Source: Botryllus schlosseri
Taxonomy: Eukaryota
Length of the DNA: 64,000 nucleotides
Reading direction: 5' to 3'
Assembly: GCA_051294905.1 (NCBI GenBank)
Contig: CM119372.1
Coordinates: 10,046,001-10,110,000 of the forward strand
Part shown: in pieces, positions 1 through 64,000 of the stretch
Numbering within the stretch: the stretch's first letter is position 1
How the letters are laid out: every line of letters begins with the position of its first letter
Position numbers and translations under genes: made by a program
The notes under the pieces: generated by a model
Seen by the model: only the letters and a program-made list of their open reading frames with translations
Told to the model about the DNA's origin: nothing
Databases searched by the model: none

Positions 1-59
1 CTGGTTGGAACTGTCTGTCTTTACAAAGTAGTTGGGCATGAAAAAAACTTTTTCGACTG

Positions 60-400
60 ACAAATCTTTACATGAAAAAACTTTAGTTCAACGAGATCTG
101 GCCCTATGAAGAATTCCAGTAGTTACATCACGTATTACTGTAGAAATAGATAAAATTTGTTGCAGTACAACGAAGATACTTTCCTGCATTCTCGGGTAGA
201 AAGTGGCTGTCCTTACTAAGTAGCTTGTTAAGAATTGAGAAAGAATGATCAACAGCAGCAGTTGTTGACTGACTGTCAATGGTGTCTGCATCACAATTTT
301 TAATCATGCGCTTCTTGATATAAGAACCATGCAGTGCCCATGCATGCAGTCTTGTTTCTGTTAGGATATTGCGGTACGTTGAGCATAACTCCATGTCAAC
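60..400 (-). pseudogene. Possible decayed hAT transposase C-terminal (dimerization domain) remnant
   Basis: Minus-strand frames give KYLRCTAT and TTGILHRARSR, loosely matching hATC KYLxxPATS...GxxxxxxRSRL; frameshifted and weak. Confidence 0.3.
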
Positions 401-1355
401 CAATTTGTTTTATTTGAATGTTTATGATTCACATTGAGCAGACAACAGAGTTGGATCAATTACATTATTTCAGTTCAATTACAATTACAATTACAATTAC
501 TTTCATGCATGTGTCAATTACATTACAATTACAATTACTCCATGCTAAAAATATCAAATTACAATTACAATTACTCCTTGCATGCTTCAATTACATTACA
601 ATTACAATTACAATAGGCCTTTTGCAGTACTTCGATCACGTGACTAGATACGCATAGCAACAACAAATTGGTTAGCAAGCTACTTTCTCGCGCACCTGCT
701 TCAGTGCTAAATATCGCATAGTGTACTGTTGATTTCTGGTTGTAAACGTTTCGGAAATTTGTTGTAGAAGTCATCAGAGATTCACCTATGCTAGATGTCA
801 ATCCTGTACAAAGCATTTAGAATGATATCGTCAGAATTACGCAGAAATCCATCGGTAACGTAGTCGTATTACGGTACTCAACTCTGATCATATGTACTTA
901 AATTTATGCATTTGAAGTAAAGCGATTGGCTTATATTCTGGTAAGAGTATTTGTTAGTTCAAGCAGTACTATTTGTCTGTTGTGGAGCCTGATTTTGGAT
1001 GGAAGATATGGCTGAAGCAGCCGGGACCCGCAAGGATCAGGATATAGGCTACTGTTTGCTGGTTTGGGTGCTGGCGTGCTGCTATAAAACAAATGTCGCT
1101 GTACACATCGGAAGTATCTTTTGGGAGAACCTGCCGTCAAGACTAAGCAAATCAGTGCACTTTATTGTTGCCTTATACAATGCCAATTTTATTACCACTA
1201 CTTCGCAGCTGCGATTGAAGTGGATTTGGCAAATCACACTCGATTTTGATGAATAGTTGATGTCACATGTGCGATATTTAGCGAACTAAGGAAGTAACTA
1301 TCATATAACTCTTAGAGCAGCTCAAACGCAGTGACAAGATCGGTCATCCTATACC

Positions 1356-1891
1356 CAGACGTGGTCAACGTGGTCATTGTTGGGAACCGAGTAGAAGTAA
1401 TGCCTTAATTTATACTCCAGTACAAGTAGCTCTAATTACTTCCAGGACATGTCCAAAGTACTTCAAGTGGAAGTAGAAATGAATTTATGAAAAGCGGTCA
1501 AGAAATTCGTTACATGAAGTAGATTTGGTTGAGGGTCACTTAGTTTTAGATATTGATGCCATGTGACAACTGTAAACATTGCATGTTGCATCTTTGCATG
1601 TTGCATCTTCTTGATCAACGCAAAAGGGTGATGACACCACAAATAAGTGCAATTTTCAAAAATTAATTTAGTTACCGTGGTACTGGGGCTATTTTGCCCA
1701 GTTGTTATGACAACCTCGCGCTTGAAGGGGATGCAATCGTGCGCCAAAGCTACTTTCTAGTTGACAAAATCCCAAACCTGACAAAAAAGTACTACCTTAA
1801 AAGTGTCAAGTAGAAGTGGAAGTAGCCTAAACTCATATTGACGCTAGTACTCAGGTAAAATAATACGGTACTTCGTTGCTGACCCCCTCTG
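1356..1891. mobile_element. MITE of the (AGTAGA)-rich family, related to 15544-15811
   Basis: Ends CAGACGTGGTCA.../...TGACCCCCTCTG, internal agtagaagt repeats; no clear TSD. Confidence 0.55.
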
Positions 1892-2845
1892 TGTATTGGC
1901 TCAACCAACTCAGAAACATCCTCTAAAGACGACTAACATTGTTTCTTTCGCATTGACTCCGTAATATTCTGAACTTATGATATTCTTTGATTCATTGAAT
2001 TTACAAATAAACTTGCAAAGAAGATCGATTTATTAATTTTTGTGCATTCGATACCCAGAGCATAAGAAATAGTTGAAGAAAAATGGATGTTAACCTTATC
2101 AAGTTCAATAACTGCCGAGACGGTTATGCCAATGTATTTTCCACTACCTCCATAGCCACTTGTCTAGACATATTCATAGCATCCACGGAAGAGCGCTTGT
2201 CTTGCTGTACACAAATGAAATATCATTTTCAAAGCAGACATCAAAATCGGGAAAGAAGTTCAGGAGAGTTAGTCAGTGGTCAGATCATCTGCTGACATTT
2301 TCTGTTGGCATGAAACCACGCTGCCTTCCACCGCATGACCAAATTTTATGTGGTGATAATAATTGGCTCCAGGCTGAATTCTTAACGAGGGCCTCATCAA
2401 TTTCTTAGTTGCCTATGTTCGGCTCTCTTGGGATAATCCATCAGATCATTAATCCGTATGCATGTGGTATAGCCGTATGTCTTGAAACTCAAGATATTTG
2501 CACTGTGCCATAGAGTGAAGTAATCCAATCCAGGCAATCAATCAAGTAATCCAGGCCCCGGGACAGTTTGTTTCACCCTCAATTGGAGCTGATGATATTT
2601 TCCTTCGGGTAGTGGCATTTGGCAGCATGACAGAATGATCAACAACTTGTAATATAGGTGTAGAGGTCTAAATAAACTCAGTCAATGTCCTGCAAGGTCG
2701 AATTTTGTGTCATAAAATCATAGTTGACTACCAAATAACGGCTACAATGTCGATCATTTTGACGCAAGGAGTTTACATAGTTCATGAATCAAAGACAACC
2801 AACATATTTGAATCCTTGCGCATCTCCATGACCCTTGCGAACGTG

Positions 2846-3429
2846 CAGAGTTGTAACCAAGTCACAAGGCTCCGAGTCACAAGTCAATCTCACTTTTATA
2901 TTTTTGACTCGAGTCAAGTCGAGTCATTTTCAATTCCCACCGAGTCAAGTCCGAGTCCAAGTCAGCGAACAGAGGATCGAGTCCGAGTCATGGTATTATG
3001 ACTCGAGTCCGAGTCCAAGTCATTGTGTTGACTCCTCAGTTTCCAGTTAAAGTCTTCCTAAACCCACTTTTTTAACTCTTTTTGGTGATATTGAATGGTT
3101 CGCATTTATAATATATCAATTTTCCCCACTTTTAGCAGTTTCTGGTCGCATTTTCAAGCATCAGTACCAACAAACCAAATCCCAATAATGTGTTGGCTTC
3201 GAAATTACAATGAAATGTCGGTCTTGGCCGTCTGTATCTCGAGTCAATGACTTGCTTCGAGTCATGCGCAATGACTCGAGTCCAAGTCGAGTCAATACAC
3301 AGATTGACTCGAGTCGAGTCGAGTCATTTCCGTATTTTGAGAAAATGACTCGAGTCGAGTCGAGTCATCTGAAAATCGTGACTCGAGTCTGACTCGAGTC
3401 GAGTCATGACTCGAGTCATTACAACCCTG
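2846..3429 (+). mobile_element. GACTCGAGTC-rich hAT-type MITE
   Basis: Ends CAGAGTTGTAACC...ATTACAACCCTG; arrays of GACTCGAGTC; collinear with the copy at 45794-46388. Confidence 0.85.
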
Positions 3430-4214
3430 GTTTACAGCCCGAAAACGATAATATACTGTATCCGAAATACGGCTACGTTAACGACGGATTTCTGCGTAAT
3501 TCTGACGATATCATTCTATGTGCTTTGTACAGGATTGACATCTACCATAGGTAAATCTCTGATGACTTCTACAACAAATTTCCGAAACGTTTACAACCAG
3601 AAATCAACAGTACACTATGCGATATTTAGCACTGAAGCAGGTGCGCGAGAAAGTAGCTTGCTAACCAATTTGTTGTTGCTATGCGTATCTAGTCACGTGA
3701 TCGAAGTCCTGCAAAAGGCCTATTGGTGCTGTTGAACATGTAACTGAATAATCATAAATTCAACCGTGCTCCTTGACAACCGTAGCGTCGTATATAACAA
3801 CAATTCAAGTCTAGTTCAGATTGTGTAGTAATATATGCGTTTATGTGCGTACATAGTATGCTATGTAAGATGTCATTGTGACGTAAGACGTAATATAAGG
3901 GTGTTTTGTATGCTCGATAATTATGGCTCACGTAATTGAAAATGTAAAATGTTATTTACCTAATTTTCTATGGGTTAGGATTAAGGATAGGGTGCAGTAT
4001 GTCGTTGAAAAAGTATTATAATATATGCACGTGTTGGATTTGCGTAGGCCTATATAGTATATAATTAAAGAAATTATTTTTATCGAGGGACGTAGGAATT
4101 AGGATGAGGAGTAAAAACAAAACCGTGCTTTGTCAGATAAGACGTTATATAATATCCAGTGGTCTGGTTAGTTAGCCAGACGAAGTAACGATGCAGCATC
4201 GTGATCTGAAATCG

Positions 4215-4780
4215 TATTGTAGATTGCCAACCCACGGATAGATGCGCAAGATGTGAGTCACGGATGAATGCACCGACAAACGTACTGCAGAGCCGGCTAA
4301 AAGCAGCAAACTTTGTGGTCCTAGAGCTGGCGATCCATGCGTCCAAATTTGATGCATCTGGTCTTTATCGTAAGCTATTGATGTACTAATTCCGAAAATA
4401 CAAAATAAAATCTCGTCAGGGCAATGTATCTGCTCCAAAATAGCCGTTTAAGGCCGACTGTTCTGAAAAGTGAGAGCGCTGCAGCAGCATGACCACAACA
4501 ATTACCAATTACGCCCAGCGATTGTTCAGAACAATGCCGATTCCCAGACTTTCACGACTATTTTGGGATGGTACCATTGCCTGGAAATATAATTTTATTG
4601 CGGAATCAGTGCGACACTAGCTTTCGATTAGGACCATACATATCAAATTTCGACGCTTGGATCGCCAGCTATGGCACTATCAATTCTGCTGCTTTTAGCC
4701 GGCTCAGCAGTTCGCTTCTCGGCGTATTCAATCGTGAGTCACGTGTTGCGAATCCATCCGTTGGTTAGTAATCTAAGAAT
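4215..4780. repeat. Degenerate inverted repeat (old foldback MITE), arms ~4215-4400 and ~4597-4780
   Basis: Mirrored ORF text DAWIAS...AAFSRL on - (4080-4346) and + (4568-4768); arms are clearly diverged. Confidence 0.6.
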
Positions 4781-5527
4781 TGTATACAATGGCAGCCGAG
4801 GCCAGCATAGCGGTAAAAATAAAAAAACTTTGCCCGCAAGGGCGCAGTCAAGGGCTTCCGCGAATGGATCCACCAAATTCCTTGTCGACATTTAAAGAGA
4901 ATGCATTATAAGTCAAATATTTTATGTTGTGCTTGTCAGGTCTCAATAGCAATTTAATGTAATTGAAATTGTAATTGAGCAAAATTTTTGTCAAATTACA
5001 ATTACAATTACAATTACACAAAATAAAAATGCTTCAATTACAATTAAATTTTAATTACATTGAAAAATGTAATTAATTACATTCAATTACAATTACAAAT
5101 TACAATTGATCCAACTCTGGCAGACAATGGCCCGTATACAACGGTAGCCGTATAAAATAGGCCACAAGCTGTAAAATGTCGAATGATAAGTTCACCGACA
5201 TTGCAAAATCTACGATACAAACGAAATGAAGGTTACAAAACAATTTTGACTTTGTAAACAAAACAGAAAAAGCTCTAGTGGTAAGTGATAGCACGGCAAA
5301 TTGATAGACTGCGATACTTTCTGTTCCGTCAGTCTCATTTTAGTAATCTATTTTGAATATTACATGTAGGCCTACGGGAAACGTTGCTTCTTACCAGGAG
5401 TATATTGTTTTCGGAGATTTTAGACTTATTTGAAAGGGATCTATTCACGATGCACTTGCGTTAAAGATGTGTGTGACTAGTGACTATGCTACACACTTTG
5501 ACAACACATTGTTTTGCATTCTCACAG

Positions 5528-8500
5528 ATTATCGTTCTCCTGATATGGATCGTGAGTTTTGGATGTGGCTTTGTGCCTTATTGGATTTGGTTTGAAGCGC
5601 GGATGAGGGATCGCAAAAGCGTCTCACAAGACGCACGATGGCCGACATGTACTGTAAACATGGAATGGTAATTCCGTCAGTGTCATAAATGAAGTTTATA
5701 ATAGATTATATCAGGGGTTTCAATCACGTGGCCTGCGAGTCAAATGTAACCCACCAGGCCGTCAATTTTAGTGGCTCGCTAGAGCCGAGATCGTTGATTA
5801 GCAAGCTTCTTTGCCCGCGTACCATTTTAAGCTTTTGTACAGTTTTCGCGAGTCACCAGTGGCCAGCTGGGCACTTTTCAATAGATCGAAAGATCTCTCA
5901 CTCACATTAACACATCCGGGGTGTTATACCCAAAATCAGTGGTTCAAACTCACGGGATCACCAGTTCAGGACTATAATATTGATTACCATAATTGTATTA
6001 TGAACATTTCGGAGAGCTTTCCATGATTTGCCAAGAACAAGCGAGCTGAATCTTGCGAATTCCCGACTCATGGAATATTTTATTCTCACTCACAATAATA
6101 CAACGGGGTCGATGTCATTACCGATACCGATATCACTGGTTTCAATCTCTACGATACCCGACCACAAGCTGTGTCACTGTAATCCTCTTGGTCGCTTTTT
6201 TGTAACAATTTCCGAAAATGAAAGATGAAGCAAGAACAACACACCATGGATGTAACAATGAAATCATCAATCAAAGGCCAACTCACTTTGTATGATCGAA
6301 TTGAAAAATAATTAAAGTTATCCAGGTATAGGCATAACTAGGAGTAAAATTCGTTTTACATGAGGGTGGTTCAATGATGACGTGACATTGAGGATGAGCC
6401 ATTGTGACGCAGTGAACACTAATGAAAGTCACAATGCTCAAGTCAGTCGAGTGCCTCGACTGTAGTCGACCTTTGGCAACGCTGGTCGTTGCAGCAAATG
6501 GAATTTAGATTTTGTAAAAAGAAAATCGTTGTAGTTTCAATCAGGGTTGTAACCAAGTCACATGGTTCCGAGTCACGAGTCAATCTGACTTTTGCGGTTT
6601 TGACTCGAGTCGAGTCGAGTCATTTTCAATTCATCACTGACTCGAGTCCGAGTCCAAGTCACCGTTTTAAGGGTCAAGTCCGAGTCATAGTGTTATGACT
6701 CGAGTCAAGTCCAAGTCACAGTATTAAAGTCATGTTCAACTTATGTTTTCAATCCTGCTTGGGTGATATCGAATTCCTTGCTTGCCAAACATGCTTATTT
6801 TGTCCCTATCATAGTCTTGGCACATGTTTATTTAGGCAGATAACGGACAATTCCTGGCCTCATTTACCGATGCTACAGATAGACGAGACAGGCCGCCAAT
6901 ACGATAACTTTACTAATCTTAGAACTTTAAATCAAATATCTGTCAGTCTGATATATCACAAATGCAAGCACTCAGTTTTTATTACTAGCACATCGACGAT
7001 CGCTCACAAATAGCTTATAGAGAATTAACGAATTCACGTCTACATACTATCTGATAAAGAACCTACGAATTCACGTCTAGATACAAGCTGGTAGAGAATC
7101 AACAAATAAACGTTTATGTAGAGGTACGGTGTTGCTTTCACATTAAATCAGGTGGTTGACCAGAAAACTGTCAACTTTCCTGCTCAGCTCCCGGAGTAGT
7201 CGCCGGAGCGTTACTTTAGTGTTGATTTACTGTTATCTTAGTCGAATTTTCCCTGCATTTACCAAAAATTCTCAAAAATGAGGGCAGAATCTTAAAAAGG
7301 AGGCTACTTCTTAAAATTGTTAGATTACCTGAAAGAACTTAAATTTGTTTCAATTCCAACCAGCAGAAAGCAATGCTAAGAGAAAATATTTTGAATTAAT
7401 TACAAAGAGACTTTCGAATTTTACCGGCTACCTCATGATATTGTTAGATTGTGTAAAAGTATGATTCATGGCAAATGTGGCTCAATTCCAACTAGAAGAA
7501 GCGAAGTTATTAGAGTGGAATATTTTGAATATGAAAAAATAGTCGACTTACTACTAGTATGTGATTATATTATATGAAATCATTTCTCACTAAAAATACT
7601 CCAATATTTTCTCCTCTCATATCATTGATTCCACTATTCAAAATTAAGCCAGATTCAGTGTTCTTTTTATGCAACGTAACAATTTTATCAAGTAGCCACC
7701 ATGTAGCATAAAAAAGAAGTTATTTTTGATCGGCCCTATTGTACAAACATCACACAACATTAGCCATTCATTATTACTCACGTGCACAATGCACATATCT
7801 AACAAAACGTCAAATGGACGGAGGGTATTGTGTGTTTATACAGACAGCAGATCAAATCAATGAGTAATCTTGAAAAATACTAAAATGGAAAGGAGATTCT
7901 CATATATGTTGAGGCGGCATGGCCTTAGAATAATCCACATCCACTGGATACACGTTCCACTGGTGCATTAGATGCAGGAATTGAAAAGCAATTTTGAACC
8001 ACACTGAAGGGCATTAGATACTCATCCATTCTAGTCGCCCAAAAATACAAAGAATCATCGCCTTCAAATCTACACATGACCTTATCAGTCTCTTCCAAGT
8101 AGGCTACTTGACCATCTGAGTCATTTCATTGGCTCTAATTGGACTTTGCTTCGATTGTTTGCTTGTATAATTGAAAAGTCTTGAGTACTATTACCTCTTC
8201 ACCACGGGATTATTTTGTAGAATGCATTGCTCTTTGCTACTATGTACCATTGTCTTTTGTTTTTACGGCGGCATATCTAATATCAGACGACTGCAACGAA
8301 AGCAGTGGTGACAAATAGCGATGTCGACAGAATTCGTCACACGCGTTGATCTAACCATTGTAATTCCCAAATTTCTTCACCTTCAAGTCATATAAAATAA
8401 GCCGAGTCAATGACTTGAGTCGAGTCATGCGTAATGACTCGAGTACAAGTCGAGTCAATCCAAATATTGACTCGAGTCAAGTCGAGTCACAAAAAAATCG

Positions 8501-10865
8501 TGACTCGAGTCTGACTCGAGTCGAGTCATGACTCGAGTCATTACAACCCTGAGTTTCATCATCCTATCATTTCACAATATCACACCAATATTGTTTGGAT
8601 CACAAGATATTACAGGTTTCAATATATATTTTCGCTTTGATAAAACTTGGAAACCACTGCCCTAGCTAGCTTCAGACCCATATGCTTCATTCAAAACAGT
8701 TCGTTGCCGATTCATGTTACCTCATTGCTTGTTCTTTCAAATGACAGGTATGGACAGTATACGCTGTTCCAGAAGCTTGGATTTTCTCTGTTTCTCATTC
8801 TACCTTTAGTACTGGTGCTATGCATATCTGTCCTTACTTGCCGCCGAGTGTATGCTACAACCCACGCCTCAATTACGTCGGTCACGAGGAGAAGGCTGAA
8901 AAGAGAAAAACAAGCCGTACTTCAACTGGCGCTCATCGTAGTATCGTTTATGATGGGATACATACCGTTTACAGGTATATATCTCATTCTACTCGCTTGT
9001 ATATGAGTACAAAATACTAGAATCGACCATGCAATGTTGTGATCAATTCACTATACCTTCGAGTCACGAGTCATCTCGAGTCATTGCACATATTGACTCG
9101 AGTCAGGTCAAGCCAATCGATTTTTGAAAACGACTCGAGTCAAGTCAAGTCACTCGATTTTTGGAGGTGAGTCTAGTCAAGTCGAGTCAAGTCAAGTCAC
9201 GAGTCAATTCATAATTCTAGTCAAGTTGTCTTTTCGAAGTACGAAGAATGATTTAGCCACTGCCTTTTGCTTGCTGTTTGAAGTTAAGAATGAGTCGGCA
9301 TTTATTGTCAATCGAGGGATAAATATAGAGTTAAATATACATGCAAAAGGCGTTGTAAAACTCACAAATGCGCGATACTGCTAAACTATACGTAACTGTT
9401 GCATACCCGCAGTTCCGCCAAAACAGAGAATGGAATACGAACCTAAGATAGCGGAAACTAATTGACATGATGCATCGCCCGACTACATATCCATGGGATG
9501 CAATTTAAGCCTGCGCCAATGCTCGACTAGTAATATAAACTTGTAAACTATATTCGAATTCAATTTAAATCATACAAGAAATTTGGTTAATGTGATCAAC
9601 TAACACCATTGACCATTCTAACAGTGATAGCTACCTTGTTATTATATTACTTTACTGCTACGACAACGTACGCTTTAAGCGGTCAATCTATTTGTGACGG
9701 AGCAATGGAGGTTCAGTAAAACGCGAAATCATTGAATGAATGAGATTTGTCGCTCTCGCCAGTTACACTAGGGCATCGAGAATAATCCGAACATTTGTAA
9801 AGTACAGCGATGTTTATCGACACCTATTAAACTTGATGACTTGAAATTGACTAGTAAATTTTGCTCCGAGTCACGAGTCAATCCGCTTTCGCATCGCCAC
9901 TTCAAATATTCAACCTAGCTTTGATGTACTTAAGTTTTAAAATGGCCAGCAGAGGCTAGATTTCTCTCAAAAAATAAGACTAAGGGACACCAACATACGG
10001 GTTTATTTTACTCTACATTTTACAATTATAATCTGACATATCTTGTTCATGATAATTGAAATACATCCTGTTGTCTAATTAGGAAAAGGTTTGACTAGGA
10101 AAGTGTTTAAAATATTTCATACAACCACTTTGTAATTTTATAATGACATTGTATAAGTATTTTTTTGTAAATCAACATTCACTTTCCCATTACCTTGACA
10201 CACCCCGTTAGCCGCTTGTCTTACCAAAGTTATTTACTACTTCCAATTAAACAAAAAAGTAATGCACCGCAATAATAGCTTAACTTTCGGATGGGCCCGC
10301 CAAGCTATTTTTGCATCTTATTCGGCTCGCCGAGAGAAATAATTGCCCACCCCTGCCCTAAGGGCTCCATGGGTCCCAGTTCAAGAACGAATGTGGCATA
10401 AACAGTTTTTGATGAATCTGATTTACAGTGTTATTGTGTCTGGAACTTCACATACATACATGGCAGGTTTCGTTCGCTGCAAAGTTGGTGTTAGCATAAG
10501 CATAGAGAATCGATACATGTACATTGTGTACACGTCGTACAGCTATGGCCTCATGATGAATAATGATGATTTGGGCCTGCGTCACGAAAAGTAAATAATT
10601 TCATTTTCCAGCATACGAGTTCTGGTCGGTACAGGATCATGGAAATTCAAAATATGTCCGACGAATGGACTACAACTTCGGTGTAATTGAGTATATTCTT
10701 CTACGTTTATCCGAGTGCATGAATCCTATAATCTACAATCTTGGTTCTACAAAGATGAGAAATCACACAACTCTTTTTATTCGGGAACTGTTCAAACTGC
10801 CGTCAAAATCAAGGCGATCAGCTCCATCTACTACTTGTTGTGTAACAGGCGATACCAATGTATAA
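5528..10865 (+). CDS. Class A (rhodopsin-like) orphan GPCR, paralog 1; last three coding exons only (TM4-TM7): 5528-5667, 8748-8974, 10612-10865
   Basis: Canonical AG/GT sites with compatible phases (TG|G=Trp, G|CA=Ala); ECL2 DARWPTC, TM6 FMMGYIP, TM7 SECMNPIIY; intron positions match paralogs 2 and 3. No TM1-3 exons found in 1-5527. Confidence 0.88.
6542..8551. mobile_element. Internally deleted hAT transposon of the GACTCGAGTC family with transposase C-terminal remnant (~7920-8100, - strand)
   Basis: TIRs CAGGGTTGTAA...TTACAACCCTG; degenerate TSD agtttcaat/agtttcat; minus strand reads YFWATRMDEY...FSIPASNAPVERVSSG (hATC dimerization motif). Confidence 0.8.
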
Positions 10866-11269
10866 TTGTTATATCAGATTTTCCTTTTCAGCACTACATT
10901 TATCTCAGTATTCTGCAAAATTCTGGCCTCAAAAGAAGAATTACACTTCTGGCGGAAGCGCAGATATACCAATTTCAAAGTTATGCGCACTATATTTTCG
11001 AATGTTGATTGTATGCCAAACCCAGTGGTGTGATATCCGATAACCTCCAGGTAACATGCGACCCAAATATTATCCAACACGAAGAGACGTGTATATTTGA
11101 AATGATGGTGCTAGTATAACTTCTCTGAACTCTATGTAAGTTATAACTGAACGAGGCATGTCATGCGCTTTCCATTTTGATTATTGTATCATCATTCGCC
11201 ATTGCGGTCTAATGTACAGATGTTTATGTTTTAATGTGATTGATTGATGATCAATTAATTGTGCTAGAC

Positions 11270-11611
11270 CAAGAGTAGGCAAACTACGTGCGATTCGCGA
11301 GTGTGTTAGCTAGATTCGTTCTTTGTGTGTGTAGAAGTATTAGTATTTATAATATTTATATATTGTAGAAGCTTTAATAAAGATAACATGGTTATGATGC
11401 TGTCGGCATTGTGTATTCTGGAATTAAACCATAAGTACAATCAGCAAATATATGAACAGATCGGTGCTCACAGACTCAAATTTCCATGTTGTCGGTCACT
11501 ATATAATCAAAAAACAATATTGAATTTTGGATTAGTATCCCAATTTTATATCCCGCAAATGGATTCAAATGTTGAATGCGGCCCGCGAGCTCAAATTTTC
11601 GCCCACCCCTG
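11270..11611. mobile_element. hAT (Charlie-like) MITE
   Basis: Ends CAAGAGTAGGCAAA.../...TTCGCCCACCCCTG; perfect 8-bp TSD TGCTAGAC at 11262-11269 and 11612-11619. Confidence 0.8.
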
Positions 11612-12197
11612 TGCTAGACAGTAACCTTTAGTGTTGCCCCTTTTCGTTATTGTGCACGTGCAATTCTGCTGTCGTGATTATTCTTTGTTTTCTGCTGCTG
11701 TGTGAGCAACTTGCGTTCCTTCCTTGACAATAAACCAGCTCACATGGACCCGCAGCATGGCACGCAAGGAATCGGAAAATAAAAAGAGACCCGCTCATCA
11801 GTACGAAATGGATTTGGCACTCATTCTGGTGCAGAATCGGAAGACGAACTCCGCCGTCGGAAAAGAAAGAAACGAAGAAACCCTTCATAAGACAGAGAAA
11901 TCAAGAAGATTAAAGAACGAGGCGCTCGCACGATATATGATAACCTAAAACCGCGCGTATTCTGGCCGATGGATATTTTTCGCTCGATATGATCGATACG
12001 CTCACTATATGCTACCTGTTTTTGAGGCTTAAAAAAAACGCCTATTTTTGATGCATTTCTTTGCCATTTCCTTTCCTATCGTGGAATATCTTGTGCCGTA
12101 AATGCAATAAACTCAATGAAAAAATATACCGGCTCACACTTGGTAGTTGTAGCGTGTCTGATGTAAGAATTCAACAGGTTATAGGACCAGCACGCTC

Positions 12198-12724
12198 CAG
12201 GGTTGTAATGACTCAAGTCATGACTCGACTCGACTCACGATTTCCTGATGACTCGATTTGACTCGAGTCATTTTCTCAAAATACGGAAATGACTTGACTC
12301 GATTCGTGTCAATTTGTGTATTGACTCGACTTGGAATCGATTCATTGCGTATGACTCAAACCAAGTCATATGACTCGAGTCTCAAACGGTCAAGACCGAT
12401 ATTTCGTCGTAATTTCAAAGATTAGTAAAAGAACCATACTATTAGGATTTCGTCTATTAGTACTGGTACTCGAAAATGAGACCAGAAACTGCTAAAAGTG
12501 AGGCAAATTAGTATATTTTAAATGCGAATCATTCGATATCACCAAACATAGTTATAAAAAGTGTGTTTTACAAGACTTTTACTGGAAACTGGGCAGTCAA
12601 CACAATGACTTGGACTCCGACTCGAGTCGGTGATGAATTAAAAATGACTCGACTTGACTGGAGTAAAACTATTAAAGTGAGATTTACTTGTGACTCGGAT
12701 TCTTCTGACTCGATTACGACCCTG
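12198..12724 (-). mobile_element. GACTCGAGTC-family MITE, reverse orientation
   Basis: CAGGGTTGTAATGACTC...GATTACGACCCTG; reverse complement of the 45794-46388 body. Confidence 0.8.
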
Positions 12725-12832
12725 ACACACTGCCGCTGCGACAAGTAACGAGTTTGGGATTCCGAAGAAGTGATATTGAGGATATTGGATCGTACGGAGA
12801 GTTTACAGTTTCTAATTTTTGCATTGGATGCT

Positions 12833-13334
12833 AATGACTACTATGGCGCCCGGTGATGTAGAGAAGTTCACGGCGGACAAACTGAATAGTGATAACTTGC
12901 AAACGTGGAGTTACCAGATAACTTGTTTGTTGAAAGCTAATGAACTATTCCAATATGTTGAGTTGTTGATGGATCGATTGCATTGCCATGATGCGCAAAT
13001 CAGCAGCGAACAAGGGAACACCGAAGCAAGTTGGATAAGGCGTTACCCATCATTACTTTGGCTTTCTCTACGTCGCAACTGTATTTAATGGAATCCTGCA
13101 ATACGCCTGCGGATGCCTGGAATGGCCTGAAGAAACACTTTGAGGGTGACACTGCCAGTAGTAAACTTTTGCTAATTAGGTCGTATTTTCGATGTGAAAT
13201 GAAACAGTCTGACTCAGTCGAGAATCATTCGAAATATATGAAGCAATTAGCGGATCGAATGGCTGCCCTTGGCTCGCCAGTAGAAGAAACGCTGCAAGTC
13301 TAACGTTGCTTGGAAGTCTACCTAAGCCTTACGC
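12833..13334 (+). pseudogene. Ty1/copia gag relic, N-terminal part
   Basis: KLNSDNLQTWSYQITCLLKANELFQYV, then frameshift, then DAWNGLKKHFEG...YFRCEMKQSDSVENH...LADRMAALGSPV...LLGSLPKPY, typical of copia gag. Confidence 0.8.
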
Positions 13335-13558
13335 TAGCGTTACCATATTTTTGTAGATCAAATTCCAGACATTCTTTGGCGCCCACTAGCGGATTTTACA
13401 TTGCCAGTCAATATGACGTCACACTAGCAAAGCTGCGCCTATCGACTGTATACAAGAGTGGACTGAAGCATATAGGTTTTGAATTGGGCCATCTCTAATG
13501 TGAGCTCTGGTGATTGCTTGGGTCTGTAACAGATTACCTCACGGGCCGGTTGAAATCG

Positions 13559-14906
13559 TAGGGATGGTGTGAAGACATGAACGTGAGGTTCACGTTCGCG
13601 TTCTGTGTGTGAGCCTCAGAATTTTTGATGATCACGTTAACAAACGAACCTTGGTAGGTTCTGCATAGTTAACCTTTTACATATATTACAATTTTCACTC
13701 CGTTATGAACATCCTTGGTTGAAATTTATTGCTCTTCGACTGCGGGCCATTATATGCATGGCGCTGGCAGCATAAAAAATCGACACTAAACGATCATGCA
13801 CCTTGATAATCTCAAAAATTTTACTTGTTTTGTTACAAACACTTGCTCGAATATTTAATGACTATTTGCTGTGAGCTTGACCCGCAATCACGCAACATCA
13901 AGAGCGAAATACACTACATATATAGATAGTCGGAGAATGATGCTTATTGAACCAATCGATGAAATTGATATCGTTGTCTGATATAAAAAGTCTAGCAGGC
14001 GTACGGGGTCAATCTTGATTTCATATGTTTATTGTATCATAAAAACCAAGTCCATGCGATTGGGGTGTTGACTGGGCCTACTGCTGTGTAACCTGTTAAC
14101 TAGGGTTACCATACGTCCTCTTTTAAGAGGATCTGTCCTCTTTTTTTTACTTTTTGGAAAGTGTCCTCGGAGGACGCCCTTTTGTACTCTTTTTTGAGAT
14201 TTTTGCCTCTTTTTTGAAAATTTAGGTCAGATTTAGAGCAAATTGCGAGAGATATGCCGTAAATTAGCACAGAAGTGACGCTCCGGCGGGTATTTCGGAG
14301 TGAGCGGAAAGATGACCTTTTTTTTAGTCAACCGATCACAAAGTGGGAAAAATTCACCGGTTTTTGAGAATTCTTCTCCGGTTTTGCAACTCTCAAATTT
14401 CTGAAAAAGTGTCCTCTTTTTAGATTTGGTAAGCCTACTGTTAACGGGGTAATAAATGCAGCAAGCATAACTTGTTGATGAGGTAATATAGGTAGCAACT
14501 ATAGAAAACCGTTTTACACTCTGCTCAATATCGACGTAGCAATAATCAGACGCCGAATACATTGTCCGGTCTAGCCTAGACCGTTAAGGCGTGATTTTAT
14601 ATTCCCTTGCAAGTCCTCATCGAAATTTTTGACAAAGCGACGGAAGATATTAATTTTATGGGACTATTACTACATTTGATTACCTCAGTTGATACATCTG
14701 GCGTCAATATGTACTTCAGCATTGTGACAATATGAATCCCTAGTCGCTATATCATAGGCTATCTCTTGACTGAAATATATGGTTGGAATTATAGCTTTAT
14801 GAAGTCACGTGACGTCATGAGGTTCACGTTCGCGTTCACACAGAACCTTTCAAAAAGGTTCGCGTTCACACGAACCTGAACCTTTCAGAGGTTCACAGAA
14901 TCCCTA
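13559..14906 (+). mobile_element. TAGGGATGGTGTGAA-family MITE (hAT-type)
   Basis: TSD tgaaatcg/taaaatcg; empty site present in the paralogous segment near 15924; homologous to 34494-35440 and 47185-63033. Confidence 0.85.
14101..14437. mobile_element. Nested hAT-type MITE
   Basis: TAGGGTTACC...GGTAAGCCTA; perfect TSD CTGTTAAC at 14093-14100 and 14438-14445. Confidence 0.85.
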
Positions 14907-15543
14907 TAAAATCGCTTGGCAGACCTTATCCGGCCTGCCGGTTATGTGTTTGACAGCCCTGCTACACTGTTAGGACGGCGCGATTATCTGGTTGTGTGTT
15001 GTAATCAGGTCCGTAAGAACATTTTTTCAGCCTCATTCCACCCCAAAAAGCACTAATGCTGGGCCGACAATAAGGTAATCGATGCAACTTCTTGCGGGCT
15101 TGCTATGTGCATCTGCTTGTTACCATTTGTGAATTTGTGGGTGATGGGAATCGGAGTACAGAGGATCAAGCTTTTAGTTTACGCGATTCTCACTCAATTC
15201 GCGATTCAATCATTTTTTAGAGCAGCAGTGCTCGGTGGTTTTGTTGCCTAGGTCTTCGTAGACAAACGCGTACGACAAACTTATGGTAAGAATTTAATAC
15301 GTACATGCACAAACATAACAGTTTTGATCGTGAGCGTGGTTGTAGATTTGGATGTCATCTTTGAGTTTGCGCAGTACAAAGATTGACTCCTTTGCTCGAA
15401 GTAAGGATCTACACATGGGCAAGCTATAGTAGTTCTAGATATCTGTGATACAACAGACATTTCTGTATCACCAAAACGAAATGAGGTATATATATAGAGA
15501 TATTTTCACCATACCTTTATGAATCATTCAGTTCAGGTACGGT

Positions 15544-15811
15544 CAGAGGCGGTCAGTAACGAAGTACTTCTACTTTTTGAAGTACTTCAAGTACATTTTT
15601 CCTAGTCACACTACTCTTTAAGTAGTTATGATTTTAGACTACTTCTACTTCTACTTGACAGTTTGCAGTTTTGTAGGCAAAAATAAGCGTAGACTACCTA
15701 CTTACTTACTTGTGAATAACCACTCCTACTCCTACTTCTACTTGAGTAGAAATTCCGGCGTTACTTCTACTTCTACTTGAGTAGCGACGGTGGCTACTTT
15801 GACCACCTCTG
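15544..15811. mobile_element. hAT-type MITE with (CTACTT)n repeats
   Basis: CAGAGGCGGTCA...TGACCACCTCTG; perfect TSD GGTACGGT at 15536-15543 and 15812-15819. Confidence 0.85.
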
Positions 15812-15992
15812 GGTACGGTTACCATATATTTCGGATCAAATTCCGCACACTCTTTAGCACCCCCCTCCCCCCTGTGAGCTCTGGTCATTGCCCTGGTCTG
15901 CAACAGATTTCTTCACGGGCCGGATGAAATCGTCTGGTGGATATTATCCGGTCCGCCGGTTGTGTGTTTGACAGCCCTGCTATACTGTTAGG

Positions 15993-16062
15993 TAGGGTTA
16001 CCGTATGTCATCCTTTAGGAGGATTTGTCCTCCTTTCCCGATTCAAAAATTAAGTAACCCTA
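15993..16062. mobile_element. 70-bp minimal MITE related to 14101-14437
   Basis: TAGGGTTAC...GTAACCCTA; perfect TSD CTGTTAGG; empty site near 14967 in the paralogous segment. Confidence 0.8.
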
Positions 16063-17664
16063 CTGTTAGGTCGGTGCGGTTATCTGTGTGTTGTAACCAG
16101 GTCCGAAACAACATTTTTCATCCCCCTTCCGTCCAGAAATCACTAATCTTAGGCCCACCCACCATGGGGAAATCTATTCGAGCTTAATATATGCATCTGC
16201 ATGTTGAAATTTGTGAATGAATTCTGTCGAGAATATTGGCTCTTCCATACATTACTATGAAATATGCCAGTAGATTGCATATCCGGTGGTTTCCAACCTT
16301 GTATGGCCGCGTGCTCATTTCCAATTTGAAAATGTTCCGCGGCCCAGCTCAAAAAATGATTGGCTGATTAGTAAAAAAAAGTCGGCCTGCCCAGACTTAC
16401 TCTCGGCCTATTTTGGAAGCTGATGACGTCCAACATCTTCTCGAACGATCAAATTTCGTTGACTAAACTGAAGCATCCAAACGGCCTTAACTAACTCTAG
16501 AAATACACCCTTAGCTTATAATTGCGATTACAATTAGACTTATTCCAGTAAATGATGATTATTTTTATTTATTTTTGATTGCATTTTTGCGAGGGCGGTG
16601 CGTGGTACCAATATCAGTATTCATATACGTTGCATTAAATCGCCCGCAGCGCGATGAAAAATTTCAAATAGCATGAATCTGCTAAAAAATACTTTATTTA
16701 TATTGATTTACGACCAAATTTTTAGACTACTTCAAGCCTTCAAAATTCCGGACATTTTGGCATATTTCAAAATCTCCTCCCGGATGCAGTTTTTGCAGTG
16801 AAATCCCGGACATGTCCGGAAAATTCCGGACTTATGGCAACCCTAACCCTAAAATAACCGGGCTACCGGCAATGTCCAGTTTGGAAACGAAAAACGATCA
16901 ATCTGATATGGGCGTTTGAGGCCCATATGGTGTACGACAATGAAAACGGAGCGGTGGAACCCAGTATCCTTTCTCGACCGAAGTATATATTAACGTCGCC
17001 ATGTTTCTCTCCAGTATATCCCATTGAGAGAAAGTGATTATATAGCTGAGACTTGATAATGCTATGGATAGTCGGTGCACCACCCTTCTTGAATGAAAAT
17101 GGAACCTTTAGGCACAGTTTCGTCTCAAGATCCTCAAGATCCCGACTCGTGTCTATGAAACCGTCTGATCTCGAGTTGAGACCTGTTCACGACTCATGGT
17201 ACATGACGAAGATGTTTTGAGCCTCTGTTCAAACTGAAGTTCGTGTTTAAACTATTTAGTACAGTATTTAGACAGATTTATGTGTAGAACTTTTAGAACA
17301 ACTGTCTTTGACTAAACTAAAGCATCCAAACGGCCTTCACCAACTCTGGCAATATACCGTTATCTTATAATTGCGATTACTGTTTCACTTATTTCAGTGG
17401 TTCAGATGGTTATTTTTATTTATTTATTGCATTTCTTGCGAGGGCGGTGCGTGGTCCCCCTCGCAGCGCAAATAAAATTTCAAATAGCATAAATCCGTTT
17501 AAAAATAATAATATTATTTATGATGATTTACGAAACATTTTGAGCCTACTTCAAGCCTTCAAAATTACGGACATTTAGGCAAATTTTAGAATTTCTTTCC
17601 GGACGTAGTTTTTACAGTGAAATTCCGGACATATCCGGGAAATTCCGGACGTATGGCAACCCTG

Positions 17665-18635
17665 CTTACGCAACTCCCTGGGAACTCATAGCGAATCAGG
17701 TCTCGAGTTGAAATTTGTGCAAAGAGCAATTTTGAATGACAAAGAAAAAATGTGGCCTATGGCAAGCAAAAAAGGCGTCAACAAAATCGCTATGAACTTG
17801 AAGAATTAGCAATAGTGTCGAAAAGGTGTCGGAAAAGAAATGACGATGCTCTAATTGCGATAAATTGTACCACGAATGTCCAGACACAAATTCATCAAAA
17901 CATGGAGCTGGAGCTGCGGAACATGATACAGAGTCGGATGACAGCCAGGAAGAATACACATTTTCTGTTGGTGGTCAAGAAGTTTGTGATGTTTAGGGTT
18001 GCATGTAAAGCAAAAATCAATTTAAAACAATGACCTTGATTAAAACATGTTTTTTTTTTAGTCATGACGTCACGAATACTCATTTGCGACATCATAGTGG
18101 ATTAACATGGACATTTGAAAATATAGGGTTACTATAGCCCCTTTGACGAAATATCTGCACTATATAACTGTTGAACCGACTACTTTGAGGGTTCCAACCA
18201 TCCCATATCGATACAAGTCGCCTACATCGGGTGGCAATTGTCCGTAGGCTCATATAACATGTTTTTTGGAAAGTATTTACACAATTATGGCATGATTTTA
18301 CAGCTTAAAAAAAATTTGAAAGGTTTTTGTTAAAAAACTGTTCAAAACATGTTTTAAACAAAGCGTTTTAAAACACCATTTGTTTTAAATGCAACCCTAC
18401 TGATGATGGTAATGCAAGCTGGAACGTAGACGGTGGGGCATCAAAGCACATGTCAAAGGTGAAAGAATCAATCTAGGACTACAAAGAATTTGAGGTTCCT
18501 ATACCCATTACCTATTCACTTAGCCGATGGTAGCACCGTTCAGCCTTTGGAATCGGAAAACGTAAGCCTTGAAATGTTTCTTGAAAATGAAGGAAATCTC
18601 ATTGTGACACTTAAAAAGGTTTTATACGTCCCTAG
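17665..18635 (+). pseudogene. Ty1/copia gag C-terminus (degenerate zinc knuckle) and protease relic, interrupted by MITE 17994-18399
   Basis: LELKFVQRAILN, RCSNCDKLYHECP; after the MITE WNVDGGASKHM...LADGSTV...LKKVLYVP (copia protease motifs). Confidence 0.75.
17994..18399. mobile_element. TAGGGTTGCA-family MITE
   Basis: TIRs TAGGGTTGCAT...ATGCAACCCTA; degenerate TSD gtgatgtt/ctgatgat; homologous to 25429-26084. Confidence 0.75.
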
Positions 18636-19198
18636 TACGTAACTAGTACGTTGAGTCGATCGGGTTCAAACGCTGTTATTCTGACTCGTGCTTTACATGC
18701 ACTGATAAGAATCTGTTCATTAATGATGACGTAATTTTGGCCTTGTCGTCTTATGATCAACTAACTGAAGTGGAGTAGAACTTCGTCTCTAAATTTTGCA
18801 TGGTGGGTATCGGTGAATCGCAATACTGCATTAAGCAAGATCTGAGAAGTGTATATATTTGCACCATAAACGATACATTTGTAATTTGATTGATAAATAT
18901 GGTTAGTCTGAAACCAAAATGTGTTTCCTAGATGTGTAGTTAAACGTGTTTTTGGTAGATGCTTGTTTTTTATATGTGTCAGCGAAAATTTGGGGTTCCG
19001 CCAAGGCTTGCATATAATCGTAAGTGTTTAGCAGGTTAAAACGTTTAAGGACCACTGTCATAGATAGGGGTATACTTTGCTACATGTTCCTGAAAGAACA
19101 TCCATTCATATGTACGGCGAAAAAAGAAGCTGTAATTGCATAGTCGGTTATCGAATGACCTATAACTAAATGTAGTCTCTCAAGCACGACATTCATTG

Positions 19199-22100
19199 TT
19201 AGCCTTCTGGAAGACGGGAGCTCTTGCTCGGAGCACTCCGATTGTCAGTGCTGGAACGTTTTATTGTCCACATCCCCTTCAGTAAGACTTTCTTCCCGAA
19301 GAGGCCGAAAACAAAATGCTTGGTGTGCGCTCGCATTTTGGCTGACCCGATGTTGTAGAAAATCGGATTTAGGCACTCCGATAAACGAATGAAAAAGTAT
19401 TCCACCAATCCAAAATGATAGTCGACGTGGATCGTATAAGGAGTGTTGGGAGAGTCGTGAACGCTCCAAAATTCGTACGCTGGAATCGAAAAAAAAACGG
19501 ATTATATTTGGATTTAGACAAAAGCATCGCAGAGACGGTTGTAGATTATAAAGAACTTTAATAAGCGCTGCTATCATTTTACATGGCATTCTCTGTATAC
19601 AGGACCTTTGTCACGATGAACTCAAGACCAGCCTTGCTGGGGATCTTTCAAAATTAGAAAACCTATTGAAATTGTGCATCTATACGTAATCATCACAGAG
19701 CAGAATGGTTGGTGAGTACTGAATATAGTAGTGGCATGCTCCATCGATACAAAACACGAGGGGTCTACGTCCTGTTTAAGTGTTAGATTGGTCAGAGGCT
19801 CAGTAGCCTACTCGTCGACTTCCTATACGCGACTCTTACGACGGCCTGCAACGAATGTCGGTCGTTGTATAGATCGGCCTCATAAATCGTTAGCAAGAAC
19901 ATTGGCGAGGTGTATAATGACCAATTTTGATAAGTATGCATACAAGTTGATAAGTTAGCAAAGCTGCGAGTAGACTTGTAGAAACTACTAGATTTTCAGA
20001 AAGCGCAGCTAGAACTAGAACTACTCAATTTTCAAAATCCGCAACGAGAACTAAATACCTAAATATTAATGTAACATGTTCGGGCGGAACCCTTTGTTAT
20101 ATTGACTTCGTTGCATGATGCTTTTACGTGACCTCCTATATCTGCTATGTCAAAATACATGGAAATCGCCAATAAGTACCAAACTAAAAGACGCACATGA
20201 TTTCAAATTGGCATTTCTTAACTGGCAAAGAACTTTTCTCTGCGGAATGGCATTTGTCCTGTAGGGTTCTGATTACCAGGACAGGAACAATCGACGCCAG
20301 CCATTGAGGTGCCTATGGACAATTAAACATATATTTATATATATCGAAGTTTTCGGTCAGAACAAGGGCATTCCTTTTCGGCCAAGGTCTTCTCGCTGCT
20401 GATCGTTCTGGCATACTTCTCCGAGTCGTATGTTACATGGCCTATATATGTTGGTGCGTCGTAATGGCCCACGACGAAGTCACCATTTCCATAAATCATG
20501 CGTATTTTTGTTGGGGGAAGAACACCCCCAAATCAAGATTTATGACCATAATGAATCGAGTTCGCCCCCCCCCCCCCCCCGGTCCTGACTCCATATAGCC
20601 GTTTTAACGCGCCATCGCCCCCTATCGCCCCCTTCGTTGTTTTCCCGCCCTATCGCTCCTTCATCCGTTTTCGCCCCCCTATCGTCCCCTTCGGTATATT
20701 CGCCCCCTAGACCGCCAAATCGCCTACGTTGGGAGCCACTGAGTTAGTTAGTTAACCATCAACTAACTAAATGGATAGTTTGTACAAATCTGGCTTCGAG
20801 TACAATTTAGTTGTGTTGAGTAAAACTAGGCGGTTGGTCGTCAGTAGAAAGAACGTATTAGCACCTGTGAATGGAACGTATCCTACGAGGAAGGAGATGA
20901 CAATAAGGCACAACTGTAAGACAGCTTGTTTATCTTTTCTTTTCCTCTGCGGGCAATGCACGACCAAAAATTTACTGCTTCCGTACACAAGGGTGATTGT
21001 AATTGCGGACACGAATGTTACCACGATCATCGGAATGTACATTGCTATTGCGTAAGCAATTTTTTGATACAGTCGATACTGATCGTACCTGTAAATATAG
21101 GACACATGATAAGTGTCATAAATTGCCATCCGGTACAATCTGGTTATTGTCATTCATCCTTGGCATTGTGCCTGAACGCACAATAATGGCCCAAGGGTAT
21201 TGTTTGGGCGACAAAAGTGGACATGGCCTTTGCGACCGAATCTCAGGATAAGGGATATGGCTGATTATAATGATACTAAAATTCAGTATACTTCAGTGGT
21301 TTAATTCACTACCACTCGAAGAATATGATATGATAATAGATAAATCGCTACAACCCGTATCACACAGGGATAATATTATAATGAGGAGTTCTATAATTCT
21401 CTTCTTTGCAACCGTCTGCTGTTCATACCGAAGGCCAAATTGCTATTCTTAGCATATTTCGTATATACCATTTACAGCACAACTTATAATCGACCATAAA
21501 TTTGCGTATAATTAGTTCTACTACTACGTCTATAGACGAAGTTTCCTATACGACCAGAACAGATTCGTGTGTAATAGATGCGCTATGAGTTGATATGGCT
21601 GGCTAAGTGGCTATGGACGATATATCAGACTGTAGTTGGCGGATAGTATTCGTAATAGGATATGAAAGAACGCTTGCGAGACTGCGTTACAATATACGAA
21701 GGGCAATTAGACAAGACCAATCACGGGCACTTATATCGGACGGAAGAAACTCCTTACCATTCCATATTAACAGTACAAGCTGGCCATCGCGCATCGGGAC
21801 TATTTCCGTACCGTTGACGCTCCCGCGCCCCAACCCAAATCCAGAATGGGACGAATCCTCCTCCAACACTGAGCAGCCAAATGACTACGATTAAAATCTG
21901 TGTCAGATGCATCGGTAAGTGACAATGCGCTCTGGCAAAGGCGTGCATCGAAAAGTATACTCACTCTTCCGGTTGATGTCGAGACGCTTTGAAAAGGAAA
22001 CGGCCATTTTATTGACAAGAAGCGAAGGACGGAAAACGTTAAAATGTGTATGGCTGTTACGAAATTCGTCATTATATCCACTGACCAATACACCTGGAAA

Positions 22101-25100
22101 GCAAAAGTATAGTTGTATCAAATAATTAGGATCAGCTTTTTGAGGTCGAATTACGGCACTAATACGGTTTCATCGTGGAATGATGAAGAGAAAAGGCTCG
22201 TACGACTACGGCATCATACAATTCCCCGCCCTGACCCAAATTCGCAAGTTCTTATTTTAGTCATCTGATGTTACGACAGCATCTTGATAAATCGTGACCC
22301 GCGATGTTCATTGCGGATGGTAAAATAGACTTATTCCCGCCTAAGTGCGGTATAGTTGTCAACATGCTGACATCACATTAGAGCAGTGGTTCTCAACCGG
22401 TGTGCCAATTGGACTGCTCAGGTGTGCCGCGAGCAAATGTGGTAAACTATGTCGAATTATAATAAAAATCCAAATTTTGAGTATGTCATTATTGGTTTTT
22501 AAATTGAATTTACCCGATCAAGACACTCGATGTACAATCCGATTCAGTGAACAGATATAAGGATGTCGAGGCGATCTTAGTTACGGTATCTCAATCCAGC
22601 ATCTCAATCTGACATCCCCATTAGGTCATGGAATGGGTCTTTTTCTGGGCTTTGTATTGGAAAGACGCTCTGAGCACAGCAACGTATAGGGGCGGAGAAT
22701 CTAATAAATCTGCCACGCTTCGTAACTTTGCTACTGCGCTGCCATGAATCAAACTGGGGCCTCCACCGTCAATGGGTGTGATACGCTAGTTTGCCCATAC
22801 ATAGTCTTAGCATTTAGGACGATGAAAACTAAACTCGGGTAATTGGACCGTGATATTGAGGTGTGGCCGAAGTGTTCACCTTTTACTTGTCACCCCCATC
22901 AGAACCGGAGGCAGAACAAGGACATGACACAGGTTGATGACCTTTTCCTGTTTCTATTTGTAGTCGTATTCTTGCCATTTCTTCGTCGTCGATGATCATT
23001 TCACACCATACCGATATTACTTATTTTGATTCCTGATATGCCAACTTATAGCACGCGGCCCACTTTTTGTAAGACACTGATTTTGCATATCGGAGGACGA
23101 GTAGGAGCCTACATAAACCTCCAACTCCTAAGAAGGCATTCTCACCATCGAGAAATGAAAGGAAGTGATGTTCACGTTTACAAATTAGAATTGCCAACAT
23201 AGCCAGTCACATTGCGATTGTTAGGTAGCGTGCCAGCACTGCAGGTAAAATGTAGGCTCCGGGCCCTACGTTATGTTGCAGGCGACAAATTCGAGAATTG
23301 AGAAGTAAAGTTAATCAAATTATATCAGTTACAAATTTCCCCGCCGCTGAGGTTTATTATCCCGGTTTGTTGGAACTGCAATTGAACTGCGGGTGGCTGC
23401 CAGTAACACTCGAGGTATACTATCCTCACACGTGCTATTACACGATCTGCTGGGAAATGCGTTTGGCATCCATGTATTATACACTTCGACGCCCCTGTAT
23501 TTGTTCGTGGCGATCGTGATTGGACTCTTCGATGGGACGGTTCATTACATCGACAATGGGGTAGTGGGCAGACTTTATTGCCATGCCAATCTTATGAAAT
23601 TAAGCTCAGCCTGAAGTTTAAACGAGATCTCAGCATGCCAGTTAAGTGGTAACAGAGGTAATAGCTGATAATTCCAAACCTCATACGGAAGCGGAGAAAG
23701 TTCTTCTTTCGGCCCGCAATAAAATTGCAAGGGAATGTTTGGGAAGAATTGAAAACGATTCTCATGTCAAATGATACCATTCGCAGACGTATTTATGAGA
23801 TGCCCGAAGAGATAAAAGACTACTCAAGCATAGAAAAGCCTTTGATTGCTCCGAAAAGGTAGAAGTATTTCGTCAGTGACCATCTCTGTAAGACTATGGT
23901 TGCTGCTACACGCATTCAGGTAGTTTGCCTGTGCCGTAAGCCAAAAGAGTTCAAAACCACTGTGCTAGTGTGCCGCGAACTATTTTTCATTTTCAAAGTG
24001 TGCCGCGAGGTCAAAAAGGTTGAGAACCACTGCATTAGAGTGATGACGTCTATGACCGTCCGTCATAATAATTATTCATGTAATTATCTCAGATACTTTA
24101 TGTCATAGTAGTTTATTTAATAACCAGCATCAACATCGCGCCACTGTTATTCGCAAGCATATTTGTTTATAATCGTTTGGCAAAACATCCGCTTCAAGTG
24201 AACGTATATGCTTTGGGGTACAAAACATGACTCCACCTCTCTGTGACTTACCTTGCAAAGTATGGCGGGAATCTTCCACTCATCAAATCCCAGCGTTCGT
24301 CGATACCAACACAACGGGCTCACCAGGGTGGACAAGAGGTCGGAAATACACAGCGATAGGATGAAGTATGAAAATAGATTTCTAGAATGCAGAACGCGTA
24401 ATCACACAAATGACAAACCCAAATCGAACGTAACACAGTAATTAAAGTGTCGTCGACAGGGCTGGGCAAAATCGAGTACCTGAGTGATTCGATTCTGAAT
24501 CACGTATTACTCTTCGAGTCGAGTCGAGTATTCGAGTATCACTCATAATGACGTCACAACAGAATGTACTATGTCAAAGTTCAAATATGTAACTTTTATT
24601 ATAGATAACTAACCTAGGTCCTAGGTAGGCTAGTTATCTATACTTTTATGCCACCACGAAGAACATAATGTCTGTTATCCGTCACATTAAAGATACTTTG
24701 GTATTTTTTCGACCACCCCGATTTCATTGAACTTCTTGACAATGTTGCGATCCTCTGTCGCCAGAAGGAACATCTCTACACGCTGGGAATCTGCCATTAG
24801 TGTTGTTGTGTCGTCCGGCTGTTTTACAGCTGATATTGTGCGCGTTGTACCGTAACCGTGCGTTGTTTACTCCCGTTCGTGACTCTGTGTACTTGTCATT
24901 ATTACGTCACAACCACAAAATTCTTTCTTTATTTCGAACTTGGTTGACCTCATTTACAGGCGGTCACTCCTGAAGAGGGCCAGTCGAAAAGCTTCGAGTG
25001 GAATAAATTTGCAGTATGAACGTATTGTTTGCTGCAATTCTGAAGTTCTGTACTCCGAAAAACCTATGTCTTGTGTGCTTCGACACGGCCAATTATGGTT

Positions 25101-28100
25101 TCAAGGCTTCCTTAGTGGAAAATATTATCCAAGCTATACTTCTCGTTAGCAAACTAGCTTTCAGTTGCGAGGAGCGTGTAATTTCAGTACTCGAAAAGAT
25201 CGTCTTTTACTACTCGAATCGAATCATTGAAATTATTACTCGATTCAGATTCAAGTACTCGAATCATTGTGCCCAAAGAGAGAGTCTCTCTCTTTCTCTC
25301 TCTCTCTCTCTCTTGTGCCCAGCCCTCGGCGTAATTCCTCACGAGTGTAAATAATGCGCCCTATACGGTTGGGGTGTGTCGCAACTAAACTCCTCTACGT
25401 ACGAAGAAAAATAGTAGACTACCCAAACAAGCGTTGCATTTAAAACAAAAATCAATTCAAAACAAACATGTTTAAAAATTGACCCTTGTTTGAAACATGT
25501 TTTTATTGTTTGTGTGTTATTCTTTAATTGTGAAGTCTCGAACCTGAATTGTGACGTCACGAACCATTGTTGTGACGTCACGAACATTTGTTGTTGTGAC
25601 GTCACGAACATTTGTTGTTGTGACGTCGCGAACATTTGTTGTTGTGACGTCACGAATCTTTATTTGTGACGTCACATTGGATTGACATGGACAATTTAAA
25701 ATACAGGGTAAATATGGCTCGTTCGACGAAAAGGGCTTTGGGCCAAAAACATATTTAACCAGGACTACAACGTTATGCAGCAATTTTACGGTCGGGGTCA
25801 TCATCATCAGAACACCCATTCCGTACCAATGATCCATGTCTACGTGCTATAACTGTTGAACCGACGACGATTTCGAGGGTTCCAGCCACTGCACATCGCA
25901 TACGTCGACTATATTGGCTACAAATCGCCCGTCGGCTCATACTATATGTCTTGTCGAAAGTATTTACACAAGTATGGCATAATTATACAACGTTTGAAAA
26001 ACACACAATTTTTTCTGAAGGCATTTGTTTAAAACACTGTATAAAACATGTTTTAAAACACCGTTTGTTTTAAATGCAACCAAAATCCAAACCAAGATGA
26101 TATAATTTTGAACGTGAAGACGAAGCATGAATAACCACTATGAAATGATACATCATTCCACGTGTCCTTCAAATTTGTACAGGACAAGCTGATGAATAAA
26201 TGATATATCTTACCTCAATCTAGCATATTTCAAAATGACAATCGCGGTGACTAAATTGAGTAGCAGTCCGATTGCAAAGAATAAGAAAATGATGATGCCA
26301 GATATCCAAATGACTTCATCACCGAAAGGTCGCGAGAAATATCTGAAAACGAGAGAGAGTCTTTATTTTCATGCGACCAAAATACGTAAAAAAACAGACG
26401 GCAATGATGGCGGTACAGAAAATATGCATCCACACTTGCACAGTATATTCGGTATCAGATAGGAATGATCGATACGACCGTGAAGGTCAACTAGCTTCGT
26501 TAATGTATACAGTCGCGACCCATTCAACTCAATCAAATTGGAATGGTCCACGATATTATGGCCCTAAATATAAGACGTATCATCATCATTCCATATTGTT
26601 ACAACAACATATAGTCGCTATCAGGAACGCGTACGTACATTGCACGCAGGATATCAACAACAAATTCAAACTTAATGGATAGCAGTAATATCCGTCACGG
26701 TCATGACCCTCGTGAAAATGCTTTCAAGAAGATACCATGATTTAATTTTTGATTATCTATCATTTCCAGTTTCGCGAATGTTGGCCGAAATTGGTTTGGG
26801 TTTGAATATACGATATTTGGCGATACCCCGTTTGGGTTGGGATTCTAACGTAAGATGGAGAAACATTCAAAAAGTTCAATACGTAGCCTACTTTCAATTG
26901 GGGATGAAGTTTGATTTATATATGACAGGAAATAAATCCGAAATCATATGTATTAGTATGTGTATTACATATAGCTATAAATAAAACAGGATGGATATGC
27001 CGCTTATCATAAACAGGTCAAGTTACAGGACTTCTTTCAAATCATCTCTAAAGAGACGTCACTGCATGGGGTACATTTATCTTTACTCTGTGGAGGTTTT
27101 GAAGAATGTAAATTATTTAAAGAGGGGGTCATCGTCGAAATTATGATGTGAGTATAATCAATCTTCAAGCGCCGTTACTTGAGAGCTTTTCAACCGGCAG
27201 TAGGTCTATCTATAGTGACATTGAGATGTCCACATAGCATACGGTAGCTGCTTCACTGTCAATCAGAAGTCCAATTTAGGACTCTGTATTCAATTCAAAT
27301 ACTTAGCGTACCTGCCATTTGAGCTCGTGTGTTAATAAGTAGGAAGTTTTGTACACGCGACGTCGCAAACGTACTACATCGTGTGACGTCACTTTGTTAA
27401 CTCTAAATATATAAAGCCTGAATCGTGTAAACTGTACAGTACACAAATAGTATACAGACATGGATACACAGAAAATCTCATCACGTCACGGCCATCGCAA
27501 CATTCGAAAAAAATACATGTGTATAATTCCAAGTATATAATCGTAAGACTGCAAATTTCGAACAAGTTCCTTGTTCATATGTCATCTCTGGCATTCCTCA
27601 TAACATATACGCATGATCAACGGCGCATCACAACTAAAACAAAGGGGCATAGAAATTTCCGAACTTATATTGTCGTGACCCGCCGGTTGAATCAACTATT
27701 TTGCTGGTTCATAACTGTAGACAATCGGTCAATCCTCGTATATATGACAATTCCGTTGTTTTCGAATGAGGATTGTGCTAGAATAGATCCCTTGTGATTC
27801 GTAATATTATATATAATTTGTAGGCTTGACAATCAATCATTCCACGAAAACAAAGATTTAGATTTTGCCACGATTTGACCGGTAGGCCCGCAAGCGATAA
27901 AAGTCTTGAATCCGCCACATGAACCCAAACTGAGTTTGACACCCCTGCTCCATATTATTCTCCTATGGCGCTTTCTCATGTTGCCGACAACATGCCAACC
28001 ACGTCTGATTACTGCTACAATGTTGTCGATTGTGATTACGATTACTTCTGAATCACACGATAACGAGTACCATTGCATGCAGAATCTCACAGTTATCGAC

Positions 28101-31078
28101 TACTAGATGAGATCTTTCGAAATCTCTGCTACTTGCTGACGATTACCCCTGACGTGCATGAGTGTCAGTCGAACATATTTTGGTTTAGGTCGATGTAAAT
28201 ATATTTTTCAATTACAGTGAAAGTAATCACGGTTATTCCTGGATATATTCATTTTTCTACTTGGACTTGATTGAGCCTTGAACAGTGAACACATGTTCTG
28301 ATATTCGAACAATTAAACTGAGACTGTACTATGTGGGAACAAATTTTAGAATATTGTGACATGATTTGACATGTCCCAATATATCAATGAGTAACTTTCA
28401 CGATGTCGATTAGTTACACCCGCAGGTATTACGACCCGTGCAAACCAGAGTTAGGAGAGTGGCTGATGGCAGATTTTAATTGTGAGTAAAGAACGAGTGG
28501 TGTCAGCTTCAAGTAGGACCAAATATATTCAAATCTGTAATCGAGTAAGGAGAATTTTTGTAGTTTACATACTTGCCCACCGTCAGCGCTCAAACTGCTG
28601 CAATAAATTGGCACGCACACTAGCATCAATTCTACGAATTGTGACAGTTTCGATACGCAAAAAGGTTGAATTCTGGAATAGCGGTGCCTGTCTTACTCCT
28701 TTTACGAGTTATAGCGGTACCTGTTGGTGACCAGACCATATGGCATAGCAACGGTTTTCTCGGCAATACTGACACATCGAGTACTTGTTAGCGCGCGCGT
28801 ACGGCTTTGCAATGTCTCGTGAGATCTTGGTGTCTTTAATTTATTTGTCTCGTCTTTTGATCATCATCATTATCAGTCTCGTTTTCTCTCCATATATATT
28901 TAATTGCTAGACTCGTTTTCGTTGGTTACTTTGGTGAACAGACGGTTGGACGATTCTTGGGATAAAGCATCGTTGTAATTCCTACTTTGTAGTTTGTACT
29001 CACTTTATACCTTATATTTCTGCGTACTGCGTGCTGCCATTTGTGCTGTTTACGTTCTACTAAGCGTTAATTTGTATTAAAAGGTTGTTTGATTTACACC
29101 GGCCTTACATTCTACCGTCGAGATTAGACAGGCTTCTGCGCCACACGCTTATTTCGTGTGCCGCGCAGAAACAGTACTTTGCTAGTACGTGCGTATGGGC
29201 AAAGTCTAATCATGACCGATTCAAATCAGAAACTCACAAATTCTCTTCAGTAGAATAGAACTATACCACTTTTCAGTATTGTTGACCGAAATTTATAGCA
29301 AATAATAGTCAACCAAAACTCTATACACGTTTATGTTCGAGGTTGATGTCATTTCAGTCACACCATTAGCATGACTCAGCATGATTCCTACATAAGAATG
29401 TTTAGTGTTAACAGAAATTAAAATGCTCGCCTGCGCTATGACTTCAAGTGAATAAGAATATCTGAACCCGAGACCGCCTCGCTCATGTCAGCTAACAGTT
29501 CTGACTGATATTGGGACCCGTCATTCAACATAGATTGAACCGATGGTTAATACCATATACATAATACATGTATAGTTGTATACCCTCCCGATGCGATTTG
29601 CCTTTGGCTTCGATTCGAAATGTATGACTCGAATCTCACGGAAGGGCCAATGAATCGAATCGAATTCGAATCACTGATACGTTTTGTCCATCCGTAGTCA
29701 CGACGCAAGTTATGAGCATGGACATTGGCCAGTGATTGCGATCTAATAATGAGCAGTGAGGTTCACAAATCCGACGTCTCTAAACTGTCAAAGCGTGATG
29801 CAACGCACTATTCCTTGTAAAACTGAAAACTAGTACATTGAGTAATCGTTCTTTTAGATAGCAATCGATTATGCGCATAATAATCAAATACCATTAATAT
29901 TATTCGCAATATTATCACATCTTCGCCCTTCTTCAAAGCAAAATAGTACAAGCAGATTCCACTGAATAAATATTAGTCGTCGCTCACGATTAACGGACCA
30001 CGATCGGAAATATCGACTTAGCCTACCGACGCATGTCACTTCATTTTGATCGCCTGCCGTTTCAATGTTATCTTTTGTGACTTTTCAGTTCAGTGTGATT
30101 GCCTCTTATGGGCACAATCATGTGGTTTGTTGATATGATAAAATTATTAATCGACTGAAACCGAATATTCAACTTCGGTTCATAATGTCTCACGTCATTA
30201 GACATAATAGCGCAATCACTCAAGCCATTCAACACGCCAAATAGAATTTGGGAACCGAGGAGTCAGAACTATCTAGAGGTTTGCCGTAAAACTTCCCCTG
30301 CCTTAAGTGTTCCATCGCAACAGTATCGCTTAGCATTGCAACATTATCGATATCCGAAGTTACCTATACAATGTCAATGACGCCACGGCGTTACCGACGA
30401 TCTTGCGTCCTGTTATAATTCCAACTTATGCTGTACCAGGCCTACGATATTTAAGCGCCGTTAGTTTGGTTGCGGAAGACTAACCCACAATTATTGCCAC
30501 TTCGACGAACGTCATGTGATCGAATCAGCAGTATCATTTAATCATTTTTAAATATGAGCTACCGTGCAATTTTGCGAAACGGGAAATATAGAATTACAAA
30601 TGGTACAAGAACGTACAATCGTACATTTATCGCGTGCATGTGATCTGACGGCCCGAGGTTTGGCATATAGTCTTTCGGTGACACTTGAAAAGTGTCTCTC
30701 AATCGTGACAATGAACTGCGTAAGTATCCGTAGAATACCGCTTGCCACAATACAATAGCCTTAGTTTCAAGATGGCAAACAAGCTCTCTGGTTTAAGCTG
30801 GCTAACAAATCTACAGAATCGCCGTGTTTCAACTTAGAGATTATGCTGAAACTTATCGCTAATTTACCTTCCATTACAGCATGTCTATGTACAGTACAAA
30901 GCAAAATGTTATTATTTTGGTCAATCGATTTCCTGCGAAATACTTCAACATTATCATACTGGACAGCGTAGCAGACGAATAATACTCACCCCTCAATAGT
31001 AGTATCAGATAACTGTAATCTACCCTCGGTGACTGTCAAAAACTGTTTCGCAGGTATGGTATTCACGCTGTTCTCCAT
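19199..31078 (-). CDS. Class A orphan GPCR, paralog 2, ~373 aa; exons 31078-30990 (candidate first), 26342-26214, 24381-24252, 22093-21965, 21897-21758, 21088-20865, 19479-19199
   Basis: All junctions GT/AG with compatible phases; 1122 nt open frame; TM2 SLCISDL, TM3 end VLRF, ECL2 DARWPAC, TM7 SECLNPIFY. First exon (MENSVNT...IE G|) chosen from ATG, phase and GTGAGT donor, so it is less certain. Confidence 0.87.
22384..24032 (+). mobile_element. hAT Buster/Charlie-type deletion derivative in a GPCR-2 intron
   Basis: TIRs CAGTGGTTCTCAACC...GGTTGAGAACCACTG; perfect TSD CATTAGAG; transposase remnant LMSNDTIRRRIYEMPEEIK at ~23760-23820. Confidence 0.88.
24457..25326. mobile_element. MITE with TACTCGA/TCGAGTA repeats
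   Basis: Ends CAGGGCTGGGCA...TGCCCAGCCCT; no clear TSD. Confidence 0.6.
25429..26084. mobile_element. TAGGGTTGCA-family MITE carrying an expanded 21-24 bp tandem repeat
   Basis: Homologous to 17994-18399; degenerate TSD acccaaac/atccaaac. Confidence 0.7.
25548..25676. repeat. Tandem repeat (unit ~TGTTGTTGTGACGTCACGAACATT) containing five perfect TGACGTCA palindromes
   Basis: TGACGTCA at 25552, 25573, 25597, 25645 and 25667; variant TGACGTCG at 25621. Confidence 0.9.
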
Positions 31079-34000
31079 TCACGTTACACGTTACATAGTA
31101 GTCGACGAAAAGACGTTAAATCAAGCCAAACCGATCGTTGTCTGGCAAAAGGCGGTCAAGGTATCGTGCATTAAAGTTATCGCATTTTCTCTCATTCCTG
31201 CGGTGTCTAGAATTTATTTTCGTGTTGAAATATCTCTCTTCTGTGAACTGAGTTTCGCCGCCCTAATTAATATCTTTCTTATAATGTTCTGACATAATTA
31301 CGTCTGGCGCAAAAGACGAAGCAGGCCCTAGGGAACCATCATGAATATCAGTCGTTCTTAACATTTACTAACCCGCGGAACACTTACGCTAATTTACAAC
31401 CCATCGAGTGACCCTAAAGTTTCGCACTGTAATAAAAGCAAAATTCTACCACAATACACATTTAACTAGACATCTAATACATTACTATACAATACTGACG
31501 CACAGACCGAACTGTGGATCAACAGAGTGTTAAAATAACGAAACCATAAAAATATAACTTTCACACAAAACGAAAACTTTATTATGAATATTTATTGAAA
31601 ATCAGTCTCACGTCTGCTGCTCCCTTTCGGAGAGTAGTTCAGAATTGCGAGGCGTCGCCCAGGAAAGTGACATCGTCTCGTTCTGTCGAAGCGCACGCCG
31701 CGGTATCAATTGCTTAATTTCAAATGAGCTAGCAAGTATTGGAGATAGCAGTGCACTTCTTCCGTGGCATTTCAGAAGGTCGGGGTTTCGATTTCGAACT
31801 AAAAGACCTATTCCAAAACGTGCAAATCATAGCCTATTTCTCTGTCAATATATTGAATTCCAGAATATTATGCAGTAATTAATACGACGACGATACGACG
31901 GATTTTGTTACTTGAATAGGGCGAAAATTCGACGGCGGAAATAATCCCCTTGAAGATTACATGGGTCAATTAGCGGGAAACGGGCTCGTAATTTTAGGCA
32001 CTTCCTCTCCTTTTACCGGGTGCTTCGCCCTTTGTGAAACTATATAGGTGGCAGCTGATGCTCTGGTGTGGTGCTGCCTAACGCATGCGAAACTCCCCTC
32101 CAACACACACTGATAAATATCAGAAATAATTCGGCGCGTAGGTTTTTTGTCTTTATTAAACATTTTTTGGGGCTTATCGTCAGTAAGGTCATTTGCGCCC
32201 GATCATGAATCAATTGTACTCTGCTTGGTCTTGGTCTTTGCCACGTCTTTCACTGTCTCTCGCAAGCGTCAGAGTCTGTCGCAGCCGATTTTCGCAAGCT
32301 CGACATTACTTGCATCAATAGGGCTAAAAGTACGTCACAGCGTATGCAGTGAGGTCGGCGACGAGAAACACAAATAACCTCCGACATATAGAAGTAGTTC
32401 GAAACCGGGATAAGAACCACTACCGTAGCTGTCGTGACAACGGTGCACAACCAACTGCGCCACTCACTTCCCTTCGACGTATAAGTGACTTCATCAACGG
32501 TATATTTTCACTGCGTCACAAGGGATTGTATTTTGAGCGAATCAATAAACTCAATGTCTGTCTGTTTCTGTCTGTCTGACATCAGCGCATGTCCTTCCTC
32601 TGACTACGTCAAGGAGTACCTCACTACAAGCAGAATGCAATATTCGAAGGTGATTTCTTGACCACGTACCCATACAGTTACATGCCAAATAACAGCTACA
32701 TCCCGGCGATCATCGGTAGACCGAGTTGGTCCATATATAATATGTGTACAACATGAAATAAACGGTGGTGGAGATCACGTACCGTGCTCGATTCGTTGAT
32801 GCCGTGGCGCTGCATGGGCTGCTCTGTGGTAATCCTACACAACGCTATTGCACATTGCTGAGAAATTATCAACAATTTTCCGGATCGCATGGCACTATAC
32901 CTCAGCTGAATGTATCGACTGTATTATCGCAGTCTGGAGATAGTAATGCATTCGCAATTGGATAAACCGGACTTGAATACCTTTGCTAGTGGTTTCGGAT
33001 CACATTTGTAATCTTCGAAAAATAGTCTGTCTGTGCCTCATGTAAATAAGGTTTGGGATATTGAATTACAAATGAATTAAACTGAATTGAGGATGACGTA
33101 ACTGTAATGAAGGCGTTAACACAAAGCCACCGTACGGTTAAAACCAACGATCTATAACAGCGGCTCCCTAACTGCGTCCGTACAGCAATTGATGAGCGTC
33201 CGCAGTGAGAATTATTTTAATGATTGCGGTTTGTTATTAACTCTTTCTCAACTGTAATGCATGTTTGTATGATCATTAGTCTTTAGTTAGCTAATGTTTT
33301 AAACATACTATATGTACGATATTGCTGTCCTAGAAAAATTTGAAAAGTTTTTAGCGGATACTTCGAAACAATAATCAATGTTTTAAACATTATCTGTCAT
33401 ACACATTAGTCTTACGTTGTGTTTTATTATTCGATTATATAGCGTGTTTTGGGTGTTTCTTGCGGCATCAAAAAGCATCTATTATGCCGTTCTACCTGCT
33501 ATCGGCGATTCGTTCCAATTAGAAAGAATGATCACTGTGCCTGTGTAATACAAGAAACATGGTCTACTAACCCTATACAACGGAGGAGTGCGACTGTCGC
33601 AATGTAGATGTAGTAGTAGACGGCGATGGTAGATAAGTGATATAGAATTTTTTGATTTTTATAGGGCCACGAAACACTTAAACCGGGGGTCTTAAACTCA
33701 AATTTGCTGGAGTGCCAATTTCCTATAGTTTTTGATGACGTGGCGGGCCGCAGCATCAATAGAATATGGGTAATGGGTATTCAATGTCTTTCCAAGTTGC
33801 CAAGTAGGCCTTATTTGACGGAACCTTGTAGAATGAGATTCCGCCCATCGTGAAAATGTGATTTACCATGTAGCATTTCACGCATGTCACTATTTAAATC
33901 TAATGTTTAAATATTTGATTACAATTGTTGTTTAACCTGCTTTCGACGAGTGGCCTGTGTGGGCATGTGGAAAAGTTAACAATGCCCTGCATGGTATTTC

Positions 34001-34493
34001 TATCAACTTATCCCCTTTGTCGTTTAGGAGTAACTTGGATTCCAAGAAATTGGCATGCATTGTTTTCTCCCTTTGCCTTCTTTTAACTTCTGATTAGTCT
34101 TCCAAAATGAGGATAGCTAGTAGCGACTTTATCTGCTATTCAACGCTACAATATTCTTCCCGTAACCAAAACGTTGCGAGAAAGAACTCTAAAACTCGTA
34201 CGATGCAAAGGTGATGTGTTGTTGAGATCTCGATTACATCTGAAGTTCGTCGCCTATAGGTTAATTCCACGCAATCTTATTGAACATATTGCGACAACGT
34301 TGATCTGAAATTTTTACCCAAAATTAAGTCATCGGAGGTCACAACCGGTTATATCAATTAAATTAATTATTCAACGGCAACTGTTTGAATTTGGTCATTC
34401 AAAACACACCTACGGAATGTGCACTCTCAATCTCTGATTGCGCTCTGAATTGCTTGTCGCGATCGGAGCCCGGAAAAACAACTGAGTACAGTG

Positions 34494-35440
34494 TAGGGAT
34501 GGTGTGAACCTCTGAAAGGTTCAGGTTCGTGTGAACGCGAACCTTTTTGAAAGGTTCTATGTGAACGCGAATATGAACCTCATGACATAACGTGACGTCA
34601 TATTGCTAATTCCAACCCTGGATTTCTGTGAAGTGATAGCCTATATTAATGTACTTGTACATTGTATACGATACCTAGCGACGACTCGGCCCACATATTG
34701 CCGCAATGCTGAAATACATATTGACGTTTTAAACGTCGTCAAATCTATCATTCGAGGCAATATAAGCTTACGCCTTAACGGTCCAGGCCAGACCGGACAA
34801 TGTATTCGGCGTCTGAGTATTGCTACACTGATAGTGAGCAGAGTGTAAAACGGGTTTCTGTACTTGCTACCCATTTTACCCCTTTAACAAGTTATACAGC
34901 AGATAGCCAACAACCCAATCGCACGGATTAGGTTTTTCTGATACACAAAACAGATGGAATCAAGATTGACCCTGTAGACCTGCTACATTTTTTACATCAG
35001 AAAACGATATCAATTTCATTGATTGGTTGAATAAGCATCATTCGCTGACTACCTACCTACATGTAGTGTATTTCGCTCTCGATATTGTGTGATTGCGGGT
35101 CAAGCTCACAGCAAATGGTCACTAAATATTCACAAACGGAATGCTGGATATTTCGAGCAAACTTTTGTAACAATAAAGCAAATAAATTTTTTGAGATTGT
35201 CAAGATGCATGCTAGTTTAGTGTTGATCTTTTTTATACTGCCAGCGCCATGCATAGAGTGGTCTGCAGTTGAAATGCAATAAATTTCAACCAAATATGTT
35301 ACAATGAAGCGAAAATTGTAATATATGAAAAAGGTTCACAGTGCAGAACCTATCAAGGTTCGTTTGTGAACGCGAACCTCTAAATTTCCGAGGTTCACAC
35401 ACAGAACGCGAAGGTGAACCTCACGTTCACACCATCCCTA
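34494..35440 (-). mobile_element. Complete, uninterrupted TAGGGATGGTGTGAA-family MITE
   Basis: TIRs TAGGGATGGTGTGAAC...GTTCACACCATCCCTA; carries the empty site (tataagcttacgccttaacgg, ~34761-34781) for the giant palindromic element. Confidence 0.9.
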
Positions 35441-36540
35441 CAGTGTAGTACTATTGCTTGTATTGAACGATGAAAGCGAAGATTTGTGCTTTAGTTATCA
35501 GCGTACAAAACTGATATTACGAAGTCGAGAAATAAGGCAAGACCGTAATCGAAACTAGGCGCAAATTTCATGCACAGTATCGTGACCACCACGCCAACAT
35601 CAGCAATCCTGATCACGGCCGAGCGAGGGCTGCAGGCTTCAGTAATATTCCTCGACTTTGCTCGAAATAGTTCAGCAATTTTGTGGTAACAAAATATTTC
35701 GGGTCGGATTTATTCAACTTGGCGTTAAGGATCTTGACTCTCTCGACTTGTAAAATTTATTGTTCGTTTAGTTGTCAATGTCACATTTTAGTGAGAAGAA
35801 TACATTATACATGACCCCAAAATATGGTATACTGAGTAAAGGAGGCCATCTTTCTTTTTCGATGTAAACACTGAACTACCCCAGCAATTATGCGTTCACC
35901 GAATCCTGTCATAATCGTAACATTTCATTCATAACTTATAACCTCTTATTCCTGCCTGAGCTATTAACCCCTGTTGCCGAGTTTGTGATATCGTGTGATA
36001 GACTCCTTTGATTTATACCTGTATAGTAAAAGCTAAAATATATTCCGAAGTAAAGGTAATTAACGACCGTGGCGCACCAGTCCCATTATGGGAGATAAGC
36101 GATTATTACAATACTAGAATGTGATCCACTGATGGAAAAGTTTGGACGTCCCAGTAATACACTGTAGCGTCCGCAAAGTGACCAGTCCTAATACATACTA
36201 CATCATACATACATACGTCACACTATCGGCGAATGCCACGCTTGTTTAACCAAACATATAGCTAAGCCGTGGTCACATATCAACTCTTTCGTTCTTAAAA
36301 ACCCGTGGTTTAATATTAATGGTCAGAAACCTTAAAGTTTGAAGAGATCATCCACAGAGACAATATGAAAAGATAAGTTACACAAGAATGACGACGTTAG
36401 CGGCATGAAGAGAAAGTTTATGGTTCAAATTGCTGGATGACATATTGTCCTAATTGCATTAACAGTAAAACTAGGATAATAGACGGAATAATAAATAGAT
36501 AAATAGAATCGAACTAGGCTATCACTAGAAGCGGAAGTTC

Positions 36541-39500
36541 TCAACCTTCGTCGTCGCTACTAATATGATTGTTATTTATGGTGAGATCTCTTTCAATATT
36601 TCCTTTGCAGCATGTACGGAGATACTTTTGAGTGTACTTCCTCATCCGTGACGATCCGAGATTGTAGAACACCGGATTCAAACATTCGGACAGACGAATG
36701 AAAAAATACTCAGTGAGTCCGAAATAGTAGTCTACCCTTCTGATGTACTCCGTGTTAGTGTGACTCATCGTAGACCAAAACTCGTACGCTGAAAGCAAAA
36801 CGTGATGGGTCACCCTCGCTTGGAGAGACTTACGGATCGCCACTTACCGGTAAAAGGAATGTACCCAATGAGAAATGACACCACAATTAGAATGAGTTGC
36901 GTGACGGCTTGTCTTTGTTTTGGCAGCCTTCTATCATTTTGTGACGTGCTAGCCCCAGTTTGTTTCATTCCGTAGACTAATACGGATGTCCAGATTGCAA
37001 GAATCACGACAAGTAGCAATGGCATATATAAAAATATTGGATATGCGATCTTTTGATAGGTTGTGTACATGCCGTACCTGAAACAATATATTTATAATGC
37101 ATCAGTGGCCTTTGTCGGCATCGACGATTAGCTGAAAAGCAATTATCTTCAAAAGGTATGATACAAATTCTAATAGCATGAGTGACTGACAGAATGAGCT
37201 TGATTCGCTTATGCTTGTTCAAAAGTATCTTATACAATCACTAACAATCACATGGGGCCTACGATATCGTAGGCCACGAATCACATTATATAAATATGAT
37301 TAATTCATCTGCCGTCTAAGAATTCTAAAATCAGTTGCGTTACGTGTATCTTTAGGCAATAAATGCAATACCTGCAGTGAACTCAGATTACGTGATAAGA
37401 CATTACATGGACAATGACATATGTATGACTGTACAGTGTACAGTGTACATTACAAGTGTACAGTGTAAAGTTAACGAGTCCTTTTCTAAGACGGAAGTGT
37501 CACAGCGAACGCCAAGTCAAAACAGTCCCACGATTACATATTATATGAATAACTAGAGAGATAGTAATGCCCGTTGCTTGTGAGAGTGAGACCCTGGTTC
37601 GCAGAAGCCACACTAGACCGGGGTGGTGACATGCAATCGCAATCTTGAATTCAAGTTGATATTATGAGCAAAAAATGCAAACCGTACGCCCAGTAATTCT
37701 TTAATAATAAGTAAAAGCTGGATGAAATTCGAGTCCATTGCGAATCATCACTATTGATAATTATCATCCAAAATCCAAAACCGACGCGAGAATATGGTCA
37801 TATCTTCCAATCCGTGTTCAATTGTCCATTGATCATCTACGCGTCCGTTTTCAGTACCAGCTCGGAATATTATCGGGTATTCTGATGCTAGGAAGATGCG
37901 GAAAATGTCTGAACGACTGCGGCATACCGTCACACTCGAATTACTTAAAAGTCGATGATGCGAAGAAGAATTAATCAGCGATGGTGAAAACTTCTATCTG
38001 GTTCCATCCAACTATAAGGTATGGGCGATTAGAGTAGCTTTATGGTAGACTTGATCCCATCAGAAAGTTAAGAAGATAACTGACGAGATTGGCCGGTGTT
38101 GCGATGGTGACTGGCTAGCTAGTGGCTGCGCTGTTATTTTTGAACAACCCAAATAGACATGCATAAGCATAACCATGCGGGTGTCTGTGTTTTTGCAGTT
38201 GTAACCAAGTTATTTTTGAACAACCCAAATAGACATGCATAAGCATAACCATGCGGGTGTCTGTGTTTTTGCAGTTGATTTAGCAAGTTCAAGGCATACT
38301 CAGTGGATCGTCTATTACTGGGGAAGGCTCGGATTTAGATTCTTTAGCTGCGGCCGACTTTTTGGCAGATTTCGAAGGCGCCTTCTTTTTCTTAGACGAA
38401 GTTGTGGCGAAGATGTCATCCATGCCGTCGTCATCATCAAAAATCGAATTTCCAGCTTTTGGCTTTTTGTCAGCTTTCTTCGATTTCTTTTTACTCACAT
38501 AGATGCGAACCGCGATTCACCCAAACATGTGAATGAATAATCGTATTCCGTCGCTTAATGCTATGTCTCAGTATCTACCACTATAGGTTCCGTGGCGTTT
38601 CACTCCTTTGAGCAAGCATAAACCGTTAAAAAGAAGTTCAAGTCATTATTTAAGGTACCATCTTACACACGTGTAGGCCTACGCGTAGACTTCCAGACCT
38701 ACAGATGTAATAAAACTATATCCCAACAACGAATACGTTGAAATGCAAATATGCAAACTGACCATCGCATATTCGTCGTGCAAGCCGGCCACCTTGCATC
38801 TTGAGAATCGCTGTGGCGATCTCGAACTTTACTATGGAACCAAAGAAAAAACGGCACGAACCCGCAGCATACACTGATGAGCCAAATTGTACATATTGTT
38901 ACCTGTTAACATGCGATCATGTTTTGAAAAAAAGGCAACTTATACTGCATTGTGTTTACGAAATCACTTACCAATACCATGAATAGTGTTATCTTTTTAA
39001 AAAGGAAGGGCCATCTTATGGATATCAACCGCAGGCAGGCGAAAGAAACAATGTGCATAGCAGTGGAAAAGGAAGTAGTGATGTCGAACGCCCAGTAGAA
39101 CTGTATGAACGAAAGCATGCGGTGAAAACGTATTTTTGCAAAACCACTGCGCCGTGTTTGGGCTTTTATTTACACCCAATTCTGCAATGTATACAATGTG
39201 CACACACCTACATATATTAGCCAGATATTTTCGGTGGGAAACGTGCCCTTTCAATTGATTTCCACTCGAGCGATCACGGCGGAAGTGTGGCTCGCAGATA
39301 AAGGCAACAAACTTACACATTACTATGTGACGTCAGTGCAACAATAATGTAACACCTTACTCGACACAGTAAATCGGGCAGCTCCCAGTTATCAAAGCCT
39401 ACCGTCCGCCGATACCAAAACAGTGGACTGATGAGAGCAGATATCATGTCCGATACGCAAAGAGAAAATATCAACCACACAAACGCGTTTCTGCAATAAA

Positions 39501-41713
39501 TTACATTCGATTGGAGGCACTGTTGGAATGCTTGGGTTAGTAACGCTTTGCTCACCTCAATTCTTTATATTTAGAAATCACCAGGACCGTTACCAAATTT
39601 AGGCAGAAGCCTGCGAGGAGAAACGCCAGAATGACGACAGCCGATATCCATATCACTTCGTCGACAAACGGCTTTTCGTACGGCCTATAAAATGTCATCA
39701 ACATTTACGTCGGAAAACGTGTTTATAGGATTAGTGAACAAGAGACTAAGCTTTAACATGCGATCAGCGTGATCCACGGTATGTGGGTGAACGCAGGCGA
39801 GCATAGCAGCCGAATCGCGCCTGCTCTAGAATCGATTGACTAATTTTTCCAATTCAAAATAAGTACGACGTATTGAAATGAAAGTAAAGTAATATAACAT
39901 AACACACACTATGTTCACTGTATAGGATCACATCTGGTAACCATTCGCCCCGCATGCATCTTATTGCCAAGAGAAAAAAGAAGACGCAGTGAGGGGGTTT
40001 TCGTGCAGTGTGGAATGTTTTAACACATGATCTGGTGGGAAGATCCCGTAACATCGACTGCAGTTTTAAAAAGACACCTGAGTACCTGTATTCTAGACTT
40101 TTAAGAGCTCTAAAAACTTAGAAACAATAACTCAAACTGAGGCGTGGCTTTGTGTGATAGTCATCCTTGTCCCGTAGGATTCACTCAGAAAGAAGAATTT
40201 GAAAATGACACAGGTGTCTGCGGTATATGGCGTTCCAGCGAGGATATCTCGAATCACATGTTGTTTACGATACTGATAGACGCGCAGTGGTCGTAGGATT
40301 TCCCCTGTTGAGTATGGATATCTCGCGCCCTCGCGTCTGACGGCACTAATGACGGTTGGCAAAAATTCGAAACTGCGATTTCACTGACAAAATGAACTCG
40401 CTCGAAGTCCTTGCCTAAATGAACACCACGCAATCCTATATTACATCTATCATTCTTCCGGGGTCAGGAGATGGATGGCAGCGACACTTTATCTAGCGTT
40501 TTCAATTCCGCTCTATTGGATAAACGACGCGACACCGTTCCGTAACGGCGACTCATCACTAAATCCCTAATATTCGTCAGTAATATTTGTGCTGACGCAG
40601 TAACGTTACAAGTTCAGATAAATTCTGCTTATAGGACTTGAGATGCCGTAGTCCTCCTGTTGCATTTGATAATAACATACTATAGCTTTTGCGGTAATCC
40701 TCGTGAATACGAAAACTTGTGTACGCCTGTATAGGTGAATTTGACTCATAGACAACTAGAAGCTACACATATTTTCATCCAAATTATAATAGAATTACTG
40801 AATTCGCGAAAGCATGTCAGTTGAATTAAATTCCGAATTATAAAGATGAACAACAAAAATCTAATTCAGTTCATATAAACTCATAGTTCGTTCTGATAAG
40901 CTTAAGAATGGCAAATGCCTATACACAAAGCTTGGCTCGCTACGCAATACGAAGTTCATCAGCAGCATTTTCAGGATATCCATAAATTAGATTAGAATTA
41001 AAATTAGAGCACGGAAACACTTCACAAAATAGATTACAATTGGAATTAGAGCATATAAGCATTTCGCAAATTAGGTAAGAATTAGATTATAGCATTTCGC
41101 TCTAAATAGTCTAATTATACATCTACAAATATTATCTAGTTGACCAAGTTTTCTACGACTTGCAAAGAAACTAAGAGTGTACTCATCGCGTTAAATACAG
41201 ACCTGAAGTTGAGGGTTTGAAGACTTGAAACTTATCACCTTCCTGGCCGTGGCTACACCACATATCCCAGATTAGAATAAAAGTATATTATTAATATTAA
41301 TAGCGATGTTGACGAGACAACACTTTAGATCAAAATACCATTGAAATTTGATCTCCACTATTTCGGCTCTACTTCGTACAAGCTAATGTGAATCATGTTA
41401 CGACAAGAGACGGACATTTTGAATTATCGCTGATTCGATCCAAAAGGAATCAGGATTCCCGAATATCAGATCGACGGAACGACCACCCAATTCATAAATA
41501 CGTTGAACTAGAGTCGACCGGCTTAGGTAATTTCCAACACAGGCGATTCTGAAAATTGCAACGCCTTACGTTAGTGCGCCCTATTCTGCAGCTAGTTGGC
41601 TTTCTGCGATACTGAAGCTCATGTGAGATTTGCACTTACGGCGTCGAAGATTCGTTGAGCGATTGAAATCCGTGACTATTAGCCGTCGCAGTCGATGAAT
41701 TGTAAGATGACAT
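36541..41713 (-). CDS. Class A orphan GPCR, paralog 3, 359 aa; exons 41713-41640, 39684-39556, 39490-39361, 39100-38972, 38902-38763, 37077-36848, 36788-36541
   Basis: 1080 nt open frame, canonical splice sites; N-terminus MSSYNSSTATANSHGFQSLNESST with N-glycosylation sequons; TM3 end CLRL, TM7 SECLNPVFY; exon lengths 129/130/129/140 identical to paralog 2. Confidence 0.9.
38133..38277. repeat. ~76-bp tandem duplication just downstream of the FAM21-like fragment
   Basis: ttatttttgaacaacccaaatagacatgcataagcataaccatgcgggtgtctgtgtttttgcagttg occurs twice in tandem. Confidence 0.9.
38289..38498 (-). pseudogene. Isolated fragment resembling the C-terminus of WASH complex subunit 2 (FAM21/WASHC2)
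   Basis: SIFDDDDGMDDIFA...VIDDPLSMP* matches my recollection of the FAM21 tail (LF-acidic motifs, terminal DDPL); lies in intron 5 of GPCR-3; no other FAM21 exons seen. Confidence 0.6.
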
Positions 41714-44700
41714 CCTCAACATTCATTAGCATACGCCATACGTCCACTAATTATACATTCTGAAGTGTAATAGTGTTATTTACAGCGTTGCATGCCATTC
41801 TGATTTATGGGTTCTATACTTCTATTTATGTCTACTGTGCGAGCGGCCCTATATTCCAACAAATCAAATCATACGCACTCGTAGACCATGATGAGTGTGC
41901 TTCCGAAAAGTAATAACGTATTCCTAAAATTAGCTCAAGAAACTTTGACTGTCTGTGAGTGCCGAGAGTCACGTCTCTGCTAGCGTATGGAATCTTTGTA
42001 TAAATTGTGTTGTTAATGTCGATGTCCTGTGTTTAGTCAGTGCATCACTTTAACGTAAATAACCGCGTGACGAATTTACAGCATTTGCTGTCAATTTAGA
42101 ACTCATGCAGCTCAAAAATCGCAATGGTATAATACCCCAATATGAGCTGGATTTGGTCACAGTATACGCATTGCGCATAGCGCTCGGCGTATGATATTTG
42201 TGCACGTCAAGCTAAATCCATGTTTATCAATGGGAACTGCGGGCAGTTGACCTTATACTGCTGCTTCAAGTCACGACATCAACACCAAACTGCAATAAAA
42301 TCAAAAAGTACTGATGGAGCGGAGAGTTTCGAGAAATAAATGCACCGAAAGAGTTTTTCAGAGTGGTGATAACGTGAGGGTTACGCCGTTATACACTAGT
42401 CAAAGTGCACAATCAATATATAATGCAAGCATCTGTGGTCGGGGTCGCACTGTCATATAAGTCTTTTCCTAAATAAGACGCAGCGTTGGTTTAAGTAAAT
42501 CTATTACGGTAAAATTACTTTCTTAACATCTCCCACTGTCTTTGGTGTGGTGGGTTGGTAATTAATGCGATGGTGACATCTTTTTGCCGTGGCCCAAAAT
42601 AATGGAAACTAGAATGGTCTGGTCATTTAATAATAATGAGCCAACTTCCACTTGTTCACTACATCTCTTACTGTCCGCACGATGCACATTGCACACACAG
42701 GATTAACATTACGGATAAAAAAAGCAAGCATATAAACATGCAAAATTGTATCGCCGTGACTAGCGTGCTAGGAGCGACTGTTTGACGATCTATAACTGTA
42801 TTCACTCGTCGAATCATTGTATGTATATTCACCAATTCCATGGCTTATTGGCTTTGCTGGAATAAGGCCCTGATGATCTGCAATAATATATATATATATG
42901 TATAGGAATGATGCGATGAAGCATTGTACTAAAAACAAAGTTATTGAATTGAGGGTAACATTTTGGTATTAGCGCAAGCATTAAAAAAGTTTGCATCTGA
43001 CTCGCAATCCAAATTGCGTTTGAAATGCCTGATGTCGTGGTTGTTTGGTAGAATACTATTTCGCGGAAGCATGATGGATAATAAACTCATCCGATTATTT
43101 GACATATATATAGATGTGTGAGGTGAACGTTTCAGAACCTACTGAGCAACTATGGGTATGCGAAATCACATTTTCCGTCCAGTCTAAGAGACCGGTAGGC
43201 TACAATAAAGGCATTTGCCGATAAGAAACTGGGAGTCGTGCTGTAGTCTGTATGTAGGCTACAGTGTCCGGTATTGCACAGCCAACAACAAAACAACCAA
43301 CGTCATGTGACTATAATGATTGTACAATCTCGATAATGTGACTACTCCAGACGGTAAATATTCGTTTTTGTGATTAGTAACGCACGGTCGTCGCTAGTAC
43401 AGCTCCGGGCAATCTGTAGATGTTTTGCGCTGACTGTTCTTAGGTATGTCTTGTCGTCAAGTACAGTATTGATATTACTACTAGTTTACTCTACGGGAAC
43501 ATCGCAGCGCTATCATTCGGATTTTCTACAAAATTACTGAACTAAACTTCTCATGCGTTTCATCCCAGAATGACTGCAAACTATGTTCTGTACCTGACCC
43601 TGCCTAATTTTTCTGCTACAAACATAGGGAAATTAAAAATAGATGAGCTCTCCTTCCCGTACGCCGGTATCGTTTGCATCTCGCACATATGTTGTGGCAG
43701 AACACTCAACTTTACTGAAATTTTCGATTATGTGTTGTTTTTTTCGAATCAGTGCTACGCCCCGATGATCCATTGATTTCCGAAAACCGTGAAGAAGTCC
43801 GCTCTTTCTGCTTACTATTAACAGTATGACGACGATTGGGTGAAATCGTAACCGATTTGGTTAACGTGTTATGATCTGAAAATGGCGTAGGCCTTCCTAT
43901 GACTCAAGCTTATAGGCTAGTAACTGACATCCAGATAATTTACAGCATTGCCGTATCGGTCAGGGATACCTAGAGCTAGTTTTAGATTTCCCTATGTCGG
44001 CGGAGGGCATTGTCTATATTTCACGCCTTATCGGAGCGGAAAGATGCGATTCTCGACTGGTATCTTGCACTACGTCACCAGTGGATGTAACATTATACTA
44101 GAAGCAGAGTGAATAAAATAACCTCTTGCAAGAATGATTGTCACGCAATCTGCATGTCTAATGCTTCGCCAACTAATACTAAATATGTAGGCTAAATAGC
44201 AGTGGCAGTCTATCCTCGGGGCTAGCAACGCATTTTTTGATAGAAATCATGATTGGCATTATGTAAAGGAAAGCCTATAATATGTAATGCTTATTTATGT
44301 AGTCCTGCTGTCCGGAAATATTTAAAAGTATCTTAATTCAATTTTGTCACAGCGACATTTCGAAGTAGCCTACCTTTCGCATTTATGGTGTCGTTTCGTG
44401 TTATTCATAGGTCGCTTCATTGAATGGAGACCAGGGAACTGATACGGTACGGTACGATAAGATTTATCATAATTCGTACCAGAAAATCTTTTCGTACCTG
44501 AAATGGGAGATTGGGGGCGCCGGCTATAAAATTGGCGAGTAGGGGCACTGACACCAAATGCGGGCGGTGTAGGTTTAAAACGCAACTGGTGCGTAGCGTT
44601 GAAACGATTGATGAATAACGCAGCCTAATAGGCTGTAAAATGCAAAAGTCATTCAGTCAAGGTCATTTAGGGTCGTCTGTACATTCAATCAGCCGCACTG

Positions 44701-44789
44701 GAAAAGTCCACTGTTACTTGACAATGTTGATCCTGCCCACCAATGGACTGATTCAGCAGTCGGCACAATACCACAAATCCCTAAATCTA

Positions 44790-45625
44790 GAACCTTGTGT
44801 GTTTCATTGTACGACGTGAGAACTATACGAACTATTTGAGCAGCTATTGCTGCACGGCGAGGTACGATGGCTTTTTAAAGGAAACTGCTATGTGTGATCT
44901 AAAATTCTGTTTCAAACGATCGTGGATTTTTCACAGTGGTCCGACCTTTGCCTCGGACATGATGTTCCGGTTGCGAGAAAAGATATTGCTTCTATTTGAC
45001 GGACATTTTCTTCAAAATTTATGAATCGAATATATCCGTTCTTGGTAATGATGGTATCTGATCAAGGTGAAAAAATGCACAAGGATTTGGTAATTGGATT
45101 TCAGGATATATTCCAATTAAAAATTCCTTACAGGATAATCAATCCATTCTGTAAAGTTTCCGAGCATGAACAGATTGAGGAGATGATTGTATTGTGGAAC
45201 AAGTTCAACCAAATTTCAATATCTCACATCAACAGTTGTGGATACACAATTAAATCAAATAGCAATACTCTCAATCCATAGTCGGGACGTATTTTCCTTC
45301 GTTGCCCCCTAATGGCCCACACGCTCATATATGTTAAAACGTGATTTCAGTGCTGTGCCAAAGATCCTGACTCACAGCAGAAACTGACTTGTTATTGCGG
45401 TACGTGGAGATTTTAGAATGAGATTGTTCTTATCAAAACTCACACCATTTATGAAACGAGGACGATGACAATACACCAGCTTCATCCGCCTCATTATTAG
45501 CTGTAATCTATGCAGAGCAACTTTCGTTTCATTATTCAGCCGTGGTGACGGAATGAGGGGGTCGGGAGAAGCAAATACTTTATTCGTTGTTCAGGGGCTG
45601 TAGCTCAAAAAGGTTTGGAAACACT
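44790..45625 (+). pseudogene. Decayed hAT Buster-type transposase 3' region
   Basis: FQDIFQLKIPYRIINPF...EEMIVL and SYMLKRDFSAVPKILTHSRN*LVIAVRGDFRMRL resemble the Buster/ZBED C-terminus; degenerate TIR AAAAAGGTTTGGAAACAC near 45607-45624. Confidence 0.65.
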
Positions 45626-45793
45626 TATAAAACTTGATTCCACGAGTACCGATGGTGAAATATGGAAACGAAAGTTGATAAAGTTGATGAATTTAGTATT
45701 TGGTGATGAATGTGTGACTTAGCAACTCCGGGCACTGTTCACGGGCTGCAAATAATGATCGACTCGCGGGCAAGAGATTGAATCACCTCGTGC

Positions 45794-46388
45794 CAGGGTT
45801 GTAACCAAGTCACAAGGCTCCGAGTCACAAGTCAATCTCAGTTTTATAGTTTTGACTCGAGTCAAGTCGAGTCATATTCAATTCACCACCGAGTCAAGTC
45901 CGAGTCCAAGTCACTGAGCAGAGGGTCGAGTCGGAGTCGTGGTATTATGACTCGAGTCGAGTCCAAGTCATTGTGTTGACTGCGAGTTTCGAGTTGAAGG
46001 CTTGTTAAATCCACTTTTTATAACTCTGTTTGGTGATATCGAATGGTTCGAATTTATAATATACTAATTTTCGTCATTTTAAGCAGTTTCGGGACGCATT
46101 TTTTAGTACCAGTACCAAGAGACGAAATCCCAATAGTGTGATTACTTTACTATTCCTCGAAATTACAATGAAACGTCGGTCTTGGCCTTCTGAGTCTCGA
46201 GTCATAAGACTTGGTTCGAGTCATGCGCAATGACTCGAGTACAAGTCGAGTCAATACACAAATTGACTCGAGTCGAGTCGAGTCATTTCTGGATTTTGAG
46301 AAAATGACTCGAGTCAAGTCGAGTCATCTGAAAAACGTGACTCGAGTCGGACTCGAGTCGAGTCATGACTCGAGTCATTACAACCCTG
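45794..46388 (+). mobile_element. GACTCGAGTC-family MITE, intact
   Basis: TIRs CAGGGTTGTAA...TTACAACCCTG; perfect 8-bp TSD CCTCGTGC at 45786-45793 and 46389-46396. Confidence 0.92.
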
Positions 46389-47717
46389 CCTCGTGCTAAT
46401 GCATGACATGACATTCTTCGTGCGGTCGTAGCTCGTAAGACGTAACTGCATGCGCTTACGCACTCTACCGACAGCATCTCTTAATATGAGCTGTTCACTA
46501 TCGGCGCTGTTCCATAATCAAAATATGCGCAAGGGAGTTATTTCTGCTGTTCAGTGTGCAGTGCTCCAGTGCATAGTGTGTAGTGCATAAAAATAATGAC
46601 ATCATGAACACTGTGGAAATATTTGATTTTTGTGTCATAGTAATAGAAGTGTAATATTTCCGACCGATGTTAAAGGTATCTCTCGCAATAGTATGTAGGT
46701 GCAGAAACTACAAAATTATCGCCACATAAATGCATTCACAGTGTGCCCACCGCCGGCTACGATTCGTCAGATTATATTTTCATCTGCTCAAGACACACAC
46801 ATAATGTACAATGCGATACCCGAATACACAATGCGATGCAATGACCATATAGGGGATTTCGAACGATCAACCAGTCTCTGAAACTGGCATCAACCTCGAC
46901 CTAGCGCCCCATGTTGAATCAATCAATCAGTTTTTTTTTGTTTTCATCATTTCAAAACACCACAAACCTGCGATACAATGAAAAGATAGTCTTTGGAGCC
47001 AGACACCCACCTTGGCCTAGGCCAGTGGTTCTTAACCTTGCCTCCAGTTGGCTTGTTTGGAATATATTCATGTCAAAATTGCTTAGTCACACAAAGCACT
47101 AAAACAAAATCCAATACCATTAATCATCCCGTGTTGCCAACCGCGGGTGTGAATTCGGGATGGTTCGAACCAAAGTCACTCAAATTCACAAACGAACCTT
47201 GGTAGGCTCTGCACTGTGGACCTTTTTCATATATTAGGCTACAATTTTCACGTTATTATAACATCTTTGGTTGAAATTTATCGCATTTCAACTGCAGGCC
47301 ACACTATGCATGGCGCTGGCAGCAGACAAATCAACACTAAACGAGCATGCACCTTGAAAAACTCAAAAATTTTACCTGCTTTGTTACAAATGTTTACTCG
47401 AAATATCCAGCTTTCTGTTTTTGAATATTTAGTGACTCTCTGCTGTGAGCTTGACCCTCAATCGCACAACACCAAGAGCGAAATACGCTACATGTGCGTA
47501 GTCAGCGAATGATGCCTATTCAACCCATCAATGAAATTGATATCGTTGTCTGATGTAAACAATCGTACGGGGTCCATCTCGATTTCATATGTTTATTGTA
47601 TCACAAAAACCAAATCCGTGCGATTGGGGTGTTGGCTATACTGCTGTATAAGTGCATGACGCCGAATACATTGTTCGGTCTGGCCTAGACCGTTAAGGCG
47701 TAAGTAGTTATATAGAT

Positions 47718-47935
47718 CGGTCGCACGCGGCTATGGGGTTCTTATGGCGGGGGTGGCATATCGCCTGGAAAACCCGGGGTGGCATATCGCGCTTTTAGAC
47801 CCCCCTCTCGGTCGCACATCGCCATTGGTTCTTATGGGCGGGGTCGCATGTCGCACTTTTAGATATAGGCATCTCTCGCACATCGCATGGAAAACTCGTG
47901 GTGGCATGTCGCACTTTCAGGTATCTCTCGCGTGG
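47718..47935. repeat. GC-rich subterminal repeats (GCAYRTCGC, GGTCGCAC, GGTTCTTATGG)
   Basis: Repeated gtggcatatcgc / gtcgcatgtcgc / tcgcacatcgc motifs; mirrored at ~61308-61525. Confidence 0.75.
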
Positions 47936-48368
47936 TGTTGAATATGTACGAGTCACCAACAATAACCGCGCGGACGGAAACGTGACTTGTTGTGAGGATT
48001 AAGCAGTGCGACCTATATTTCGAATGACCTGCGCGCTGAATTGTTTCCGTGCAGTCGCTACTATCGATTATTACACTAGACCGGTCAGTGTGAAATAGTT
48101 TGATCGTAAATTATGATATATGATGTCGTAGTTTAGTCGTGTCAAATGACCGCTTTCCTCGCTATTGATTGCCACCTGAATAATACTTTCGGCTTATTCG
48201 CTGTTTCGCGCCTACAGAATAATCTGCTGTTCACAGTCACAACTTCATCGCGATAGCGCAATTTTCACACCTCGATCAGTAGAACAACACCGCACTAACC
48301 CAGTTGTCGAATCACATAGGTCATACATATTACGTGAAATATTGTATTGTGGTATACAAATATGCAAA

Positions 48369-48980
48369 CTATTCTTTCAATTCAACAAGTCTAGTTAACG
48401 AATCGATTTTCAAGCTGCCGACACAGTTTTTAACACGAGTGAGTTGATATTTCTTCCCGGGTACGAGCGAGGCTTTGTTCCATTGATCCAAAACCACCTC
48501 GCCAGTATCATCCTTCAATGTAAAACTGTATAATTTCAACTCCTTTCCGGCACCAGAATTGACCGTCTTCTCCTCTCGAGAAACACAAGTAGCAGCGATC
48601 GAGACGTATTCATCTTTATTTCCGTATACCGATTCACAGGTCAATAATGGGTATTCTTCGGTCGTATGTCTCGATTTTCCATGCAGAGTTACTGACGAAG
48701 CCCGACCAAGTAATACAGCGGGTTTTCCAGTAAATTTATCAATTTGAACCCAACCGGATTTGACCATGAGTTTTTTTCGTTTGGCGAATGCTTTCTCAAT
48801 GTTCCCGAACAAATCACGATTGAAACACGTGAAAGATATCTCTTCGTTATTGCCGTCGATGAATATACCTTTGAGATATTGGCTAACGCCACCTCTTTTG
48901 GGTGATGAGACGAATTTGACGCCGACGTGAAAATTTGAAGTTGCTCCGACTTGCATAGTGTTGACGCTGTTCGATGTCAT
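48369..48980 (-). CDS. 203-aa tandem OB-fold, RPA/SSB-like ssDNA-binding protein (left-arm copy)
   Basis: Intronless ATG-to-TAG ORF; OB1 IFIDGNNEEISFTCFN and OB2 VSIAATCVS...YSFTLKDDTGEVVLDQWN resemble RPA-type OB strand motifs (DxxGxIxxTxF/W). Confidence 0.75.
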   Translation of the reverse strand: MTSNSVNTMQVGATSNFHVGVKFVSSPKRGGVSQYLKGIFIDGNNEEISFTCFNRDLFGNIEKAFAKRKKLMVKSGWVQIDKFTGKPAVLLGRASSVTLHGKSRHTTEEYPLLTCESVYGNKDEYVSIAATCVSREEKTVNSGAGKELKLYSFTLKDDTGEVVLDQWNKASLVPGKKYQLTRVKNCVGSLKIDSLTRLVELKE

Positions 48981-50889
48981 ATCGTTTGATAAAGTGTCAA
49001 CTTGAAATGTAACTCACTACACAAATCGAGTTGAATCGTATTTGAATGTATTGATTCGACCCAACTCAAATCCTATTAACGCGATCTGTTGAATCGAACG
49101 TAACCTGAATATTACTGACGCCAACATTCACCCGCATCGGGTCATTCACACATTCCACGCCGCTGTTTTAACACTTATAGAATCAATACCAACTATCTCT
49201 AACCCGATAATATTCAATCATTTTGGTAATTTGCCAACTTTAAATCCATTCGCGGGATGTACTAAAGGTAAATCCAAATAATCCAGAATGAAATATTTGG
49301 ACTTTGACATTGCGTGAATTGAAATAGGTTTGACAAACATGACTACCAACTTTGATCCAGCCACATTTCAAACTCAAAAGAATTATTCACAACATTAACA
49401 ATTGTTAAAACTCTAGTTTCACTTACTTGATTATATCATTACAACTCACAAATTTGAATTAATTCATCCTGGTTGTATTCATATGCTCTATCTTTTTATT
49501 CAATTGTAAAGGTTGTTACTATTCTGAAGACAAAGTATTTACTAATCGGCGCATATACGATTTGACTTGGACATATTATATTTTGAGTATACGAGATTTG
49601 AATGTCTGAACAATAACTGAGAATTATTTTTAACACAAATAAATCCGTATATTACAGCGTAAAAGATATTGGGGTGTCAGCAACTCTGTACGGTCGTAGT
49701 TACAACCACATTAACTAATCTGCCCAGGCAACTCGTCATGATCATTCCTGAAATCAACACAAACACGACCACTGACTTGAGTTAACCGCGAAACACCATC
49801 AAGTTTTAAATCCGCTTGCAGCTGACGGATTATTCGAATGCATCGATGGGGAATATTATTGAACTCGTCGGTATTGTTACTTCAACAAATTACACCGACT
49901 GCGAAAGTTAATATCGAATGGTAAGACTTGATCACATATTTGTTGATCACAGACATGACGAAAAAAAAAAACATTACCGAGATTTTATAAACTAGTCATA
50001 TTACTCTACACATCTATCAATATCAAAATGCGAGTCATCCAATTTTTCTACTAAAGTAACATTGCACTTTCGGATTCGGTATAGTCATACAAATTGTATT
50101 AAATCCAACATCAAAACAAAAGGAATTTTTTAGTTCATTGAAATCAAATCATTCGTCTTCGACTTGTGCTTTTCTAGATTACCCGCGACAATTCGTTTCG
50201 AGTGAGTTGTAACCAAAGTCAAGATATCTTTGTGTCCACAGATATGGAAGATGAATATAGCTAACACAATCACGAATCGACGTTTCAGAGTATTTCACGG
50301 GTGTATTAAACTTGTTAGTGTCACCTATCTAAAAGTACGCACGCGTTCGATTTCCATACCGACTGTTGCGATGTTTAGGATTCACTTACAATAACCACGG
50401 GTGAGGATTTAACATCAATGTCGTTACTGTCGGAATTTGCGACAGAGAATTGAAACATATACACTTTACAGAGTGTGAAAATATCACTTTGAGTATCGAG
50501 TACCGTTCGAAGCTAGCGATCAATTCTTTATCATTTCAGTAACTCCCCATTGTGCGTGCTAAATGTAAAATATCGCGAGGTTATACACTCTAAGACTTTG
50601 ATTATTGTAAAAGTAAATTGTGATATGTTTGTTAGATGCATCCAATTCAACTAGAAGTTTCTAGTATCCAACACTCGTAATATCAAAAAAGTACTTGCTA
50701 CACTGTTATTTGCTAAACGTGTTTTGCATTGTTGTTCATTTCTAGTATTTATTGAAATTGTTTTTGAACCCTCAAATAATAATTCCCGACATGAAACTAA
50801 GCCGCCGAAAGTCGTTACCATCACAAAGAAACAATTTGCACGATGTTTACTAAATGTATCCTATAGTTAGGTGTACTGGAATTATTTGT

Positions 50890-50892
<3 letters not shown>

Positions 50893-50932
<40 letters not shown>
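50893..50932. repeat. (AC)20 microsatellite, mirrored as (GT)20 at 58311-58350
   Basis: Direct count in both arms. Confidence 0.95.
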
Positions 50933-50934
<2 letters not shown>

Positions 50935-52409
50935 CCAGAGAAATTGGAAATTTTTCCGTTGTCATTCGCTAAAGTAAATGTCATCACAATACTCTGTCAC
51001 TAAAAGACGTTACTTGGACGTGCTTGCATTCTAGACATAGTTCTGATTTACCCAACACAAGACCCAAGGACAACCCTAGTTTCAGCCGAACACAGATATC
51101 CAAAATATCACACACTTCGCTATTCCTAAAGCACAAACACACGATACAAAATAATACTTGTTGTGTTGTTGCGGCATCATCTTCACAATATCACCATTTT
51201 GTTTGTGTCAATTAGTTACTTTGTATGTTATCCCACAACTCTTACAAAAGTACGAAGGATATTAACATCGCACTAAGTAATTAACTTTACTCGATATTCT
51301 CACATTACGAAACTAAAGAATGGTTGGTTAGACTCTACAAACTGTTTCGATATCACAAGACCTTTATTGTCTGAATGGGTGTTCATGTATCTTAATAATC
51401 AAATAGTTCAACACAGAACTAGTACTAACAGAAACATCAGAGTTGTTTACACAAAAGTTTGTATGTGTACAGTATGCAAATACCATGTGTAAGTCCAGCA
51501 CAATTGCAGTATCCATTCGAGTTTAGTCAACATAAATTTATTACAACGGAGCCAAGTAAACTTTCGTGAAAGAAAAGCATACTCACTTCCAGAGGGTTAT
51601 GACAACACCATAGCAGTTCCCCAACAACAAAGTACATATGTTTCTAGCCACAGTCCTTACATCTTTCACATAGATCAAACTACTTTGCTAACGAAAAGTG
51701 CTGAGTCATCACATGATCGCTCTCACAACAAAACAGCTAGTAGATATTATCATTCAAAATATTCCTAACCCTTTACACACCAGTGACAAATCATACAACG
51801 AATATGCTTTGCGGGTCGAATTGTTGTTCAGTGTCAAGTCTACCTGTTGAAACGTACATTAAACAGCGCAATCCAATTAAAACCACGAATCTATTTTCAT
51901 TTCGTCACATACAGAAAAATAAATTTTCTTTCTCCAACACATACTTGTAACCAATCGCTTTCATTAAACACACAACACCATAAAAGTATTTACTTTCTAC
52001 AACATAGACATTCCGATGTAGTCAAGAAATATTTTTATTAATCAAAATCATCGATTTCTGTTCACGGCGTTAGTGTGTGCATGTCATACCTGTGGGCCCC
52101 GTATTAAAATGGACACGACACGCTTGACTGTAAGGAGATAGAAGTCTATCACATCGATTTACATGTGGTCTTCGCTACGGTTTCAAAAAACGAATCATCT
52201 CTTTTGCATTGATCTAGACCGAGCAAGTTAGTTAATGGCCATGATTGTGTTTGTCATATGCGAATGATAGGGTTACTGTCAAATCTACATACAACAATCT
52301 TCTGACGATCATAATAGCAATTTCATTTTCCGCCCCTTCATAATTGTACAACTCGGTAACTACGTTTAACAAGACCAATCACACTACCGGCGTTGAACAC
52401 AAGATACCT

Positions 52410-53440
52410 ACCCAAGTAAAAATATCATTCTGGTTTGGACAACTGACGTTTACCTGTGTAAAATTATCATTTTCACTTGGAGGTCCACCGTTACCTAACT
52501 AAAATACCATTGTCCTTTGGAGATTTATCGTTTACCCAGTGTAACAATCCCCTTTTCACTTGGAAATCTATTTTTGGCCTGAATAACAAACCCCTTTTCA
52601 TTTGGAAATATATTTTTTCTCTTGGTAACAAACCTTTTTTACTTGGAAATATATTTTTTCTCTTGGTAATAAACCTTTTTCACTTGGAAATATATTTTTT
52701 CTCTGAGTAACAAACCTTTTTCACTTGGAAATATATTTTTTCTCTTGGTAATAAACCTTTTTCACTTGGAAATATATTTTTTGTCTGAGTAACAAACCTT
52801 TTTCACTTGGGAATATATTTTTTCTCTGGTTAACAAACCTTTTTCACTTGGAAATATATTTTTTCTCTGGGTAACAAACCTTTTTCACTTGGAAATATAT
52901 TTTTTCCCCGGGTAACAAACCTTTTTCCCTGAGCAACAAACCTTTTTCACTTGTAAATATATTTTTTCCTGAGTAACAAACCTTTTTCACTTGGAAATAT
53001 ATTTTTTTCCCTGGGTAACAAACCTTTTTCGCTTGGAAATATATTTTTCCCTGGGTTACAAACCTTTTTCACTTGGAAATATATTTTTTCTCTGGGTAAC
53101 AAACCTTTTTCACTTGGAAATATATTTTTTCCCCGGGTAACAAACCTTTTTCCCTGAGCAACAAACCTTTTTCACTTGTAAATATATTTTTTCCTGGGTA
53201 ACAAACCTTTTTCACTTGGAAATATATTTTTTTCCCTGGGTAACAAACCTTTTTCGCTTGGAAATATATTTTTCCCTGGGTTACAAACCTTTTTCACTTG
53301 GTGATCCGTCGTTTACCTGAGTAAAAATATCATTTTCCTTTGGGGATCTGGCGTTTACCCAGTGTAACAATACATTTTCTCTTGGTCATCTAGCTTTTCC
53401 TAGAGTAACAAAACCATTTTCATTTCGAAATCTGACAACC
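52410..53440. repeat. ~41-bp minisatellite (GTAACAAACCTTTTTCACTTGGAAATATATTTTTTCTCTGG) with degenerate flanking units
   Basis: Unit starts at 52871 and 52912; a 225-bp higher-order block recurs (CCCCGGG at 52906 and 53131). Confidence 0.92.
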
Positions 53441-54168
53441 ACACCGATAATTTGATATTTTTGTATTTTCTTACAGCGAACAGCGACAAAATATACACCA
53501 ACAACGACTCCGATACATTTGTCTAATCAAATATTCACTTGTGTTGGTGCATCCCATCAAAATCGTCGGTTACCCACATGCAATGCGCTCCTGTACACAG
53601 AAATGCATGTTTTGGAAAATTGGACAATAGGCTTCGATAGTTCTGTGATGTCCGGGTTCGTGCTTTGGATTTTCCAGAGTCAAAATGTCTGAATAAAACA
53701 CCTCCTTGACGATGGTTGGTATGTGGATAACGGTGTTCGGAAAACGGTTGGATTTATGTCACCCATCGCGATAACAATTCCAGGTCGAGTTTTCCCCCGC
53801 GTGTTTACTATATTGTGTCTTTATTGGTCATGTATGTCTCGACATTCAGTTTGAAATCGGAAACCCTGATAAAGTATGTAACCGGATCCGGATATCAACT
53901 CTGAATCGATAAACCAATGAACAATATTCAAAGTAAACATGTTACACCCTGTGTTTCCACGAAAAAATACCATCCAGACATACGTCGCGCTTGTTTGCCC
54001 ACATCAGTATACGCGTAAATGGAGGTGTGTGACATTGCATGCAATGTGTTGGTATACAAACATCGATCCACAGACATTATCATAGCCGGTAGTTTTGATA
54101 TAGATCGAATGTCATCACACCCGATAACAATGTCATACCAATAAGCCACATTGCAATGACTCTGAGTC

Positions 54169-55074
54169 CGCGCTATTACATCGATATTTCGACACCGTTC
54201 ACTGATTTACTCGATGGTGTTATCGTGTTGTAACATTACAAGATAGTCATGGCCCTATCTCCGGACAGACCACCCAGACCAATTGGATACATCGATCAAT
54301 GTGTTGTCCACACCGAAGTTTTCTGCTGCAGCGTTTGACCATGGTGAACTATCGAAGTGGTGCTCGAAATGATTGCGATCAGTCTTTCAGTCACGATGCA
54401 TGGATGTCGCTACTCCCACATAACGACTCCAGACAAATATCGTGAACAGTGATTATGCAAATCTCGGACTGATACTGTGATCCAATAAGGTGTGTTTCTG
54501 AGGAATGAAGACTGCAATCGTACACCACAATAGAACACTACCTCGCGATTTCACACGCAATCATAAAACACATCATCGTAAGGATTCAGTTCGTCCGGTG
54601 ACATTTCGAAACGGTCATCGCCACAAGAGATCGGTATCATTTTGAAAAGACATCGTCACAAGGCTATTGACGTCGATTCTGTTGGTCATGTCAATCCGTT
54701 TCACAATCCGCCGTTTTTCAACTTCCCGCACCATAGTGTTACGACACAGACAAGAAGCGTCGGTGGAAATAATAAAACACGGAAAGCACACTTTGGTGTT
54801 ATTTGACATGGATTTTACACCCGACGAACCTTACATTCGAGCGATGCATTGGAATGACGCTTGTATTATTGACGTAGAAGGAACAGAAATGTATCGATTT
54901 ATTGGTTTCGTACATATCCAACAAAAACCAGGGTATGTGATTGTGCGTGGTTCGCATATTCGACTGTGAACGCTCTATTGGTATATGCTGTATAGTTCAC
55001 TTTCACTGTCGTGCGAATAACCAATGTTACGGTTCGGTTCGATGTTTGTGTGTCTATATGTCACGCTTCAGATT
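54169..55074. other. 906-bp unique central spacer of the palindrome with short, possibly decayed ORFs (e.g. 54667-54969, +)
   Basis: Symmetry breaks at 54169/55074; no family recognised. Confidence 0.8.
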
Positions 55075-55802
55075 GACTCAGAGTCATTGCAATGTGGCTT
55101 ATTGGTATGACATTGTTATCGGGTGTGATGACATTCGATCTATATCAAAACTACCGGCTATGATAATGTCTGTGGATCGATGTTTGTATACCAACACATT
55201 GCATGCAATGTCACACACCTCCATTTACGCGTATACTGATGTGGGCAAACAAGCGCGACGTATGTCTGGATGGTATTTTTTCGTGGAAACACAGGGTGTA
55301 ACATGTTTACTTTGAATATTGTTCATTGGTTTATCGATTCAGAGTTGATATCCGGATCCGGTTACATACTTTATCAGGGTTTCCGATTTCAAACTGAATG
55401 TCGAGACATACATGACCAATAAAGACACAATATAGTAAACACGCGGGGGAAAACTCGACCTGGAATTGTTATCGCGATGGGTGACATAAATCCAACCGTT
55501 TTCCGAACACCGTTATCCACATACCAACCATCGTCAAGGAGGTGTTTTATTCAGACATTTTGACTCTGGAAAATCCAAAGCACGAACCCGGACATCACAG
55601 AACTATCGAAGCCTATTGTCCAATTTTCCAAAACATGCATTTCTGTGTACAGGAGCGCATTGCATGTGGGTAACCGACGATTTTGATGGGATGCACCAAC
55701 ACAAGTGAATATTTGATTAGACAAATGTATCGGAGTCGTTGTTGGTGTATATTTTGTCGCTGTTCGCTGTAAGAAAATACAAAAATATCAAATTATCGGT
55801 GT

Positions 55803-56833
55803 GGTTGTCAGATTTCGAAATGAAAATGGTTTTGTTACTCTAGGAAAAGCTAGATGACCAAGAGAAAATGTATTGTTACACTGGGTAAACGCCAGATCCC
55901 CAAAGGAAAATGATATTTTTACTCAGGTAAACGACGGATCACCAAGTGAAAAAGGTTTGTAACCCAGGGAAAAATATATTTCCAAGCGAAAAAGGTTTGT
56001 TACCCAGGGAAAAAAATATATTTCCAAGTGAAAAAGGTTTGTTACCCAGGAAAAAATATATTTACAAGTGAAAAAGGTTTGTTGCTCAGGGAAAAAGGTT
56101 TGTTACCCGGGGAAAAAATATATTTCCAAGTGAAAAAGGTTTGTTACCCAGAGAAAAAATATATTTCCAAGTGAAAAAGGTTTGTAACCCAGGGAAAAAT
56201 ATATTTCCAAGCGAAAAAGGTTTGTTACCCAGGGAAAAAAATATATTTCCAAGTGAAAAAGGTTTGTTACTCAGGAAAAAATATATTTACAAGTGAAAAA
56301 GGTTTGTTGCTCAGGGAAAAAGGTTTGTTACCCGGGGAAAAAATATATTTCCAAGTGAAAAAGGTTTGTTACCCAGAGAAAAAATATATTTCCAAGTGAA
56401 AAAGGTTTGTTAACCAGAGAAAAAATATATTCCCAAGTGAAAAAGGTTTGTTACTCAGACAAAAAATATATTTCCAAGTGAAAAAGGTTTATTACCAAGA
56501 GAAAAAATATATTTCCAAGTGAAAAAGGTTTGTTACTCAGAGAAAAAATATATTTCCAAGTGAAAAAGGTTTATTACCAAGAGAAAAAATATATTTCCAA
56601 GTAAAAAAGGTTTGTTACCAAGAGAAAAAATATATTTCCAAATGAAAAGGGGTTTGTTATTCAGGCCAAAAATAGATTTCCAAGTGAAAAGGGGATTGTT
56701 ACACTGGGTAAACGATAAATCTCCAAAGGACAATGGTATTTTAGTTAGGTAACGGTGGACCTCCAAGTGAAAATGATAATTTTACACAGGTAAACGTCAG
56801 TTGTCCAAACCAGAATGATATTTTTACTTGGGT
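55803..56833. repeat. Mirror copy of the ~41-bp minisatellite
   Basis: Reverse complement of 52410-53440. Confidence 0.92.
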
Positions 56834-58308
56834 AGGTATCTTGTGTTCAACGCCGGTAGTGTGATTGGTCTTGTTAAACGTAGTTACCGAGTTGTACAAT
56901 TATGAAGGGGCGGAAAATGAAATTGCTATTATGATCGTCAGAAGATTGTTGTATGTAGATTTGACAGTAACCCTATCATTCGCATATGACAAACACAATC
57001 ATGGCCATTAACTAACTTGCTCGGTCTAGATCAATGCAAAAGAGATGATTCGTTTTTTGAAACCGTAGCGAAGACCACATGTAAATCGATGTGATAGACT
57101 TCTATCTCCTTACAGTCAAGCGTGTCGTGTCCATTTTAATACGGGGCCCACAGGTATGACATGCACACACTAACGCCGTGAACAGAAATCGATGATTTTG
57201 ATTAATAAAAATATTTCTTGACTACATCGGAATGTCTATGTTGTAGAAAGTAAATACTTTTATGGTGTTGTGTGTTTAATGAAAGCGATTGGTTACAAGT
57301 ATGTGTTGGAGAAAGAAAATTTATTTTTCTGTATGTGACGAAATGAAAATAGATTCGTGGTTTTAATTGGATTGCGCTGTTTAATGTACGTTTCAACAGG
57401 TAGACTTGACACTGAACAACAATTCGACCCGCAAAGCATATTCGTTGTATGATTTGTCACTGGTGTGTAAAGGGTTAGGAATATTTTGAATGATAATATC
57501 TACTAGCTGTTTTGTTGTGAGAGCGATCATGTGATGACTCAGCACTTTTCGTTAGCAAAGTAGTTTGATCTATGTGAAAGATGTAAGGACTGTGGCTAGA
57601 AACATATGTACTTTGTTGTTGGGGAACTGCTATGGTGTTGTCATAACCCTCTGGAAGTGAGTATGCTTTTCTTTCACGAAAGTTTACTTGGCTCCGTTGT
57701 AATAAATTTATGTTGACTAAACTCGAATGGATACTGCAATTGTGCTGGACTTACACATGGTATTTGCATACTGTACACATACAAACTTTTGTGTAAACAA
57801 CTCTGATGTTTCTGTTAGTACTAGTTCTGTGTTGAACTATTTGATTATTAAGATACATGAACACCCATTCAGACAATAAAGGTCTTGTGATATCGAAACA
57901 GTTTGTAGAGTCTAACCAACCATTCTTTAGTTTCGTAATGTGAGAATATCGAGTAAAGTTAATTACTTAGTGCGATGTTAATATCCTTCGTACTTTTGTA
58001 AGAGTTGTGGGATAACATACAAAGTAACTAATTGACACAAACAAAATGGTGATATTGTGAAGATGATGCCGCAACAACACAACAAGTATTATTTTGTATC
58101 GTGTGTTTGTGCTTTAGGAATAGCGAAGTGTGTGATATTTTGGATATCTGTGTTCGGCTGAAACTAGGGTTGTCCTTGGGTCTTGTGTTGGGTAAATCAG
58201 AACTATGTCTAGAATGCAAGCACGTCCAAGTAACGTCTTTTAGTGACAGAGTATTGTGATGACATTTACTTTAGCGAATGACAACGGAAAAATTTCCAAT
58301 TTCTCTGG

Positions 58309-58353
<45 letters not shown>

Positions 58354-60262
58354 ACAAATAATTCCAGTACACCTAACTATAGGATACATTTAGTAAACAT
58401 CGTGCAAATTGTTTCTTTGTGATGGTAACGACTTTCGGCGGCTTAGTTTCATGTCGGGAATTATTATTTGAGGGTTCAAAAACAATTTCAATAAATACTA
58501 GAAATGAACAACAATGCAAAACACGTTTAGCAAATAACAGTGTAGCAAGTACTTTTTTGATATTACGAGTGTTGGATACTAGACACTTCTAGTTGAATTG
58601 GATGCATCTAACAAACATATCACAATTTACTTTTACAATAATCAAAGTCTTAGAGTGTATAACCTCGCGATATTTTACATTTAGCACGCACAATGGGGAG
58701 TTACTGAAATGATAAAGAATTGATCGCTAGCTTCGAACGGTACTCGATACTCAAAGTGATATTTTCACACTCTGTAAAGTGTATATGTTTCAATTCTCTG
58801 TCGCAAATTCCGACAGTAACGACATTGATGTTAAATCCTCACCCGTGGTTATTGTAAGTGAATCCTAAACATCGCAACAGTCGGTATGGAAATCGAACGC
58901 GTGCGTACTTTTAGATAGGTGACACTAACAAGTTTAATACACCCGTGAAATACTCTGAAACGTCGATTCGTGATTGTGTTAGCTATATTCATCTTCCATA
59001 TCTGTGGACACAAAGATATCTTGACTTTGGTTACAACTCACTCGAAACGAATTGTCGCGGGTAATCTAGAAAAGCACAAGTCGAAGACGAATGATTTGAT
59101 TTCAATGAACTAAAAAATTCCTTTTGTTTTGATGTTGGATTTAATACAATTTGTATGACTATACCGAATCCGAAAGTGCAATGTTACTTTAGTAGAAAAA
59201 TTGGATGACTCGCATTTTGATATTGATAGATGTGTAGAGTAATATGACTAGTTTATAAAATCTCGGTAATGTTTTTTTTTTTCGTCATGTCTGTGATCAA
59301 CAAATATGTGATCAAGTCTTACCATTCGATATTAACTTTCGCAGTCGGTGTAATTTGTTGAAGTAACAATACCGACGAGTTCAATAATATTCCCCATCGA
59401 TGCATTCGAATAATCCGTCAGCTGCAAGCGGATTTAAAACTTGATGGTGTTTCGCGGTTAACTCAAGTCAGTGGTCGTGTTTGTGTTGATTTCAGGAATG
59501 ATCATGACGAGTTGCCTGGGCAGATTAGTTAATGTGGTTGTAACTACGACCGTACAGAGTTGCTGACACCCCAATATCTTTTACGCTGTAATATACGGAT
59601 TTATTTGTGTTAAAAATAATTCTCAGTTATTGTTCAGACATTCAAATCTCGTATACTCAAAATATAATATGTCCAAGTCAAATCGTATATGCGCCGATTA
59701 GTAAATACTTTGTCTTCAGAATAGTAACAACCTTTACAATTGAATAAAAAGATAGAGCATATGAATACAACCAGGATGAATTAATTCAAATTTGTGAGTT
59801 GTAATGATATAATCAAGTAAGTGAAACTAGAGTTTTAACAATTGTTAATGTTGTGAATAATTCTTTTGAGTTTGAAATGTGGCTGGATCAAAGTTGGTAG
59901 TCATGTTTGTCAAACCTATTTCAATTCACGCAATGTCAAAGTCCAAATATTTCATTCTGGATTATTTGGATTTACCTTTAGTACATCCCGCGAATGGATT
60001 TAAAGTTGGCAAATTACCAAAATGATTGAATATTATCGGGTTAGAGATAGTTGGTATTGATTCTATAAGTGTTAAAACAGCGGCGTGGAATGTGTGAATG
60101 ACCCGATGCGGGTGAATGTTGGCGTCAGTAATATTCAGGTTACGTTCGATTCAACAGATCGCGTTAATAGGATTTGAGTTGGGTCGAATCAATACATTCA
60201 AATACGATTCAACTCGATTTGTGTAGTGAGTTACATTTCAAGTTGACACTTTATCAAACGAT

Positions 60263-60874
60263 ATGACATCGAACAGCGTCAACACTATGCAAGTCGGAGC
60301 AACTTCAAATTTTCACGTCGGCGTCAAATTCGTCTCATCACCCAAAAGAGGTGGCGTTAGCCAATATCTCAAAGGTATATTCATCGACGGCAATAACGAA
60401 GAGATATCTTTCACGTGTTTCAATCGTGATTTGTTCGGGAACATTGAGAAAGCATTCGCCAAACGAAAAAAACTCATGGTCAAATCCGGTTGGGTTCAAA
60501 TTGATAAATTTACTGGAAAACCCGCTGTATTACTTGGTCGGGCTTCGTCAGTAACTCTGCATGGAAAATCGAGACATACGACCGAAGAATACCCATTATT
60601 GACCTGTGAATCGGTATACGGAAATAAAGATGAATACGTCTCGATCGCTGCTACTTGTGTTTCTCGAGAGGAGAAGACGGTCAATTCTGGTGCCGGAAAG
60701 GAGTTGAAATTATACAGTTTTACATTGAAGGATGATACTGGCGAGGTGGTTTTGGATCAATGGAACAAAGCCTCGCTCGTACCCGGGAAGAAATATCAAC
60801 TCACTCGTGTTAAAAACTGTGTCGGCAGCTTGAAAATCGATTCGTTAACTAGACTTGTTGAATTGAAAGAATAG
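60263..60874 (+). CDS. 203-aa tandem OB-fold, RPA/SSB-like ssDNA-binding protein (right-arm copy)
   Basis: Translation identical to 48369-48980; oriented toward the element terminus. Confidence 0.75.
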   Translation: MTSNSVNTMQVGATSNFHVGVKFVSSPKRGGVSQYLKGIFIDGNNEEISFTCFNRDLFGNIEKAFAKRKKLMVKSGWVQIDKFTGKPAVLLGRASSVTLHGKSRHTTEEYPLLTCESVYGNKDEYVSIAATCVSREEKTVNSGAGKELKLYSFTLKDDTGEVVLDQWNKASLVPGKKYQLTRVKNCVGSLKIDSLTRLVELKE

Positions 60875-61703
60875 TTTGCATATTTGTATACCACAATACA
60901 ATATTTCACGTAATATGTATGACCTATGTGATTCGACAACTGGGTTAGTGCGGTGTTGTTCTACTGATCGAGGTGTGAAAATTGCGCTATCGCGATGAAG
61001 TTGTGACTGTGAACAGCAGATTATTCTGTAGGCGCGAAACAGCGAATAAGCCGAAAGTATTATTCAGGTGGCAATCAATAGCGAGGAAAGCGGTCATTTG
61101 ACACGACTAAACTACGACATCATATATCATAATTTACGATCAAACTATTTCACACTGACCGGTCTAGTGTAATAATCGATAGTAGCGACTGCACGGAAAC
61201 AATTCAGCGCGCAGGTCATTCGAAATATAGGTCGCACTGCTTAATCCTCACAACAAGTCACGTTTCCGTCCGCGCGGTTATTGTTGGTGACTCGTACATA
61301 TTCAACACCACGCGAGAGATACCTGAAAGTGCGACATGCCACCACGAGTTTTCCATGCGATGTGCGAGAGATGCCTATATCTAAAAGTGCGACATGCGAC
61401 CCCGCCCATAAGAACCAATGGCGATGTGCGACCGAGAGGGGGGTCTAAAAGCGCGATATGCCACCCCGGGTTTTCCAGGCGATATGCCACCCCCGCCATA
61501 AGAACCCCATAGCCGCGTGCGACCGATCTATATAACTACTGGCGTAAGCTTATATTCCATTGCAAGTCCTCGTCGAAATTTTTGGCAAAGCGACGAATGA
61601 TAGCCTATTGATTTTATGGGATTAATATATCATTTGATTGCTCCAGTTAATACATTTGTCGACGTTTAGAAAGTCAGTATAGTATGTGCTTCAGCATTGT
61701 GGC

Positions 61704-62845
61704 TAGCGTTGGGACCCCGGGAAATCCCGATCCCGGGATCCCGGGATTTGAAGCAATCCCGATCCCGGGATTAATCGCAATGAAATCCCGGGATTTGTAA
61801 ACAGCATCTACCAAGGCTTACGCAGCGTCATGTCTCTTATTTTGGTAATAAAGCAGTGTTACAAACTCAGCTGATTGTCTAAAACAGTTCACAATTAAAT
61901 GATAATAAAACCAACTAAGGCATAAAATGAACTGCACAATCATTTCCGCCGTAGTCTACGGATCGCAGCAGTGGCTTATTCTGCATACGACGCCAAAGTT
62001 GACTAAAAAATGGTCAACTTAACGGCGGTAACCGGTTTTTGGAGCACCTACTCGGTAAAATTACTTTTTATTTATTCAATTCTTAGGCGATCAAAGTAGT
62101 TAGGTGAATGATTTTCCCGTTTATATGTCCTCTTCTTCGAATCTGTAAATATGGGGCGATAGGGGATGGGGGCGATAATGTGTGTCGAGGTTGATAAGGT
62201 GGCGATAAGACGAAAAGGTTGGGAACCACTGGTATAGCACAAAGGGACTGGTAGCGCATTTAAGGTCCGTACACATGATAGTAATTAAATCAACCCGCAT
62301 GACTCAATCGGGCAAGCCAAAAAAAATCATTCCGTTTATAAATCGCATAATCCTCGGTTCGATGAACTTCCGAGACAGTTAACTGCTGTGGACGGGCTAG
62401 CATTTAAACAAATTGCTCCAAAGTGAGCAAATTCGTCGGGCCTTCAAGGCTGACGCTATAACTTGCCAAGATGTCACAAACGGGTTCGGGACTTCGTGAT
62501 CGAGCACAAAAAAAATCCGCAAGTGTGTGGAAAAAGAGCTTATATGGCTATGTAACGGAATGATGGACGTTTTTCGATCACGTTGGACAAATCAACTCCT
62601 ACACGAAGCAGGCGGTACATGAATTTAAACGCTCATTATCCGGGTAGCTTTCGATCGCTGCGTTTCATTCGTATTCACGGGAGCATGTTTTTTCGTCAAT
62701 ATTACAAGGAATAAATGTTGTCTGTGTAGCTTGTATGTGCATTTCGCTACTTTACCAATCCCGGGAAATCCCGGGATTGAGGAGCGAAAATCCCGGGAAA
62801 TCCCGATCCCGGGATTTGAAATTTGATCCCGAAGTCCCAACCCTA
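61704..62845 (+). mobile_element. hAT deletion derivative with ATCCCGGG subterminal repeats and transposase remnant
   Basis: TIRs TAGCGTTGGGAC...GTCCCAACCCTA; perfect TSD ATTGTGGC; remnants LTAVDGLAFKQIA and RFSITLDKSTPTRSRRYMNLNAHY (first catalytic Asp region) at ~62375-62640. Confidence 0.85.
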
Positions 62846-63274
62846 ATTGTGGCATTATGTGGCCCGAGTCGTCACTAGGTATCATATATAACACTACAAT
62901 GAAATGTAGGGTTGGAATTAGCAATATGACGTCACGTGACGTCATGAGGTTCACGTTCGCGTTCACATAGAACCTTTCAAAAAGGTTCGCGTTCACACGA
63001 GCCAGAACCTTTCAGGGGTTCACACCATCCCTACTTATCGCCTATTTGGTTATTTGTGCCCAGAACATGAATGTTGTAACGTTCGTTGGTCTTTCTCACT
63101 CAGGTACGCTTCGTGGACGACTTTCCAACCTCGCATGCATTCACCATTCTTCACTTTCTCTTCCGTGCGTCCACTTCAGTGTCTGTTGCTGTCGATTTTC
63201 ATAGCTCGACTTTACTTTCTCCGTGATATAGTGTGGTCGGTGATGAGGAGCCCAGATAAACCCCCGACACATTG

Positions 63275-63345
63275 AAGATGGTTCGAACCGGGATTCAAAC
63301 CCCCTGCATTGGTGTCGTGACTGCAGTGTTTAACCAACTGACTTG
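63275..63345 (-). mobile_element. Possible degenerate tRNA-derived SINE head
   Basis: Minus strand has A-box-like AGTTGGTTA and B-box-like GGTTTGAATCCC at tRNA-like spacing; no clean cloverleaf. Confidence 0.35.
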
Positions 63346-64000
63346 TCATATAATGAATCCGTTTCTGTAATTTGGAACCCTACATTCGACCGACCATCCT
63401 AATGAGGCACAATTTATCAAATTATGACCTGCTAAAAGGTAGCAGCCGAATGAATAAAATGTTTGACAGAACTGTAATTATTATGTCGATGTCGTCTTCG
63501 CAAAAGAACGAGCTGCTCACAGATTTAAACTACCATCCCGTTTCAAGCTTTGGCACAACCAACTTTCATCTCTAATATTGGCAAATTAGTTGTTGTGGAA
63601 ATCATCATCTTATATCAACATTTGATTTGTATTAAATACTTCACTCAATCAGGTTTATCTATGTTTTCATCGTTTCAAAACATCACAAGACTGCGATACA
63701 ATGAAAAGATAGGAAGGTGTCGAAACAACTTGGAGTAGCCTTTAAGATCAGAACCTACCTTGGCCTAGGCGAATTAAATAAGAGGCATGCACAATTGCAC
63801 ATTGCACACTGAATGAAAAGTAATGCAGAGAACATAAGACGCAAGCGACAAAATAAGGTGGCATCTGGCGGAGGGCGAGGCCGATGTTAGTTCGTGGTCC
63901 GGTAATCCTGAAGACTGGCTAGTATTGATTTATAAGAAATTGCTTGTATTTCGACTTGAATGCGGACCAGACATGGGGTGATTACTTCCTGAATGTAATC

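Follow-up and report, generated by a model that had tools for sequence, protein, structure and literature searches.

What is the near-perfect palindrome in this part of the Botryllus schlosseri genome, and by what means was it moved and copied? The window (the whole stretch of 64,000 nucleotides that was analysed) carries a palindromic mobile element of 13,838 bp at 47703..61540, and its features are listed in Table 1. The two arms of 6466 nt each are 100% complementary and account for 12,932 of the 13,838 bp (93%). The original prediction had described two such arms around a 906-bp spacer, with AGTAGT...ACTACT termini and an exact GGCGTA target-site duplication (TSD), and every one of these features was confirmed. 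Both flanks of the element belong to one dispersed host repeat. Three uninterrupted paralogues of this repeat were common to the left- and right-flank match listings, and in 3/3 the two flank alignments overlap by exactly 6 bp. In C3 the left-flank alignment ends at 20641185 and the right-flank alignment starts at 20641180; in C12 the left-flank end is 15470955 and the extrapolated right-flank start 15470950; in C10 (minus strand) the positions are 16569619 (left flank) and 16569624 (right flank). By these alignments the paralogues are empty sites, each with a single copy of the 6-bp target, and the overlap of exactly 6 bp shows at the sequence level that the window element inserted precisely and duplicated 6 bp. 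Neither chance nor a local duplication of host DNA accounts for the palindrome.

Table 1. Positions of the palindromic element, its parts and its target site in the window.
Feature	Positions	Strand	Remarks
Left TSD copy, GGCGTA	47697..47702	.	Adjoins element; empty-site paralogues overlap by 6 bp
Terminal (AGT)2 motif	47703..47708	+	Mirror ACTACT at 61535-61540
Helper-type terminal inverted repeat, ~541 bp	47703..48243	+	Common to both ends of autonomous Polinton copies
Left palindrome arm, 6466 bp	47703..54168	+	100% complementary to 55075-61540
Five direct 12-bp subterminal motifs, GTSGCAYRTCGC	47753..47912	+	Mirror array at 61331-61490
Segment common to helper right end only, holds OB-fold gene	48244..48996	+	Sequence match
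OB-fold gene, left copy, 203 codons + stop	48369..48980	-	Open frame; transcribed towards terminus
Inner arm, 5.2 kb, non-coding, absent from helper copies examined	48997..54168	+	Sequence match
41-bp tandem array, 18.5 units	52541..53301	+	Mirror array at 55942-56702
Spacer (loop), 906 bp, unique, family-defining	54169..55074	.	Between arms
Right palindrome arm, 6466 bp	55075..61540	-	Inverted-repeat detection
OB-fold gene, right copy	60263..60874	+	Mirror of 48369-48980; arms identical
Right TSD copy, GGCGTA	61541..61546	.	Adjoins element; empty-site paralogues

The ends of the element are of Polinton/Maverick type: it has 6-bp TSDs, (AGT)2 ends, terminal inverted repeats (TIRs) and ends that recur in an autonomous element of this genome, here called the helper. 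The (AGT)2 motif is found at both ends in 17/17 family copies displayed. Sister palindromes with different 6-bp TSDs, which the original prediction anticipated, occur elsewhere in the genome, and the duplication is exact in 16/16 resolved copies (13 + 3, one further end pair being left out of the count). The GTSGCAYRTCGC motif has 10 matches in the window, all in the two terminal arrays, compared to 0.03 expected, and it is found at identical offsets in the helper ends (L040, L041) and in other family copies. Arm positions 1-541 match helper L040 at 501-1117, and in mirror L041, with 90.6-91.3% identity. Five intervals of 15.2-16.2 kb with an integrase match inside are also flanked by a variant subterminal motif, one that other palindromes carry. 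For vertebrate Mavericks, PMC8097293 describes (AGT)2 ends, 6-bp duplications, a jumping-back step and a size under constraint.

The autonomous partner that was predicted for these ends exists. An element of 16.2 kb has these ends and this motif array, shares ~540 bp of inverted repeat with the palindrome and carries four Polinton genes, encoding a protein-primed polymerase (pPolB), an rve-chromo integrase, an A32-like ATPase and a double jelly-roll capsid protein, and this find supports the prediction of a helper Polinton. Helper copies of 16.2 and 15.6 kb have inverted repeats of only 617 and 714 bp. The polymerase is a 1300-codon frame matching DNA_pol_B_2 (E 3.4e-5), with a second collinear DNA_pol_B_2 stretch and 541 homologues (E down to 4e-126), most of them with PF03175. 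Pfam matches of the integrase are rve (E 2.6e-16) and Chromo (E 2.2e-9). The ATPase is of AAA/A32 type, all its matches being under the Pfam cut-off except RNA_helicase (22.1 vs 21.5 bits). The 432-aa capsid frame gave a model with pLDDT 88.5 that matches the major capsid proteins of iridovirus, PBCV-1, Sputnik and mavirus with E 1e-17 to 1e-13. No penton or protease was identified by Pfam among the helper frames. Among the 113 integrase matches listed, 73 are full length, at least 95% identical and stop-free, and the helper family is very abundant in this sea-squirt genome.

The palindrome itself was predicted to lack Polinton core genes, and none was found: tblastn of 15 helper frames against the window element gave 0 matches except the OB-fold frame, so that no integrase, ATPase, protease or capsid gene was detected, and a search with 120 pPolB homologues also gave 0 matches. 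The pPolB, rve integrase, ATPase and capsid protein of an autonomous Polinton sit in the helper. The prediction had overlooked that the palindrome is not gene-less, each arm having an intact gene of 203 codons. Arm positions 137-1294 match helper L041 at 6504-5320 with 94.9% identity and L043 with 92.9%. Neither the two helper copies examined nor their proteins match arm positions 1295-6466 or the spacer. By these matches, the helper-derived part of each arm is the outer 1.3 kb only. A simple copy-back of the present helper would explain arm positions 1-1294, which are a helper end, but, judged by the two copies examined, not the other 5.2 kb or the spacer. With four fifths of each arm and the whole spacer missing from those copies, the palindrome appears not to be a plain snap-back of the present helper; its core may have another origin. 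The inner 5.2 kb has a strongly negative GC skew and many genomic copies, mostly as inverted pairs, and the 41-bp array within it is part of the core common to divergent family members. Neither the array nor the spacer is present in the helper, which on this comparison rules them out as packaging signals common to both elements.

The arm gene also stands at the right end of the helper, whose frame matches 60248-60871 in tblastn at 96.7%. Five further copies in the same genome show 97-99% amino-acid identity and dN/dS is 0.08-0.57; in these comparisons the gene is intact and under purifying selection. The protein has almost no relatives. Pfam gave only 12-13 bits, to tRNA_anti-codon, while Atlas feature matches to RPA/OB-family clusters scored 0.93-0.95. 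The structure model is of moderate quality (mean pLDDT 60.9, with the C-terminal half mostly at 65-90). In Foldseek it matched RPA70 DBD-A/B, Teb1 and LEF-3 overall (E 1e-8 to 1e-5; TM 0.36-0.54), the top matches being Teb1 AB, RPA and RPA70 DBD-A/B (E 1.5e-8 to 1.6e-7). With moderate confidence, it is predicted to be a tandem OB fold similar to RPA70 DBD-A/B. The gene is present in only 4/13 palindromic copies examined, so it is dispensable for spread.

A conserved 29-mer of the spacer has 409 genomic occurrences (control 0), which puts the family at about 400 copies. The spacer was found in at least 40 full-length copies with 92-99% identity, and 19 inverted pairs of ends were present among 40 scored candidates. 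Fourteen elements measured 13,225-14,500 bp. In 27 of 42 adjacent end pairs the distance is 13.0-14.1 kb, in eight it is 15.2-17.0 kb and in five 8.5-12.6 kb. An overall length close to that of autonomous elements had been predicted, and 13-14 kb for the palindromes against 15-16 kb for the helper agrees with it. The arms of family members are mosaics. One copy of 23.7 kb carries ~10 kb of extra sequence; its arm segments are 95.3-100% identical, the longest (~3 kb) only 97.6%, which fits either ageing or failed conversion. If all spacer matches are full-length, ~400 copies of ~13.8 kb in 495 Mb would amount to ~1% of a chordate genome.

In each simple copy the arms are 99.5-100% identical, the arm pairs of seven copies having 0 to 23 mismatches each. 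Divergence is 0-3 per 1000 between the arms of one copy compared to 0.2-4.5% between copies. Between copies 124 differences are symmetric, as against 12 differences within the C16b copy and one within the window copy; the last is an alignment artefact because the window arms are identical. Of 62 variable columns, 58 are symmetric between the arms. These alignments show the two arms of each copy evolving in lock-step.

The explanation that we favour, with a probability of about 80%, is that the palindrome is a non-autonomous, helper-dependent and snap-back-shaped derivative of the resident Polinton/Maverick family. Mobilisation in trans is what we infer from the cis sequences shared with the helper. 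The helper integrase would insert the palindrome, giving the 6-bp duplication, and copying would start at the (AGT)2 ends, where the helper's terminal-protein/pPolB machinery jumps back. The displaced single strand may snap into a 6.5-kb hairpin that restores the duplex origin immediately and exposes arm-to-arm mismatches to repair; we propose that this intermediate and the mismatch repair account for both the near-identical arms and the replicative success. The OB-fold protein would be a single-strand DNA-binding replication accessory, supplied by the palindrome in double dose. The length cluster at 13-14 kb, just under the 15-16 kb of the helper, possibly reflects a packaging limit; common descent alone could also keep lengths similar, and arm identity can equally stem from gene conversion in the chromosome. 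In this scheme the replication mode, the packaging and the place of arm homogenisation are steps that we infer. A stronger version, which we regard as rather doubtful, makes the palindromes true satellites of an active Polinton virus, with hairpin replication from the (AGT)2 ends, capsid packaging and a repeated exchange of end modules that tracks the helper's end variants. The hairpin would then re-create the duplex origin and erase arm differences in each round, packaging in helper capsids would give the 13-14-kb size mode, and one subfamily would have acquired the helper's single-strand DNA-binding gene at double dose.

A more economical mechanism is a tenable competitor, at somewhat under even odds: the helper integrase alone moves the palindromes, with no pPolB replication or packaging, and intrachromosomal gene conversion keeps the arms identical. 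The shared ends and the 6-bp duplications are everything that was actually shown, arm identity of 99.5-100% in all simple copies is expected from efficient conversion in place, and lengths are not strictly fixed, five of the 42 end pairs being at 8.5-12.6 kb. However, about 400 copies require a copying step, and an rve integrase by itself does not multiply DNA. The concentration of 27/42 end pairs at 13.0-14.1 kb despite mosaic arms also argues against it, as does the (AGT)2 repeat kept in all 17 copies displayed, a repeat that has been linked to jumping-back priming (PMC8097293). It is improbable, in our view, that the palindromes interfere with or silence the helper, be it by competition for polymerase, integrase and capsids, in the manner of defective interfering genomes, or by a hairpin RNA from read-through transcripts that feeds small-RNA silencing of Polinton ends. 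The helper inverted repeat and right-end gene occur in the arms in either orientation, and RNA read across the spacer would therefore pair with itself; an analogy is Mu killer, which silences MuDR through hairpin RNA. In one RNA run, the OB-fold region is covered at a depth of ~5-9 by reads whose first mates point both ways, but they are just 251, of which 245 match partially, and their strand and their source among the ~400 copies are ambiguous. Nor does a helper with 73 open integrase frames at ≥95% identity look effectively silenced.

An independent foldback-type family with its own transposase, Polinton-like at the tips only, is very unlikely. Most members are non-coding, the conserved core (spacer, inner arm and 41-bp array) has no helper counterpart, and long arms with internal tandem repeats are reminiscent of classical foldback elements. 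Yet helper similarity extends beyond the tips: both helper ends match over 541 bp (~91%) and one of the two over 1294 bp (~95%), the 12-bp motifs lie at identical offsets in the helper, the duplications are 6 bp in 16/16 copies, and no other transposase frame was found in seven complete palindrome copies. The undescribed giant-TIR class that the original prediction kept as its alternative, taken here as one with its own transposase, finds no support. We give almost no credence to an assembly artefact. A chimeric or folded long read, collapsed arms or over-polishing could yield two perfectly identical 6.5-kb arms; against this stand the unique flanks on both sides, the duplication, three matching empty sites, the recurrence of this architecture at many loci whose sequences differ and whose arms keep 1-23 mismatches, and ~400 copies of the spacer.

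Animal Polintons/Mavericks are presumed to be copied by protein priming and to form virions, and according to PMC8097293, replication intermediates and particles have not been seen for them. The shape of the palindrome hints at the copying mode: a large, young family of whole-length palindromes that have Polinton ends is what strand switching by a strand-displacing polymerase would be expected to leave, as it does in snap-back defective genomes. If this is true, the lock-step arms would be a trace of replication, the matching end variants one of helper specificity and the narrow size mode one of packaging. Should the palindromes be true satellites, an animal genome would keep a ~400-copy record of polintovirus snap-back replication, and the protein-primed, strand-displacement life cycle that has long been assumed for these elements would have direct evidence. 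With chromosomal conversion and the integrase as the only processes at work, the family would still be a clear case of non-autonomous Polintons. A candidate for a polintovirus factor that binds single-stranded DNA is the orphan OB-fold protein. Through its conserved spacer and ends, the family gives easy experimental access to any free linear or encapsidated forms.

Several known systems resemble this family in part. Primate sex-chromosome palindromes undergo arm-to-arm gene conversion and resemble the family in having arms that are much more alike than related copies are; they are single-locus structures with host genes, whereas here we have mobile elements with duplications. Foldback transposons (Drosophila FB, sea-urchin TU) share the long inverted arms with tandem repeats, the short or non-coding centre and the high copy number. 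Drosophila FB makes a 9-bp target duplication; the ends, the TSD length and the autonomous partner of the palindrome are those of a Polinton, and it does not class as a foldback element. The Kluyveromyces killer plasmids, which are protein-primed and have inverted terminal repeats, give rise to hairpin or palindromic deletion forms that replicate by the parent's machinery. These forms would parallel our element as palindromic derivatives of a protein-primed replicon with inverted terminal repeats, but they are extrachromosomal laboratory isolates and not an integrated, diversified family.

Adenovirus incomplete particles were reportedly described by Daniell in 1976. Rearranged left-end DNA carried by such particles is recorded in PMC12090768. 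Snap-back defective genomes are defined as highly symmetric palindromes (PMC13506859). Snap-back or copy-back defective viral genomes share with our element a symmetric palindrome built on one genome end and a dependence on a helper; the palindrome differs in being chromosomally integrated with TSDs and inherited as a ~400-copy family, with helper sequence in only the outer 1.3 kb of the arm and a conserved 906-bp loop. Intact vertebrate Mavericks have inverted repeats of 46-1,447 bp (PMC8097293), a range exceeded by the 6,466 bp found here, and butterfly polintons have inverted repeats of ~2 kb with duplicated hexon and adenain genes (bioRxiv 10.1101/2025.02.07.637071). In the portions of the literature searched, no description of a whole-length palindromic Polinton derivative was found. 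The element departs from Polintons/Mavericks in that its arms of 6,466 bp make up 93% of its length and it has no core gene. It shares with them the (AGT)2...(ACT)2 ends, the exact 6-bp TSD, the TIRs and a size near that of autonomous elements (PMC8097293; PMC4028283), and its same-genome partner encodes the pPolB, rve integrase, A32-like ATPase and double jelly-roll capsid of this group.

The window element is probably (at about 0.8) a palindromic Polinton derivative that depends on helpers, i.e., autonomous Polinton/Maverick copies with the same ends. An inverted-repeat search found its two arms to be 100% complementary, with 906 nt between them. The tips are AGTAGT at the start and ACTACT at the end, and GGCGTA lies directly outside either tip. 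Both flanks are supplied by one dispersed host repeat, and three uninterrupted paralogues of this flank (on contigs C3, C12 and C10) represent empty sites in which the left- and right-flank alignments overlap by exactly 6 bp. The 300-bp right-flank query was swamped by another repeat, and a second right-flank search was used for the overlap count. It was concluded that the palindrome is a precise insertion with a 6-bp target duplication; the same three sites rule out its origin as a local inverted duplication. The palindrome, its termini and its exact 6-bp target site duplication (TSD) were thus correctly called in the original prediction. The interrupted stretch has many paralogues with 82–96% identity, three DNA runs show very high read depth over the left-flank repeat, and a second, very abundant repeat begins ~160 bp to the right of the element. 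Logan contigs of ~80–160 nt from the DNA runs bridge none of the element junctions. Rfam and tRNA scans over window positions 47000–62000 found nothing, and a protein-versus-DNA comparison of the whole window found nothing resembling the element or helper proteins elsewhere in it.

Coordinates of the window element, of features in related copies and of two helper genes
Feature	Location	Strand	Size or remark
Left arm	window 47703-54168		6466 nt
Spacer	window 54169-55074		906 bp
Right arm	window 55075-61540		6466 nt
Flanking dispersed repeats	window 46893-47702 and 61541-61840
OB-fold gene, left copy	window 48369-48980	minus	203 codons
OB-fold gene, right mirror	window 60263-60874	plus	203 codons
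Variant motif end, C16b	L050:249-370
Variant motif end, C7b	L052:467-590
Variant motif end, C4	L054:473-590
Helper integrase example	L040:5386-6465		rve + Chromo
Helper capsid frame (double jelly-roll)	L040:1594-2892		homologues P0124-P0243; fold match of model
Compound copy	C16:12994015-13022438 (L031-L033)		28.4 kb
Compound copy	C15:14235183-14259649 (L034-L036)		24.4 kb
Short-repeat element, same ends	C15:3043945-3057957 (L016/L017)		14.0 kb; inverted repeat only 637 bp

A 41-bp tandem array is located within the arm. The inner arm (window 49000–54000 and its mirror) has a G+C content of 0.34–0.38, below that of its surroundings. It is also strongly strand-biased: plus-strand GC skew per kb lies between −0.11 and −0.24 in the left arm, and the right arm shows the mirror image. 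The skew was set aside as a trace of replication, since any palindrome is antisymmetric by construction. Open frames of 92–151 codons in the spacer and inner arm were also rejected as genes (the shared amino acid stretch shifts frame between copies and there is no Pfam match) and, judged by sequence, are read as non-coding.

The Botryllus schlosseri genome (G000, 495 Mb, 219 contigs) was searched for related elements. With the terminal 300 bp as query, the 40 scored candidates included 19 inverted end pairs and two single ends; the paired ends lie mostly 13–14 kb and some 15.6–28 kb apart. Full-length copies of the spacer number at least 40 (92–99% identity). For a conserved 29-mer within the spacer, 409 occurrences were counted, 221 of them forward and 188 reverse, against none for the reversed control, so the family numbers roughly 400 copies, provided that each match is one element. 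Eight copies were examined whole: three simple palindromes (13.6–13.9 kb), three long complex copies (23.7, 24.4 and 28.4 kb) and two copies (16.2 and 15.6 kb) whose inverted repeats are just 617 and 714 bp long. A further three simple palindromes were taken from around spacer matches, and the census is based on seven complete simple copies, three complex and two helper copies, 14 end pairs, plus coordinates. Exact 6-bp duplications, all different in sequence, and AGTAGT...ACTACT tips are present in 16 of 16 end-resolved copies (13 + 3; one additional pair was left without resolved ends), which supplies the sister palindromes with different TSDs that the original prediction implied. The family is mosaic in structure. 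All members have the spacer, the inner ~1.1–1.3 kb of arm sequence and the 41-bp array in common (86–94% identity), ends are shared according to end type, and mid-arm sequence often cannot be aligned. C16b, another palindrome, is 97% identical to the window copy over nearly the whole length, yet carries the other end type. The larger compound copy has a 7.6-kb palindrome nested in a single arm of the enclosing palindrome, with no mirror image in the opposite arm. The outer 1.7 kb of the short-repeat element on C15 shows no match to the helper end genes.

An autonomous partner with the same ends and with polymerase, integrase and capsid genes, whose existence had been anticipated, was found in the 16.2-kb copy on contig C9. 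In this short-repeat example the open frames form a compact row, and the 15.6-kb copy has the same frame layout. The integrase frame of the C9 copy matches the rve model at E 2.6e-16 and the Chromo model at 2.2e-9, both past the Pfam cut-offs. An A32/AAA-type ATPase frame matches at E 3.8e-5 and weaker, with only the RNA_helicase model passing its cut-off (22.1 vs 21.5 bits). The polymerase is a 1300-codon frame, a single reading frame across two loci, with two collinear matches to DNA_pol_B_2, each singly below the cut-off (profile 58–255 at E 0.012 and 335–431 at E 3.4e-5). When its first 978 codons were used as query, residues 480–978 matched 541 proteins with E down to 4e-126; the homologues, from corals, sea cucumbers and others, are ~40% identical and 1,000–1,450 residues long, and most have PF03175. 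Against PDB sequences, the polymerase frame gave a chance coiled-coil match and nothing else. A 432-codon frame has 133 relatives, many of them labelled "F54H12.2-like" (structure model, mean pLDDT 88.5). Because the helper protein matches the double jelly-roll capsid fold, the modeled structure suggests that animal proteins labelled "uncharacterized protein F54H12.2-like" are Polinton capsid genes. No penton or protease was identified in the helper by Pfam search. With the helper integrase as genome query, the 113 matches listed include 73 full-length, stop-free frames with ≥95% identity, and two other lineages at 66–68% (12) and 53–54% identity (8), indicating an abundant Polinton/Maverick population in this genome. 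The population is unusually large for a chordate and apparently young.

Palindrome and helper share their outer sequences. Counted from the outer tip, arm positions 1–541 match both ends of the 16.2-kb helper at ~91% (86% and 85% in the second helper copy), and positions 137–1294 match the helper right end only (94.9% in the first copy, 92.9% in the second). Five direct copies of GTSGCAYRTCGC are found within 50–210 bp of each element end; all 10 matches in the window are at the element ends, vs 0.03 expected, and the motif recurs at matching offsets in the helper ends and most other copies. Variant subterminal motifs are found in three palindromes (C16b, C7b and C4). Three subterminal variants stand behind the identical AGTAGT tip: ...GCAYRTCGC, ...GCATGCTAACG and ...GCACGGTG. 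A 20-mer of the second variant occurs 291 times in the genome, with 42 adjacent inverted pairs among 100 places listed; five of the eight pairs spaced 15.2–17.0 kb apart among these places enclose a match to the helper integrase. Both end types are thus represented among elements of autonomous size as well as among palindromes.

Beyond arm position 1294, the arm, the 41-bp array and the spacer have no DNA match in the two helper copies. The inner arms were rejected as decayed helper genes, as no remnant was found in comparison with the 15 open frames of the helper and 120 polymerase homologues. The palindrome lacks polymerase, integrase and capsid genes (0 matches beyond position 1294), in agreement with the original prediction that Polinton core genes are missing. 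It is not itself an autonomous Polinton, and it carries every Polinton cis feature tested. The proposal that it is a copy-back form of the helper fits the snap-back shape and the helper-matching outer 1294 bp; the inner arm and spacer are unmatched in the two helper copies examined.

Each arm carries a putative OB-fold gene whose frame is open in C16b and also, at 97–99% aa identity, in five other genomic copies, of which three are palindromes and two are right ends of helpers. Pairwise dN/dS is 0.08–0.57, and 0.10–0.14 among palindromes, from small counts (4–15 synonymous and 2–11 non-synonymous differences). Of the 13 palindromic copies examined, just 4 have the gene. Its product is nearly an orphan: two very large protein searches yielded one match at 98% and one at 25% (E 2.6e-4); a third relative, within a TPR/trypsin protein, is probably spurious. 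Pfam gives only 12–13 bits, to an OB-fold model, and the language-model neighbours are RPA/OB-fold clusters (0.93–0.95). The structure model shows two beta barrels at moderate confidence (mean pLDDT 60.9; C-terminal half mostly 65–90) and matches Teb1 AB, RPA, RPA70 DBD-A/B, HIN-200 and baculovirus LEF-3 (E 1.5e-8 to ~1e-5, TM 0.26–0.54). We read it as a putative single-strand DNA-binding protein. Such factors are encoded by other protein-primed replicons, with a tectivirus as the example (PMC8276246). One bulk RNA run placed 251 reads on the window, 245 matching in part only; the few element reads cluster on the OB-fold gene (window 48413–48982) in both mate orientations. Eleven reads depart at 48806 into a 30-nt stretch. 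This loose end probably derives from another element copy, because the stretch is absent from the window and 55 fetched loci and there is no splice acceptor at 48806.

The two arms of a given copy are nearly identical. There are 0 differences in 6466 positions in the window copy, one each in C1 (6341), C7b (6405) and C4 (6375), 11 plus one gap in 6309 in the C9 palindrome, and 23 plus three gaps in 5747 in C16b; C6 shows 0 in 4378, then repeat-number variation. When the window copy is aligned with C16b, 124 ungapped columns differ identically in both arms, 12 differ between the C16b arms and one between the window arms. The single window mismatch is an artefact of the alignment: direct comparison gives 100% identity. 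Across six copies compared over their innermost 1 kb, differences are 0–3 per 1000 within copies and 0.2–4.5% between copies, and 58 of 62 variable columns are symmetric in every copy. Symmetric differences between copies together with near-zero differences within them indicate that the arms change together: on these alignments, a change arising in one arm is as a rule either passed on to the opposite arm or lost again.

Such homogenisation fits either repair of the hairpin that a displaced single strand would form while the element replicates, or chromosomal gene conversion from arm to arm. The 23.7-kb copy is lengthened by ~10 kb of additional sequence; its arm segments are 95.3–100% identical (the longest, ~3 kb, 97.6%), a divergence compatible with either process. 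In a picture derived from published models, the helper integrase would insert the palindrome, and the helper priming protein and polymerase would copy it starting at either end; the displaced strand would fold back on itself, regenerating the origin and homogenising the arms, and the replicated palindrome may be packaged. The sources are the Maverick replication model, which jumps back on the terminal trinucleotide repeat (PMC8097293), and a snap-back defective genome model (PMC13506859). The main rival to the replication-and-packaging part is that palindromes are moved by the integrase only and their arms are evened by chromosomal conversion, which the arm comparisons accommodate equally. Element size bears on packaging. 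Fourteen palindromic-type elements measure 13,225–14,500 bp (mean 13,905; 12 of the 14 confirmed as full palindromes), and the helpers 16,197 and ~15,585 bp. Among the 42 variant 20-mer pairs in the 100 places listed, 27 span 13.0–14.1 kb, 8 span 15.2–17.0 kb, 5 span 8.5–12.6 kb and 2 lie beyond 22 kb. Because the size mode is narrow although the arms are mosaic, a packaging limit is hinted at, no more; a constrained genome size has been argued for vertebrate Mavericks by reference to adenovirus packaging (PMC8097293). The full replication-and-packaging picture is doubtful as a whole, a much weaker proposition than the helper-dependent palindromic derivative itself.

In the literature listings and paper passages searched, no description of whole-length palindromic Polinton derivatives was found. 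The element has the same shape as snap-back defective genomes but, compared with the two helper copies examined, is not a plain copy of the helper. Butterfly polintons have gene-bearing inverted repeats of ~2 kb (bioRxiv 10.1101/2025.02.07.637071) and vertebrate Mavericks are reported to have inverted repeats of 46–1,447 bp (PMC8097293), whereas the arms here are 6466 nt long.

Follow-up and report, generated by a model that had tools for sequence, protein, structure and literature searches.

The locus described here raises two linked questions: what is encoded by the one substantial gene of a perfectly palindromic mobile element, and why should that element carry the gene twice, once near each end? 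The element lies in the window, by which we mean the whole 64-kb stretch of Botryllus schlosseri DNA that was analysed. It is 13.8 kb long and consists of two 6466-nt arms, 100 % identical to one another, arranged around 906 nt and bounded by a 6-bp target-site duplication (TSD). Its parts are as follows.

47697–47702, no strand: left TSD, GGCGTA, read directly and the same as 61541–61546
47703–54168, no strand: left arm, 6466 nt, 100 % complementary to the right arm, its terminus starting 5′-AGTAGTTATATAG
48369–48980, minus strand: mirror copy of the 203-aa gene (predicted tandem OB fold), directed outward, identical to the right copy
52541–53301, no strand: 41-bp tandem repeat array of the inner left arm, with a mirror array at 55942–56702
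54169–55074, no strand: unique 906-nt centre, common to the satellite family (repeat and genome search)
54688–54969, plus strand: 93-aa frame in the centre, open, without a coding signature (14 centre copies compared)
55075–61540, no strand: right arm of the palindromic satellite, 6466 nt, complement of the left arm
60263–60874, plus strand: 203-aa gene, with predicted OB barrel 1 at residues ~14–102 and barrel 2 at ~125–201 (ORF and structural model)
60875–60925, plus strand: 3′ untranslated stretch, with a poly(A) site ~45 nt past the stop codon (RNA reads)
61541–61546, no strand: right TSD, GGCGTA, read directly

The element begins with AGTAGTTATATAG and ends with its complement. Polinton terminal inverted repeats (TIRs) reportedly begin 5′-AG, a feature attributed to Kapitonov and Jurka in 2006, and the window element has this start; the autonomous copy on contig C13 that is described below begins AGTAGTAGTATAG. 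The 6-bp TSD is perfect in four of five elements (the window element, its sister copies and the autonomous copy), the sister copies being flanked by GACGTT and CGCGGG, both perfect, and by CCTATG/GCTATG, which agree at five of six positions. Since elements built in this way are found at many loci, each with its own TSD, the palindromes are real insertions, and an assembly artefact was rejected on the same grounds as the origin of the perfect palindrome. The outermost ~200 bp of the termini are composed of short repeats that differ between copies, and the 41-bp tandem arrays near the inner ends of both arms contain 18.5 copies of the unit. An Rfam search of positions 47000–62200 found no RNA family.

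Apart from the two copies of the 203-aa gene, the 64-kb window has no ORF of at least 150 aa (ATG start, standard code), and such stop-to-stop frames of at least 70 aa as occur in the inner arm and centre are short, most of them overlapping tandem repeats. No polymerase or rve integrase is found among the ORFs of the element, which is thus non-autonomous and not itself a Polinton with the core gene set. The gene had been described in the initial annotation as the sole convincing cargo, and for the window copy this is true, the remaining frames of the inner arm and centre all being short. The 93-aa frame of the centre is fully open in 11 of 14 copies, meets a stop two codons early in two and carries an indel in one, and in several copies this stretch is 98–99 % identical even though the centre as a whole reaches only ~93 %. 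Its shared variants number 9, 7 and 9 at the three codon positions, with no third-position excess, and it may be a small conserved gene or a cis-acting site. Elsewhere in the window there are further inverted pairs at 12226–12590/45985–46349 (365 nt at 85 % identity) and at 611–874/3462–3725 (264 nt at 97 %), which probably represent other transposons.

The ORF at 60263–60874 (plus strand) comprises 203 codons from ATG to TAG, as established by ORF scan and translation, and its mirror at 48369–48980 (minus strand) shows 0 differences from it. Both read outward, with the stop end 666 bp from the element terminus, in accordance with the earlier description of an intact 203-aa ORF ~670 bp from each terminus. 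The length of the ORF is only suggestive, because one of at least 203 aa arose in 3 of 200 mononucleotide shuffles of the window. When the genome (495.5 Mb, 219 contigs) was searched with the ORF, however, all of the best 150 of 347 candidates, which were those scored, proved to be full length and stop-free. The genome therefore has at least 150 full-length copies, with 94–100 % protein identity, and most of those scored form −/+ pairs that are 10.7–12 kb apart. A chance ORF was ruled out by these intact copies together with conservation across 12 sequences, a pN/pS of 0.26 and RNA reads, all considered below. The encoded protein is basic (pI 9.4). We note that two 346-aa ORFs on contig C11 (C11:4997313 and C11:3642171; positions 503–1543 of each locus) contain the OB protein together with an N-terminal extension of ~140 residues, the DNA being 78 % identical over the part in common.

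The nature of the protein is indicated by its predicted structure. An AlphaFold2 model calculated from an alignment of 12 diverse family members has a pLDDT of 89.0 and a pTM of 0.81 (an earlier model from three sequences was poor, with a pLDDT of 56, and its Foldseek matches pointed the same way). Residues 14–102 of the model have the strand-strand-strand-helix-strand-strand order of an OB barrel, residues 125–201 form a second barrel, and the two barrels fill the 203 residues. When the PDB was searched with the model using Foldseek, the top match was Teb1 AB (E-value, 1e-10), in the company of Ustilago maydis RPA70 (2.7e-10, TMq 0.60) and human RPA70 DBD-AB (1jmc, 4e-10). The matches to Teb1 and the RPA70s span ~215–226 columns and include both barrels, as do those to POT1 and Oxytricha TEBP, and HIN-200 proteins (IFI16, p202 and AIM2-type) match over the whole length (1e-8 to 1e-7, TMq up to 0.50). 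Alignment with VIA-align, which is independent of Foldseek, placed Teb1 OB-A on residues 1–102 (Z 12.5, rmsd 2.1, 96 aligned) and Teb1 OB-B on residues 112–203 (Z 12.6, rmsd 2.1, 83 aligned), with further matches to POT1 (Z 12.6, 188 aligned), RPA70 entry 4gnx (Z 11.7, 195 aligned) and the HIN domain of p205 (Z 12.8); many archaeal RPA barrels also match. Among viral structures, BFVD gave 24 matches at E-values up to 0.001, mostly to baculovirus LEF-3, and the neighbours found with a protein language model carry RPA/OB Pfam families.

The model also accounts for the two RPA-like strand motifs that had been picked out in the initial annotation. These correspond to residues 41–54 and 155–168, and in the model each spans the loop after strand 2, together with strand 3, of one barrel, so that they occupy equivalent positions. 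Four aromatic residues (Y35, F53, W167 and Y178) are invariant across the 12 family sequences; in the model, strand 3 is followed by F53 in barrel 1 and has W167 at its end in barrel 2. The model has no domain beyond the two barrels, and the N-terminal OB-F and the DBD-C zinc ribbon of full-length RPA70 are both absent from it. By its predicted structure, then, the 203-aa protein belongs with the tandem OB folds of which RPA70 DBD-A/B is the type. The annotation had read from the motifs two OB folds without the RPA70 N-terminal or zinc domains and had named AlphaFold and Foldseek as a check; the predicted structure is indeed an OB fold (pLDDT 89), and AlphaFold, Foldseek and VIA-align agree on this description.

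It counts against the replicative ssDNA-binding role proposed below that telomere-end binders and dsDNA-binding HIN domains have the same fold and come close in score. The whole-length matches to the tandem OB domains of HIN-200 proteins, with the Z-score of p205, raise the question of whether the Botryllus protein might bind dsDNA and coat the DNA of the element or hide it from host sensing or silencing, in the manner of p202 in mammals. We consider this improbable, since the HIN-200 family is known from mammals, its matches rank below those to RPA70 and Teb1, the per-barrel alignments at ~2 Å are to RPA-class barrels, and the viral neighbours are SSBs (ssDNA-binding proteins). The protein has no sequence match to HIN-200 and no pyrin domain.

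By sequence the protein is a near-orphan, and its identity is resolved by structure. Its match to Pfam family PF01336 is below threshold (E-value, 0.14), and although five of the 12 family members match this profile (best E-value, 0.009), all fall under the 27-bit cut-off. Neither PF01336 nor PF16900 places the protein in a curated OB family. A search of the genome with the PF16900 profile found two other, host-like loci and none of the hundreds of OB copies. The sole strong match to PF16900 (RPA70 DBD-B) in the genome, at C11:21967390–21967650 (minus strand), lies within an uninterrupted 607-aa open frame, which may represent either a host RPA70 without introns or an RPA of another mobile element. 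Searching the PDB by sequence gave nothing relevant. A phmmer search of 1.84 billion representatives returned three matches, namely a 98 %-identical protein, a 214-aa relative at 25 % identity and a repeat-protein artefact, with no RPA protein among them; word-index searches added nothing to these, a cluster look-up of the near-identical protein and the 214-aa relative gave no names, and a scan of viral and metagenome contig collections with the family alignment found no relative. When the genome was searched with the outside relative P0004, two more OB families were found, one of 198–200 aa (55–56 % identity) and one of 235 aa (22–24 % identity).

The genomic context of the gene is considerably more informative than its sequence relationships. 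One longer pair of OB ORFs, on contig C13, takes in a complete autonomous Polinton of 16.66 kb with TIRs of ~850 bp (96.7 % identity) and the TSD AGTGTC. It encodes a 1280-aa protein-primed polymerase (PF03175; E-value, 1.7e-7), an integrase that combines an rve domain (2.8e-16) with a chromo domain (2.2e-9), and a P-loop ATPase that has sub-threshold matches only, including Pox_A32 (0.008); ORFs of 423 and 167 aa are in the positions expected for the capsid and protease genes and have no Pfam match. The genes are organized as a run of same-strand ORFs, with the OB ORF located 126 bp inside the left TIR on the strand opposite to the polymerase. The arrangement is not peculiar to this copy. Thirty-six of 395 candidate polymerase loci were scored, 32 of them being stop-free, and at no fewer than 28 of the 36 an OB ORF is situated 1.2–3.9 kb from the polymerase gene and divergent from it; the remaining eight have no OB partner among the matches listed, which does not imply its absence there.

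The two additional OB families have the same neighbour. The 200-aa homologue (55–56 % identity) adjoins a polymerase that is 68 % identical to the C13 type, and the 235-aa homologue (22–24 % identity) adjoins a shorter polymerase that is 36 % identical, one member having been fetched in each case. The polymerase of this third clade has 796 aa and aligns solely to residues 484–1278 of the 1280-aa protein (C7:29931500–29938505; L077:867–3257, minus strand), and a separate 310-aa ORF lies between the polymerase and OB genes (L077:5387–6319, minus strand), a layout that fits a split terminal-protein arrangement. Since the position beside the polymerase has been kept despite deep divergence of the polymerases, the gene is a long-standing part of the Polintons and not a recent capture. 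The OB gene is thus conserved among the Polinton/Maverick (adintovirus-like) elements that this genome harbours. Its link to a Polinton family is supported by the C13 copy and by the polymerase loci, and the genomic context of the homologues, which the initial annotation had listed as a check, is a Polinton polymerase in all three clades.

What might such a protein do? Protein-primed strand-displacement replicons need an SSB for the displaced strand (PMC8276246). For this reason, and because the gene lies beside a polymerase and the nearest structural relatives are RPA-class proteins and viral SSBs, we infer that the protein probably, though by no means certainly, has a replicative ssDNA-binding role by analogy with those systems. 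The gene is located just inside the left TIR, reads outward and is divergent from the protein-primed polymerase gene; its product is predicted to act as the element's own SSB, and would coat the strand displaced during protein-primed replication in the same way as adenovirus DBP, φ29 p5, PRD1 P12, Bam35 SSB and LEF-3. The main rival proposal starts from the location of the gene, which always adjoins a terminus and moves with it into the satellites, and from the fact that the first-ranked structure is that of Teb1, with POT1 and Oxytricha TEBP also matching across both barrels. The protein could then be an end- or origin-binding protein of the Teb1, POT1 or TEBP-alpha kind that recognizes a terminal sequence or overhang and either protects the ends or recruits the terminal-protein–polymerase complex, in place of serving as a general SSB. 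RPA70 and LEF-3 score equally well, however, gene order explains the adjacency to the TIR just as readily, and the variation of the outer ~200 bp of the termini between copies is less suited to a sequence-specific binder, so that we regard end binding as unlikely.

Across 31 distinct ORF sequences pN/pS is 0.26, and it is 0.23–0.28 in every subset of copies, these statistics being drawn from the best-scoring protein matches and hence biased towards intact ORFs. Variants shared between copies number 13, 12 and 35 at the first, second and third codon positions and singletons 20, 14 and 13, the pattern expected from purifying selection in active lineages followed by neutral decay of individual insertions. 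In 45 pairwise comparisons the ORF has 0 gap columns, as against 2.3 % and 5.8 % in the flanks. Neutral evolution among copies, which the initial annotation had allowed for, is not what is seen, pN/pS indicating constraint in a sample that favours intact ORFs.

The gene is also expressed. Single-cell RNA reads from the same species form a sense pile-up over the last 200 nt of the ORF, and in run X22 there is a 3′-end peak at 60685–60920, with seven reads that have A-runs after 60908; the poly(A) tails begin ~45 nt past the stop codon, and no spliced-leader junction was seen, 5′ coverage of the gene being thin. Bulk RNA reads cover the ORF and stop beyond 60920, although those of bulk run X24 count for little, 147 out of 154 having fitted only partially. 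The OB gene is therefore transcribed and polyadenylated, and the RNA data that had been suggested as a check do contain sense polyadenylated transcripts. In a separate single-cell pile-up at 59918–60035 the reads run into dissimilar sequence at either edge (52 and 66 reads), and this piece of the arm is therefore shared with another abundant transcript.

Such observations bear on whether the gene is simply a passenger, that is, a host RPA-like fragment that was captured once, has no role for the element and is intact because the copies are young. Helitrons carry RPA70-like genes, and many of the copies here are indeed very young: the arms within one element are 99.7–100 % identical in eight of nine pairs, as compared with 94–98 % between elements, which points either to very young insertions or to a homogenizing process, whether gene conversion or a mode of replication that copies one arm from the other. 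Yet the gene is still the neighbour of the polymerase where the latter has diverged to 68 % and 36 % identity and the gene itself to 55 % and 23 %, the low pN/pS holds in every subset, the gene is transcribed and polyadenylated, and no RPA was detected by sequence in the 1.84 billion representatives. A passenger of this sort is highly improbable.

There remains the question of why the gene is present in a palindromic satellite. The 906-nt centre has at least 40 full-length copies at 92–100 % identity (the best 40 of 1047 candidates), and all three of the copies sampled are flanked by the same inverted inner arms; the idea that the centre is a separate transposon which had jumped into a perfect palindrome was accordingly rejected. 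Five satellites with the same centre were sampled at the OB site, and none has an ORF matching the family profile there. In three of them homology is present on both sides of the site, but a different segment stands where the ORF would be; in the other two the fetched stretch is poorly aligned and thus uninformative. The palindromic form does not, therefore, require the gene, at least three of the five same-centre satellites being without it. The replacing segment is ~0.9 kb long, with homology resuming near the terminus (C7:29774300, C2:30527800 and C5:20410100). The breakpoint lies near window position 60247, and divergence at 60247/60248 is likewise seen in contigs of runs X1 and X2, which points to modular exchange just 5′ of the start codon.

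The initial annotation had reasoned that the gene is retained in order to stop the genome folding into a 6.5-kb hairpin. This rationale is not supported, as the gene occupies the same position in autonomous elements whose TIRs are only ~850 bp, lies beside the polymerase in two more clades and is missing from at least three of the five satellites. The simplest account is that the satellite of the window was built from the left end of a Polinton and that the gene was carried along by the adjoining TIR. It is present twice because it is located at the Polinton end and both outer arm ends would be copies of that end. A parallel is offered by defective adenovirus genomes in which a single end of the genome is present as an inverted repeat, as has been described. 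Taking the evidence as a whole, we assign a probability of roughly 0.6 to the reading that the gene encodes a Polinton-encoded, RPA-like SSB and that the window element is a non-autonomous palindromic satellite of that Polinton end.

A different emphasis would have the gene serve the palindromic satellite itself, either by stopping snap-back or because two copies supply extra SSB that favours its replication. Consistent with this, the 19 paired satellite copies taken alone have a pN/pS of 0.235 and shared variants numbering 6, 5 and 20 by codon position, and the intact copies (150 of the 150 scored, from the 347 candidates) are mostly mirror-image pairs. The satellite copies do not form a clade, however: on the ORF tree, which is poorly supported (14 of 27 inner branches unresolved), satellite and polymerase-linked copies are mixed, with nine label changes and as few in 301 of 500 label shuffles. 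Because the copies are intermixed, selection on satellite copies is not separable from selection on autonomous elements, and the signal in the satellites may be imported from the latter. Since in addition the gene predates the palindromes and is clearly lacking from three of five same-centre satellites, a benefit to the satellite is unlikely. In a broader version, an animal Polinton lineage would possess its own RPA-like SSB as a stable part of the replication module, and the palindromes would be snap-back copies that keep, express and benefit from the gene; we see this as possible but doubtful. If it were true, the satellite would give something back to its helper in the form of a replication factor, instead of only drawing on it.

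The reading that we favour, a Polinton SSB gene carried into satellites by its terminus, has a bearing on how these elements replicate. Polintons are thought to replicate like adenoviruses and φ29, by protein priming and strand displacement, a scheme in which a protein that coats the displaced strand is required, and no such protein is named in the searchable published Polinton gene sets. The tandem-OB gene, being conserved, expressed and adjacent to the polymerase in three clades, is a concrete candidate for that protein and, if the reading is correct, would supply the SSB that is missing from the proposed scheme. One of the numerous conserved Polinton proteins that had no name thereby receives one, and the hundreds of palindromic satellites in this genome, being built from a Polinton end, are tied to a helper. 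A literature search combining Polinton, Maverick and adintovirus with OB-fold, SSB, RPA and DNA-binding terms found no such gene reported, and a preprint on gene transfer among animal viruses contains none of these SSB/OB terms. In the searchable text of PMC8502044 the terms ssDNA, OB-fold, DBP and RPA each occur 0 times; the paper lists unnamed conserved 'Adintoc' proteins, and an unnamed equivalent of the OB gene may be among these or in the supplements to the paper.

Comparison with known systems helps to define what is shared and what is distinctive. RPA70 DBD-A/B (human 1jmc/1fgu; U. maydis 4gop/4gnx) likewise consists of two tandem OB barrels in ~200 residues and matches the model over its whole length (E-values, 2.7e-10 to 9e-10, TMq up to 0.60). 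A sequence relationship to RPA70 is nonetheless not detectable, the window protein is without OB-F, the DBD-C zinc ribbon and partner subunits, and it is encoded by a mobile element whereas RPA70 is encoded by the host. The best per-barrel superpositions are those of the telomere-end binders Teb1 OB-A/OB-B (Z 12.5 and 12.6, rmsd 2.1), POT1 and Oxytricha TEBP-alpha, which are RPA paralogues, but these recognize a specific G-rich repeat, and their likeness to the window protein is one of fold alone, at 14–17 % identity. LEF-3 is the ssDNA-binding replication factor of baculoviruses; it is a virus-encoded tandem-OB protein and the commonest structural neighbour in BFVD (6e-7 to 1e-4). It is, however, 340–680 aa long, is only 9–13 % identical and comes from viruses with large circular dsDNA genomes, in whose replication a helicase takes part. 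The RPA70-like proteins of Helitrons are also RPA-like OB proteins encoded by a eukaryotic DNA transposon that replicates through ssDNA. They are recognizable by sequence as captures of host RPA70 and include DBD-C, whereas the window protein is shorter, is not recognizable by sequence and belongs to a different class of element.

The proposed job would be that of adenovirus DBP, φ29 p5, PRD1 P12 and Bam35 B35SSB, which coat the displaced strand of linear genomes with a terminal protein and a family-B polymerase, as set out in PMC8276246. The same source states that the OB fold is not that of adenovirus DBP; the SSBs of the phages form an atypical group, none of these proteins has an RPA-like tandem barrel, and the likeness would thus be functional only. 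The autonomous relatives of the window element, finally, share with the published Polinton, Maverick and adintovirus sets (Starrett et al. 2021, PMC8502044; Krupovic et al. 2014, PMC4028283) the polymerase, the rve integrase, the ATPase, the 6-bp TSD and the TIRs.
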